Assembly (NCBI RefSeq): GCF_902713615.1
Contig: NC_052147.1
Coordinates: forward strand, 166,884,410-166,948,409
From: Scyliorhinus canicula
Lineage: Eukaryota
Length of the DNA stretch: 64,000 nt
Direction: 5' to 3'
The position numbers and the translations under genes are program-made. Under the pieces are notes generated by a model. The model had not been told where the DNA came from, made no database searches, and saw only the letters and a program-made list of their open reading frames with translations. Each line of letters begins with the position of its first letter. Position 1 is the first letter of the stretch. Of this stretch, positions 1 through 64,000 are shown piece after piece.

Positions 1-1415
1 GGCAAAAGTCATGCCCCTGTTCATAAAAGGGAATAGGTATCATCCTGGGAATTATAGGCAAGTTAATCTGACTTCGGTGGTAGGAAAAGTAATGGAAAGG
101 GTACTGAGAGATAGGATTTCTAAGCATCTGGAAAGACACTGCTTGATTAGGGATAGTCAGCACGGATTTGTGAAGGGTAGGTCTTGCCTCACAAGTCTTA
201 CTGAATTCTTTGAGGAGGTGACCAAGTACGTGGATAAAGGTAAAGCAGTGGATGTAGTGTACCTGGATTTTAGTAAGGCCTTTGATAAGGTTCCCCATGG
301 TAGGCTTATGCAGAAAGTAAGGAGGCATGGGATAGTGGGGAATTTTGTCAGTTGGATAACCAACTGGCTAACCGATAGAAGTCAGAGGGTGGTGGTGGAT
401 GGCAAATATTCAGCCTGGAGCCCAGTTACCAGTGGCATACTGCAGGTATCAGTTCTGGGTCCTCTGCTGTTTGTGATTTTCATTAATGACTTGGATGAGG
501 GAGTTGAAGGGTGGGTCACTAAATTTGCAGACGATACGAAGATTGGTGGAGTTGTGGATAGTGAGGAGGGCTGTTGTCGGCTGCAAAGAGACATAGATAG
601 GATGCAGAGCTGGGCTGAGAAGTGGCAGATGGAGTTTAACCCTGAAAAGTTTGAGGTTGTCCATTTTGGAAGGACAAATATGGATGCGGAATACAGGGTT
701 AACGGTATGGTTCTTGGGAATGTGGAGGAGCAGAGAGATCTTGGGGTTTATGTTCATAGATCTTTGAAAGTGGATAGAGCTGTGCAGAAGGCCTATGGTG
801 TGATAGCGTTCATTAGCAGAGGGATTAAATTTAAGAGCCATGAGGTGATGAGGCAGCTGAACAAAACCTTGGTAAGGCCACATTTGGAGTACTGTATGCA
901 GTTCTGGTCACCTCATTTTAGGAAGGATGTGGAAGCTTTGGAAAAGGTGCAAAGGAGATTTATCAGGATGTTGCCTGTAATGGAGAGTAGGTCTTATGAA
1001 GAAATGTTGAGGGTGCTAGGCCTTTTCTCATTAGAACGGAGAAGGATGAGGGGCGACTTGATAGAGGTTTATAAGATGATCAGGAGAATAGATAGAGTAG
1101 ACAGTCAGAGACTTTTTCCTCGGGTGGAACAAACCATTGCAAGGGTTCATAAATTTGAGGTGAATGGTGGAAGATATAGGTGGGATGTCAGAGGTAGGTT
1201 CTTTACCCAGAGAGTGGTGGGGCATGGAATGCACTGCCTGTGGAAGTAGTTGAGCCAGAAACATTCGAGACCTTCAAGCGGCTATTGGATAGGTACATGG
1301 ATTACGGTAGAATGCTGGGGTGTAGATTGATTTGTTCATAATCTCGGACAAAAGTTTGGCACAACATCGTGGGCCGAAGGGTCTGTTCTGTGCTGTATTT
1401 TCTATGTTCTATGTT
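1..1415 (+). mobile_element. CR1-clade LINE, 3' portion (reverse transcriptase region of ORF2 plus 3' UTR and TTCTATG tail)
   Basis: ORF 11-1249 has CR1 RT motifs (PGNYRQVNLTS, QHGFVKGRSCLT, YLDFSKAFDKVPH, KFADDTK, LVRPHLEYC, LFSLERRRMRGDLIEVYK). There is an apparent frameshift near the C-terminus, and the element ends in (TTCTATG)n at ~1400-1415. Confidence 0.92.
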
Positions 1416-1444
1416 CCACCTGGACCTGCATCTTAAGTGCTCTA

Positions 1445-1890
1445 AGCTACAGGGCTATGCAGGAAGGTGGGATAAGAAAGGACACCTGGCTGACATGGAC
1501 AAGATAGGCCGAATGGCCTCCTTCTGTGCTGTAACCTTTCTATGATTCTATGCTTCTATGATTATGAGGGGCATGGACAGGGTGGATAGTGAGTAGCTGT
1601 TCCCCTTAGTTGAAGGGGCAGTCACAGGGGGACACAAGTTCATAATGAGGAGGTTTAGGGGGGGATGTGAGGAAAAACAGAGGGTGGTGACAGTCTGGAC
1701 AGCAGTGCCTTGGACGGTGATTGTGGCGGGTTGCCTCACATCCTTTAAAAAATACCTGGACGAGCACTTAACATTCAAGGTTTTGGGCCAAGTACTGGCA
1801 AATGGAATTAGGTAGGCAGGTCAGGTGTTTTTCATGCATCGGAGCAGACTCGATGGGCCAAAGGGCCTCTTGTGCACTATATTATTTTGT
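1445..1890 (+). mobile_element. Short 5'-truncated CR1 LINE 3'-end fragments
   Basis: Two consecutive CR1-type 3' ends: ggccgaatggcctccttctgtgctgta...ttctatgattctatg at ~1505-1560, then a degenerate ORF2 C-terminus and 3' UTR to ~1890. Confidence 0.65.
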
Positions 1891-3934
1891 GGGCGCTTCG
1901 CTGTGGCGGAGCCATAACTTTGTGGTGCATCACCTGAATAATCCAAGGTGTGTCAATCAGTTTTGAACTGCTATTCCCCTCCTATTTTTCTGTGTCATGC
2001 CCGAGCTCTGTATTTCTGGATGGGATTCTGATTCTGCCTTCTCTGGAAATGCAAAGTTTATTATCACTTCAACTGCTTCCTCGTTGCGCTGGGTTGTCAG
2101 GGACGGTCAAGATTTGGTCCCTTATTATGACACAAACTGCAATATTCTGGTAAATTTTCGCTAGCACATTGAAAAGCTTCAACATTTAAACAGCTTATTG
2201 GTGTCTTAGTGTCACTGTGTATGAGTTAGTGAATGGGTGAATGTGTAGCTGGTTAAGAGGATAGGATGGGTGAGGTAAGTAGTAGGGGGAGGTGGGTCAG
2301 GTGGTAGGTGAGTAGGTTGGCAGGTGGTTCAGGTGGTTGGTGGTTAGAGTGGCAAGTGTGTGGGCAGCAGGTGCATGAGGAGACAGGTAGGTAGGGTGGC
2401 ATCTGGGTAGAATGGTAAAAACCATACAGGATAAGCCACAGGCACACACAGAGGGCATCTGCTGCTTGCTGGCATCTTAATTCTTAAAGACAGAAAACTA
2501 ATGATGAGAAACCAGTTTCTTCAGCTCAGTTAGTCTACAGATATAACTCAAGAACCAGTGCTATATTAATTATAGGGAGGCAGGAGCCACATAGCTCACA
2601 CACAAAGATTCAATTGATCATCATGCAGCTGCATCTCATGTGTTCCCAGCTAAAACACTAGACAATGGAAGGGGAGTGTGGCACACCACAGCTCAGGCAT
2701 ATATATATCTTACTCATATCTAGTTGTTAGCCAACTAGAAACAAATATGTGCTTGTCAATATAATTAAACATACATGCCCCGATTATTATTGGTAATTAT
2801 ACACATATGTTATACATTACGGCATCCTAATTAATAGTTGTGAATGGACACAGATAACTTCTAAACAAATGTGTTCTTTAGATAGGTATATGTTAATTGC
2901 TTGGAGGATAAGCAAAGGTATTATTTCTCTGTATTTTCTATGATTGAGGAGCTGGAAAGCCACCTAATGGATGCTTAGCTACAGCTGGAATGAACTTCTT
3001 GAACTTCTTCAAGTGAAATTCCTGAGTGTCGTCTGGTCATTTGTGGAGTGAGAAATGCTATGTTTGAGAGGTGAGAAACTCCCACAGCAGGGGGCATCTG
3101 GAAATGCTGGTGGGTGGGTAGGGTGGTGAGGTTAGGTTAGACTGGGTTGGGAAGGCAGTCAGATGGTGAGGTTGGATCAAGTCGAGTAATACGTACGGGA
3201 TGGGGGTGGATTTGGGTGGGGAGGTTGGCTCAGGTTGGGGAGGTGAGGGAGAGTTGCGGCAGTCAGGGTGGAGTCAGGGGTTCAAGGAGACAGAATCAGG
3301 TGGTGACATCAGATCAGGTTTGGTGGGGAGGCTTGAGGTTAGGGGGTCTATCAGGCATCCAAGGGAGCAGTTACGGGTGTCAGTTGTATAGGCACTCAGG
3401 CATTAGGCTAGGATTTTTCTGTCTAACATTTCCTGGGTTATTATAGGGAACTGTCCGAAGTCTCCGAACCTAACTCAAAGTTGGAGGCTTTTTCGGAGAG
3501 TCCTGGGGAGGAGAGGAATTGCCCACCAGAGAGTCAGACTTCCCAGGCAATCCCCACTAAGTCTGCGCTTCAGGAATCCCAAGGGATTCCAACATGTATC
3601 TTATGAGGTCTCTGATGATCCGGAGACTGGAAGGTCTGGTCATATCAGTTTCAGAACTGGTCCTAAAATACAAAATAAACCTAATAGTTAATTCAAAAGA
3701 TACAAAATATAAAATGGTTGCTGCTCAGGAAGCAGGTTACGTGGATTGGCCATGCTAACTTGCCCTTGGTGTTCAAAGATTACGTATGGTTGCGGGGTTA
3801 GGGCGGGGGTGATGGCCCCTCTTTTGGGGGGGGGGTGTTGTTGTAGACTCAATAGTCTGAATGACCTTGCACCATAGGAATTCTATCAATCTGCCCAAAA
3901 TTGCAGTAGTTGCCTCCTCCGTCAAACATTCATA

Positions 3935-4258
3935 AAACATACAGTGCAGAAGGAGGCCATTCAGCCCATCGAGTCTGCACCGGCCCTCTGTAAGCCCTTA
4001 CATCCACCCTACCCCCGTAGACCAATAACCCCTCCTAACCTTTTGGCCACTAAGGGCAATTTAGTATGTCCAATCCAACTAACCTGCATGTCTTTGGACT
4101 GTGGGAGGAAACCGGAGCATCCACAGGAAACACACGCAGGTATGGAGACAACGTGCAGACTCTGCACAGACGGTGACCCAGCGGGGAATTGAACCTGGGA
4201 CCCTGGTGCTGTGAAGCCACAGTGCTAACCACTGTGCTACTGTGCTACTGTGCTGCCC
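3935..4258 (-). mobile_element. tRNA-derived V-SINE (HE1-like elasmobranch SINE)
   Basis: The reverse complement has a GGGCAGCAC..GTAGC head, a GGTTCAATTCCC B-box, the V core (gggtttcct..gctccggtttcctcccacagtccaaaga) and a CR1-like tail. Confidence 0.85.
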
Positions 4259-4512
4259 CTCTCCTGCCGATTCTTTTTGAGGTTATTTTTCAACTGTATA
4301 ATTTCATCGACTGGTGAAATGGTTCTGCTCTGATTCTATTCTGAGACCAGATCCTAACAGCCCCTCTCCAACCCACCTCGTCACCATACAGATCTCTCCT
4401 CTCATCCTTGATGCTCACCATGTACACATTTCCATTCCTCCAATCCCTTTAACCCTGGAGCTACTGCCATTGTTGCTATCACTGTCCGCTCCCTGAACCT
4501 TTTTCTGTCAAT

Positions 4513-5185
4513 GGGCAGAATTCTCCGAACCCCGCAGGGTCGGGGAATCGCCCGGGGCCGGCGTAAATCCCACCCCCGCCGTGGCCGGAATTCTCCGCCA
4601 CCCGGGAATTGGCGGGGGCGGGAATCACGCCCCGCCGATCGGCGTGCCTCCTGCACCGGTCGGCGGACCCCCCGCGCCGATTCTCCAGCCCGCGATGGGC
4701 CGAAGTCCCGCCGCTAACAGGCCAATCCCGCCGATGGGAATTGGAGCACCTCTGGTGCCGCCAGGATTGGCAGCGCGAGCGAGCCCCCCGGGGTCCTGGG
4801 GGGGGGGGGGGGCGCAGGGCGATCGGATCCCGGGGGTTGCCCCCACGGTGGCCTGGCCCACGATTGGGACCCACCAATCGGCGGGCAGGCTAGTGCCGTG
4901 GGGGGCACTCTTTTTCTTCCGCCGCCGCCACGGCCTCCACCATGGCGCAGGCGGAAGAGACCCCCTCCACCGCGCATGCGCCGGTGGTCACGTCAGCAGC
5001 CGCTGACGCACTGGCGCATGCGCGGACCGGCGAAGGCCTTTCAGCCAGCCCCGACGCCGGGAGGCATAGCGCCAAAGGCCTTTGGCACCAGTTTTGGCGC
5101 TAGTTGGCATGGCGCCAACCACTCCGGCGCGGGCCTAGCCCCTAACGGTGCGGAGAATTCGAACCTGTAGGGGAGAATCCCGGCC
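4513..5185. mobile_element. GC-rich non-autonomous DNA transposon (Harbinger/PIF-type MITE)
   Basis: Terminal inverted repeats GGGCAGAATTCTCC...GGAGAATCCCGGCC, flanked by a 3-bp duplication AAT (4510-4512, 5186-5188). CpG-rich and internally palindromic. Confidence 0.8.
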
Positions 5186-5738
5186 AATATCCCTACGCCT
5201 CATGTCAACTTCATCTCTCCTATCCTGCCGCCGTCTGTACAGTAATAAAAAGGGCTGACCTCCATGAGACCATTGAATGTCCCCCTCTTACTTATTAATT
5301 CCCCATTTACATGCCTTGGTTTCCTCCCCTGACCACGACAGTGCCATCTGTAACCCAATACAAAGCCACCAAACCTCAGAACTCAAAATGTGTGAGGGAC
5401 TGATCACTCCTTGCACACCATGCTGTGCATGACTAATACAACACCAACAGAGTCTTCACCTCCTTGGACCCAGTCAGGCATAGCCTTGTAGCTTGGCGTA
5501 CACTGCCTTTAAATTCTGGCTCCAACACTGCCCCAGGATATGCCTCACACTTAAACTCCCATCATGCTTTTATCGCCCCCATACTAAAGTCATGTGTCTC
5601 TCTCCACCACTTTCCTCCTGTTCTCCAGTTAAATGTCTGCCTTCCACCCCTTCCCTTCCCATGCGGCTTGCCAGCGCAGCCTTGGACAGTAGTCAGAGCA
5701 GCCACGGGAGCACTGCGGTGAAAGGCAGCGAACACTGT

Positions 5739-6444
5739 GGGCGGGATTCTCCGACCCCCCCGGCCGGGTCGGAGAATCGCCGGAGCGCAGCGAGAATCCC
5801 GCCCCAGCCAGCTGCCGAATTCTCCGGCACCAGGAATTTGGCGGGAGCGGGAATCGTGCCACGCCAGTCGGCGGCCGTCGGATGCAGTCCCCCCGGCGAT
5901 TCTCCGGCCCGTGATGGGCCATGCGGCTGCATGTTTTCGGCAGGTCCCGCTGGCATATGTTACGACAGGTACTTACCGGCGGGACCTGGCTCCACGGGCG
6001 GCCTCTGGGGTCTTCGGGGGGACGTGGGGCGATCTGGCCCCACGGGATGCCCGCACAATGGCCTGGCACGCGATCGGAGCCCACCGATCCGCGGGCAGGC
6101 CTGTGCCATGGGGGCACTCTAGTCCTCCGCACCAGCCGCTGTAACAGTCCGCGATGGCCGGTGCGGAGATGAACCCCCCCCTGTGCATGCGTTGGGATGA
6201 TGCCAGCACAAGCTGGTCCTCCCGCGCATGTCCAACTTGCGCCGGCCAGGCCCTTTGGCACTGGTTGGCATGGCGCCAAGCCCCTTCCGTGCCAGCCAGC
6301 GCAGCGCAAATGACTCCGGCGCCGGCCTAGCCCCTGAAGGTGCGGAGGATTCCGTACCTTTGGGGCGGCCCGATCCCGGAGTGGTTCACGCCACTCCTTC
6401 GTGCCGGAGTTGCCCACCCCGCCGGTTTCTGAAGAATCCCGCCC
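5739..6444. mobile_element. GC-rich Harbinger-type MITE
   Basis: Ends GGGCGGGATTCTCC...GAAGAATCCCGCCC, with the same internal modules as 4513-5185. Confidence 0.8.
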
Positions 6445-6659
6445 TACGTGTACAAACCTCAAGGTGGTGTGTGAAGAGCAGTTTGCCATTCATAACCAAT
6501 CATGAATCGACTTGTCTCATTATCCGCTGGTGGGGCAATTAGATTGGGAGTGTGAATGTGACTACAGCGAGCTGGGTTTTTAATCAGCATTCATGAGTTG
6601 AAAAGGGATGAAACCCCACAAACCATGAAAGCCTGGACGGAAAGTTCCACTTGATATCA

Positions 6660-7610
6660 TAGAAACATTACAGTACAGAAGGAGGCCATTCAGTTCATCT
6701 TATCCATGCTAGCCATGATACCCAGGTGGCTTTTCTAATCCCACCTCCCTGCACCCAGTCCATAACCCGTATCTGGCAAAATTTAAGGTGCAGATCCAGA
6801 TACTTTTTAAGAGTTTAGGATCTCTGCCTCTACCACCAACTTGGGCAGCATATTCCAGACACCACTACCCTCTGCACAAAAAGGCTCTTCCTCATGTCCC
6901 CTCTACACCTTCTGCCATTTATCTTGAATCTGTGCCCTCTGGTTCTAGAATTCTCCACCAAGGAGAACAATTTTCTGTCCACCCTATCTCTTCCCCTCAT
7001 AATTTTGTACATCTCAATGAAGTCATCCCTTAGTCTTTTTCGTTTCAAGGAAAATAACCCCAATCTATCCAATCTCTCCTCCTATCTACACTTTTCTAGA
7101 ACTGGCAACATTACGTCCTTCTTATAATGTGGTGACCAGAACTGCACACACTACTCCAGTTGTGGCCTCACCAGTGTTCTGTACAATTCCAACATTATAT
7201 CCTTACTTTTAATTTCTGTACCTCTGCCAATGAAGGAAATCATTCCATGTGCCTTCTTTACAACTTTCCCTACTTGAATTGCTACCTTTATGCACCTGTG
7301 TACTTGTACGCCAAGATCTCTTACTTCATCTACCCCTCTTAGTATATTGTCATTTAATGTCTACTTCCTATAACCGTTTGACCTCCCTAAATGCATGACC
7401 TCACACTTCTCTGTGTTAAAATCCATCTGCCCCTTTCCCCCTTACCACCCATCTCCACCAACCCACCTATAATATAGTTTTGGGATTATCGGTATCCTCT
7501 ACACTGCCCACCACTCGGTTAATCTTTGTGTCATCTGCAAATTTCCCAAACGTGCTCCCCATGTATATATCCAATTGTTAATATATAACACAAACAGTAA
7601 GGGCCCCTTA
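6660..7610 (-). mobile_element. Decayed CR1 LINE 3' fragment
   Basis: Minus-strand translation DRLGLFSLKRKRLRDDFIEMYKIMRGRDRVD..RTRGHRFK. A FADD-region remnant lies near 7530 and the tail near 6660. Confidence 0.85.
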
Positions 7611-7719
7611 TTTCTCTGGCAGAGGAAAACAGACTTTTGTCATCACGTCGAATGTTGTTCCCCCGCCCACTATGACTCCTGTCACTGGCGAGACCAGGTA
7701 ATTCCTCCCCTGGTCTCCA

Positions 7720-7900
7720 TAATTGATTGTTGTAAAAACCCATGTGGTTCACTAATGCTCCTCAAGGAAGGAAAGCTGCTAACCCTTACTCAGTCTGGCC
7801 TATACGTGACTCCAGAGCCACAGAAAATGTTGACTGACCTCTGAAATGGCCAAGCAAGTCGTTCAGTTCAAAGGCAATTAAGGACGGGCAACAAATGCTG
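7720..7900 (+). mobile_element. Deu-core SINE fragment (SacSINE1/AmnSINE1-like)
   Basis: ttgtaaaaacccatgtggttcactaatg...cagtctggcctatacgtgactccagagccacag...ggcaattaaggacgggcaacaaatgctg matches the DeuSINE core and tail from memory. The tail is shared with the LINE end at ~17490-17535. Confidence 0.6.
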
Positions 7901-8304
7901 AAAACGTTTTTAAAAAGCTGATGTGAAAAATGAGGGAGTGGAGAATTTGAATGAGGTGATGATCATCAGCTGATTATGCAGCCCCAAAACATGAAAGTAT
8001 TTGTATACATGTAACGCTTTGTGACAAGCACACACCTATTTTATACCTGTAAGCAAAATAAACCATAAACAACCAGTAATGTCCAGTTTATAACAGCACA
8101 GCAGAGTTAATAGTTGAACGTTTTTGTCTGTTCCACTTTGAGAATAGCTCTAGTCTCATTCTTTGTTTTCCTTTTTAACTACAGGACAATCAAAATGACA
8201 TGAAAGCAAAACAAGAAGAACCAATCGCAATCTACTGCTCTGAATAATGGTGTATTCTGTGACACATTTCAATTCTTGGTCTGTTTTTGATGATGTGCGC
8301 TTGA

Positions 8305-8356
8305 GATTGTTTGAAATAACAAAGGTCTATGCAATGGCCTCTCAAACATATAAATA
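8305..8356 (+). promoter_or_regulatory. Gamma-crystallin gene 1 proximal promoter (Sox sites, TATA box)
   Basis: TATAAATA at 8349-8356, 58 bp before the ATG. Sox-like ATTGTT and AACAAAG sit just upstream (~8306-8324). Confidence 0.65.
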
Positions 8357-8413
8357 CTGAACACCCAGAGCAATAATGTGTCAGTCTCTTGCTTTTCCAA
8401 CAGTGAGCTCAAA

Positions 8414-10505
8414 ATGGGAAAGGTAAGGTTAACTCTCGTATTTTTCACGTTATCAATAATTGGTTGGAAAATACAAGTATTTAATTTCATCTTCTTTCCT
8501 CACAGGTCATCTTTTATGAGGACAGGAACTTCCAGGGTCGGCACTATGAGTGCAGCAGTGACTGTGCTGACCTGTCCCCTTACTTCAGCCGCTGTAACTC
8601 CATCCGTGTTGAGAGTGACTGGTGGGTGATGTATGAGAAACCCAATTACATGGGATACCAGTATGTTCTGAGCAGGGGAGAATATCCTGACTACCAGCGC
8701 TGGATGGGATTCAATGACAACATCAGATCATGTCGCTCCTACCCACATGTGAGGAATACATTTATGGCCATGTTAGACATTAATGCAACTGATTTACTTT
8801 TGTAATTGTCTATATATCTGTTGTTTATTTAATAAATCAAAATTAATTTATCCAAATGTTAACGCCAAATCTAAGTTGTAGCTACAACAGTTGGCCTACA
8901 CTGCAGGATTTAGGGTTTGCCTTCAGGGCCGTCCTGATGGGAAATTGATGGAACTGGAGGATACACCAGTCGGAGCAAGGGTGGATTTCCATTAATCTTC
9001 CATAAAAGTTAGAATGAAAGAGTCCCTGAATTAAACAAGTTCTGGAAAGGTGAGGGAAATATTCAGCTCCTTAACATTGTCATAGATGTAGCTGACACTA
9101 TTTGTGGAGGAAGGTGTGGGAAGAAGTCCAAAGATTTTCTGGGTGATGTTTGGAAGACTGGTCAAATACACCCTCTTGCCGAGTACATGGAGTTTGCTCA
9201 CTAATCAGCTTTGATCTCATGAATGGCAACAAAAGAAGCTGCAGGGCCTCAGTGAGCCACTCCTTTCCTGAACTTCCCATTAAATACAAGTACTGCTGAA
9301 TGTCAAATCAGTATTCAGAGATCCGATTTTCCTTTTCCAATCCGTAGGGCAGTCCAGAGTGGGATTTTGGATCCCAAATCTTCTAGTGTATACTTGTTAA
9401 CAATAAGAACTTTCATTGAATATTTGATAATATTGATGAAACTTTCAAATTGTAATTGCCAGCAACTGATAACCAACGAGAAAATTCTGGAAATACACAC
9501 GAGGTCTGTCAACAGGCACGGTAGCATGGTGGTTAGCATAAATGCTTCACAGCTCCAGGGTCCCAGGTTCGGTTTCCGGCTGGGTCACTGTCTGTGCGGA
9601 GTCTGCATGTCCTCCCCGTGTGTGCGTGGGTTTCCTCCGGGTGCTCCGGTTTCCTCCCACAGTCCAAAGATGTGCGGGTTAGGTGGATTGGCCATGCTAA
9701 ATTGCCCGTAGTGTCCTAAAAAGTAAGGTTAAGGGGGGGGTTGTTGGGTTACGGGTATAGGGTGGATACATGGATTTGAGTAGGGTGATCATTGCTCGGC
9801 ACAACATCGAGGGCCGAAGGGCCTGTTCTGTGCTGTACTGTTCTATGTTCTATGTAACATCTGCAAGCAGAAATGAAAGATTACTAAAAGCAGAACATGC
9901 CAAAAAGAATCCAGCAGGTTCCGCACCTGCGGAGTGGGAAACAGAGTTAGTGTTTCGGAGTTCCAAAGAAGAGTCACATTGGAATCAAAATGTTTCTCTC
10001 TTCAAAGGTGCTGCCAGACCTGCTGGGTTTTTCCAGCACTTTCTGTTTTTAATCGCAGATTTGCAGCATTTTCTTTTGAGCATGTTTAATGCTTTGGGTG
10101 GAGAATTTTCATCAAAGTTGCAGCTGAATTTCCTGATATTATAAAATGACCCTTTGCAATGTTTTTTTTAAATGTTGTGTAGATATATTTCTACCTGCCT
10201 ACCACATGTCTCATTTCTTTCTATTACAGTACCGAGGTGGAAACTACAGAATGAGGATTTATGAGAGGCCTGACTTTGGAGGACAGATGATGGAATTCAT
10301 GGATGACTGCCCATCTGTCTACGATCGTTTCCGTTACCGTGACATCCACTCCTGCCATGTGATGGACGGTTACTGGACCTTCTATGAACATCCCAACTAC
10401 AGAGGCCGACAGTACTTCATGAGACCCGGTGAATACAAGAGATACAGTGACTGGGGCGGCTACAACTCAACTATCGGATCTTTCAGACGCATGAGGGATT
10501 TCTAA
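8414..10505 (+). CDS. Gamma-crystallin (shark gamma-crystallin S-1-like), gene 1; 3 exons, 175 aa
   Basis: Exon 1 8414-8422 (MGK, GT donor), exon 2 8506-8748 ([40 protein letters not shown]...SCRSYPH), exon 3 10230-10505 ([18 protein letters not shown]...SFRRMRDF*). Phase-0 GT-AG introns, four Greek-key motifs, classical gamma-crystallin exon structure, AATAAA at 10554-10559. Confidence 0.96.
9515..9855 (+). mobile_element. V-SINE (HE1-like) in intron 2 of gene 1
   Basis: tRNA-like head, V core, and a 3' tail nearly identical to the CR1 tail at 1358-1415. Flanked by AACA on both sides. Confidence 0.88.
9885..10070. mobile_element. Head-to-head Penelope-like terminal-repeat fragments (shark interspersed repeat)
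   Basis: Inverted arrangement ...ccagcaggttccgcacctgcggagtgggaaacagagtt / ...gtgctgccagacctgctgggtttttccagcactttctg. Same family as 59350-59481. Confidence 0.45.
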
Positions 10506-10553
10506 TTGCTTGTTGAAACCTGGATTTTGTCATGTTGAAATATTCTGAAACAT

Positions 10554-10559
10554 AATAAA
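10554..10559 (+). terminator. Polyadenylation signal of gene 1
   Basis: AATAAA about 50 nt after the stop codon. Confidence 0.7.
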
Positions 10560-11029
10560 TGTGCCATAATCTGAACTGGTTTCCTATTTTGGATTCTGTT
10601 TCCGTGTCTCTGCTGCTGCACACATTTTATAACTGGGGGAGCACAATAACGGGAGGCAATAAATGTTGATTCTAAAATTGGATGTAAGAAAAATGCGTAG
10701 CAAGCAATATTAATGTTCTTTACTTCAGTTATTTATTCAGACAGCTATGATAGCTGCAGTAATCGTGTTTCATACAAAATATGATGCTGAGTATTTCCAT
10801 CATTTTCTGTTTTTAATGCAGACATTTCTGGGCACACTGGCAAAACTTCATTCACACTCTTATTTAATTCGTTCCAGATTATTCTCTGAAATCCATTTAA
10901 AAAGGTTTATTAGGCCACCATATCAAACACTTGTCAGGAGTCATGAGGGGAAAGAACTTTGTCATCTTGGTTGGGGTCCCCCTGTACTGGACAAGGAATG
11001 AAGCACAGTCATGAGGCAGGTGGCACAGG

Positions 11030-11335
11030 TGGCAGGTGGCAGGTTAACACTGCTGCCTCACAGCACCAGGAGTCCAGGTTTGATTCTGGCCTTGGGTGAC
11101 TCTGTAGAGTTGTACGTTCTCCCCGTGTCTGCTCCAGTTTCCTCCCACTCCAAAGATGTGCCGGTTACGTGGCTTGGTCATGCCAAATTGCCCCTTAGTG
11201 TCTAAAAGGATAGGTGGGGATATGGGGATAGGGTGGGGCGTGGGCCTAGGTCAGGTGCTCTCTCAGAGGGTCAGGGCATGACTCGAAGGGCCAAATTGCC
11301 TCCTTCTGCACTGTAAGGATTCGGTGATTCTGGAT
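11030..11335 (+). mobile_element. Diverged V-SINE
   Basis: Head (ggttaacactgctgcctcacagcaccagg), V core remnant and tail gcctccttctgcactgtaagg. Confidence 0.75.
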
Positions 11336-11454
11336 TCCATGATCACCAGTTGCTGCGGGAGAGTGTGAAAGGGTGAGGCAGTGACTGACATCGTGCCTGC
11401 TCTTGACACCTTCACCAGAACCTCGAGTGCTAGCTCTGAGAAGCTGTGCACTCT

Positions 11455-11793
11455 ATCATAGAATTTAGAGTGCAGAAAGAGGCCATTCGGCCCATCAAGC
11501 CTGCACAGGCCCTTAGAAGGAGCTCCCTCCATAAGGTCACACCTCCACCCTATCTCTGTAATCCAGTAATCCTACCTAACCTTTTTTTGGACACTACGGG
11601 ACAATTTACCATGGCCAATCCACCCAACCTGCACATCTTTGGACTGTGGGAGGAAACCGGAGCACCCGGAGGAAACCCACGCAGATACGGGGAGAACGTG
11701 CAGACTCCGCACAGACAGTGACCCACACCGGGAATTGAACCTGGGATTCTGGAGGTGTGAAGCAACAGTGCTAACCAGTGTGCTACTGTGCCG
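11455..11793 (-). mobile_element. V-SINE (HE1-like)
   Basis: Reverse-strand head, B-box, V core and tail, as in the other copies. Confidence 0.85.
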
Positions 11794-11959
11794 CCATAGA
11801 CATAGCTGTGTGCTCGGCAGAGTTCTCCACACTTTCTGTGGAGTTGAGTACAAGAAATTCACGTATGCAGCTCCAAAAGCATTGTTTCGAATCAGCACTT
11901 GAATAGTAAACCTGTCGGCATCTAGTTTAACACCTTCAGGCAGCTTGAAATTATGATAG

Positions 11960-12130
11960 TAATTAATAATAATAATTACCTATTGTCACATGTCGGCTTC
12001 AATGAAGTTAATGTGAAAAGCCCCTAATCGCCACATTCTGGCACCTGTTCAGGGAGGCTGGTACGGGAATTGAACCGGCACTACTGCCATTGTTCTGCAG
12101 CTGTTTAGCTTACTGTGCTAAACCAGCTCC
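11960..12130 (-). mobile_element. SINE fragment with a second tail type (..gtcacatgtcggcttcaatgaagttaatgtgaaaagcccct..)
   Basis: The same tail family recurs at 26620-26770 (-) and 62292-62552 (+). Confidence 0.6.
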
Positions 12131-13030
12131 TAATTAGGGCTACTATTGTTGTCTAAGGAGAGTCTGACTGAGGCACCAACACTAAAAATGCTCCATTAAG
12201 GCTAGCAGCTGGAATATGCTGCAGGCAAATTAAATATTGACCAACTCTCAGATTTAGAATGTCACCAGACTGATCCTATGACTTTAGAGAAAATTGCTTC
12301 CAAGGACCCTTGATTATCTACAGGTGTTGAGTGAAACATTTAGAAGAGGTCCTCCGTATAACTGGGTGACAAACACACAACTGGGAAGTGACAGCAAAAC
12401 TTATGAGGACTGAATGGAGTTATATTGGGGGTTATGGAAGAGGTTTCCCATTGTCTTGCCAATCAGGGGTCTGGCAGCAGAGCCATGGTGAATTTTTAAG
12501 GTGTGCAGTGCAATAGTGTAGGGGGTGGAGAGTTGGTGGTCGGATACTCCATGACTGATGCCTACTGTAAAGGACTAGATCGCCTTCTGGTTTCCCATGC
12601 TCCTCTTCCACCTTAGCATATTGATTAGCTCAAGAGTTACCCTGTGATTGTGGTATTCTATGAGCCTTGACTTCCCCTTCTAGATACACCGTTCCTGTCT
12701 TTTTGTGTTATTCAAAATTGGGAGAGCATTACCTGAAATACCAATGGTCTCTGGCCCATGGACCAGAGGTTTTGCCAGTTGGTGATGCAGGAACTGCGCT
12801 AACGGTATAAGTAGTATGGCTGGGCCAAAGTCCTAGAACTGCCTTCCTAACAGCACTGTGTGTGTACCTATACCATGTGCACTGCAGCGGTTCAAGAAGG
12901 CAGTTTACCACCATCTTCTCAAGAATAATTAGGAATGAGAAATAAATGGTTTGCCGACAATACCACATCCATTGAAAGGATTTTAAACAACGATATTTAC
13001 CACATCAGTTGAATAATGAAGAGTCGTAAG

Positions 13031-13547
13031 TGTCATGTGAGAGTACCTTTAAGAAATGGATGTTTAAGTAATGTACCTTTAAGAAAATATGGATGTCAGA
13101 GTGTGGGTGGAGCTGGGCTTCAGCTCGGCCATTTTGAAGTTTTTAGTTTCAGTTTGAGAGAGCAGCTGGGAGTGTCCGTGTGTTTTGCTGAGAGCTGCAG
13201 GAAGGAAAAGAGCTGGTCTGGTGATTTCTTCAATGCCAAAGACTATAAATATATTGAATGTAACCTGTTGTGCTCCAATTTTTGAAGTGCCGAAGTCTTT
13301 TGGATGTTTAAAAGAACAGTTTGCAGGATTGGGTAGTGTATTATTTTCGGGGTTATCTTTGAAGTGATGGATGTTAAGATATCCAATGTTTATTTTAAAA
13401 GGTTAAGTTAAGTTCATGGAATAAACATTGTTTTGTTTTAAAAACGACGTGCCATAATTGTAATACTACACCTGGGGAACAAGCCGTGTGCGTCAAAAGC
13501 AACAATCCATTAAGGGGGGGGGGGGTTGGTTGGACTCCATGATACAT
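13031..13547 (+). mobile_element. LTR-like fragment (3'-truncated)
   Basis: Starts TGTCATG, has an internal repeated GTACCTTTAAGAAA and an AATAAA at ~13420. No terminal CA or TSD was found. Confidence 0.45.
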
Positions 13548-15621
13548 TTGTACTGATGCGTTAGCTCAGAGGTAATCACTGTGAATTGGATTTGTGTTTT
13601 CCCATTCACATGTTAGGGTGACCAGTCAGGTCATCCATTTTTTGAAATAAATGGATAGATTTCTAGACTCTAAAGGTATAAAGGGGTCTGGGGACAGTCC
13701 ACAAGTATGGTGGTGAGATAGAGGATCAACCATGATCATATTGAATGGTGGAACAGGCTCGAATTGCCTTACTGCTTACTCCTGCTCCACGTTTCTATGT
13801 TCCTTTGTCAGTGTGGTCATATTATGCATCATGACTTGGTGACTTTGGACTGGGTAAGCTTAGGAGTTTAGATTCAGGCATCAATTCCAACGGTCAGTTC
13901 AATATAGCACTTGGCAGTTAAATATAGCACTTGGGGCGGAGGGGATCAAAGGATATGAGTGGGAAGTGGGATTCGACTATTGCGTTGGATGAGCAGACTT
14001 GATCATAATGAATGGCGGAGCGGGCTTGAAGAGAGAATGGCCTCCTCCTATTTTCCATGTTTTTATGTCAAGTGATCAAATTGGGAAAGTGCAAGGGCCA
14101 GAAGTGGAGGAGCACAAATGTCTTGGACAGTTGTAGAGATGGAGTGAATTACAGAGAGAGGGAGGGGTGAGGCCATGTAGACATTCAAAAACAAACAGGA
14201 TGCTATTGAAATTGAGGTGTTGCAGAGGTCACGTGAAGTGAGTATGGGAGCAGTTGCATTTTCGCGAGTTCTGGCTCTGCCCATTTTTTAATCTGCAAAT
14301 TAATCCTGATGCACGCTTTCTTTGTAATTTCTTGCTTTACGTTGTGTCCTGAGAATTATTTGTCGGTGTTCCTACATGATGGAGCTGAGTTGGAATCTTT
14401 GCTTGTTTGTGGCGACTGGAAGGAATTGGGGTGGCGACCTGCCTTTTGGTGGTGCAGTTGTTTTTGAACAATGATGGAGAGATGTGCATCGACGGATGAT
14501 GGCTGCCAATGGAGGGGTTGTTCTGGCTGAGGATCTCAGCTCTGAGGTACAGGTCATCAAGGCCCAATTCCACGAGTTGCGTGGTGTTTTTATGAAAGCA
14601 ATGGAGACACACAAGGAGGTTCTTGCAATGGAGAGAGCACTGTTCCTGATGGAAGCCTGCCTCTGTATGGTAGCAATTCCTGCTGCATAGCCTGTTGTCC
14701 ATCTTGATAGAGTCAGGAGAGAGAGAGAGAGAGACCGGAAAGGCAAAGGCACAGTTTTCATAAGGGTCTAGTCGCTGGGTGCAGATATCAGACATTGACA
14801 ATGACTAGGTTGAGTGACAGTGGCCCTGAACATTGTAGGAGATGTTCTCATCACCAAAAAGACACTGGTTTGATTGATGCATTCTTTCACTCTGATGTGA
14901 CACCAATCAATGAGCTGGCAGACTTGCAGTGATCAGATGGAGGAGATTCTAGACTGAGCATCCAGCCTTGCAATGGAACATGGATGCAGTTGTCTCAGCA
15001 ACACTACAGGAAGGAATCGTATGTGAACATAGAGAACTGCAGAGAGGCTGCAAAAAGTGTGATTTATTTTATTTCCAGAATTTGATGCTAATTTACATAG
15101 GTGCTTGCGCTCTAACACCCGTGCCCATTCTGTGCAAATAGACTTTCTTAACCTTTCTAACCCTGCCACTAAGTCTCACACAGTGGAGGTGGAGGCAGCG
15201 TGCTGCCTGCCATGCCCTGTTGTCCATGATGACCTTGGCCGACATCCTCTAAATGCCAGAGGTCTGGAAGGCCTTTGCCTGCTTTTGGGGTACTGTTGTG
15301 TGGCAGAGCTATTCTTCCTGCAGTGGGGCTGGTGATTCAGTCGCAAGAAGAGGGGAGTCAGATCGCTGGCACTCCTGGAGTCGCCTCGGTGGATGACTCT
15401 GGGGTACTCACCAGCTTTGCCTCCTCACTCTGGGTTCTCGAGGGTTCCTGACATTCGTCTTAGTACAGAGAGGCAGCTGGAGTGAGGTTGAGAAGCCTCA
15501 TTGTCCTCTGGTGTTGGCACTCGCGGATGCCCCCAAGCACCTGTGTCATGGAGTGCACGCCCTGTGGCATAGAGTTCATGACCTCCACCAGTGCAGGACA
15601 GAACTCTCCCACCAAGGTGTC

Positions 15622-16234
15622 TGTAATATCCTGATAGATGTGTAGCCACCAGGTAGAGTAATGAATGAAGGCTTATGAAAGTAAGAAACTATATACAGAC
15701 AGTGCGATAAAACCTATCCTGCTGTAAGACTCCTAAACTCCCAACTGAAGTGTTGGCTAGTGTAGACTTGAGAGATGAACAGACACTTCCAACACTGATG
15801 AACGTTCAACCCAATTTTATTAACTACTTCTAACTAACTAACACCCAATGACTGTGGGTCTAAATGATGCTAACTTAAACTACAGACCTAAGCCTTGTCC
15901 GAACCAATTGATTCTCTCAGCACATGTTGTAAGTCTGTGCTGGGCTGGATGAGTTCTTGTTACACTCAGAGGCAGCACCCAGAATGAGCCGGAACCGTGG
16001 TGCCCTCTGCCTTTATGGTGTGTGTATTCTAACTGGTGATTGGCTGCGGTGTTTGTACCTGTTGCTTGGTCCCTGTGTGTGTCCATCAGTGTGTCTCTGC
16101 ACCATGATATACTGGTGTATATTATGACACCAACTAACTGGGAAACCCTACGGGTCACATGATCCGGCCCCATTATCTGTTTGGGTCATATGACACTCCA
16201 GGAAGTCGCCCTATCAAAGGGGCATTATACTACA
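15622..16234 (-). mobile_element. Probable short solo LTR hosting a second solo LTR
   Basis: TG...CA ends (TGTAATATC...TACTACA) flanked by GTGTC/GTCTC, a 5-bp duplication with one mismatch. Confidence 0.45.
15746..16129 (-). mobile_element. Solo LTR (384 bp)
   Basis: TG...CA ends and a perfect 5-bp TSD CCAAC (15741-15745, 16130-16134). A second copy of identical length lies at 48544-48927. Confidence 0.88.
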
Positions 16235-17222
16235 GTCTCCACTGCGTCTGCCACCTCGGTGTTGACCTGGCTGCCTTGGAATATTGGCACGATCTGCCAG
16301 GATTCCTCCATTCTGACTTTGAATCTGAGGAGTGAAGTTGCTATCCCTTATTGATGGTCCCAGCTTAGCATCTGGGGCTGCAGCAACTGAGGCACGACCA
16401 AGTCCAGAGACACGTCAGCTGACTGGGCATCAGAAGATTCCTGGCCTCCAACAATCCTCTGAGTGCTGGCATCCCTGCCTCTGCCTGCTGTGGTGTGAAG
16501 GTATGATGTTCTCACCTGATTGTGGCGCCTAGGCTACTCCAGAAATAAATCCCTCTGTGGTTTTAGCCTCTGCATTAGTGGAAGCTATGGATGAGAACTG
16601 TGATGCCTCTACAATCTCTACTTCCGAGAATTAAACGGGGCTGTGTTCTGAAGTGGACTCCTGTGTTCTGACTACTGGAGGTACAGGGCACCTCCCTGAT
16701 GTGTGTGCAAGAGAAGGAAGATGTAACTTGTGCATGGCAGGAGCATAACTAGAGAAGAGACAAGACTCATGTTAGCTTGATCTGATGGATGGTGGTGTAT
16801 TGGGTCCTCACTTCATTTTTGGGCTCCCACTTCACCCTTGGTGCAGGAGCGGTCGAGTTCCCCCCCCCCAGGCCAGCTGGAGAGCTCTATCCTCAAAACT
16901 TTGAATGGGCTCTAAAGTCGGGCATTCCTCCAACCATCTAGGATCTCTCATTTTTATTGTGAACCAGCTTGTTCAGCATGCAGGCAGATGGAAAAAGTGT
17001 AAGCCAACCGCGTACCAGGGCTAATGGGGAGAACGTGCAGACTCCGCACAGACAGTGACACATACGGGGAATCGAACCTGGAACTGTGAAGCAACAGTGC
17101 TAACCATTGTGCTACCATGCCGCCCACGGTATCCATATCAGATATCATTGAATGGCGGAGGAGAATCGATGGGCTGAATGGCCTTATTCTGCTCCTATGT
17201 CTTATGGTCCTATGGTCTAGGC

Positions 17223-18620
17223 AGTGTATTTAGACCCTAAATACTCCACACTATCAGACAGTGTATACAGATCCTAAACACTCCACACTATCAGACAGTG
17301 TATACAGATCCTAAACACTCCACACTATCAGACAGTGTATACAGATCCTAAACACTCCACACTATCAGACAGTGTATCCAGATTCTAAACACTCCACACT
17401 ATCAGACAGTGTGTACAGATCTTAAACATTCCACACTATCAGTGTTATTTTTTTATTAATTTATGGGTTGTGGGTGTCGCTGGTTAGGCAAGCATTTATT
17501 GCCCATCCCTAGTTGCCCTCCAGAAGGTGGTGGTGAGTTGCTATCTTGAACTGCTGCAGTCCTTCAGGTATAGGTACACCCACTATGCTGTTAGGGAGGG
17601 AGTTCCAGGATTTTGCCCCAGTTATAGTGAAGGAACGGCGATATATTTCCAAGTCAGGGTGTTGAGTTACTTGGAGAGGAACCTCCAGGTGGTGGGATTC
17701 CCAGGTATCTGCTGCTCTTGTCCTCCTAGATGGTAATGTTCGTGGGTTTGGAAGGTGTTGTCTAAGGAACCTTGATGAGTTACGGCAGTGCACCTTATAG
17801 ATGGCGCACACGGCTGCCATTGTTCAATGGTGGAGGGTTTGAATGTTTGTGGAAGGGGGAGCTGCTTTGTCCAAGTTGGTGTTAAGCTTCTTGAGTGTTG
17901 TTGGAGCTGCACTCATCCAGACAAGTGGGGAGTATTCCATAACACTTCCGACTTGTGCCTTGTAGACGGTGGACAGGCTTTGAGGGGTCAGAAAGTGAGT
18001 TACTTGCCGTAGGATTCCTGGCCTTTGACCTTCCCTGGTAGCCACAGTATTAACGTGGCTAGTTCAGTTTAGTTTCTGATCAATGGTAACCCCCAGGATG
18101 TTGATTGTGGGGGCGATTCAGCGATGGTAATGCCATTGAATGTCAATGATTAGATCCTTTCTTGTAGGAGATGGTGATTGCCCGGCACCTGTGTGGCAGG
18201 AATGTAATTTTCCACTTGCCAACCCAATCCTGGATATTGTCCGGGTCTTGCTGCATTTGGACATGGATTGTTTCATTATCTGAGGAGTTACGAATGGTGC
18301 TGAACATTGGGCACTCACCCGCAAACATCCCAACTTCTGACCTTATGATGGAAGGAAGGTCATTAATGAATCAGTTGAAGATGGTTGGGGCTAGGACACT
18401 ACCCTGAGGAACTCCTTCAGTGATGTTCTGGAGCTGAGATGATTGTGTATACAGATTGTAAACACTATACACTATAAGGCATTGTATACAGAATCTACAG
18501 AGTCCAAACTATCAGTGCATACAGATCCTAAACACTCCACACTCTCAAACAGGGGATACAGATCCTAAACACTGCACAATATTAGTGTCTACAGATCCTA
18601 AACACTCAACATTATCAGCT
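17223..18620. repeat. 37-bp minisatellite (AGTGTATACAGATCCTAAACACTCCACACTATCAGAC) split by a LINE
   Basis: Six units from 17223 (starts at 17223, 17260, 17297...) to ~17444, then about five diverged units at ~18444-18620. Confidence 0.85.
17445..18443 (-). mobile_element. CR1/L2-group LINE 3' fragment
   Basis: Minus-strand RT C-terminal motifs (LSTVYKAQVGSVMEYSPLVW; LRQHLPNPR) with an A-rich tail at ~17445-17460. Confidence 0.8.
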
Positions 18621-18634
18621 GGTGTATGGATCGT

Positions 18635-20330
18635 GTAAGACATAGGAGCAGAATTAGGCCACTCAGCCCATCGTCTGCTCCACCATTCAATCATGGCTGA
18701 TATTTCTCTCATCCCCATTCTCCTGCTTTCTCTCCATAACCCCTGATCCCTTTATTAATCAAGAACCTATCCATCTCTGTCTTAATGACATTCAGTGATT
18801 TGGCCTCCACAGCCTTCTGCAGCAAAGAGTTCCACAGATTCACCACCCTCTGGCTGAAGAAATTCCTCCTCATCTCTCTTTTAAAGGATAGTTCCTTTTG
18901 TCTGAGATTGTGTCCTCTGGTTCTAGTTTTTCCTGCAAGTGGAAACATTCTTGTGGGCAGCACGGTAGCATTGTGGATAGCACAATTGCTTCACAGCTCC
19001 AGGGTCCCAGGTTCGATTCCGTCTTGGGTCACTGTCTGTGCGGAGTCTGCACATCCTCCCCGTGTGTGCGTGGGTTTCCTCCGAGTGCTCCGGTTTCCTC
19101 CCACAGTCCAAAGATGTGTGCAGGTTAGGTGGATTGGCCATGATAAATTGCCCTTAGTGTCCAAAATTGCCCTTGGTGTTGGGTGGGGTTACTGGGTTAT
19201 GGGATAGGGTGGAGGTGTTGACCTTGGGTAGGGTGCTCTTTCCAAGAGCCGGTGCAGACTCGATGGGCCGAATGGCCTCCTTTCTGCACTGTAAATTCTA
19301 TAATTCTATGATCCTCTCCACGTCCATTCAATCCAGGCCTTGCAATATCCTGTATGTTTCAATATGATCCCCCCTCATTCTTCTAAACTCCAACGAGTAC
19401 AGACCCAGAGTCCTCAACTATTCCTCATATGACAAGATTCCAGGGATCATTCATATGACTCTCCTCTGGACCCTTCCCAAGGTCAGCACATCCTTGTTTA
19501 GATACGGGGTCCAGAATTGCTCCTATCTGCCGACTGTACCTGCACATTAACCTTGGGAGAATCATGAACAAGGACTCCCAAGTCCCTTTGTGTTTCTGAT
19601 TTCCTAAGCATTTCCCCATTTAGAAAATAGTCAATGCCTGCATTACTCCTTCCAAAGAGCATAACCTCACACTTCTCCATATTGTATTCCATCTGCCACT
19701 TCTTTGCCCACTCTCCTAGCCTGTCCATGTCCTTCTGCAGCATCCCCCCTGCTTCCTCAATACTACCTGTCCCTCTACATATCTTTGTATCATCTGTAAA
19801 CCCAGCAACAGTGTCTTCAGTTCCATCTTCCAGATCATTAATGTATATTGTGAAACGTTGTGGTCCCAGCACCGACCTCTGACCCACTAGTCACCGGCTG
19901 CCATCCTGAAAAAGACCCCATTATCCCCATTCTCGACCTTATGCCTGTCAGACAATCCTCTGTCCATGCCAATATCTTACTTTCAACGCCATGGGCTCTT
20001 AACCTATTTAATAGTGTCCTGTGTGGCACCTTGTCAAATGCTTTCTGGAAATCTAAATAAATCACGTCCACTGGTTCTCCTTTGTCCAACTTCTTTGTTA
20101 CCTCCTCAAAGAACTCTAACAGATTTGTCAGACATGACCTCTCTTTGACAAAGCCGTGCTGACTCAGTCCTATTTTTTCAAGCACTCCGTGATCTCATCT
20201 TTAATAATGGACTCTAAAATCTTACCAATTACTGAAGTCAGGCTAACCGTCTTATGCCTCCCTCCCTTCTTAAACAACGGTGTTACATGAGCCACTTTCC
20301 ATTCCTATGGGACCCTTCCTGCCTCCAGTG
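18635..20330 (-). mobile_element. Decayed CR1 LINE (RT region to 3' end) with a nested SINE
   Basis: QHGFVKERSCLTNLLEFFEE, YLDFQKAFDKVPH, FTDDTK and FFSQRVVNLWNSL occur in several frames. Confidence 0.9.
18955..19312 (+). mobile_element. V-SINE inserted into CR1
   Basis: GGGCAGCACGGTAGC head, GGTTCGATTCC B-box, V core and ATTCTAT tail. Confidence 0.9.
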
Positions 20331-20540
20331 ATTGTGTAAGCTAATATTTTCCCTTCATCAAGATGAAACTGACTAGCTTGTAGCTGCTCATTTTCACAGA
20401 GATAAACATTTATAAATTTCCAGACCTCTGGCCCCTTTCCCTTATCTAAGGATTATTGAACGCATATGGACAAGAGATTTCTATTGATCTACACAAAAAT
20501 TCAAAATAATTGAAAAGCATGATTGTCAATAAGAGGCCAT

Positions 20541-20546
20541 TTTATT
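20541..20546 (-). terminator. Polyadenylation signal of gene 2
   Basis: TTTATT on the plus strand reads AATAAA on the minus strand, about 50 nt after the stop. Confidence 0.7.
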
Positions 20547-20593
20547 ATTTTCAAGTAAATGTTAGCAAAGTAAATCAGGTTTGTAAAGACAGT

Positions 20594-22275
20594 CTAGAAA
20601 TCTCTCATGCGTCTGAAAGAACCGATAGTTGAATTGTAGCCACCCCAGTCACTGTATCTCTTGTATTCACCGGGTCTCATGAAGTACTGTCGGCCTCTGT
20701 AGTTGGGATGTTCATAGAAGGTCCAGTAACCGTCCATCACATGGGAGGAGTGGATGTCACGGTAACGGAAACGATCGTAGACAGATGGACAGTCATCCAT
20801 GAATTCCATCATCTGTCCTCCAAAGTCAGGCCTCTCGTAAATCCTCATCTTATAGTTTCCACCTCGGTACTGCAATAGAAATGAAAGCATATTTGTGATG
20901 AGAATTTAGAAAAATGACCTTCTGTTCTGCAGGGACGATATGAAGAGTTGCAGTTGATTTCTAAACAATGGAGTTCATTATCTTTTGAATAATTTCCTCT
21001 GAATCTCCCCTTCAAATGGTTCCAGAAAAATGCTGAAATCTTTTGTGAGGTAAATTCAGGATGGATTCCAGTTGGTCCAAACGGGGGGAGATTTTTCTGA
21101 ATGTGAAAGTTCACTTCTGTTACACATTGTGATGTGTAGTCTTTCCATCTCACTGAGATTTAAAACACTGTAGTTCAGTTGAATCTCTTTTACTAATACC
21201 CTCCTTTTACAGCCTTGCTGAAAATAATACTTCTACGTTCAAACTGGTCCATTCTAACAACTATGTTTTCAGCTCCATATTGTTAAGTAACTTGAACCAA
21301 TTTCCTCTAATGTGTCTGCATTTTGGACGTGAAGCAATTTATAATGATATTATTACATTCTATTAAATCTTTGATCCCACGGCATTCATATTTAAAGCTT
21401 CATTAATTATAGATAGAAGGACAATAATTAGTATCTGTTCCCATTTCCCAAATAAGAGTATTTTGATGCTCCTTGCACAACATCGAACATACAGTGCAGA
21501 AGGAGGCCATTCGGCCCGTTGAGTCTGCACCGACCCACTCAAACTCTCATTTCCACCCTATCCCCACAACCCAATAACTCCTCCTAACCTTTTTTGGTCA
21601 CTAAGGGCAATTTAGCATGGCCAATCCACCTAACCTGCACGTCTTTGGACTGTGGGAGGAAACCGGAGCACCCGGAGGAAACCCACGCAGACACGGGGAG
21701 AATGTGCAGACTCCGCACAGACAGTGACCCAGCAGGGAATCAAACCTGGGACCCTGGCGCTGTGAAGCCACAATGCTAATCACTTGTGCTACCATGCTGC
21801 CCATTAGCAAAAACAGCTGAAGGGTTTCCTCAGTCTATACCGACAAACTCAACGGCCCAATAACTTATCATTTTCAACTCATCCATCCCGGTTATATATA
21901 AAAGTCATCAAAGGTAACTTACATATGGGTAGGTACGACATGACCTGATATTGTCATTGAATCCCATCCAGCGCTGGTAGTCAGGATATTCTCCCCTGCT
22001 CAGAACATACTGGTATCCCATGTAATTGGGTTTCTCATACATCACCCACCAGTCACTCATGACACGCATGGAGTTACAGCGGCTGAAGTAAGGGGACAGG
22101 TCAGCACAGTCATTACTGCACTCATAGTGCCGACCCTGGAAGTTCCTGTCCTCGTAAAAGATAATCTGTGAAAAGAGACAAAGCCTGAAATTAATAATTT
22201 CTCAAATCAGGAGATACATTGAAAGAAAAATTCTAATTCTATACATAAACTCTGAGTTCTCCTTGCCTTGCCCAT
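20594..22275 (-). CDS. Gamma-crystallin (shark gamma-crystallin S-1-like), gene 2; 3 exons, 175 aa
   Basis: Exon 1 22267-22275 (MGK, GC donor), exon 2 21923-22165 ([20 protein letters not shown]...[10 protein letters not shown]...SCRTYPY), exon 3 20594-20869 ([18 protein letters not shown]...RRMRDF*). Reading frame is intact, with TATA and poly(A) signals present. Confidence 0.95.
21477..21802 (-). mobile_element. V-SINE in intron 2 of gene 2 (absent from the paralogous intron of gene 3)
   Basis: Full head, core and tail. The flanks align with uninterrupted gene 3 intron 2 at ~61150-61170. Confidence 0.88.
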
Positions 22276-22330
22276 TTTGAGTTCACCGTTAGTTTTGGAA
22301 TTGAATGTTTCAGTGCTTCACACCGTTTGG

Positions 22331-22420
22331 TATTTATATGCTGGATAGAAAGACCTCTGTCGGCTGTACTTTGTTATTCTAATGAGTCATTGCTGAAAAT
22401 CAGCAAAATTGAACAAAACG
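22331..22420 (-). promoter_or_regulatory. Gene 2 promoter: TATA, Sox, AP-1 and MARE-like palindrome
   Basis: TATAAATA 22331-22338 (-), AACAAAG 22369-22375 (-), TGAGTCA 22383-22389, TGCTGAAAATCAGCA 22391-22405. Confidence 0.7.
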
Positions 22421-22638
22421 CCTGTTGTATTCATTGCAGTAAAACACCTGAAAGATGCCTGATGTGTTAGTGATTCTTTCCCTTCTGATTGTCATTTCAC
22501 TTTCATTGTCATTTGAACAAAATATTTCTGGAACAGTCCCGGCTCCGAATTCTCCCAGATTTGCTTAATGAGCCGGTTTATTTGAAATAACAAATAGAAG
22601 AATAGAAAGTAATGCTGTGGAAAAGAGCGACTGGCTGT

Positions 22639-25600
22639 TGTTGTGTTCTGTTACTTCCTCGATAATGATGGTGCATATAGACCGTGAAGATATTGTTGCT
22701 ACAAGCATATATTCTTTGTGGTAACTCTGCATCACTAAGTACAAACGATTCCGTCTCCGGTTCTGATGTCTGTCGTCTTGTCCGTCCTTCTACCAAGTGC
22801 CTGGCTGCTGTCCATCATTTAATATACGAACAAAGAACAAAGAAAAGTACAGCTCAGGAACAGGCCCTTCGGCCCTCCAAGCCTGCCCGTCTAAACTAAA
22901 ATCTTCTACACATCTGCCCGGTCTGGTTCCACATGCTGGCGGGAGGTTATAGCTGTCCCTACATATGTTGGTCATTGTTTATATACAGTGGAACTGCTTT
23001 ATACAAATATATACATTGATACAGCTATGCACAATTATGGATAGATATGTCTGTGCGTATATCACCACACCCCACTCCTTTGGAGAAATTTTTAAATGAC
23101 CTTATTTACTTTGACATTTCTGCATTAAGAGAGAAGGGTTCAGTCACAGGTTCATTCTATCAGGCTTCTGCCGCACTCTGGACGACTGCCTGAGTATCAT
23201 CAGGGCTGGTGAGCATGCCCCATCTGCTTCGCTCACTGCTCCATCCACCGGCACCAACATAGATGCATCAGTTGCTCCAGGATGCGCCCATTTTCTCCAT
23301 CCATTTCTCTCTTGGGAGTTTACTCCAACTCATCTGCCAGGTTGAGGACAAAGGTTCGCTCTACCTTGAGATGAGCTCTTCGATTTTGGCGCAGGAATGA
23401 GTAATCTTCAGTGAGCACCCCGTATGAGTGTGGACTCGCTTGCTGTACAACCGTTGATAGCTTCGTCCACCCTCCATCATTGGGAGTCTCGACTCTAACT
23501 GTGTCACGCATTTGCAGAGGTTGGAGTGCCCTCGCAGTTTTGTCATCTGCAACGTCTTGTTTGTGCTTTTGTGAGATGAGCTTCGACTGGAGGTTTCTAT
23601 CTACTGTGTGGCCTACCATATAGGGCAGGGTTGGCTGCAGCTGCCTGTTCGTCAACAGCTGTGCTGGTTACAGGCCATTTCCTAGTGGGGCTGACCGGTA
23701 GCTGAGCAGGGTGAGGTACATGTCCTCCGCACTGTCTAATGCTTTCATGAGCAGCCATTTGACTGTATGAACGCCCTTCTCCGCCTTCCTATTTGACTGT
23801 GGATAGAGCAGGCTTGATATTACATGCTTGTAATCATACCGGTGAGCAAATGCAATCTATTCGTAATTGCTAAAACAGGGACCATTGTCCGACATGACAA
23901 TTGATGGTATGCCATGCTGTGCGAAGATCGATTTTATATGCTGGATCAAACAACTTGCTGTTGCGTTGGACAATTGCGCCTCCTCAGGGTAATTGGAAAA
24001 ATAATCAATGACCACCTTTATCCTTTAAAAGTGGAACAGGTCCATCCCGACGTTGTACCATGGGCTGGCAACAACTCCTTCGATTTACATGGGCACCTTG
24101 TTTTGCATACAGTAATGTGGTCACCATATTGAAGTATATTTGAGCTTTGTTTCCCCCCCCCCCCCCCCCCCCCCCACCAGAGAGACTTCATATACGGGTG
24201 CAGCTCTTGAGCGTGTGTAAGCGACAGCCAGAAATTTGCCTGGTGTATAGATCAATTTAAAATCACATTACTGAAGCTTCATCATGAGCAGTTGTATCCG
24301 TGGGGACATCTGGCAGTTTCTTGTAGACTATTGAGACCAACGGCTTGTGGTCCGTCTCAACGAAGAAGTGCATACACGTAATCATGGATCTCGCGCCTTC
24401 CTTCAGTTGTATACAGTCGGTGAATGGTAAGGTGCCAAACTCCTGAAATACCACCGGATGTGTCTTGGAAATGGCCTCCACCAAGACGTGTTGGGGAGAC
24501 TCCATGCAACTTGCAGCGTAAACCCTTTAGACTAGCCTGAGCTGTTCACAGGCCTGCACACCAATGAGTGATTTACGCTCTGCCGCAATTACGGAGAATC
24601 GTATCCTGTGAGTTATCTTGTTAATGGTGACATTCAGCTCACATTCTCCCACAGTCACAATCTGATGCCCATTGTAGCCCTTGAGAATGATGCCTGCTGG
24701 ATCAATGTGAGGTACTGTGTTGAACTGCCGCACAACCGAGAACGGAATCTGTTTGGCCCTCGCTCCCATATCAAGCTTACACTTCATGACCGTTCCACTG
24801 AGCATTACTTGGATCATCCACCTTTCCTCGATGGTCCCCACCTACCCCTCACCTATGACTGCAGACGGTGCACGTCCATTCTTGGCCCAGGTCGGCCAAA
24901 ACGTTTGAGTCATGTCTTGTAATCATATTCACAACAGCCCAGTGATCAACTTGTTATCCAGCTTCGGGTTCCTCTGTTCTGCCCGATCAACTGTGAAACA
25001 GCGAGCAAAGTGGCCCTTCCTGCCACACCGGTAATAGTTCTTGTTAAATTCCAGACATCTTTTCAGCGAGTGTCCGTTGCCACAGCTCAGGCACAAAATG
25101 TCGGATAAGATCTACTGTCCAAAATATCCACCCCCAGCGAGACCACATTTCTTGTGATGTCCAAAATGGCCACCCCCACGGAGACCATGGGCTCTCTGAT
25201 GCCTTTTATCGATTTGTTCCAAATGACCACCCCCAACATGAGGACTTTTCTTTCGCCAGAGCGGAGCAGTGTTCTCAAAAAAGCCGTCTGCCTCGAGGCC
25301 ATGTTTTGTGTCCGGCTGCATACCATAGCGTTCAAAATGGTCACATCAAGACCATAATTTGTTGCACTGCGTCTCAGAATTTGCAGTGCCAGAATCCTTT
25401 CTTGGATCGGCATTGAGTTTGTGGAAGGCCCTGACCCACTGTTCAGAGAGCTCACTTGCCTGGCACATCCTAATAGCGGCATCCAGCGTGAGATTGTCTT
25501 CTTCTAACAGCTGTTTTCGTAGCGCACTATCCGAGATCCCATATGCAATTTAGTCTCAGATCATAGAAGATTACAACTGTCCAAAATTGCATGACTGGTC

Positions 25601-25911
25601 CTTTAAATGCGGATCCATCAGAAAACTGTTGAAAAATTCCTTGTCTTTCTTGGCGCGAGACCAGAACACAATCCCGTCTCCATTACTGATCTCTATTGTC
25701 TTGACCGTCCTGCTAGCAAGTGTCTGGCTCTTGTGCGCCCTCTGATATATGTACATCTCTCTGGAATGTTTCCACCTGCTGGCGGGGGTTTATCGCTATC
25801 CCTCATGTGTTGATCATTTTCTATATACAGGGCCACTTTTATATACAAATGTATGCATTGATACAACTATGTACAATTATAGATAGATATGACTATACGT
25901 ATATTATCACA
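22639..25911 (-). mobile_element. Old, internally deleted Gypsy LTR retrotransposon
   Basis: 5-bp TSD GCTGT (22634-22638, 25912-25916). Diverged LTRs at 22639-23069 and ~25665-25911, PPT at ~23070-23081. Remnants of gag zinc knuckles (~25000-25085), protease (KLDMGA), RNase H (VETDHKPL) and integrase (23320-24060). Confidence 0.88.
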
Positions 25912-25955
25912 GCTGTGTTATTCCCAAGGGCAAAGTCTTCAAGTCCAGAAAGGTT

Positions 25956-26413
25956 GGGCGGGATTCTGCAGGAATCGGCGGGGCGGGCAACTCCGACACG
26001 AAGGAGTGGCGTGAACCACTCCGGCGCGGGGCCGCCGAAAAGGTGCGGAATCCTCCGCACGTTCAGGGGCTAGGCCGGCGCCGGTGTGGTTCACGCCACG
26101 CCGGCCGGCGCAGAAGGGGCTTGGCACCACGCCAACCGGCGCCGAAGGGCCTCCGCCGGCTGGCGCGAGCTGGCGCATGCGCACCTGTCGTAATTTATGC
26201 CAGTGGGACCGGCTGAAAACGGACAGCCTCTCGGCCCATTGCAGGCCGGAGAATCGCCGGGCAGGGGAGTGCTGCTAGCGGCCACCGACCGGCGCGGCGC
26301 GATTCCCGCCCCTGCCAAATCCCTTGCGCCGGAGAATTCGGCAGCCAGCGGGAGGATTCGCGCCGCCACCCGGCGATTCTCCGACCCGGTGGGGGGGGCG
26401 TAGAATCCCGCCC
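25956..26413. mobile_element. GC-rich Harbinger-type MITE
   Basis: GGGCGGGATTCT...AGAATCCCGCCC termini. Confidence 0.8.
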
Positions 26414-26619
26414 TTTATCTGTGAAAAACGGAGAGAAAAGATCAAGAAATCATTGGTTTTAGCACAAGTTTGTTGTACTACTGTGTCTCCCTCTAGCGTC
26501 CATAACCTTAAGGTCTTTGAGATCTCCAACGGTCCATGGTGATTTTGGTGACTGTGATATAGTCCCACCATCTTTTGCACAGTTACTGGATATTCCACCA
26601 ACATCTGGTACAATTTAAC

Positions 26620-27042
26620 AATAATCTCTTTATTGTCACAAGTCGGCTTACCTTAACACTGAAATGAAGTTACTCTGAAAAGCCCCTAGTCACCACATTC
26701 CAGCCCCTGTTAGGGCACACAGAGGGAGAATTCAGAATTCTCAGCTGGTATTGGAATTGAACCCAGGGTCCCAGCGTCAGGGTCCCAGGTTCGATTCCCG
26801 CTTGGGTCACTGTCTGTGCGGGGTCTGCACATTCTCCCCGTTTTTGCGTGGGTTTCCTCCCACAGTCCGAAGATGTGCAGGTTAGGTGGATTGGCTGTGA
26901 CAAATTGCCCTTGCGTTAGATGGGGTTGCAGGGTTACGGGGATAGGGTGGAGATGTGGAGTTAAGTAGGTTGCTCTTTCCAAGAGCCGGTGCAGACTCGC
27001 TGGGCTGAATGGCCAACTTCTGCACTGTAAATTCTATGATTC
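26620..27042. mobile_element. Two head-to-head SINE fragments (26620-26770 minus; ~26778-27042 plus V-SINE)
   Basis: B-box GGTTCGATTCCC, V core, and an ATTCTATGATTCT tail abutting the satellite. Confidence 0.75.
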
Positions 27043-30000
27043 TGTGCAGGGATCCCTAAGCAGATACAGTAATCTCTTGGCAAATGCAGGGATCTCTGGG
27101 CATGTATCGTGATCTCTGGGTGGACACAGTAATCCCTGGGTGGGAACAGTGATCTTGGGGCATGTATCCTGATATCTGGATGGACACAGTAATCCCTGGG
27201 TAGGAACAGTGATCTCTGGGCATGTAGGGTGATATCTGGGTGGGCACTTGTGATCTCTGGCTAGATGCAGGGATCTCTGAGCAAACACAGGGATCTCTGA
27301 GCAAACACAGGGATCTGTGAGCAAACACAGGGATCTGTGAGCAAACACAGGGATCTGTGAGCAAACACAGGGATCTCTAAGCAAACACAGGGATCTCTGG
27401 GCAGAGGCAGTGATCTCTGGATGGGAACAATGATCTCTGGACAGACACAGTTATCTCTGGGCAAGAACAATTATCTCTGGGCAGATACAGTAATTTTGGG
27501 TAGTTAAGATATCTCTGGGCAGGTACAGTGGTCTCTGGGCAGATGCAGGAATCTATGGGCAGACACAGGGATCTCTGGGCAGACAGAGTGATCTTGGGGC
27601 AGACAGAGTGATCTCGGGGCAGACACAGTGATCTCGGGGCAGACACAGTGATCTCGGGGCAGACACAGTGATCTCGGGGCGGACACAGTGATCTCTGGGC
27701 GGACACAGTGATCTCTGGCCAGACACAGTGATCTCTGGGCGGACACAGTGATCACTGGGCGGACACACTGATCTCGGGGCGGACACAGTGATCTCTGGGC
27801 AGACACAGTGATCTCTGGGCAGACACAGTGATCTCTGGGCAGACACAGTGATCTCTGGGCAGACACAATGATCTCTGGGCGGACACAATGATCTCTGGGC
27901 AGACACAGGGATCTCTGGGCGGACACAATGATCTCTGGGCGGACACAATGATCTCTGGGCAGACACAGGAATCTCTGGGCAGACACAGGGATCTATGGGT
28001 AGACAGAGTGATCTCTGGTTTGGAACAGGGATCTCAGGGCAGCCACAGGGATCTCTGGGCGGACACAGTGATCTCTGGGCAGACACAGTGATCTCTGGGC
28101 AGACACAAGGATCTCTGGGCAGACACAAGGATCTCTGGGCAGACACAGGGATCTCTGGGCAGACACAGTGATCTCTGGGCAGACACAGGGATCTCTGGGC
28201 AGACACAGGGATCTCTGGGCAGACACAGTGATCACTGGGTAGGAACAGTGATCTCTGGGCAGACACAGTGATCTCTGGGCGGACACAATGATCTCTGGGC
28301 GGACACAATGATCTCTGGGCAGCCACAGGGATCTCTGGGCAGACACAGTGATCTTTGGCCAGACACAGGGATCTCTGGAAAGTGCAGTGATCTCTGGACA
28401 GACACAGTGATGTCTGGGCAGACACAGTGATCTCTGGGCGGACACAGTGATCTCTGGGTGGACACAGTGATCTCTGGGTGGACACAGTGATCTCTGGGCA
28501 GACACAGTGATCTCTGGGCGGACACAGTGATGTCTGGGTAGACACAATGATGTCTGGGTTGGAACAGTGATGTCTGGGCAGATAGTTATCTCTGGGCAGA
28601 CACAGTGATCTCTGGGCGGACACAGGGATCTCTGGGCGGACACAGGGATCTCTGGGCGGACACAGGGATCTCTGGGCGGACACAGGGATCTCTGGGCGGA
28701 CACAGGGATCTCTGGGCGGACACAGGGATCTCTGGGCGGACACAGGGATCTCTGGGCGGACACAGTGATCACTGGGTTGGAACAGTGTTCTCTGGGAAGA
28801 CACAGGGATCTCTGGAAGGTACAGTGATTTCTGGGCAACACAGTGATCTCTGGGCGGACACAGTGATCTCTGGGCAGACACTGTGATCTCTGGCCGGACA
28901 CAGTGATCTCTGGGCAGACACTGTGATCTCTGGGCGGACACAGAGATCTCTAGGCAGACACAGTGATCTCTGGGCAGACACAGTGATCTCTGGGCAGACA
29001 CAGGGATCTCTGGAAAGTACAGTGATCTCTGGGCAGACACAGTGATCTCTGGGCAGACACAGTGATCTCTGGGCTGACACAGTGATCTCTGGGCAGACAC
29101 AGGGATCTCTGGGTTGGAACAGGGATATCTGGGCAGCCACAGGGATCTCTGGGCAGACACAGGGATCTCTGGGCGGACACAGGGATCTCTGGATAGACAG
29201 AGTATTCTCTGGGTTGGAACAGGGATCTCTGGGCAGCCACAGGGATCTCTGGGCAGCCACAGGGATCTCTGGGCAGCCACAGGGATCTCTGGGCAGACAC
29301 AGGGTTCTCTGGGCGGACACAGTGATCTCTGGGAAGACACAGGGATCTCTGGGCAGACACAGGGATCTCTGGGCAGACACAGGGATCTCTGGGCTGACAC
29401 AGTGATCTTTGGCCAGACACAGGGATCTCTGGAAAGTACAGTGATCTCTGGACAGACACAGTGATGTCTGGGCAGACACAGTGATCTCTGGGCGGACACA
29501 GTGATCTCTGGGCGGACACAGTGATCTCTGGGCGGACACAGTGATGTCTGGGTTGGAACAGTGATGTCTGGGTTGGAACAGTGATGTCTGGGTTGGAACA
29601 GTGATCTCTGGGCAGACACGGGGATCTCTGGGCAGACACAGTGATGTCTGGGCAGACTCTGATCTCTGGACAGACACAGTGATCTCTGGGTTGGAACAGT
29701 GATTTCTGGGCTGACACAGTGATCTCTGGGTTGGAACAGTGATCTCTGGGCAGACACGGTAATCTCTGGGCAGACACGGTAATCTCTGGGCAGACACAGT
29801 GATCTCTGGGCAGACACAGTGATCTCTGGGCAGACACAGTGATCTCTGGGCAGACACAGTGATCTCTGGGCAGACACAGTGATCTCTGGGCAGACACAGT
29901 GATCTCTGGGCAGACACAGTGATCTCTGGGCGGACACAGTGATCTCTGGGCTGGTACAGTGATCTCTGGGCGGACACAGTGATCTTGGGGCAGACACAGC

Positions 30001-33000
30001 GATCTCTGGGCAGATAGTGATCTCTGGGCAGACACAGTGATCTCTGGACGGACGCAGGGATCTCTGGGCGGACACGGGGATCTCTGGGTGGACACAGGGA
30101 TCTCTGGGCGGACACAGGGATCTCTGGGCGGACACGGGGATCTCTGGGTGGACACAGTGATCTCTGGGCGGACACAGAGATCTCTGGGCGGACACAGAGA
30201 TCTCTGGGCGGACACAGTGATCACTGGGTTGGAACAGTGATGTCTGGTTTGGAACAGTGATCTCTGGGCAGACACGGGGATCTCTGGGCAGACACAGTGA
30301 TGTCTGGGCAGACTCTGATCTCTGGACAGACACAGTGATCTCTGGGTGGACACAGAGATCTCTGGGCAGACACAGTGATCTCTGAGCAAACACAGGGATC
30401 TCTGAGCAAACACAGGGATCTCTGAGCAAACACAGGGATCTGTGAGCAAACACAGGGATCTCTGAGCAAACGCAGGGATCTCTGAGCAAACGCAGGGATC
30501 TCTGAGCAAACACAGGGATCTGTGAGCAAACACAGGGATCTCTGAGCAAACGCAGGGATCTGTGAGCAAACGCAGGGATCTGTGAGCAAACACAGGGATC
30601 TCTGGGCAAGAACAATTATCTCTGGGCAGATACAGTAATTGTGGGTAGTTAAGATATCTCTGGGCAGGTACAGTGGTCTCTGGGCAGATGCAGGAATCTA
30701 TGGGCAGACGCAGGGATCTCTGGGCAGACACAGTGATCTCGGGGCAGACACAGTGATCTCGGGGCAGACACAGTGATCTCGGGGCAGACACAGTGATCTC
30801 TGGGCGGACACAGTGATCTCTGGGCGGACACAGTGATCACTGGGCGGACACAGTGATCTCGGGACGGACACAGTGATCTCGGGGCGGACACAGTGATCTC
30901 TGGGCAGACACAGTGATCTCTGGGCAGACACAGTGATCTCTGGGCAGACACAGTGATCTCTGGGCAGACACAGTGATCTCTGGGCAGACACAATGATCTC
31001 TGGGCGGACACCATGATCTCTGGGCGGACACCATGATCTCTGGGCGGACACCATGATCTCTGGGCGGACACCATGATCTCTGGGCGGACACCATGATCTC
31101 TGGGCGGACACAGGGATCTCTGGGCGGACACAATGATCCCTGGGCGGACACAATGATCTCTGGGCAGACACAGGAATCTCTGGGCAGACACAGGGATCTA
31201 TGGGTAGACAGAGTGATCTCTGGTTTGGAACAGGGATCTCAGGGCAGCCACAGGGATCTCTGGGCGGACACAGTGATCTCTGGGCAGACACAGTGATCTC
31301 TGGGCAGACACAGGGATCTCTGGGCAGACACAGGGATCTCTGGGCAGACACAGTGATCACTGGGTTGGAACAGTGATCTCTGGGCAGACACAGTGATCTC
31401 TGGGCAGACACAGTGATCTCTGGGCGGACACAATGATCTCTGGGCAGACACTGTGATCTCTGGGCGGACACAGAGATCTCTGGGCAGACACAGTGATCTC
31501 TGGGCAGACACAGTGATCTCTGGGCAGACACAGGGATCTCTGGAAAGTACAGTGATCTCCGGGCAGACACAGTGATCTCTGGGCAGACACAGTGATCTCT
31601 GGGCGGACACAGTGATCTCTGGGCGGACACAGTGATCTCTGGGCGGACACAGTGATCTCTGGGCGGACACAGTGATCTCTGGGCAGACACAGTGATCTCT
31701 GGGCAGACACGTGGATCTCTGGGTAGACACAGTGATGTCTGGATTGGAACAGTGATCTCTGGGCAGACACGGGGATCTCTGGGCAGACACAGTGATGTCT
31801 GGGCAGACTCTGACCTCTGGACAGACACAGTGATCTCTGGGTTGGAACAGCGATCTCTGGGCAGACACAGTGATCTCTGGGCAGACACAGTGATCTCTGG
31901 GTTGGAACAGGGATCTCTGGGCAGACACAGGGATCTCTGGGTAGTCAGAGTGATCTCTGGGTTGGAACAGGGATATCTGGGCAGCCACAGGGATCTCTGG
32001 GCAGACACAGGGATCACTGGGCAGACACAGAGATCTCTGGGCAGACACAGTGATCTCTGGGCAGACAAGGTGATCTCTGGGCGGACACAGTGATCTCTGG
32101 GCGGACACAGTGATCTCTGGGCGGACACAGTGATCACTGGGCTGGAACAGTGATCTCTGGGCAGACACAGGGATCTCTGGGTTGGAACAGGGATATCTGG
32201 GCAGCCACAGGGATCTCTGGGCAGACACAGGGATCTCTGGGCGGACACAGGGATCTCTGGGCGGACACAGGGATCTCTGGGCGGACACAGGGATCTCTGG
32301 ATAGACAGAGTGTTCTCTGGGTTGGAACAGGGATCTCTGGGCAGCCACAGGGATCTCTGGGCAGCCACAGGGTTCTCTGGAAGGTACAGTGATTTCTGGG
32401 CAGACACAGTGATCTCTGGGCGGACACAGTGATCTCTGGGCAGACACAGTGATCTCTGGGCAGACACAGGGATCTCTGGGCAGACACAGGGATCTCTGGG
32501 CTGACACAGGGATCTTTGGCCAGACACAGGGATCTCTGGAAAGTACAGTGAACTCTGGACAGACACAGTGATGTCTGGGTTGGAACAGTGATGTCTGGGT
32601 TGGAACAGTGATCTCTGGGCAGACACAGTGATCTCTGGGCAGACACAGTGATCTCTGGGCAGACACAGTGATCTCTGGGCAGACACAGTGATCTCTGGGC
32701 AGACACAGTGATCTCTGGGCAGACACAGTGATCTCTGGGCAGACACAGTGATCTCTGGGCGGACACAGTGATCTCTGGGCGGACACAGTGATCTCTGGGC
32801 GGACACAGTGATCTCTGGGCTGGTACAGTGATCTCTGGGCGGACACAGTGATCTTGGGGCAGACACAGCGATCTCTGGGCAGATAGTGATCTCTGGGCAG
32901 ACACAGTGATCTCTGGACGGACGCGGGGATCTCTGGGCGGACACGGGGATCTCTGGGCGGACACGGGGATCTCTGGGCGGACACGGGGATCTCTGGGTGG

Positions 33001-36000
33001 ACACAGTGATCTCTGGGCGGACACAGAGATCTCTGGGCGGACACAGTGATCACTGGGTTGGAACAGTGATGTCTGGGTTGGAACAGTGATGTCTGGGTTG
33101 GAACAGTGATGTCTGGGTTGGAACAGTGATGTCTGGGTTGGAACAGTGATGTCTGGGTTGGAACAGTGATGTCTGGGTTGGAACAGTGATCTCTGGGCAG
33201 ACACGGGGATCTCTGGGCAGACACAGTGATGTCTGGGCAGACTCTGATCTCTGGACAGACACAGTGATCTCTGGGTGGACACAGAGATCTCTGGGCAGAC
33301 ACAGTGATCTCTGGGCGGACACAGGGATCTCTGGGCTGACACAGTGATCTTTGGCCAGACACAGGGATCTCTGGAAAGTACAGTGATCTCTGGACAGACA
33401 CAGTGATGTCTGGGAAGACACAGTGATCTCTGGGTAGACACAGTGATCTCTGGGCGGACACAGTGATCTCTGGGCGGACACAGTGATGTCTGGGTTGGAA
33501 CAGTGATGTCTGGGTTGGAACAGTGATGTCTGGGTTGGAACAGTGATCTCTGGGCAGACACAGTGATCTCTGGGCAGACACGGGGATCTCTGGGCAGACA
33601 CAGTGATGTCTGGGCAGACTCTGATCTCTGGACAGACACAGTGATCTCTGGGTTGGAACAGCGATCTCTGGGCAGACACAGTGATCTCTGGGCAGACACA
33701 GTGATCTCTGGGCAGACACAGTGATCTCTGGGCAGACACAGTGATCTCTGGGCAGACACAGTGATCTCTGGGTTGGAACAGTGACCGCTGGGTTGGAACA
33801 GTGATCTCTGGGCAAACTCAGTGACCGCTGGGTTGGAACAGTGATCTCTGGGCAAACTCAGTGACCGCTGGGTTGGAACAGTGATCTCTGGGCAGACACA
33901 GTGATCTCTGGGCAGACACAGTGATCTCTGGGCAGACACAGGGATATCTGGGCGGACACAATGATCTCTGGGCAGACACAGGGGGCGAAATTCTCCGCCC
34001 CCCACGACGGGTGGGAGAATAGCGGGAGGGCCTTCCCGACATTTTTGCCGCACTCCCGCTATTCTCCCCCCCCCCCGCCGAAGTCCCGACCCGAATCGCT
34101 GCCGCCGTTTTTTTACGGCCGGCAGCGATTCTCAGCTGTTAGATGGGCCGAAGTCCCAGCCCTTTCCGCCGTTTTTACGAACGGCAAACACACCTGGTCT
34201 TGCCGTTCGTAAAAACGGCGTCACAAACTCGCTATTAATAACCATGGCACCGATTGGCACGGCAGTACCACGGCCGTGCCAAGGGTGCCATGGGCCCGCG
34301 ATCGGTGGGCACCGATCGCGGGCAGCGGGCCCGATGCCCGCGCACTACTTGTCCTTCCGCCGCCCCGCAGTATCAATTCACGGGGCGGCTGAGGGGCAAC
34401 CCGGCCCGCGCATGCGCGGGTTTCGCGCAAAAACGCGATGACATCACCCGCGCATGCGTGGGTTGGAGTCTTCCAAACTGCGCATGCGCGGCTGACGTCA
34501 TATGACGCATCAGCCGGCGCTAACTCCGGCAAGCGGGCTTAACGATTTTCGTTAAGCCCGTCTTGCCGGAGCCTACGGCGTCGGGCTGCTAGCCCCGACC
34601 GGGGACCAGAATCGGTCCCCGGTCGGGAAGGGGCGCGCTGCCGTAAAACCCGCCCGGGTTTTACGGCAGCTTTACGATTTCTCCCGTTTTGGGAGAATCG
34701 CGCCCAGTGTTCTCTGGAAAATACAGTGATCTCTGGGCAGACACAGTGATCTCTGGGCAGACACAGTGATCTCTGGGCAGACACAGTGATCTCTGGGCAG
34801 ACACAGTGATCTCTGGGCAGACACAGTGATCTCTGGGCAGACACAGTGATCTCTGGGCAGACACAGTGATCTCTGGGCAGACACAGTGATCTCTGGGCAG
34901 ACCACAGGGATCTCTGGGCAGACACAGTGATCTTTGGCCAGACACAGGGATCTCTGGAAAGTACAGTGATCTCTGGGCAGACACAGTGATCTCTGGGTAG
35001 ACACAGTGATCTCTGGGTAGACACAGTGATCTCTGGGCAAGAACAATTATCTCTGGGCAGATACAGTAATTGTGGGTAGTTAAGATATCTCTGGGCAGGT
35101 ACAGTGGTCTCTGGGCAGATGCAGGATTCTATGGGCAGACACAGTGATCTTTGGGCAGACACAGGGATCTCTGGGCAGACACAGTGATCTCGGGGCAGAC
35201 ACAGTGATCTTGGGGCAGACACAGCGATCTCTGGGCTGACACAGCGATATCTGGGCGGACACAGCGATCTCGGGGCAGACACAGTGATCTCTGGGCGGAC
35301 ACAGTGATCTCTGGGCGGACACAGTGATCTCTGGGCGGACACTGATCTCTGGGCAGACACTGATCTCTGGGCAGACACAGTGATCTCTGGGTTGTAACAG
35401 TGATCTCTGGGCGGACGCAGTGATCTCTGGGCGGACGCAGTGATCTCTGGGCGGACGCAGTGATCTCTGGGCGGACACAGTGATCTCTGGGCGGACACAG
35501 TGATCTCTGCGCGGACACAGTGATCACTGGGCGGACACAGTGATCACTGGGCGGACACAGTGATCACTGGGCTGGAACAGTGATCTCTGGGCGGACACAG
35601 TGATCTCTGGGCGGACACAGTGATCTCTGGGCGGACACAGTGATCTCTGGGCGGACACAGTGATCTCTGGGTGGACACAGTGATCTCTGGGCGGACACAG
35701 TGATCTCGGGGCAGACACAGTGATCTCTGGGCGGACACAGTGATCTCTGGGCGGACACAGTGATCTCTGGGCGGACACAGTGACCTCTGGGTTGGAACAG
35801 TGATCTCTGGGCAGCCACAGGGATCTCTGGGCAGCCACAGTGATCTCTGGACAGACACAGTGATCTCTGGGCGGACACAGTGATGTCTGGGCGGACACAG
35901 TGATCTCTGGGCGGACACAGTGATCTCTGGGCGGACACAGTGATCTTTGGGCGGACACAGTGATCTTTGGGTGGACACAGTGATCTTTGGGTGGACACAG

Positions 36001-39000
36001 TGATCTCTGGGTAGACACAGTGATGTCTGGGTTGGAACAGTGATCTCTGGGCAGACACGGTAATCTCTGGGCAGACATAGTGATCTCTGGGCGGACACTG
36101 ATCTCTGGGCAGACACTGATCTCTGGGCAGACACTGATCTCTGGGCAGACACAGTGATGTCTGGGCAGACTCTGATCTCTGGGCAGACACAGTGATCTCT
36201 GGGTCGTAACAGTGATCTCTGGACAGACACAGTGATCTCTGGGTTGGAACAGGGATCTCTGGGCGGACACAGTGATCTCTGGGCGGACACTGTGATCTCT
36301 GGGCGGACACAGTGATCTCTGGGTTGGAACAGTGATCTCTGGGTTGGAACAGTGATCTCTGGGCGGACACAGTGATCTCTGGGCGGACACAGTGATCTCT
36401 GGGCGGACACAGGGATCTCTGGGCAGACACAGGGATCTCTGGGCAGACACAGGGATCTCTGGGCGGACACAGAGATCTCTGGGCGGACACAGTGATCTCT
36501 GGGTTGGAACAGGGATCTCTGGGCAGCCACAGGGATCTCTGGGCAGCCACAGGGATCTCTGGGCAGACACAGTGATCTCTGGGCGGACACAGAGATCTCT
36601 GGGCGGACACAGAGATCTCTAGGCGGACACAGTGATCTCTGGGCAGACACAGGGACCTCTGGATAGACAGAGTGTTCTCTGGGTTGGAACAGGGATCCCT
36701 GGGCAGCCACAGGGATCTCTGGGCAGACACAGTGATCTCTGGGCAGACAGGGATCTCTGGGCGGACACAGTGATCACTGGGCGGACACAGTGATCACTAA
36801 GCTGGAACAGTGATCTCTGGGTAGACACAGGTATCTCTGGGTAGACACAGGTATCTCTGGGCGGACACAGTGATCTCTGGGCAGACACAGGGATCTCTGG
36901 ACAGACAGGGATCTCTGGAAGGTACAGTGATTTCTGGGCAGACACAGTGATCTCTGGGCGGACACAGTGCTCTCTGGGCGGACACAGTGATCTCTGGGCG
37001 GACACAGTGATCTCTGGGCGGACACAGTGATCTCTGGGCAGACACAGTGATCTCTGGGCAGACACAGTGATCTCTGGGCAGACACAGTGATCTCTGGGCA
37101 GACACAGTGATCTCTGGGCAGACACAGTGATCTCTGGGTAGACACAGTGATGTCTGGGTTGGAACAGTGATGTCTGGGTTGGAACAGTGATCTCTGGGCA
37201 GACACGGGGATCTCTGGGCAGACACAGTGATGTCTGGGCTGGAACAGTGATCTCTGGGCTGACACAGTGATATCTGGGTGGACACAGTGATCTCTGGGCG
37301 GACACAGTGATCTCTGGGCGGACACAGGGATCTCTGGGCGGACACAGGGATCTCTGGGCGGACACAGGGATCTCTGGGCGGACACAGGGATCTCTGGGCG
37401 GACACAGGGATCTCAGGGCGGACACAGTGATCTCTGGGTTGGAACAGTGATCTCTGGGTTGGAACAGTGATCTCTGGCCGGACACAGTGATCTCTGGGCG
37501 GACACAGTGATCTCTGGGCGGACACAGTGATCTCTGGGCGGAGACAGTGATCTCTGGGCAGACACAGGGATCTCCGGGTAGACACAGGGATCTCCGGGTA
37601 GACACAGGGATCTCTGGGCAGACACAGTGATCTCTGGGCGGACACATAGATCTCTGGGCGGACACAGTGATCTCTGAGTTGGAACAGGGATCTCTGGGCA
37701 GACACAGGGATCTCTGGGCAGACACAGGGATCTCTGGGCAGACACAGGGATCTCTGGGCAGACACAGTGATCTCTGGATAGACAGAGTGATCTCTGGGCG
37801 GACACAGAGATCTCTGGGCGGACACAGAGATCTCTGGGCGGTCACAGTGATCTCTGGGCAGACACAGGGACCTCTGGATAGACAGAGTGTTCTCTGGGTT
37901 GGAACAGGGATCTCTGAGCAGCCACAGGGATCTCTGGGCAGACACAGTGATCTCTGGGCAGACAGGGATCTCTGGAAGGTACAGTGATTTCTGGGCGGAC
38001 ACAGTGATCTCTGGGCGGACACAGGGATCTCTGGGCGGACACAGTGATCTCTGGGCGGACACAGTGATCTCTGGGCGGACACAGTGATCTCTGGGCGGAC
38101 ACAGTGATCCCTGGGCGGACACAGTGATCCCTGGGCGGACACAGTGATCTCTGGGCGGACACAGTGATCTCTGGGCGGACACAGTGATCTCTGGGTTGGA
38201 ACAGTGATGTCTGGGTTGGAACAGTGATCCTTGGGCAGACACGGGGATCTCTGGGCGGACACAGTTATCTCTGGGCGGACACAGAGATCTCTGGGCGGAC
38301 ACAGTGATCTCTGGGCGGACACAGTGATCTCTGGGCGGACACAGTGATCTCTGGGCGGACACAGTGATCCCTGGGCGGACACAGTGATCTCTGGGCGGAC
38401 ACAGTGATGTCTGGGTTGGAACAGTGATGTCTGGGTTGGAACAGTGATCTCTGGGCAGACACGGGGATCTCTGGGCAGACACAGTGATGTCTGGTCAGAC
38501 TTTGATCTCTGGACAGACACAGTGATCTCTGGGTTGGAACAGTGATCTCTGGGCGGACACAGTGATCTCTGGGCGGACACAGTGATCTCTGGGCGGACAC
38601 AGTGATCTCTGGGCGGACACAGTGATCTCTGGGCGGACACAGTGATCTCTGGGCGGACACAGGGATCTCTGGGCGGACACAGGGATCTCTGGGCGGACAC
38701 AGGGATCTCTGGGCGGACACAGGGATCTCTGGGCGGACACAGGGATCTCAGGGCGGACACAGTGATCTCTGGGTTGGAACAGTGATCTCTGGGTTGGAAC
38801 AGTGATCTCTGGCCGGACACAGTGATCTCTGGCCGGACACAGTGATCTCTGGCCGGACACAGTGATCTCTGGGCGGACACAGTGATCTCTGGGCGGACAC
38901 AGTGATCTCTGGGCGGAGACAGTGATCTCTGGGCGGAGACAGTGATCTCTGGGCGGAGACAGTGATCTCTGGGCAGACACAGGGATCTCCGGGTAGACAC

Positions 39001-41545
39001 AGGGATCTCTGGGCAGACACAGGGATCTCTGGGCAGACACATAGATCTCTGGGCGGACACAGAGATCTCTGGGCGGTCACAGTGATCTCTGGGCAGACAC
39101 AGGGACCTCTGGATAGACAGAGTGTTCTCTGGGTTGGAACAGGGATCTCTGAGCAGCCACAGGGATCTCTGGGCAGACACAGTGATCTCTGGGCAGACAG
39201 GGATCTCTGGAAGGTACAGTGATTTCTGGGCAGACACAGTGATCTCTGGGCGGACACAGGGATCTCTGGGCGGACACGTTGATCTCTGGGCAGACACAGT
39301 GATCACTGCGTTGGAACAGTGATCTCTGGGCAGACTCAGTGACCTCTGGGCGGACACAGTTATCTCTGGGCGGACACAGAGATCTCTGGGCGGACACAGT
39401 GATCTCTGGGCGGACACAGTGATCTCTGGGCGGACACAGTGATCTCTGGGCGGACACAGTGATCTCTGGGCGGACACAGTGATCTCTGGGCGGACACAGT
39501 GATCCCTGGGCGGACACAGTGATCTATGGGCGGACACAGTGATCTCTGGGTTGGAACAGTGATGTCTGGGTTGGAACAGTGATCTCTGGGCAGACACGGG
39601 GATCTCTGGGCGGACACAGTTATCTCTGGGCAGACACAGAGATCTCTGGGCGGACACAGTGATCTCTGGGCGGACACCGTGATCTCTGGGCGGACACAGT
39701 GATCACTGCGTTGGAACAGTGATGTCTGGGTTGGAACAGTGATCTCTGGGCAGACACGGGGATCTCTGGGCAGACACGGGGATCTCTGGGCAGACACACT
39801 GATGTCTGTGCAGACTCTGATCTCTGGACAGACACAGTGATCTCTGGGTTGGAACAGTGATCTCTGGGCAGACACGGGGATCTCTGGGCAGACACAGTGA
39901 TGTCTGGGCAGACTCTGATCTCTGGACAGACACAGTGATCTCTGGGTTGGAACAGTGATCTCCGGGCTGACACAGTGATCTCTGGGTTGGAACAGTGATC
40001 TCTGGGCTGACACAGTGATCTCTGGGTTGGAACAGTGATCTCTGGGCAGACACGGGGATCTCTGGGCAGACACAGTGATGGCTGGGCAGACTCTGATCTC
40101 TGGACAGACACAGTGATCTCTGGGTTGGAACAGTGATCTCCGGGCTGACACAGTGATCTCTGGGTTGGAACAGTGATCTCTGGGCTGACACAGTGATCTC
40201 TGGGTTGGAACAGTGATCTCTGGGCAGACACGGGCATCTCTGGGCAGACACAGTGATGTCTGGGCAGACTCTGATCTCTGGACAGACACAGTGATCTCTG
40301 GGTTGGAACAGTGATCTCCGGGCTGACACAGTGATCTCTGGGTTGGAACAGTGATCTCTGGGCTGACACAGTGATCTCTGGGTTGGAACAGTGATCTCTG
40401 GGTTGGAACAGTGATCTCTGGGCAGACACGGTAATCTCTGGGCAGACACGGTAATCTCTGGGCAGACATAGTGATCTCTGGGCAGACACTGATCTCTGGG
40501 CAGACACAGTGATCTCTGGGCAGACACAGTGATCTCTGGGCAGACACAGTGATCTCTGGGCAGACACTGATCTCTGGGCAGACACAGTGATCTCTGGGCG
40601 GGCACAGTGATCTCTGGGCAGACACAGTGATCTCTGGGCAGACACTGATCCCTGGGCAGACACAGTGATCTCTGGGCGGACACAGTGATCTCTGGGCAGA
40701 CACTGATCTCTGGGCAGACACTGATCTCTGGGCAGACACTGATCTCTGGGCAGACACAGTGATGTCTGGGCGGACACAGTGATCTCTGGGCGGACACAGT
40801 AATCTCTGGGCTTGTACAGTGATCTCTGGGCGGACACAGTGATCTCGGGGCAGACACAGCGATCTCTGGGCAGACGCAGGGATCTCTGAGCGGACACAGA
40901 GATCTCTGGGCGGACACAGGGATCTCTGGGCGGACACAGGGATCTCTGGGCGGACACAGGGATCTCTGGGTGGACACAGGGATCTCTGAGCGGACACAGG
41001 GATCTCTGGGCAGACACAGGGATCTCTGGAAGGTACAGTGATTTCTGGGCAACACAGTGATCTCTGGGCGGACACGGTAATCTCTGGGCAGACACAGAGA
41101 TCTCTGGGCAGACACAGTGATCTCTGGGCAGACACAGGGATCTCTGGGCTGGTACAGTGATCTCGGGGCGGAAACAGGGATCTCTGGGCGGACACAGGGA
41201 TCTCTGGGTTGGAACATGGATCTCTGGGCGGACACAGGCATCTCTGGGCGGACACAGGCATCTCTGGGCGGACACAGGCATCTCTGGGCGGACACAGGGA
41301 TCTCTGGGTTGGAACAGGGATCTGTGGGCAGCCACAGGGATTTCTGGGCGGACACAGGGATCTCTGGGCGGACACAGGGATCTCTGGGCGGACACAGGGA
41401 TCTCTGGGCGGACACAGGGATCTCTGGGCGGACACAAGGATCTCTGGGCGGACACAGGGATCTCTGGGCGGACACAGGGATCTCTGGACGGACACAGGGA
41501 TCTCTGGGAGGGCACCATAATCTCTGGGTCGGTACAATGATCTAT
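27043..41545. repeat. Satellite/macro-minisatellite array, 20-bp unit GGGC(A/G)GACACAG(T/G)GATCTCT, ~690 units with higher-order repeats
   Basis: Continuous 20-bp periodicity with recurrent variant units (GGTTGGAACAGTGATGTCT, GAGCAAACACAGGGATCTCT, 18- and 19-bp deletion units). Degenerate at both edges and interrupted once at 33983-34705. Confidence 0.97.
33983..34705. mobile_element. GC-rich Harbinger-type MITE inserted in the satellite
   Basis: TIRs GGGCGAAATTCTCC / GGAGAATCGCGCCC, flanked by AGG/AGT. Strongly palindromic interior with little CpG decay. Confidence 0.85.
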
Positions 41546-41828
41546 GCAAAAGTCCAGCGATCATTGTAAAGGCAGTGTGATTTTTTGAAAAATAAGGTGC
41601 TGTTTTGGGAAGCAAAAGGTACTGTGGTGCACCAAGCGACATTCAAACACTATTCACCATTAAAACTATCATCTATTTTTCAAACAAATAAGAGGAAAAC
41701 TGATTCTAAAATGAGAGAGAATGGTCTAGCTGGATGACCAAAAGGATCACTCTGCAGATTGTCCACAAGATGATCTATGGGGAACTTATTCTTTACATTA
41801 TCATCAGGGAAAGTTCTTCAGGAACACT

Positions 41829-42376
41829 GGGCGGGATATTCCAATAATGCCAGCATCAAAACGTGGGTGTTTCACTCTGGACTTTGCTTAAGAAAGCCCA
41901 GAGTGATTCGCCAACCTACAGGGGGCTAACAGGGCCCCGGAGAGCTTCTCGCAGCTCTGGCTGCAGATATGGGGCCCTGCACTTCCAGCTGGGAGTCCAC
42001 GCGTGCGCGCGGCGGGGACCGCGCTGTGCCTGATGGCGGGCTCGGACTGTGGAGCAGCACCACAACATAGGACCCCGAGATCGCACGCGCCCGCGGACTG
42101 AGCCCGCAGCCGCCACCGGCCGTTCCTGACAGGAAACACGTGGTCAAAACCCATGCCATTGGGAACTCGGCCAGTTGTCCCCGGAGAATTGCTGCGGGAG
42201 CCTCTGTCAATGGCCCCCTACCCGCACCACGTAGAGAGCGCACCTGTGATTCTTGGCGATTCTCCAGGGAATGGAGAATCGTCGGAGTGGCGTTGTGCCG
42301 GATTTCGGCATCAACGCCAATTCTCCACCCCCGCGCCAATTGCGATTTTGGCGTGGAGGCTCGGAGAATCCCGCCC
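41829..42376. mobile_element. Harbinger-type MITE
   Basis: GGGCGGGAT...GGAGAATCCCGCCC with a perfect 3-bp TSD ACT. Confidence 0.82.
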
Positions 42377-42444
42377 ACTATTTCCAAATGATAACAAAAC
42401 AATATTCCAGAATTTTCATCAACACTTGGTTACATAGGAAATCA

Positions 42445-42990
42445 GGGTGTGGAGAATCGCCGCCATTTGCGCCAGCGCTTTTGATGCAGTGCCGATTGCG
42501 GGACGCTGGAATCGGCCGGACCGCCGATTCTCTGGCCCGGATGGGCTGAGCAGCCGCGCGGAAATGACAGAGTCCCACCGGCGCCGTTCACCCCTGGTCG
42601 CTGCTGGTGGGAACTCTGCGCGATGGGTCGGGGGCGGCCTGTGGGGCTGGGAAAAGCGATCCTTCACCGGGTGGGGGCCCTCCGATGGGATCTGGCCTGC
42701 GATCAGGTCCCACCGATCGGCAGGCTGGCCTCCCTCCCCCACCGGGCCTACTTTCTTGCACGGCTGGCCCCTGAACATCAATGCCACGCTGAACTGCGGA
42801 TGCACGGGTTGGCGTGGCGACTATTTGGCGCTGGGAAAGGAGTCTGGAGCGGCATGAACCACTCCAGCACCGTGCTGGCCCACTGTGGGGGCCAGAATCG
42901 GTCGTCCCAGTGCCCGTTCCGCGCCATCGTGAAACGCGATGCCGTTCACGACGGCGCAAACACTTGGGCTCCATTTTGGAGAATCGCCCC
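42445..42990. mobile_element. Harbinger-type MITE (one end truncated)
   Basis: Right end GGAGAATCGCCCC, with internal modules shared with 47682-48331 and 56048-56778. Confidence 0.7.
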
Positions 42991-43235
42991 CACGGTTCCA
43001 TCTTCATAGATGATCCAATAACTGCCTAATACATGGCAGTACTGAATATTACAGGAACCAAAACCATCAGAGACAATTGGAGATCTCAGAGACCTTGGGT
43101 GGATTCTCTGCGAATCTGTGGGGCAGACCACTCTGGCACCGAGGCGTGGTGTGAACCATTCTGCCGTCGGGTCTCCCCGAAGGTACGGAATCCTCCACAC
43201 CTTCAGGGGCTAGGCCGGCGCCGGAGTGTTTGGCG

Positions 43236-46200
43236 CAGGGGGCGTAGCCAGAGGCAGAGTCCCCCAGGGTTCCAAGCCTCTTAAAGGGGCAATGTATTCC
43301 GATCATCACAAGCCTCTTAAAGGGGCAAGGTATTCCCATCATCACATTCACCCCCTGTTTAAAAAAAACATAGTCCGTCGGGGATGAAGTGTTTTTAAAT
43401 TATAAGTTCAGTCTTTGTGGTGGTCTGATAGTCCGTGCTGACTTTCGCCTCTCCGGTGGTGGCGCCGTGGATGCGGTCGGTTCCGATGGTGGTCTATCCG
43501 GGAGCACGGTTGACTGAAGCTTTGTCCGCCTTGGAGAGGGGGGGGGGGTATCAGGAGTGATTAGGGTGGTCGGTGTCGGCTGGGGGGCAGGGGGCGCTAT
43601 GGAGGGGGCGCTGTCGAAGTCGGCGTTCAGTGTAGGGCCGGGAGCGTCGGTAGAAGGGGGGGGGGGGTCGGTGGGAGGATCGGTGGAGTCGGTGGGAGAG
43701 CCAGCGGGTGCCAGGTCTCGCAGGGATACAGTATCCTGCCTGCCATCGGGGTGCTCGACGTAGGCATAACGAGGGTTTGCGTGCAGCAGGTGGACCCTCT
43801 TGGCTATGGGATCCGTTGTATGGCTCCTCACATGCCTCCGGAGTAGGACTGGACCCGGAGTCGTCAGCCAGGGTGGAAGTGAGACTCCAGAGGTGGACTT
43901 CCTGGGGAAGACAAACAAACGATTGTGAGGGGTCTCGTTCGTGGCCGTACAGAGGAGCGACCTAATGGAGTGCAGGGCATCGGGTAGGACCTCCTGCCAG
44001 CGGGCGATAGGGAGACTCCTTGACCGTAGGGCTAGGAGGACAGCCTTCCAAACTGTCGCGTTCTCCCTCTCCACTTGCCCGTTTCCCCGCGGGTTATAGC
44101 TCGTCGTCCTGCTCGAAGCGATGCCCTTGCTGAGCAGGTACCGATGCAGCTCATCGCTCATGAACGATGTACCCCGGTCGCTGTGGATATAAGCGGGGAA
44201 ACCAAACAGAGCGAAGATGCTGCGCAGTGCCTTGATCACGGAGGCCGAGGTAGTATCGGGGCAGGGGACAGCAAAAGGGAAGCGGGAGAATTCATCGATG
44301 ACGGTGAGGAAATAGATGTTGCGGTTGTTGGACGGGAGAGGCCCTTTGAAGTCCACGCTTAGTCGCTCAAAGGGCCCAGAGGCTTTTATCAGGCGGGCCT
44401 TGTCTGGTTGATAGAACTGCGGTTTGCATTCTGCACAGATCTGGCATGCCTTAGTCATGGTCTTGACCTCCCCTGTGGAGTAGGGCAGGTTGCGGGACTT
44501 GATGAAGTGGGCAAGCCGGGTGACCCCCGGGTGGCAGAGGTCATCGTGGATGGCTCTCAGGCGGTCCAATTGCGCGTTGGCGCACGTGCCGCGAGACAGG
44601 GCATCTGGGGACTCGTTGAGCTTCCCCGGGCGATATTTAATATCGTACATATAGGTGGAGAGCTCTATTCTCCACCTCAGAATCTTGTCGTTCTTTATTT
44701 TGCCCCGTTGTGCGTTATCGAACATAAAGGCGACCGACCGTTGGTCGGTGATGAGGGTGAACCTCCTACCAGGTAGTGCCTCCAGTGTCGCACGGCCTCC
44801 ACTATGGCTTGTGCCTCCTTCTCGACTGCAGAGTGTCGAATTTCCGAGGCGTTGAGGGTTCGGGAGAAGAACGCTACTGGTCTGCCCGCTTGGTTGAGGG
44901 TAGCAGCCAGGGCGACGTCTGATGCATCGCTTTCTATTTGAAAGGGGATGGCTTTGTCCACCGCGTGCATGGCGGCCTTGATGATGCCGGCCTTGATACG
45001 GTTGAAAGCCGACTGGGCCTCATCCGTCAGAGGAAAAACCGTGGTCTTAATGAGTGGCCGGGCTTTGTCCCCATATCTGGGGACCGACTGGGCGTAATAG
45101 GAGAAAAGCCCCAAGCACCGTTTGAGTTCCTTGAGGCTACGGGGGAGGGGGAGTTCCTTAAGGGGACGCATGCGGTCGGGGTCCGGGCCTAGGACCCCGT
45201 TCTCCACGACGTAGCCGGGTTGTGTGGAACACGCATTTCTCTTTGTTGTAGGTGAGGTTGAGGGCCCGGGCAGTCTGGAGGAACTTCCTCAGGTTTGCGT
45301 CGTGGTCCTGCTGGTCATGGCCGCAGATGGTGACGTTGTCCAAGTACAGGAAGGTAGCCCGTAAGCCGTACTGGTCCACCATTTGATCCATCGCCCTCTG
45401 GAAAACGGAGACTCCGTTTGTAACACCAAAGGGCATCCTGAGGAAGTGAAACAGCCGACCGGCTGCTTCAAAAGCCGTGTAGGGGCAGTCCTCTGAGCGA
45501 ATAGGGAGTTGGTGGTAGGCCGATTTGAGGTCAACCGTGGAGAATACCCGATACTGGGCAATTTGGGTCACCATTTCAGCTATTCGGGGAAGTGGGTACG
45601 CATCGAGTTGTGTGAAGCGGTTTATTGTCTGGCTATAATCCACAACCATGCGTTGCTTTTCCCCAGAGCGGACTACTAATACCTGGGCCCTCCAAGGGCT
45701 GTTGCTGGCCTCTATGACCCCCTCTTTTAGTAGCCGCTGAACCTCCGACTTGATGAAAGTCAAGTCTTGGGTACTGTACCGGCGACTCTTGGTGGCGATG
45801 GGCTTACAGTCGGGAGTGAGGTACGCGAAGAGGCGGGGTGGCGCAACTTTGAGTGTCGCCAGGCTGCAGACTGAGAGTGGGGGCAGGGGTCCGCCGAACT
45901 TCAGTGTCAGGCTCCGGTGGCTGCACTGAAAGTCGAGGCCAAGCAGCAGGGGGGCGCAGAGTTGAGGAAAAATGTACAGTTTAAAACGGGAGTATTTCGC
46001 GCCTTGAATTGTGAGGTCAGCGACACAATACCCCGTGATTTGAACCAAATGGGACCCTGAGGCGAGGGCGATAGTTTGGGAGGCGGGATGGGTGCGCAGG
46101 GAGCAGCGCCTTACCGTGTCTGGGTGGATAAAGCTCTCCGTGCTCCCGGAGTTGAACAGGCAGGGAGTGTCTTGGCCGTTGATTCGCACCCGCATCATCG

Positions 46201-47494
46201 AGTTTCGCAGGTGTTTCGGCCGTGATTGATCAAGCGTGATCGCTCCTAGGTGCGGGCCGTCAGAGTCGGACTCACAAAATGGCTGCCCGGAGTCACAAGA
46301 TGGCCGCCGCCGCCGGTCGCACGTGTCGGGTTTCGAAGATGGCCGCCGCCAAGATGGCCGCTCCCATGACTCGCACGAGGTCGATGACGCGTCAGAAGTG
46401 GGCGTGTCTGGCCACAGTGCAGCCGCGTTGCGGGGTCTGTGAGGCTGAGAGCTTGATTTCTGGGCCCGGTGAGACTTTTGTTTGTAGCCTTTGGGCCCAG
46501 CCAGGCAGACGTTCGCGAAGTGCCCTTTCTTCCCGCAGTCGTTGCAGGTCGCGGATCGGGCCGGACAACGCTGACGTGGGTGCTGGCCTTGCCCACAGAA
46601 ATAGCATGGGGAGCCCCCGGAGTGAGTGGATCGACGCGTGGCACAGGCCTGTAGCGTGGCCGAGTCTGGAGGGGATCGAGAGGGATTTGTAAGGTCCGCG
46701 GAGTACGTACGGAGGTTACGGTGGGCCATTTCGAGAGAAAAGCCGAGCGTTACCGTGCCTTGGAGATCCTTCGCCCCGTCTTCTAGGAGCCGCTGCCGGA
46801 TGTACGATGACCTGATGCCAGACCCAAGGGCGTCGCGAATGTGTAAGTCCCTGTGTTCTTCAGCCGTCACTGCTTTGTGGTCGCAGTTCCTCGCGAGCGC
46901 GGTGAGTCTTTCCACGAACTCGTCCAGCATTTCTCCGGAGCGCTGGCTGCAGGTCGAGAGCAAATGCCTGGCATGTACCTCATTGGTAGTCTTTATGAAG
47001 CGTTTCTTCAATATTTCGATCGCCGCCTCATAGGTCGTAGCGGTTTCAATCATGGCAGAGATTCGGTGGCTCACCCGGCCATGTAGGAAGCGCAGCTTGC
47101 GAGTGCTGTCGACATCAGACGGTGAGGAGTCCAAATAATCCTCAAAACACCGGAGCCAATGTTTAAAGATTTCCGAGGCTTCAGGCGTCCTGCCTTCCAG
47201 GTTGAGTCTCTCTGGTTTCAGACCGCTGTCCATCTTGATGTGCACTGCTTATTAAATTGAGGCACTCTCAATTACGACACGAAAGTTAGGTCAGTAATCA
47301 AAGGCTTTAATAAGCAGTGGACAATGGCAGCCTCCATGAGAAGTGTGCTCGCAAAATGGAGTCTCATCTTAAGTACTGTTTCCCAGGGGGCGTAGCCAGA
47401 GGCGGAGTCCCCCAGGGTTCCAAGCCTCTTAAAGGGGCAATGTATTCCGATCATCACAAGCCTCTTAAAGGGGCAAGGTATTCCGATCATCACA
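43236..47494 (-). mobile_element. Near-complete Gypsy (Mag-like) LTR retrotransposon, 3' LTR truncated
   Basis: 5' LTR 47258-47494 (TG...CA). 3' LTR remnant 43236-43346 has 2 mismatches in 111 bp. PPT at 43347-43360. Domain order gag-PR-RT-RH-IN. Confidence 0.93.
43400..47233 (-). pseudogene. Gag-Pol polyprotein of the Gypsy element, with two frameshifts
   Basis: Gag starts at ATG 47233 and has two CCHC knuckles (CYFCGQGQH..C, CNDCGKKGH..C). Protease motif degraded to LFNSGS. RT motifs SPWRAQV, DLKSAYHQ, MPFGV, YLDN; RNase H SDASD; integrase HPG..CQIC, SVDFKG, HSDRG, NGQVER. Frameshifts near 45215 and 44770. Confidence 0.88.
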
Positions 47495-47681
47495 CTCCCT
47501 CTAAGCTCCGAACAGCATCTCACACAAAAGAACAGAGCCACGCTATTGATATGCAACTATGCTTCCATTGACGGGCAATGAGGCCATCAGACTCTGTAAT
47601 TGGCTAATAGCTAGGCAAAGTTTCTGATGAGGACCAGGTCACCCACTTGGAACAATCTGTCCATTTTTGGTGAAACATTCT

Positions 47682-48331
47682 GGGCAGGATTCTCTGCGCC
47701 GGGATGATTCTCTGGAGAGCAGAGAATCGGAGCTATTAGCGCCGGGGCGGTCGGCTTAGCTCCGGTCGGGGGCCGCTGTACTCGACCGCTCCGGTGATTC
47801 TCTGCCCATGATGGGCCGAGCGGCCGTACAAATAAACCTGAGGCTCGCCGGCGCCGTTCTAACCTGGTTTTACCCGGCAGGACCTCGGCGTGAATGGACC
47901 CGGGTTGGCCTGGTGGGGGCGGGGGAGGTGTCCGACCCCGGGGGTGGGGGGGCCTCCGCTGTGGCCTGGCCTGTAATTGGGGCCTTCCGATTAGCTGGGG
48001 GCCTCCTTTGTTCCGCGCCGGCCCCTGTAGCCCTACGCCATGTTGCATTGGGGCCAGCGCGGTGAAGGGAGCCACCATGCATGCGCGGAAATCGCGTCAG
48101 TCACACTGCACATGCGCGCGTTGGCGCCGACCCCACTGTGCATGCGCAGACCCATGCTGCCCATCTGATGCCGGCATCGGCAGCTGGAGCGGCGTGGGTC
48201 GCTCCAGTGCCGTGCGGGCCCCCTGTAGGGGTCAGAATTGCTGTTCCTGAGGCCATGTTGACGCCTACGGGAAATGCGACGGCTATTACGACGGCGTCAA
48301 CACTTAGCCTCGGGATCAGAGTATCCCGCCC
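47682..48331. mobile_element. Harbinger-type MITE
   Basis: GGGCAGGATTCTC...GAGTATCCCGCCC with a perfect 3-bp TSD TCT. Confidence 0.8.
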
Positions 48332-48543
48332 TCTGTTTCTTCTGGGATGCCTGCGTGCCTCCACCATCCCACCAAATTGAGGAATACCATGTCCATTGGG
48401 TCCTGAGAAACCGGTCCTCAGGTAATTCTGCCGGTGTGATGCCCATTGTGGCATAGCGGGGGACGGGGATGGGGTGGGAGGGAGGATAGCATCGTAAGAC
48501 AAAAACAGTTGGCCAGCCTAAGGCATAGTGGTCTGCTGGACTG

Positions 48544-48927
48544 TGAAGTGTTGGCTAGTGTAAACTTGAGAGATGAACAGACACTTCCAACACTGATGAA
48601 GGTTCAACTCAATTTTATTAACTACTTTTAACTAACTAACACCCAATGACTGTGAGTCTAAATGATGCTAACTTAAACTAGAGACCTAAGCCTTGTCCGA
48701 ACCAATTGATTCTCTCAGCACATGGTGTGAGTCTGTGCTGGCCTGGATGAGGTCTTGTTAGACTCAGAGGCAGCACCCAGAATGAGCGGGAACTGTGCTG
48801 CCCTCTGCCTTTATAGTGTGTGTATTCTAACTGGTGATTGGCTGCGGTGTTTGTACATGTTGATTGGTCCCTGTGTGTGTCCATCAGTGTGTGTCTGCAC
48901 CATGATATGCTGGTGTATATTATGACA
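48544..48927 (-). mobile_element. Solo LTR (384 bp), same family and orientation as 15746-16129
   Basis: TG...CA ends, TSD GACTG/GACGG, visually >90% identical to 15746-16129. Confidence 0.87.
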
Positions 48928-50329
48928 GACGGCTTCATCATAGCTGCCTTAACGTTTGAATAACTCTCTCCGCTAATCTGCTTGCTGCAGGGTGATAGGG
49001 GCTATTCTGAATGGCGACTGTCATTAATTCTGACAAAGTGTTGCAAATCTTCTCCAGTGAAAGGAGTGGCATTGTCAGTCACTATTACTTCGGGGAGGCC
49101 ATAAGTAGCAAGGCCCCCTGCAGGGCCTCTACTCTGGCCACTGAGGACGTCGTTCTCATCTCTTGAAGCTCCAACCATGTTGAATTTGCGTTGAGCAAAA
49201 TAAGGAACATTTTACCAAAACAAAAGGACCAGTGTAATCAACGGGCTGGATTCTCCATTTCTGAGGCTAAGTGCTGACATCAACAGAGATTCATGGAACT
49301 TTTCGCCATGTAGATTAGGTCATTCTTCTCGATCTGTGTGTATTTACACTCAGCATCAGAATGTGTTCAAGAAGCGAATGCAACTGGCCTTTCTGAGCCA
49401 TCCTCCATTTTATGGGGGAAGACTGCACCAATCCCACATGGTGATATGTCACAGGACAGGGTTTTCTTGGGTCAAATAGGCTCGGTGACTGTAAAACCTG
49501 AGAAACGTGTTGTCAGGCTTACTCCTGGGTGTCATTCCAAAGCCAATGCTGCTGTTTTCTTAACAGCAAGTGGAGTGGTGCCAATGTCATGGCTAGGTTG
49601 GGAGCAATAGGACCAGACTAGTTTATCATCCCTAAGAAACACTTATATTCTGCAACATTCTGAGGTGCCATAACTTTTCTTATGGCTCTCAACTTGTGCA
49701 CGATTCAACCACTGCATTGCGCCCAGCGTGGATCTGGGCGCGCCGGGTGAATAGCGGGAAAGGCCAAAATTGGGATTCCCGCTGGGTACGAACTAGTTTG
49801 CGATTCACCTGCCCCACTCCCGATGGCGAGTTCTGGATTTCACCCAAGAATGGTGAGCTTTCGGAATGCAGCACTGAGGACCCGGGTTTGAATCCCGGCC
49901 CTGGGTCACTGTCCGTGTGGACATTCTCCCCACGTCTGCGTGGGTTTCACCCCCACAACCCAAAGATGTGCAGGTTAGGTGGATTTGCCACACTAAATTG
50001 CCCTTTAATTGGGAAAAACAAAAAGTGGGTCTCTAAATTAAGGAAAAATGGCGAGCTTATCAATAAGCCTCATTTGCTTTAATTTCAATCCATTAACAAT
50101 ATTGCAATCAAATGCAGCGGCCACCTGGGAATTACCCGACTTTCCAATGTGAAGTGCACAGCCTGAAGACCGGACCGTCCATTAGGCTCAGGAGGGACCC
50201 AAAAGGGATGGCCAGCGATGGCCGAAGGTGTACAGGCATTGTTGGTCAGTCAATCAACTGACAGACACCACGTACAGCAGGAGACCTTGTCTCAGCAGAG
50301 AGAGCCAGTGGAGGAGGAGGACACCCACA

Positions 50330-51191
50330 GTCGGTAGCCGTGAGGGTCACTGCACCCTGAACATCTATGCCACTGGGTTGTTCCAGGGCTCAAGCAGAGA
50401 TTAAGGCAGTCAGCCGTCCACAGATGAATCCATGAGGCTACGGATGCTCTGTATGCCCAGGAATTCAACTATGTCTTCCGGCTGTACCAGGCCCACCCAG
50501 ACGCCCAGGCTGCAGGATTTTCTGCCATCGCTGGGATGCCACAGGGCCAGGGGGTAATCAACGGCACACACGTTGCCCTACGAGCACCAGAGCATCAGGG
50601 AGTGCCCTATATTAACAGAAAGAGGTTCCACTCCCTAAATGTTCAGATCGTGTGCGGCCGCCACCGCTGAATCATGCATGAGTTTGCCCGTTACCCTGGG
50701 TGCATGCATGACAGCTGCAGCCTGGGACACTCAGAGAAAACCAGTGCCTTCGAGGACCACCCCAGGATGATGAGTTGGCTCGTGGTGGACAAGGGATACC
50801 CGCTGAGGTCATGGCTGATGACGTTGGTACAGAGGCCTGAGTCCGAGGTGGAGGTCCGATATAATGAGACCCACGCTGCCACTGGTGCTGTCATTGAGCG
50901 GCGTATTGGCCTGCTGAAAATTCAGTTTTGATGCCTGGACTGCTCTGGTGGTGCCCTCCAGTACACCCCCAGAGGGTCTACTGCTTTGTGGTGGTCTGCT
51001 GTCTCCCCCAAACTCTGGCCGAGCAGCAGCATAACATGCTGGACGAAGGGCAGGAGGAGGTGGAGGCAGTCTAGGAGATGCTGGATATCCAGCCCGAGGA
51101 GGAATGGGAAGATGGAGGACAGGCGGTAGCGACAAGGGTCCGACATACGAGGAGGTCCAGGGAGCCCCTCGTCGACTCAGCATTCTCCTAG
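50330..51191 (+). pseudogene. Harbinger transposase (HARBI1-like DDE) remnant
   Basis: GVINGTHVAL, NRKRFHSLNVQIVC, ARYPGCMHDS, VDKGYPLRSWLMT and IERRIGLLKIQF, interrupted by stops and frameshifts. Confidence 0.85.
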
Positions 51192-51769
51192 GATGAAGCT
51201 GTGTCCGTCAGCTTAACCCTCCCCATTTTCCTCCCTCTCTCCCAATACCGCTCCCTAAATTTTCCTCCCTCCTGCCAATTCCCCTTCCCCCCCATTTCCC
51301 TCCACCCCCCCCCCCCCCCCAGTTTCCCACTCTCCCCATTTCCCTCTTTCTCGTCATCCCAAATGCCCCCATTTCACTCTCTCCCTCCCCTGCAATCCGC
51401 TTGCCCTCTTCCTCCCATTCCCCACCACACCGCCCCCCCCTCCCCCAACACACTTCCCCCTCACCAACCACCTTTTCCATCCTCCAAGGGTCTGTGTAAC
51501 ATCATTCCAGGTTGATAGGCCTGTGTCGGCACTCTCACCATGCAAGGCAGGGGAGTGATGATAACTCACTGTGAGGAAAGCTCTGGGGCTCCTCAGTTTC
51601 TGCAAAAGTCTGACTCCTGACTTTCTGCTGACAGGGCGCCCACACCCATCTTCTGAGCGGGGTCTGTATCGGGCTTTCCACTCAGGGAGTGGAATCACTT
51701 CCTGCTAATATAGAGCATTCCCAGATGCCCTGGACCTCGCAGTGCGAATGCATGCCATCCATCACCCCT

Positions 51770-52977
51770 GGACCTGGGGCATCCCGGTGATGGAGGCAAA
51801 TTCTGCAGCCCAGGCATCAGGGTGGGCCCGGGTGATATAGTCTGATGCCCTGGCATATAGAGCATCCATAACCTCCCGGAGGTACCTGTGTATGGAAGAT
51901 TGTGTTATGCCGCACTAGTACCTGCTTGAGCCTTGCAATGACCCAGTGACCCACTGCGGTGACCTTGACAGCCACTGTGAGTTTGTCCTCCTCCTCCATG
52001 GATGACACTTTGGGCTGGATTCTCTAATTTTGAGGTTAAGTGCCGCCACCGGTTTTACGACAGAAAAAACTGCGCAACAGCTGCACTGATTCAGCTACTT
52101 TCATTGGGCTAGCATCATCGCCATGTGGAACACAACTAATTCCATGCAAAACGGTGCCGGATTTGCCGGGTCTGTCATTGGTGCACATGAGGCTCACACA
52201 CCACAGCCGCACATAAACGATCCACCCCCCACACACACCGTCCCAGCCAACAAGGTGGCTGGAAGGAGAGCAGCTCCACGGTTCAGGGACACTGAGTTGG
52301 ACACCCTCATCGACGTCATGGAGGAGGGGCAAATGACCCTGTACCACAGCGCGCTCGAAATGCCACACTGCCCCACATGCCATCCGCCAAGGCCGGGTGC
52401 TCTAGCCACTGAAGCCACCATCCACCAACTCCTGGGCTGTTTGCGCGGAACGTCTAACGGTTGTGCCGTTTGTGTTACCGCACCCCCACCAGGCGAAGGG
52501 CGGGCTCAACCGCTGAGAGAGGGAGAAGATCGGAGGGGGACCACCAGAACTGCGGCCCTTAACCCTGCCTGGGCATTCTGGTGGGCTTGTTCCACATGGA
52601 ACTGGTTGTATTGAGGCCCCTGGGCATATAGGGCGTCCGTGATGGTTCGGATGCACCTGTGTGCTGAGGTCTTTGAAATCCCGGACAGGTCCCCACTTGG
52701 CGATTCTGTGGCATAGACATTCAGGGCGACGGCCTGGCATGTCCTCAAATGACAACAGCACATGCCGTCATGAGGCGCCTCCTTGGCATCTCCCACTCCT
52801 CAATCTGTTGGGCGGCTGACCCACCAGCCTATGCAGATGCCACCTGCCCCTCTGCAGCTCGTTGCTCTGCAGCCCGGTCCTCTGCTGCCCGCTCTGCTAC
52901 TGCCTGCCCCGCTGCTGCAGCTTCCCTCTCCTCGCTGCTCACGCAGCCGCAGGGCACCTCGCATGGCTGCGACCATC
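51770..52977. pseudogene. Further Harbinger remnants: transposase fragments (-, 51770-52000 and 52560-52977) and Myb/SANT-like partner gene fragment (+, ~52250-52560)
   Basis: VALNVYAT..GDLSGISKTSAHRCIRTITDALYA on the minus strand, AGRRAAPRFRDTELDTLIDVME on the plus strand. Confidence 0.65.
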
Positions 52978-53196
52978 GGTGCTATGTCTTTTCGTCCGAC
53001 GTCATTTCGTCCAACGACACTTCGTCCACGTCTTTTGGTCCAACGTCTTTTTGTCCGCACGTCTTTTGGTCCTACGTCTTTTTGTCCAATGATTTTTTTC
53101 GTCAAAGACTTTTTGTAACTTGACTTTTTGTAAATAGAAATCTTCTCTAATGCACATAGCAAGATATAATATGTAATAAAGGATTTTTATTACCGG

Positions 53197-53292
53197 TCTC
53201 TTTCCTTTAACGAGCCTCGTTAAAGGATAGTTATTATCGTTCTCTTTCCTTTAACGAGCCTCGTTAAAGGATAGATATTATCGTTCTCTTTC
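53197..53292. repeat. 44-bp tandem repeat, each unit carrying a 25-bp palindrome, upstream of the transposase ATG
   Basis: TCCTTTAACGAG-C-CTCGTTAAAGGA at 53203-53227 and 53247-53271. Confidence 0.9.
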
Positions 53293-53311
53293 TTAATTCG
53301 CCCATCCCGAA

Positions 53312-54727
53312 ATGGCAAAGTTCATTGTGTCAACGAAGAGCAAAAGGAAGGTAGCTGATGAAAGTAACTACATCTACGATTTTCATTCAAGCAGTACAAA
53401 CCTAGGAAAAGAATACTGGAGATGTGAGAAAAGAAGGCTGTGTTCAGTGCGGATTCACACGGTAACGGAAAACAATGAGCCGAAAATTATTTATTTTTCT
53501 AATGAGCACCTTCATCCAGCTGATGTTGATTCGTTAAATGCTAGAAAAGCAGTTGCAGAAATAAAGCATGAAGCAGTGGAAAACATAGCAGCAAGTTCGC
53601 GTAGCATTCTAGCGGCCAAGTTTACGCAGCTATCAGAAAATACCTGCTCTCAACTTCCTAGGTTGCCCGTCGTCTCAAGGACTATTCAAAGGTGCCGACA
53701 AAAAAATTCTGGATTTCCCGCTAATCCAGCGGCTAGACACGGTTTTGAAATACCTGACAAATATTGTAAACTTGACAATGGCGAACAGTTTCTGAGATAC
53801 GATTCGGGCGCCGAGGATCAACAGCGCTTACCAGTATTCACATCAGAAAGTGCTCTTCATGATTTAGCATCATATCGTCATTGGGCATGTGATGGAACAT
53901 TCAAGATTGTGCCACAACAGTGGTTTCAACTGTTCTGCATTCATGTACAAGTTAAAGGTAGCAGTTTTCCACGGGTCTTTGCATTACTGCCGAATAAAAG
54001 AAAGCAGACATACGAATTATTTTTTGACCAATTGAAAATGATGCAACGTAATGCAGATCCGATTGATATCATGGCAGATTTCGAAGTTGCAGTTCACAAG
54101 GCAATTAATTCATCATTCCTTAATTCATCTGTCGTGGCATGTTTGTTTCATTTGAGCCAATCTGTGTTTCGAAAAATTACCGATTTAGGCCTCAAAGAAA
54201 AATACAATACAGACTCTGAATTCTGTCTTAAAATTCGATGTTTTTCAGCATTAGCTTTCCTCCCCGTTGAAGATGTCGAAGAGGCTTATGAAGATTTTAT
54301 AGACGATGAAGAAATACCTGCTGAATTCATCGTTTACTTCGACTTGACTTACATAGGCATTGTGAGAGGACGTGGTGCCAGACGAAGGAGAGAAACACCT
54401 ACATTCCCGACAGCTGTATGGAATGTTAATCAGCGTGTTCTACAAGATCTACCGAGAACAAATAATGCTGCTGAGGGTTTTCATTCTGCGATAAAACGTT
54501 CGGCGGGTGGAGCTCATTTGAATATCTGGAGGTTAATCAAAACTCTGAAGGAAGAGGAAGGGTTCATAATAGGCAAAAAGGCTCAAATTCTTCGGGGAGA
54601 TCAGTTGACTTCATGTACGCGATATAAGAAAATAACTGAACGCCTCAAAAGATTGGTCGTTGAATATGATTCTACAACAAAAATTGATTTCTTGAGGAAT
54701 GTTGCTTACAATTTACATCAATTTTAA
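53312..54727 (+). CDS. Mutator-family transposase (FLYWCH zinc finger + MULE DDE domain), 471 aa
   Basis: Uninterrupted ORF. FLYWCH YWRCEKRRLC...EHLHP; catalytic D (WACDGTF), D (MADFE), CxxH (CLFH) and E (TNNAAEGFH). Confidence 0.9.
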   Translation: MAKFIVSTKSKRKVADESNYIYDFHSSSTNLGKEYWRCEKRRLCSVRIHTVTENNEPKIIYFSNEHLHPADVDSLNARKAVAEIKHEAVENIAASSRSILAAKFTQLSENTCSQLPRLPVVSRTIQRCRQKNSGFPANPAARHGFEIPDKYCKLDNGEQFLRYDSGAEDQQRLPVFTSESALHDLASYRHWACDGTFKIVPQQWFQLFCIHVQVKGSSFPRVFALLPNKRKQTYELFFDQLKMMQRNADPIDIMADFEVAVHKAINSSFLNSSVVACLFHLSQSVFRKITDLGLKEKYNTDSEFCLKIRCFSALAFLPVEDVEEAYEDFIDDEEIPAEFIVYFDLTYIGIVRGRGARRRRETPTFPTAVWNVNQRVLQDLPRTNNAAEGFHSAIKRSAGGAHLNIWRLIKTLKEEEGFIIGKKAQILRGDQLTSCTRYKKITERLKRLVVEYDSTTKIDFLRNVAYNLHQF

Positions 54728-55125
54728 GTAACTTTAAGAATTTACATTTTCCAACTGTATTCTCTAAGTGATGTGATATCTTTCGGGAATTTTATCAATT
54801 AGTAAACTTTTAGATTTTTTAACTGCATTTTTCAACTTTTTACTTGCATTTTATCAATTAATTCTCATAGTAAACTTTTAGATTTACTTGCTGTATTGTA
54901 CTTGCATTTTATCAATTAAATTCTCATTGAAGGTATTATACCTGGTTTTTGGAATTGGATAATTGGACAAAAAGACGTTGGACCAAAAGACGTGCGGACA
55001 AAAAGACGTTGGACCAAAAGACGTGGACGAAGTGTCGTTGGACGAAGTGACGTCGGACGAAAAGACGCGACACGGCGACCATCGCCACGGCAGCCAGCAT
55101 TGCAGGTTGAACGGCAAACAACATT

Positions 55126-55700
55126 GGGCGGGATTCTCCGACCCCCAGCTGGCAGCAGCCCCCCCAGCAATTCTCCGAGCCGCGGTGGGCCAAGTGGCCG
55201 CCCGTTTCCGACAGGTACTTACCGGCGGGACCTGGCTCCGCGGGCGGCCACCGGGGTCCTCGGGGGGGGGGGGGGGTGCAGGGTGATCTGGCCCCCGGGG
55301 GTGTCCCCATGGTGGTCTGGCCCACGATCGGAACCCGCCGATCCGCGGGCGGCCTGTGCAGTGGGGGCACTCTATTCCTCTGCGCCGGCTGGTGTACCAG
55401 TCCGCGATGGCCAGCGTGGAGATGAACCTCACTGCGCATGCGCTGGGATGACGCCAGCACACACTGGCACTCCCGTGCATACACCAACTCGCACCGGCCA
55501 GCGGAGGTCCTTCGCCGCCGGTTGGCGTGGCGCCAAGCCCCTTCTGCTCCGGCCGGCGTGGGGCAAATCACTCCAGCGCCGGCCTAGCCCCTGAAGGTGC
55601 GGAGGATTCCGCACCTCAGGGCGGCCCGACGCCGGAGTGGTTCACGCCATTGCTTCGCACCAGAGGTGCCCACCCTGCCGGTTTCTGGAGAATCCCACCC
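55126..55700. mobile_element. Harbinger-type MITE
   Basis: GGGCGGGATTCTCC...GGAGAATCCCACCC with a perfect TSD ATT. Confidence 0.85.
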
Positions 55701-56047
55701 ATTGTCTGCAGGGGATGGAAGGCCAACATGCACAGCGCATGCCTCCGTGCCCAGCCAGGGTCCATGGGCTACTGCGTAGAACCAGGGACCGATGTGGGTG
55801 TGCAGCAAGGTGGCCACCGTAATGGCAGTCAGTGCCCAGGCACTGCCCCTGTCCAGTGGAGGTCCCATGGCATGTTTCTCCCCCCTCTCCCCCTCCCCTG
55901 GTGTCCAGGCCGGCAGCCCGCAGTCACTTCACGCCATTTCCTACCTCCTCTTTTTCCTACCTCACGACTTTTGAGAGCACAAGTAAACCACGCCGTCGTG
56001 AACCCAGCCCATCGGAGACGGTGATCCCTGGGGCTCCGGACAATTAT

Positions 56048-56778
56048 GGGCGGGATTCTCCCATCTGATGGCAGAGTGTTGACGCCGTTGTAAAAACACG
56101 AGAGTTTAACAGCGGCGTCATTGGACCGCTAAGTGTAGCAATCCTCTGCCCTACATGAGGCCAACATGGCACTGGAGTGACCCACGCTGCTCCAGCTGCC
56201 GATACCGGTGTCAAATGGGCGGTGTGGGTCTGCGCATGCGTGCTGCAACGGGCGCGAATGCACGCATGCGCCGTAGTTTCCTTCTCCGCGCCAGCCCCGA
56301 CACAACAAAGCATAGCGCTACAGAGGCCGGCGTGGAGCAAAAGAGGTCCTCGCAAGGAGAGGCTGGCTCGCCGATCGGTAGGCCCCGTTCATGGGCCAGG
56401 CCACGGTGGAGCCGCCCCCCGCCCCATAGCAGTCAGCCCCCGACAGGATGGACGCCGACGTCCCGCCGGGTAAGACCAGATGTGAATGGCGCCGGCGGGA
56501 CCCGGGCATTTTTGGGCAGCCACTCGGCGCATCCCGAGCAGAGAATCGCCTGGGTAGTGCGGCCCCCGACCGGCGGCGTGCTGATGCCAATGGCGCTGAA
56601 TCTCCGGTCACCGGAGAATCGGCAGACTTGCGTCGGGGCGGCGTTGTGCGATTCGCGCCTGGCTCGGTGATTCTCTGAAACGGCGTGGGCTGAGAGTATC
56701 CTACTGCCATTTTGCCGGCGGAAATCACTCTCCGCCCAAACACGTGATTTTGCCGTTCCCAAACGGAGAATCCTGCCC
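56048..56778. mobile_element. Harbinger-type MITE (possibly composite)
   Basis: GGGCGGGATTCTCC...GGAGAATCCTGCCC termini. Confidence 0.7.
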
Positions 56779-56804
56779 ACTATCTCTCTGCTGAGTTGGT
56801 GTCT

Positions 56805-57075
56805 TCATAGAATCACTGCAGTGCAGAAGGAGACCATTTGGCCCATCGAGTGTGCACTGACCCTCTGAAAGAGCATCCCACCAAGACGCATTTCTCACCT
56901 AACCCATACATTCCTGGACACTATAGGGCCATTTTATCATGATCTATCCATCCAACTGGCACATCTTTGGGCTTTGGGGGGAAACCGGAGTTCCCGAAAG
57001 AAAACCAGGCGAACACGGGGAGAACGTGCAGACTCCGCACAGACCGTTACTCAAGGCCGGAATTCAACCCAATTG
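56805..57075 (-). mobile_element. Diverged V-SINE
   Basis: Reverse V core (ggggagaacgtgcagactccgcacaga) and tail. Confidence 0.7.
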
Positions 57076-58207
57076 TAACGAGGCAGTATTTTCTGTGGCA
57101 TATGGTGGCCAACCATTCCTGGATTGACTAATGACGCCTATACACCTTGGGCTGTCATTGGTCTTCCCTTCTAGGTCCCTCCTTAGCCTGACAGGAGGCA
57201 TGGTCTTCAGGGTGTGCGGCGGCCCCCTGCACAGGGCGTGCCACTTCCAACCTCCATTGTTGGGGCTGCCTACTACGGTGTCTGCCCGCCTTGGCTGCCA
57301 CAAGCATGGCGAGGGCAGCCTCCGCGGGATCTACATCAGCAAACATAGCTTTATCCAGAAGGATTTGGAGAAGGAGAGAGACCGACAATACATTGGCGTT
57401 CCCATCCCGGAACCATCAAATCCCCCAAGTCTCCCTTCTCATGACTGTCCTAAATTCTCTCACACTCAGCGAGCCAGTTATGCTGGAAAACCTTGCTCTG
57501 CACCTTTTGACCACGAGAGGATCCTCTGAGGTGAAGCCCTGCTCTTTACTGTTTGATTGTTGGCAGCTGGTTCTATGGTGCTGATGCTCCTAGTCAGATA
57601 CAGTGTTCAGGCTACAAGGTTTGCTGGACATGCACTGCAGTAACCATCCTCTGAGACATGGCACCTGTACTTTTGAGGAGGCACTTGAGAGTTGAGGAGC
57701 ATGAAGTGTTCTCACAACTAATAAGGCTAATTCCTCATTTGAAATAGCCTTCAGATGTGAAGCTAGATGCTGCTCAGTTAACGGGGTGAAATTGAGAGAT
57801 GCTTCAGCATGGCTATGACCTGGAAGAGTCTGGTTGGGCAGACAGGCTGCAGCTGCGGTTGTGCCTGTTATGGATCTCCACAGTATTTAAAGATAGCTTG
57901 AAGGCCTCACAGATGCAAAGCCCCTAAACCCCCAGCCCAGGGCAACCCCTTCCATGGAACACTTCAGCTCCACAACCAAGCCAACTGTTCAACAAGGCAA
58001 CTGCTCGACCCAAGCAGGCAGCACAATCAAACACCCCTCCCACCCAGGTTATTCTCTCTTCAAGCCTCTTCCATCGGGCAGGAGATACAAGAGTTTGAGA
58101 ATCAGCGGAATTTGACAGGGGCATTGGTCAACAAAGTGTCTTGTGGGCCACACTCAGAGCCCAAATCTGCCGCATGTGGCCCCTGGGCCACAGGTTACCC
58201 ATCACTA

Positions 58208-59800
58208 GAGTCATAGAGGTTTACAGCATGGAAACAGGCCCTTGGGCCCAACTTGTCGATGCCGCCCAGTTTCTATCACTAAGCTAGTCCCAATTGCCTG
58301 CATTTGGCCCATATTCCTCTATACCCATCTTACCCATATAAGTCAAAATGCTTTTTAAAATACTGCGCCGGTTGGCGGGCCCCCCGCATCGAATCTCCTG
58401 CCCGCGATGGGCCGAAGTTCCGCCGCTGTCAGGCCAATCCCGCCGACGTGGTTTCAACCACCTCTGGTGCCGGCAGGAGCAGGCGCAGCGAATGGGTCCT
58501 GGGGGTGGGGGGCATGGGGCGATCTGACCCTGGGGGGTGTCCCCACGGTGGCCTGTCCCACGATCAGGGCCCACCGATCGGCGGGCAGGCCTGTGCCGTG
58601 GGGGCACTCTTTTTCTTCCGCCGCTGCCACGGCCTCCACCATGGCGGAGGCGGAAGAGACCCCCTCCACCGCGCATGCGCCGGGGTGACGTCAGCGGCCA
58701 CTAATGCTCCGGCGCATACACGGACTCACGCTAACCGGCGAAGGCCTTTCGGCCAGCTGTGGCGTCGGTCGGCAGGGCGCCAAAGGCCGTTTGCTCCGGT
58801 CGGCAGAGCGGGAGCCATTCCGGCACGGGCCTAGCCCCTAAAGGTGCGGAAAATTCCACACCTTTGGGGAGGCCCGTGCCGGAGTGGTTCTTGCCACTGC
58901 GTTACGCCGGGAGCCCCCACCCGGCCGTGTAGGGGAGAATCCCGGCCCTTGATCCGGACACTCTTCACCCTCTGTGTGAAAAAACTCTCCTTTAGACCCT
59001 TTTGTATCTCTCCCCTCTTAACTTAAATCTCTGCCCTCTAGTTTTAGACTCCCCAACCTTTGGAAAGATGTTGACTATCCAGCTTATCTGTTCCCATCAT
59101 TATTTTATAGACCTCTATAAGATTACCCCTACGTTCTACGCTCCAGGGAAAAAAGTCCCAGTCTACCAGCCTCTCCTTATAACTCAAACCATCTAGTCCC
59201 GGGAGCATCCTAGTAAATCCTATCTGCACTCTTTCTAAATTAACAATATCCTTTCTATACTAGGTTGACCAGAACTGTACACAGTATCCCATGTGTGGTC
59301 TAACCAATGTCTTATACAACTTCAACAAGACGTCCCAAATCCTGCATTTAAGCTTTGACAGAGTCATCGGACTCGAAACGTTAGCCCTTTTCTCTCCCTA
59401 TAGATGCTGCCAGACCTGCTGAGATTTTCCAGCATTTTCTCTTTTGTTTCAGATTCAAGCATCTGCAGTAATTTGCTTTTATCCTGTATTTAATATTCTG
59501 ACCAATGAAACCTAACATGCCGAGTGCCTTCTTCACCATCCTTTCCTCCTGTGACTCCACTTTCAAGAAGCTATGAAGCTGTACTCCTAGATCTCTTTGT
59601 TCTATAACTGTCTCCAACACCCTACCATTAACTGAGTAGGTGCTGCCCCAATTCGATCTATCAAAATGCATCACCTCACATTTATCTAAATTAAACTCTT
59701 ATCTGCCATTCATCGGCCCACTGGCCCAAGTGATCAAGATCCCTTTGCAATCTGAGATAACCTTCTTCACTATCCGCTATGCCACCAATCTTGGTGTTCT
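58208..59800 (-). mobile_element. Decayed CR1 LINE with nested MITE (~58365-58947) and Penelope-like fragment (59350-59481)
   Basis: FTRMLPGLDGLSYKERL and QRDLGVQLHSFLKV on the minus strand, with the tail near 58210. Confidence 0.8.
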
Positions 59801-59820
59801 CGCTTGTGCTAAAACCAATT

Positions 59821-60253
59821 GGGCGGGATTATCCTCTACACGGCTGGGCGGAATCCTCCGCACCTTCAGGGGCTAGGCCGGAACCAGCAGGGTTGGCACT
59901 GTGCCAGCTGGCGCCGAAGGGCTCAGCTGGCCGGCCCGAGGAGCACCAGCGTGTGCTGGCGTCATCCCAGCGCATGCGAAGGGGGATTCTTCTCCGCGCA
60001 GGCCATGGCGGATCGTTACACCAGCCTGCATGGAGGGAAAGAGTGCCCTCATGGCAAAGGCCCACCCGCAGGCTGGAGAATCGCCGGGGAGGGGGGGAGG
60101 GGGGGGGAGGGGGGGGGGGGGAGGGGGGGGGGGGGGTGCTGCCAACGGCCCCTGACTGGCCACGATTCCCGCCCCTGCCGAAAAACCGGCACCGGGATTC
60201 ACGCCGGCCCCCGGCAATTCTCCGCCCTAGCGGGGGGTCGGAGAATCCCGCCC
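59821..60253. mobile_element. Harbinger-type MITE upstream of gene 3
   Basis: GGGCGGGATT...GGAGAATCCCGCCC with a perfect TSD ATT. Confidence 0.83.
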
Positions 60254-60544
60254 ATTCTAGAACCTTTCTCACCGTTTTTCACAGATGATCTTTCTGGCCT
60301 TGAACTCTTTGTCCTTGGGAAAACCACAGTGAGTCGCTCTTTTCCACAGCATTACTTTCTATTCTTCTATTTGTTATTTCACATAAACTGGCTCATTAAG
60401 CAAATCTGGGAGAATTCGGAGCCGGGACTGTTCCAGAAATATTTTGTTCAAATAACAATGAAAGTGAAATGACAATCAGAAGGGAAAGAATCACTAACAC
60501 ATCAGGCATCTTTCAGGTGTTTTGCTGCAATGAATACAACAGGC

Positions 60545-60633
60545 GTTTTGTTCAATTTTGCTGATTTTCAGCAATGACTCATTAGAATAACAAAGTACAG
60601 CCGACAGAGGTCTTTCTATCCAGCATATAAATA
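60545..60633 (+). promoter_or_regulatory. Gene 3 promoter: MARE-like palindrome, AP-1, Sox, TATA
   Basis: TGCTGATTTTCAGCA 60559-60573, TGACTCA 60575-60581, AACAAAG 60589-60595, TATAAATA 60626-60633. Confidence 0.7.
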
Positions 60634-60688
60634 CCAAACGGTGTGAAGCACTGAAACATTCAATTCCAAAACTAACGGTGAACTCAAA

Positions 60689-62035
60689 ATGGGCAAGGCA
60701 AGGACAGCTCAGAGTTTATATATGAATTAAGATTTGTCATTCATTTAACTCCTGATTTGAGAAATTATTAATTTCAGGCTTGTCCCTTTCCACAGATTAT
60801 CTTTTATGAGGACAGGAACTTCCAGGGTCGGCACTATGAGTGCAGCAGTGACTGTGCTGACTTGTCCCCTTACTTCAGCCGCTGTAACTCCATGCGTGTC
60901 ATGAGTGACTGGTGGGTGATGTATGAGAAACCCAATTACATGGGATACCAGTATGTTCTGAGCAGGGGAGAATATCCTGACTACCAACGCTGGATGGGAT
61001 TCAATGACAATATCAGATCATGTCGCTCCTACCCACATGTAAGTTACCTTTGCTGGTTTTAAATATAGCCTGGATGGATGAGTTGAAAATAACAAGTTAT
61101 TGGGCAGTTGAGTTTGTCAGTATAGACTGTGGAAACCCTTCTGCTATTTTCGCTAATGTTTTTTCTGTGGAACATCAAATATATTTTTGGAAATTCTAAT
61201 TCGTACAAATTATTGTCGTTAAATGATTTGTCACATGACAAGTGATTAGATTGAAATATTAAAGCCATGAAACCTGGACATGGGCCAAAGTTCAAACAGA
61301 ATGCAACAATATTATTATAAGTTGGTTCGCATTATTTAACCATTTAGGGCTAAAAGCCTTCTTGTTAGAATTATCTGTTTTGAATAAAAATATTCTTTTT
61401 GGTGAGGGTGAAAATGTTAGTACGTTTCGGCAGACAGTCGACTGAACTACAATGTTCTAAAACTCAGGAAGATAGAAAGACTGTCAGATCTCAATGTGGA
61501 ACAGAAATAAACATTGGTTTAAAAAGAACTCTTTGCTCTGTGTGGTCCAACTGGAATCCATCATGAATTTACTTTTCTGAAGGTTTCAGCATTTATCTGT
61601 AACAATTTGAATGAGAGATGCAAAGGAATTTAGTCAACAGATAATGAACTCCATTGTTCAGAAATAGCAGCTGCAACTCTTCATATCTTCCCTGCTCAAC
61701 AGAAGTATGTCTTTCTGAATGTTAAGCCCATCCCAAATATGCTTCTATTTCTATTACAGTACCGAGGTGGAAACTACAGAATGAGGATTTATGAGAGGCC
61801 TGACTTTGGAGGACAGATGATGGAATTCATGGATGACTGTCCATCTGTCTACGATCGTTTCCGTTACCGTGACATCCACTCCTCACATGTGATGGACGGT
61901 TACTGGACCTTCTATGAACATCCCAACTACAGAGGCCGACAGTACTTCATGAGACCCGGTGAATACAAGAGATACAGTGACTGGGGCGGCTACAACTCAA
62001 CTATCGGATCTTTCAGGCGCATGAGAGATTTCTAG
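60689..62035 (+). CDS. Gamma-crystallin (shark gamma-crystallin S-1-like), gene 3; 3 exons, 175 aa
   Basis: Exon 1 60689-60697 (MGK, GC donor), exon 2 60796-61038, exon 3 61760-62035. Reading frame is intact, AATAAA at 62085-62090. Confidence 0.95.
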
Positions 62036-62084
62036 ATTGTTTTTGACACATATGATTACTCTTTGTTGAAATATTCTTGAAAAT

Positions 62085-62090
62085 AATAAA
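62085..62090 (+). terminator. Polyadenylation signal of gene 3
   Basis: AATAAA about 50 nt after the stop. Confidence 0.7.
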
Positions 62091-62291
62091 ACTTCCTGTA
62101 AATCACAGTCATGGTTTTCATTTATTTTTGGATTGTTGTGGAGATCAATGGAAATCTTACGGAAATCTCAGTGTTCTCATATTCTCCATTTTACATCTGT
62201 AATCTCAGCTCATGAATAAACTTCATCTCCAATATGTAGATCTAGGAATGAACTTTGTCCATATCATTGATGATTTAATATATTGACTCTG

Positions 62292-62552
62292 TAGCACAGT
62301 GGTAGCACTAGGGACCCGGGTTCAATTCCCGGCTTGGGGCACTGTCTGTATGGAATCTGCAATTTCTCCCTGTGTCTGCGGGGTTTCCTCCGGGTGCTCC
62401 AGTTTCCTCCCAAAAGTCCCAAAAGGCATGTTATTAGGTGAATTGGATATTCTGAGTTCTCCCTCAGTGTTCCCGAACAGGTGCTATAGAGTGGCGACTA
62501 GGCGATTTTCACAGTAACTTCATTGCAGTGTTAATGTGTGTCTATTTGTGAC
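62292..62552 (+). mobile_element. V-SINE with the second tail type
   Basis: GGTTCAATTCCC B-box, V core and tail ..cacagtaacttcattgcagtgttaatgt. Confidence 0.75.
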
Positions 62553-62599
62553 ATCCAGCTTTAATGTGTTGGAGAACCTTTGTTGATATTACCCAGGAT

Positions 62600-64000
62600 C
62601 TAATTTATAGTTACTTTTGTAGAAATACTTTTGTTAAAGACAAATCGTGTTTATCTATGTTGATTGAGCTTTTTTGACAAAATATCAGACTGGATAGATG
62701 AGTTTTATGTTATTTTATCTGGACTACATGTATTTCCAAAGGGCGATTGAAAAGCTGTCACATATTAGGCATGCGAGCAAGATTGAAGCTAATGAAAGCA
62801 GAGGAAAAGTAGCAACATCCTCACAAAGTTGGCTCAGTGACAGGAAATATGGAGTAGGAGTGAACTACTACGGGCTACCTTATAGTGGGTGGCGCACATG
62901 GGTATCATGACCTCTGCTTTTCTTGATACATAGTGAGGAACTCAACTTAGTTGTACAGGGTGTAATTTCAGAATCTGCTGCTGACAGAAAACTGGGAAGT
63001 ATTTTAAAATGTGAGGAAGATAAGATAGACGTTAAGAACATAAAGGCAGGCTGGTGGAATGTGTAGACACAGGACCGATGAAATTCAGTTCAGAGAACAA
63101 TGGAGTGATTCATTTTGTTGGGTAGAATAAGCAGAGTAAATATAAATAGTCCAGTTCTAAAAGGGTACTCATACTGATATGTACACATATGCACAAACCG
63201 TTGAATATGACAGCACAGATTAAGCAAGTGGTTAAAAAGGCACAGGGGACCCTGAGCTTTCTTAAATGAGCAATGGAGAATAAAGGTAAGGGGCAGGATT
63301 CTGCGGCCTGCCACACCCATTTTTAGGTGTGGAGCACACTCGCCGGCAGTGGGATTCTCCCTCCAACAACCGGCCAATGGGGTTTCCCATTGTGGGCACC
63401 CTTACGCCGTTGGGAAACCCGCGGGAGTGAGTGCGCTGCCAGCGAAATGGAGGTTCCCACCGACGTAGAATCCAGCCCCGGCTTTATAAAGCACTGATTG
63501 GGTCTGGACTGAATTTGGGCTTCCAATTCTTGGTAGGGCACTTTAGAAAGGATGTAAAAGTTTTAGCAATGGTGCAGAAAAGATACAGGAGAATGGTTCC
63601 AAGCATGAGGGACTTCAGTTAGATGAATAGATTAGAGAAGCTGGGATTGTTCTCCTGAGAGAAGAGAAGGTTCAGAGATGATTTGATAGATGTTTTTAAA
63701 GTCCTGAGGGATCCAGACAAATTATATTGACACTGTTCCCTTTGGTGGATGAGTTGAGAAACAGAGGACACTAATTTAACCTGATTGGCGAAAAGAAATA
63801 AACATGAGGAAAAGCATTTTTAAACAGAGAGTGGTTCACATGTGGTGTGCATGACCTGACAGTGTGCTGGTGGGTTTCAAAAGGGAACTGTATAAGATCC
63901 TGAAGAGAATGAATTTTCCGGGCTATACATAATGAGAGGGCGCGTGGCAACTAATCATCATGATAGCCAAAAGTCCTCCTTCATCGCTGAAACCATTTTA
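62600..64000 (+). mobile_element. Very old CR1 LINE remnant with a small MITE at ~63291-63478
   Basis: YLDYMYFQRAIEKLSH and HFRKDVKVLAMVQKRYRRMVP remnants. Confidence 0.7.

What the first reader, a model, noticed from the sequence alone, without database searches (positions are those of the whole stretch)
52969..55083. Apparently intact, young Mutator (FLYWCH-MULE, Phantom-like) transposon in a shark genome: horizontal-transfer candidate
Seen: a 2097-bp element with a perfect 9-bp TSD, 113-bp TIRs that are nearly identical beyond the outermost ~10 bp, and an intronless 471-aa ORF with complete DDE and CxxH motifs. It is AT-rich yet CpG-retaining, unlike the decayed TEs around it, and is inserted into a dead Harbinger transposase. 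It is the only undamaged TE ORF in the window. Known: FLYWCH+MULE elements with subterminal repeats (Phantom group) are typical of invertebrates and protists, and autonomous Mutators are uncommon in vertebrates. Inference: a recent invasion, possibly still active.
Basis: partly seen in the sequence, partly recalled or inferred. Interest (0 to 1): 0.75.

Follow-up and report, generated by a model that had tools for sequence, protein, structure and literature searches.

The report
Octopus-like Mutator transposon in a shark
This is a complete, little-decayed copy of a multi-copy Mutator-type (FLYWCH-MULE) jumping gene in a vertebrate genome; octopus copies are about 85% identical in DNA, non-coding ends included, so it entered by horizontal transfer, but this copy looks like it is drifting rather than active.

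Summary
A 2097-bp element (52978-55074) has a perfect 9-bp target-site duplication, ~113-bp inverted ends and an open 471-aa FLYWCH + MULE transposase. All catalytic residues are present (D194, D256, C277xxH280, W370, E388). GC is 38% and CpG is undepleted, while the flanks are old and CpG-poor.

Horizontal transfer is strongly supported. Three Octopus vulgaris loci are 83-85% identical in DNA over the ORF. One of them, L001, is 80-83% identical in both non-coding ends, with the same 19-nt terminus and an 8-9-bp duplication. dS is about 0.30. In the protein tree the shark groups with octopus inside prawn and environmental sequences. A Palaemon prawn protein is 77-78% identical.

"Recent and possibly active" is only partly supported. 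In 20 runs from 7 studies of one organism the family is multi-copy and has amplified internal-deletion derivatives. This copy, however, carries about 10 private ORF changes (7 replacements to 3 silent, neutral-like), including L174P at a conserved position. The family's majority lineage changed 5 silent to 1 replacement, which indicates selection.

I did not confirm the host as a shark; it is a chordate by its gamma-crystallin exon. The scan noted this family twice before on other DNA of this genome (s1-253623, s1-216895). I found no paper reporting a MULE in sharks.

The parts
52969..52977 (.). Left copy of the 9-bp target-site duplication
   Evidence: The same 9 nt recur at 55075-55083. The direct repeat can be read as 10 nt (family D12).
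52978..53090 (+). Left terminal inverted repeat (~113 nt), made of ~15-nt sub-repeats. The first 19 nt are identical to the octopus copy L001.
   Evidence: I1: 108 nt at 97%; D1 sub-repeats; end-to-end alignment; octopus terminus.
53177..53308 (+). Three tandem 44-bp units between the TIR and the ATG. The first two carry a 23-nt palindrome. The octopus copy has one unit, with a symmetric (compensatory) change in both palindrome arms.
   Evidence: D3, I4, I12, I13; L001 2118-2164; 89-91% local matches.
53312..54727 (+). Open 471-aa transposase ORF (stop codon included)
   Evidence: ORF; Pfam MULE and FLYWCH; alignment A1; AlphaFold2, pLDDT 89; best fold match is the IS256-family ISCth4 transposase.
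53363..53515 (+). FLYWCH zinc-finger domain (aa 18-68; W36, C38, C44, H66, H68)
   Evidence: PF04500, 1.8e-8; C38 and H68 nearly invariant; matches the FLYWCH1 domain 2rpr, TM 0.69 by target.
53882..54160 (+). MULE catalytic core (aa 191-283) with D194, D256 and C277xxH280. W370 (54419-54421) and E388 (54473-54475) lie downstream, after an all-helical insertion.
   Evidence: PF10551; invariant columns; D194 on strand 190-195, D256 just after strand 252-255, E388 on helix 385-398. Motif definitions are from PMC5499845.
53831..53833 (+). Codon 174, a private Leu-to-Pro change in this copy at a conserved hydrophobic position in a predicted beta-strand
   Evidence: all contigs in 4 runs read T at 53832; codon effect; L/I/V/M in all 19 homologues; strand 174-176. 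Polarity from octopus DNA is unresolved, but the homologues point to Leu as ancestral.
54732..54927 (+). AT-rich 3' subterminal region with ~59-bp spaced repeats
   Evidence: families D4, D5; GC 0.29; partly alignable with the octopus copy.
54962..55074 (-). Right terminal inverted repeat
   Evidence: Its translation matches the tail of the prawn gene model P0033.
55075..55083 (.). Right copy of the 9-bp target-site duplication

Best explanation
The stretch is one full-length copy of a multi-copy cut-and-paste DNA transposon of the Mutator superfamily, with the FLYWCH-MULE architecture typical of Phantom.

Inferred mechanism, by analogy with Muta1. The N-terminal FLYWCH zinc finger binds the 15-nt sub-repeats stacked in the 113-bp inverted ends. 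The RNase-H-like DDE core (D194, D256, E388, with CxxH and W370) excises the element through double-strand breaks, with hairpins formed on the flanking DNA. It then joins the 3'-OH ends to a staggered target, which gives the 9-bp duplication.

Origin. The family entered this vertebrate lineage by horizontal transfer from a pool of elements circulating in marine invertebrates. Octopuses and palaemonid prawns carry the closest relatives; the actual donor and vector are unknown. In the host it amplified to roughly a hundred or more coding-length copies, plus many internally deleted derivatives.

This copy. It branched off early from the lineage that became the family majority. Since then it has accumulated about 10 neutral-looking substitutions in its ORF. 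It is most likely a young, slowly decaying copy rather than the active source element.
For: Shown:
- Anatomy: TSD, TIRs, sub-repeats and ORF.
- Protein family: Pfam MULE and FLYWCH. The catalytic and signature residues are invariant, with D-D spacing of 62 aa, D-E spacing of 132 aa, and CxxH 21 aa after the second D. These fit the definitions in PMC5499845 and PMC13359780.
- Fold: a confident model with an RNase-H-like core. The best fold match is the IS256-family ISCth4 transposase, at probability 1.00.
- Multi-copy family in the host: 20 runs from 7 studies of one organism hold about 60% of the element's 31-mers. Contigs of the ORF have word depth 288-826, against 2.8-4.2 for the perfectly matching single-copy flanks. 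TIR depth is 9,000-20,000. Recurrent deletion joints occur at 53324>54556, 53272>54680 and 53133>54294. Loose ends at 52977 lead into differing flanks.
- Horizontal transfer: octopus loci L001, L005 and L004 are 83-85% identical over 827-1453 nt. For L001, the non-coding ends are 80-83% identical, the first 19 nt of the terminus are the same, and there is an 8-9-bp TSD. dS is about 0.30 and dN about 0.12. In the tree the shark is sister to octopus (95/80) and joins Palaemon at 100/99, nested among palaemonid and Tara Oceans sequences. The tail of a prawn gene model is a translated TIR.
- Age and selection: polarised against octopus, this copy's lineage has 7 replacement and 3 silent changes (neutral-like, P 0.37). 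The majority lineage has 1 replacement and 5 silent (P 0.002).

Inferred: which DNA the FLYWCH finger binds, the hairpin chemistry, and the direction of transfer.
Against: No contig bridges either junction by 31 nt. One contig reaches only 3 nt into the right end. Read-level support for this particular insertion is therefore thin, and no empty-site allele could be sought properly.

The copy-number figures come from summed contig word depth, which the tool warns is not a copy number.

The 'majority' sequence is read from collapsed unitigs, not from individual copies, and the polarised counts are small (16-20 sites).

Transcription rests on two runs whose RNA label is only guessed.

Prawn DNA could not be fetched.

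Presence or absence in other sharks and other vertebrates could not be tested. The named protein hits contain no vertebrate, but they also lack this host's own copies, so that absence is uninformative.
Confidence: 0.85

Rival explanations
1. The family, and possibly this copy, is still transpositionally active in the living species. This would be a recent, ongoing invasion.
For: The ORF is open and all catalytic residues are intact. CpG is undepleted. This copy differs from the majority contigs by only about 1.3%. Deletion derivatives have amplified, and contigs of up to 1143 nt occur in runs guessed to be RNA. In those runs the element is about 10 times better represented, relative to a neighbouring high-copy repeat, than in the DNA runs. 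The majority lineage shows purifying selection.
Against: This copy's private changes are neutral-like and include L174P, A177T and L329F at conserved positions. An open frame after 10 random hits is expected 60% of the time. No insertion polymorphism or empty site was seen. The RNA label of the runs is a guess.
Confidence: 0.3
2. The acquisition is old. The element entered an early elasmobranch (or older) ancestor and looks young only because shark genomes mutate very slowly. The insertion would then be shared by distant sharks.
For: The shark lineage is about 9% (K2P, ORF) from the ancestor of the octopus copies, so the transfer need not be recent. Slow substitution rates in cartilaginous fishes are established knowledge, not tested here. 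All 7 studies of the organism hold the family.
Against: The flanking repeats are 16-30% diverged from their own copies in the same window, against about 0.7-1.3% for this element. Only 2 of the 53 CpGs in the ORF show decay relative to the family majority, in a genome whose other DNA has CpG o/e of about 0.5.
Confidence: 0.25
3. Vertical inheritance from the bilaterian ancestor, with loss almost everywhere else.
For: None, beyond the general possibility of repeated loss.
Against: dS is about 0.30, and the non-coding ends are alignable at 80-83% between a chordate and a mollusc. Synonymous and non-coding sites are saturated at that host distance (established knowledge). The tree groups shark with octopus to the exclusion of prawn.
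Confidence: 0.01
4. Artefact: invertebrate (prey or parasite) DNA was misassembled into the vertebrate scaffold.
For: No contig bridges the junctions by 31 nt or more. The element's base composition differs sharply from its flanks.
Against: A perfect 9-bp TSD flanks the element. The family occurs in 20 runs from 7 studies of the organism, at about 100 times single-copy depth and with several different flanks. One contig starts 3 nt inside the right end and continues into the flank. Earlier scan notes record other copies elsewhere in the same genome.
Confidence: 0.02

Closest known systems
Phantom subclass of Mutator elements (Marquez and Pritham 2010, as described in PMC3169594 and PMC6446971), including Tm1 of root-knot nematodes
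   Same: [quoted passage not shown] A 9-bp TSD. Long ends built of repeats, sometimes foldback-like. Hosts are mostly invertebrates.
   Different: The host here is a vertebrate, whereas Phantom group 20 is listed only from flatworms, crustaceans, other arthropods, a tunicate and an ichnovirus. I did not test placement in a tree with canonical Phantom sequences.
Muta1 of Aedes aegypti, the biochemically characterised animal MULE (PMC5499845)
   Same: The DDE triad, a (C/D)xxH motif 15-45 aa after the second D, a conserved W before the E, an 8-10-bp TSD, and subterminal repeats and a terminal motif needed for transposition. This is the basis of the proposed mechanism.
   Different: Activity of the shark family is untested. 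The predicted core here is a standard RNase-H-like fold with an all-helical insertion, whereas the Muta1 paper found secondary-structure predictions atypical.
Octopus vulgaris / O. bimaculoides and Palaemon carinicauda FLYWCH-MULE copies (L001, L004, L005; P0001, P0005, P0033-P0035, P0039)
   Same: The same family. Octopus DNA is 83-85% identical over the ORF. One copy (L001) is 80-83% identical in the non-coding ends, has the same 19-nt terminus and has the same 44-bp palindrome-bearing unit. Amino-acid identity is 75-78% to both octopus and prawn. The prawn TIR is recognisable in translation.
   Different: The octopus copies are dead: 2-4 stops each and, in the two full-length copies, 6-8 indels; those two are 13.7% apart. 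They carry one 44-bp unit instead of three. The copy in this window is open and far less decayed.
ISCth4 (IS256 family) bacterial transposase, PDB 6xgx / 6xg8
   Same: It is the best structural match of the predicted catalytic core (Foldseek probability 1.00). This agrees with the accepted IS256-Mutator relationship.
   Different: Only 11-13% sequence identity. It has no FLYWCH domain and is a prokaryotic insertion sequence.
Known horizontally transferred DNA transposons of vertebrates, mainly Tc1/mariner and hAT (surveys PMC7070016 and bioRxiv 10.1101/2024.12.18.629015)
   Same: The same phenomenon and the same kinds of evidence: low dS against host divergence, incongruent trees, and an aquatic setting.
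   Different: Neither survey mentions Mutator/MULE or sharks in its main text. The superfamily and the host group are new for this phenomenon, as far as the searchable literature goes.

Membership tests
Mutator superfamily (MULE) | MULE transposase domain (PF10551) above Pfam's cut-off | tested here: met
   45 bits against a cut-off of 27.6, E 1.6e-11, aa 191-283.
Mutator superfamily (MULE) | DDE triad, with (C/D)xxH 15-45 aa after the second D and a conserved W upstream of the E (PMC5499845) | tested here: met
   D194, D256, C277xxH280 (21 aa after D256), W370 and E388 are all invariant in 20 sequences. The spacings of 62 and 132 aa fall in the ranges quoted in PMC13359780.
Mutator superfamily (MULE) | Target-site duplication of 8-10 bp, flanking terminal inverted repeats | tested here: met
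   a perfect 9-bp TSD and ~113-nt TIRs. The octopus copy has an 8-9-bp TSD.
Mutator superfamily (MULE) | Catalytic core structurally related to IS256-family transposases | tested here: met
   a model with pLDDT 89; the top Foldseek hits are ISCth4 chains at probability 1.00.
Mutator superfamily (MULE) | Demonstrated excision and integration | not testable with these tools
   Indirect signs only: a multi-copy family, amplified deletion derivatives and differing flanks.
Phantom subclass | N-terminal FLYWCH zinc finger joined to the MULE domain (PMC3169594) | tested here: met
   PF04500 at 34.8 bits against a cut-off of 23.6, aa 18-68. C38, C44, H66 and H68 are present; matches the FLYWCH1 domain 2rpr.
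Phantom subclass | Phylogenetic placement with canonical Phantom/Muta sequences (group 20 of PMC6446971) | not tested
   No canonical Phantom sequence was available from a tool. The nearest named relatives are crustacean, cephalopod, sea-cucumber and tick proteins.
Horizontally transferred transposon | Sequence similarity far above what the host divergence allows, including at silent and non-coding sites | tested here: met
   83-85% nt identity, dS about 0.30, and non-coding ends 80-83% identical between a chordate and a mollusc. A host-gene dS control was not computed; saturation at this distance is taken from general knowledge.
Horizontally transferred transposon | Element tree incongruent with host tree | tested here: met
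   (shark, octopus) at 95/80, inside a 100/99 clade with Palaemon. The host tree would pair octopus with prawn. The root is at the midpoint only, and the octopus rows are fragments.
Horizontally transferred transposon | Patchy distribution: absent from the host's relatives | tested here: inconclusive
   No named vertebrate appears among the hits, and JGI metagenomes hold no close relative. But the host's own copies are also missing from the protein collection, and no eukaryote genome collection could be searched.
Horizontally transferred transposon | Empty orthologous site in sister species or individuals | not testable with these tools
   All runs returned were from one coded organism. Contigs break at the repeat edge.

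The most novel reading that the evidence does not exclude
Some copies of this family are still able to transpose in a living shark. That would make it the first naturally active Mutator-superfamily transposon known in a vertebrate. It would have been acquired across phyla from a pool shared with cephalopods and prawns, perhaps by a predator-prey or parasite route, and would be a candidate new vertebrate-compatible gene-transfer vector.
Probability: 0.25. Interest if true: 0.8.

Novelty: new member of a known kind. Interest (0 to 1): 0.62.

Why it matters
The most recent broad survey of Mutator elements that I could read (PMC6446971, 2019) could not confirm any vertebrate MULE. [quoted passage not shown]

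This element answers it directly. It has every defining feature: domain, catalytic motifs, TSD and TIRs. It belongs to a multi-copy family embedded in a genome that carries a chordate-type lens crystallin gene.

It also gives an unusually clean case of cross-phylum transfer. Full-length DNA homology, including the non-coding ends, links a chordate and a mollusc, with a crustacean relative as well. That widens the set of transposon superfamilies known to cross into vertebrates and points to the marine food web as the setting.

If any copy is active, it would be a new kind of tool for vertebrate genetics. If none is, it remains a dated marker of a past invasion.

Tried and rejected
1. Exact look-up of the ORF in the 15-billion-protein collection: absent.
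The prawn comparison therefore stayed at protein level, plus a translated-TIR match.
3. IMG/VR scan for a viral vector: only a 26%-identical MULE on a 158-kb contig, so no close relative. Phage records: no match.
4. JGI metagenomes: no relative through the exact peptide patterns. The 19-nt terminal motif gave two 20-nt chance matches with no further homology.
5. PDB sequence search: nothing meaningful. The fold search was needed instead.
6. Pfam on the ORF pieces around the insertion: only a sub-threshold HTH_Tnp_4 match. I could not show that the target lies inside a Harbinger transposase.
7. Treating the raw 1.3% difference from the majority contigs as insertion age: rejected after polarising with octopus. 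About half of those differences arose in the majority lineage.
8. Treating the even silent:replacement split of all differences as selection on this copy: rejected for the same reason. The selection signal belongs to the majority lineage.
9. Host identification: I searched one crystallin exon only and made no joined, spliced model. I ran no further search on it.
10. The exhaustive representative search was not run. Its library has no names, and the shark, octopus and prawn sequences would collapse into one 50% cluster.
11. Literature searches for a MULE in sharks, or for octopus-shark transfer: nothing found. Marquez and Pritham 2010 is not held.
Full report
OBSERVATION

A direct repeat of at most 10 nt lies at 52969-52978 and 55075-55084. 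Read as a 9-bp target-site duplication, it bounds an element of 2097 bp (52978-55074). The two ends are inverted repeats over about 113 nt. The outermost 9 nt agree at 5 of 9 positions. The next 104 nt have 3 mismatches; one search gives 108 nt at 97%.

Each end is a stack of about seven 15-nt sub-repeats (families D1 and D2). A 30-nt probe from the repeat occurs four times in the window, all inside the two ends, against none in shuffles. No other fragment of the element exists in the window.

Between the left end and the ATG lie three tandem 44-bp units; the first two carry a 23-nt palindrome. The single ORF (53312-54727, 471 aa) needs no intron.

GC is 0.38 against 0.57-0.59 in the flanks. 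CpG observed/expected is 1.15 (0.95 in the ORF), against 0.44-0.67 in the flanks and 0.51 for the window. The window contains no N.

WHAT THE PROTEIN IS

[quoted passage not shown] In an alignment with 19 homologues, D194, D256, C277, H280, W370 and E388 are invariant. The CxxH motif lies 21 aa after the second D, and the W lies 18 aa before the E. These are the signatures that Liu and Wessler list for MULE and hAT transposases (PMC5499845). The D-D and D-E spacings (62 and 132 aa) fall in the ranges reported for arthropod MULEs (PMC13359780).

An AlphaFold2 model built on that alignment is confident (mean pLDDT 89.1). It shows an RNase-H-like core. D194 sits on strand 190-195, D256 follows strand 252-255, and E388 sits on helix 385-398, after an all-helical insertion. 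Its best match among solved structures is the IS256-family transposase ISCth4 (probability 1.00), and the N-terminus matches a FLYWCH1 domain.

Membership of the Mutator superfamily is therefore met on every sequence and structure criterion I could test. 'Phantom' is met on domain architecture (PMC3169594), but I did not test it by phylogeny with canonical members.

THE FAMILY IN THE HOST

Twenty public runs from seven studies hold about 60% of the element's 31-mers. All are from one coded organism.

I laid four of them on 52000-56000. Contigs match the single-copy flanks perfectly at word depth 3-4 (for example 52781-52959), so this organism is the window's species. ORF contigs have depth 288-826, and the ends have depth 9,000-20,000. 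The tool warns that summed word depth is not a copy number. Read cautiously, this means on the order of a hundred or more coding-length copies and many more end-bearing derivatives.

Recurrent joints (53324>54556, 53272>54680 and 53133>54294, each at high depth) are internally deleted derivatives that have themselves multiplied. This is the usual by-product of cut-and-paste activity. Loose ends at 52977 lead into differing sequences, which means other insertion sites.

Two runs guessed to be RNA have no depth on the single-copy flanks but carry ORF contigs of up to 1143 nt. Relative to a neighbouring high-copy repeat, the element is about ten times better represented in them than in the DNA runs. 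That suggests transcripts but does not prove them.

No contig bridges either junction by 31 nt. One contig begins 3 nt inside the right end and runs into the flank. No empty-site joint was listed. Read support for this particular insertion is therefore thin but not contradictory.

HORIZONTAL TRANSFER

The exact protein is not in the 15-billion-sequence collection. The closest proteins are from the prawn Palaemon carinicauda (77-78% identity) and from Octopus bimaculoides and O. vulgaris (70-77%). Next come unnamed marine and environmental contigs below 60%, and then Macrobrachium, a sea cucumber and a tick. No vertebrate is named. The host's own copies are also missing from that collection, so this absence proves little.

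The decisive evidence is DNA. Three O. vulgaris loci on three chromosomes match the element at 83-85% identity over 827-1453 nt. For the most complete copy (L001):
- The non-coding 5' and 3' parts align at 83% and 80%.
- The first 19 nt of the left terminus are identical.
- The copy is flanked by an 8-9-bp duplication.
- It carries one copy of the 44-bp unit. Its palindrome differs from the shark's by a symmetric change in both arms, so the palindrome itself is preserved.

Nei-Gojobori distances between the shark ORF and the octopus copies are dS 0.29-0.31 and dN 0.115-0.13. The two full-length octopus copies are 13.7% apart and 15-17% from the shark copy (K2P). That puts the shark lineage about 9% from their common ancestor.

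In a maximum-likelihood tree the shark sequence has a short branch. It is sister to the octopus sequences (95/80) and joins Palaemon at 100/99. The whole group is nested among palaemonid and Tara Oceans sequences, which conflicts with the host tree. A prawn gene model (P0033) ends in a tail that is the translation of a homologous inverted end. This agrees with the earlier scan note that the prawn element has the same ends.

It is general knowledge, not computed here, that silent and non-coding sites are saturated between chordates and molluscs. On that basis vertical descent is excluded.

The octopus copies are dead: 2-4 stops each and, in the two full-length copies, 6-8 indels. They are older than the shark copies, and the prawn is no closer. 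Neither is the direct recent donor. The donor and the vector are unknown. A scan of viral contigs found only a 26% relative.

HOW YOUNG, AND IS THIS COPY ALIVE?

This copy differs from the majority contigs at about 22 positions. I polarised them with the octopus copies. In the ORF, about ten changes are private to this copy: seven replacements and three silent. That fits the neutral expectation of 78:22 (P 0.37). Two of the ten are CpG-to-TpG or CpG-to-CpA changes.

The replacements include L174P at a position that is hydrophobic in all 19 homologues and lies in a predicted beta-strand. They also include A177T and L329F at conserved positions.

At six to nine other positions this copy keeps the ancestral base and the majority has changed. 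Those changes are five silent to one replacement (P 0.002), or seven of ten if minor variants are counted (P 0.001).

My reading is as follows. This copy split off early. The lineage that became the majority went on evolving under purifying selection, that is, while it was still transposing. This copy has since drifted by about 0.7%. Sixty percent of simulated ORFs stay open after ten random substitutions, so the intact frame is weak evidence of function.

The element is nevertheless far younger than its surroundings. The repeat on its right flank is 16-30% diverged from its other copies in the window.

CONTEXT AND LITERATURE

The window carries a gamma-crystallin exon (Pfam Crystall, 5.8e-34) whose nearest protein clusters are chordate. 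I searched only that single exon and made no joined, spliced model. That the genome is a catshark comes from other notes of this scan; I did not test it.

A Harbinger DDE_Tnp_4 remnant lies at 50674-50928, and a sub-threshold HTH_Tnp_4 match lies 180 bp from the insertion. Whether the target itself lies in a Harbinger ORF remains unshown.

Dupeyron et al. 2019 regard earlier vertebrate MULE reports as misidentified and ask whether MULEs are absent from vertebrates. Chalopin et al. 2015 list MuDR only in human, as a possible transfer. Two large surveys of horizontal transposon transfer do not mention Mutator or sharks in their main text. No searchable paper reports a MULE in elasmobranchs or an octopus-shark transfer.

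This scan itself noted the family twice before on other DNA of this genome (s1-253623, a damaged copy with a prawn relative; s1-216895, a truncated copy inside a Gypsy).

VERDICT

Current activity is open for the family and unlikely for this copy. It is a new member of a known kind of element and process, in a host group where the superfamily was thought doubtful.

Noticed in passing
window 53177-53308; L001 2118-2164: There are three tandem 44-bp units just upstream of the transposase ATG, and the first two hold a 23-nt palindrome. The octopus copy has a single unit whose palindrome differs by a symmetric change in both arms, so the palindrome is conserved across phyla. It is a candidate regulatory or protein-binding site with no tested function.
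   Followed up: partly
window 27060-41508: A 14.4-kb satellite of a 20-bp unit (about 718 copies, 82-83% matches). It gives long spurious ORFs in several frames on the - strand.
   Followed up: partly
window 55206-55700, with relatives at 5960-6444, 25955-26180, 58494-58951, 4768-5160: The right flank of the insertion belongs to an old, very high-copy repeat. It is 70-84% identical to its other copies in the window and has word depth up to 33,000 in the DNA runs. No Pfam domain was found in the ORFs tried.
   Followed up: no
window 50674-50928 (+) and 52506-52796 (-): Harbinger remnants in opposite orientations: a clear DDE_Tnp_4 piece (E 4e-12) and a sub-threshold HTH_Tnp_4 piece (E 0.02). 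The region looks like nested or rearranged Harbinger debris.
   Followed up: partly
window 20594-20887 (-): An open exon encoding two Greek-key motifs of a gamma-crystallin (Pfam Crystall, 5.8e-34). Its nearest protein clusters are chordate.
   Followed up: partly
window 43400-47245 (-) and 11-1249 (+): Other long open TE ORFs: Gypsy gag-protease-RT (695 aa), integrase (441 aa, a separate ORF), and an RT ORF of 412 aa at the window's start. The MULE is therefore not the only long open TE frame here.
   Followed up: partly
L006 3001-3687 (IMG/VR contig IMGVR_UViG_2706796633_000001, 158 kb): A distant MULE-like sequence (26% identity over residues 170-415) on a contig filed as viral. It is too distant to bear on the vector question.
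   Followed up: no
P0033 (Palaemon carinicauda gene model), residues 173-195: The annotated prawn protein runs out of the transposase frame into a translated terminal inverted repeat. The gene model is really an internally deleted transposon copy.
   Followed up: partly
L002 (Tara Oceans marine metagenome contig, 2785 bp) and L003 (ENA contig, 85.7 kb): Full-length 471-473-aa FLYWCH-MULE ORFs at 45-49% identity sit on marine and environmental contigs, presumably from planktonic animals. This shows the wider clade is common in the sea.
   Followed up: no
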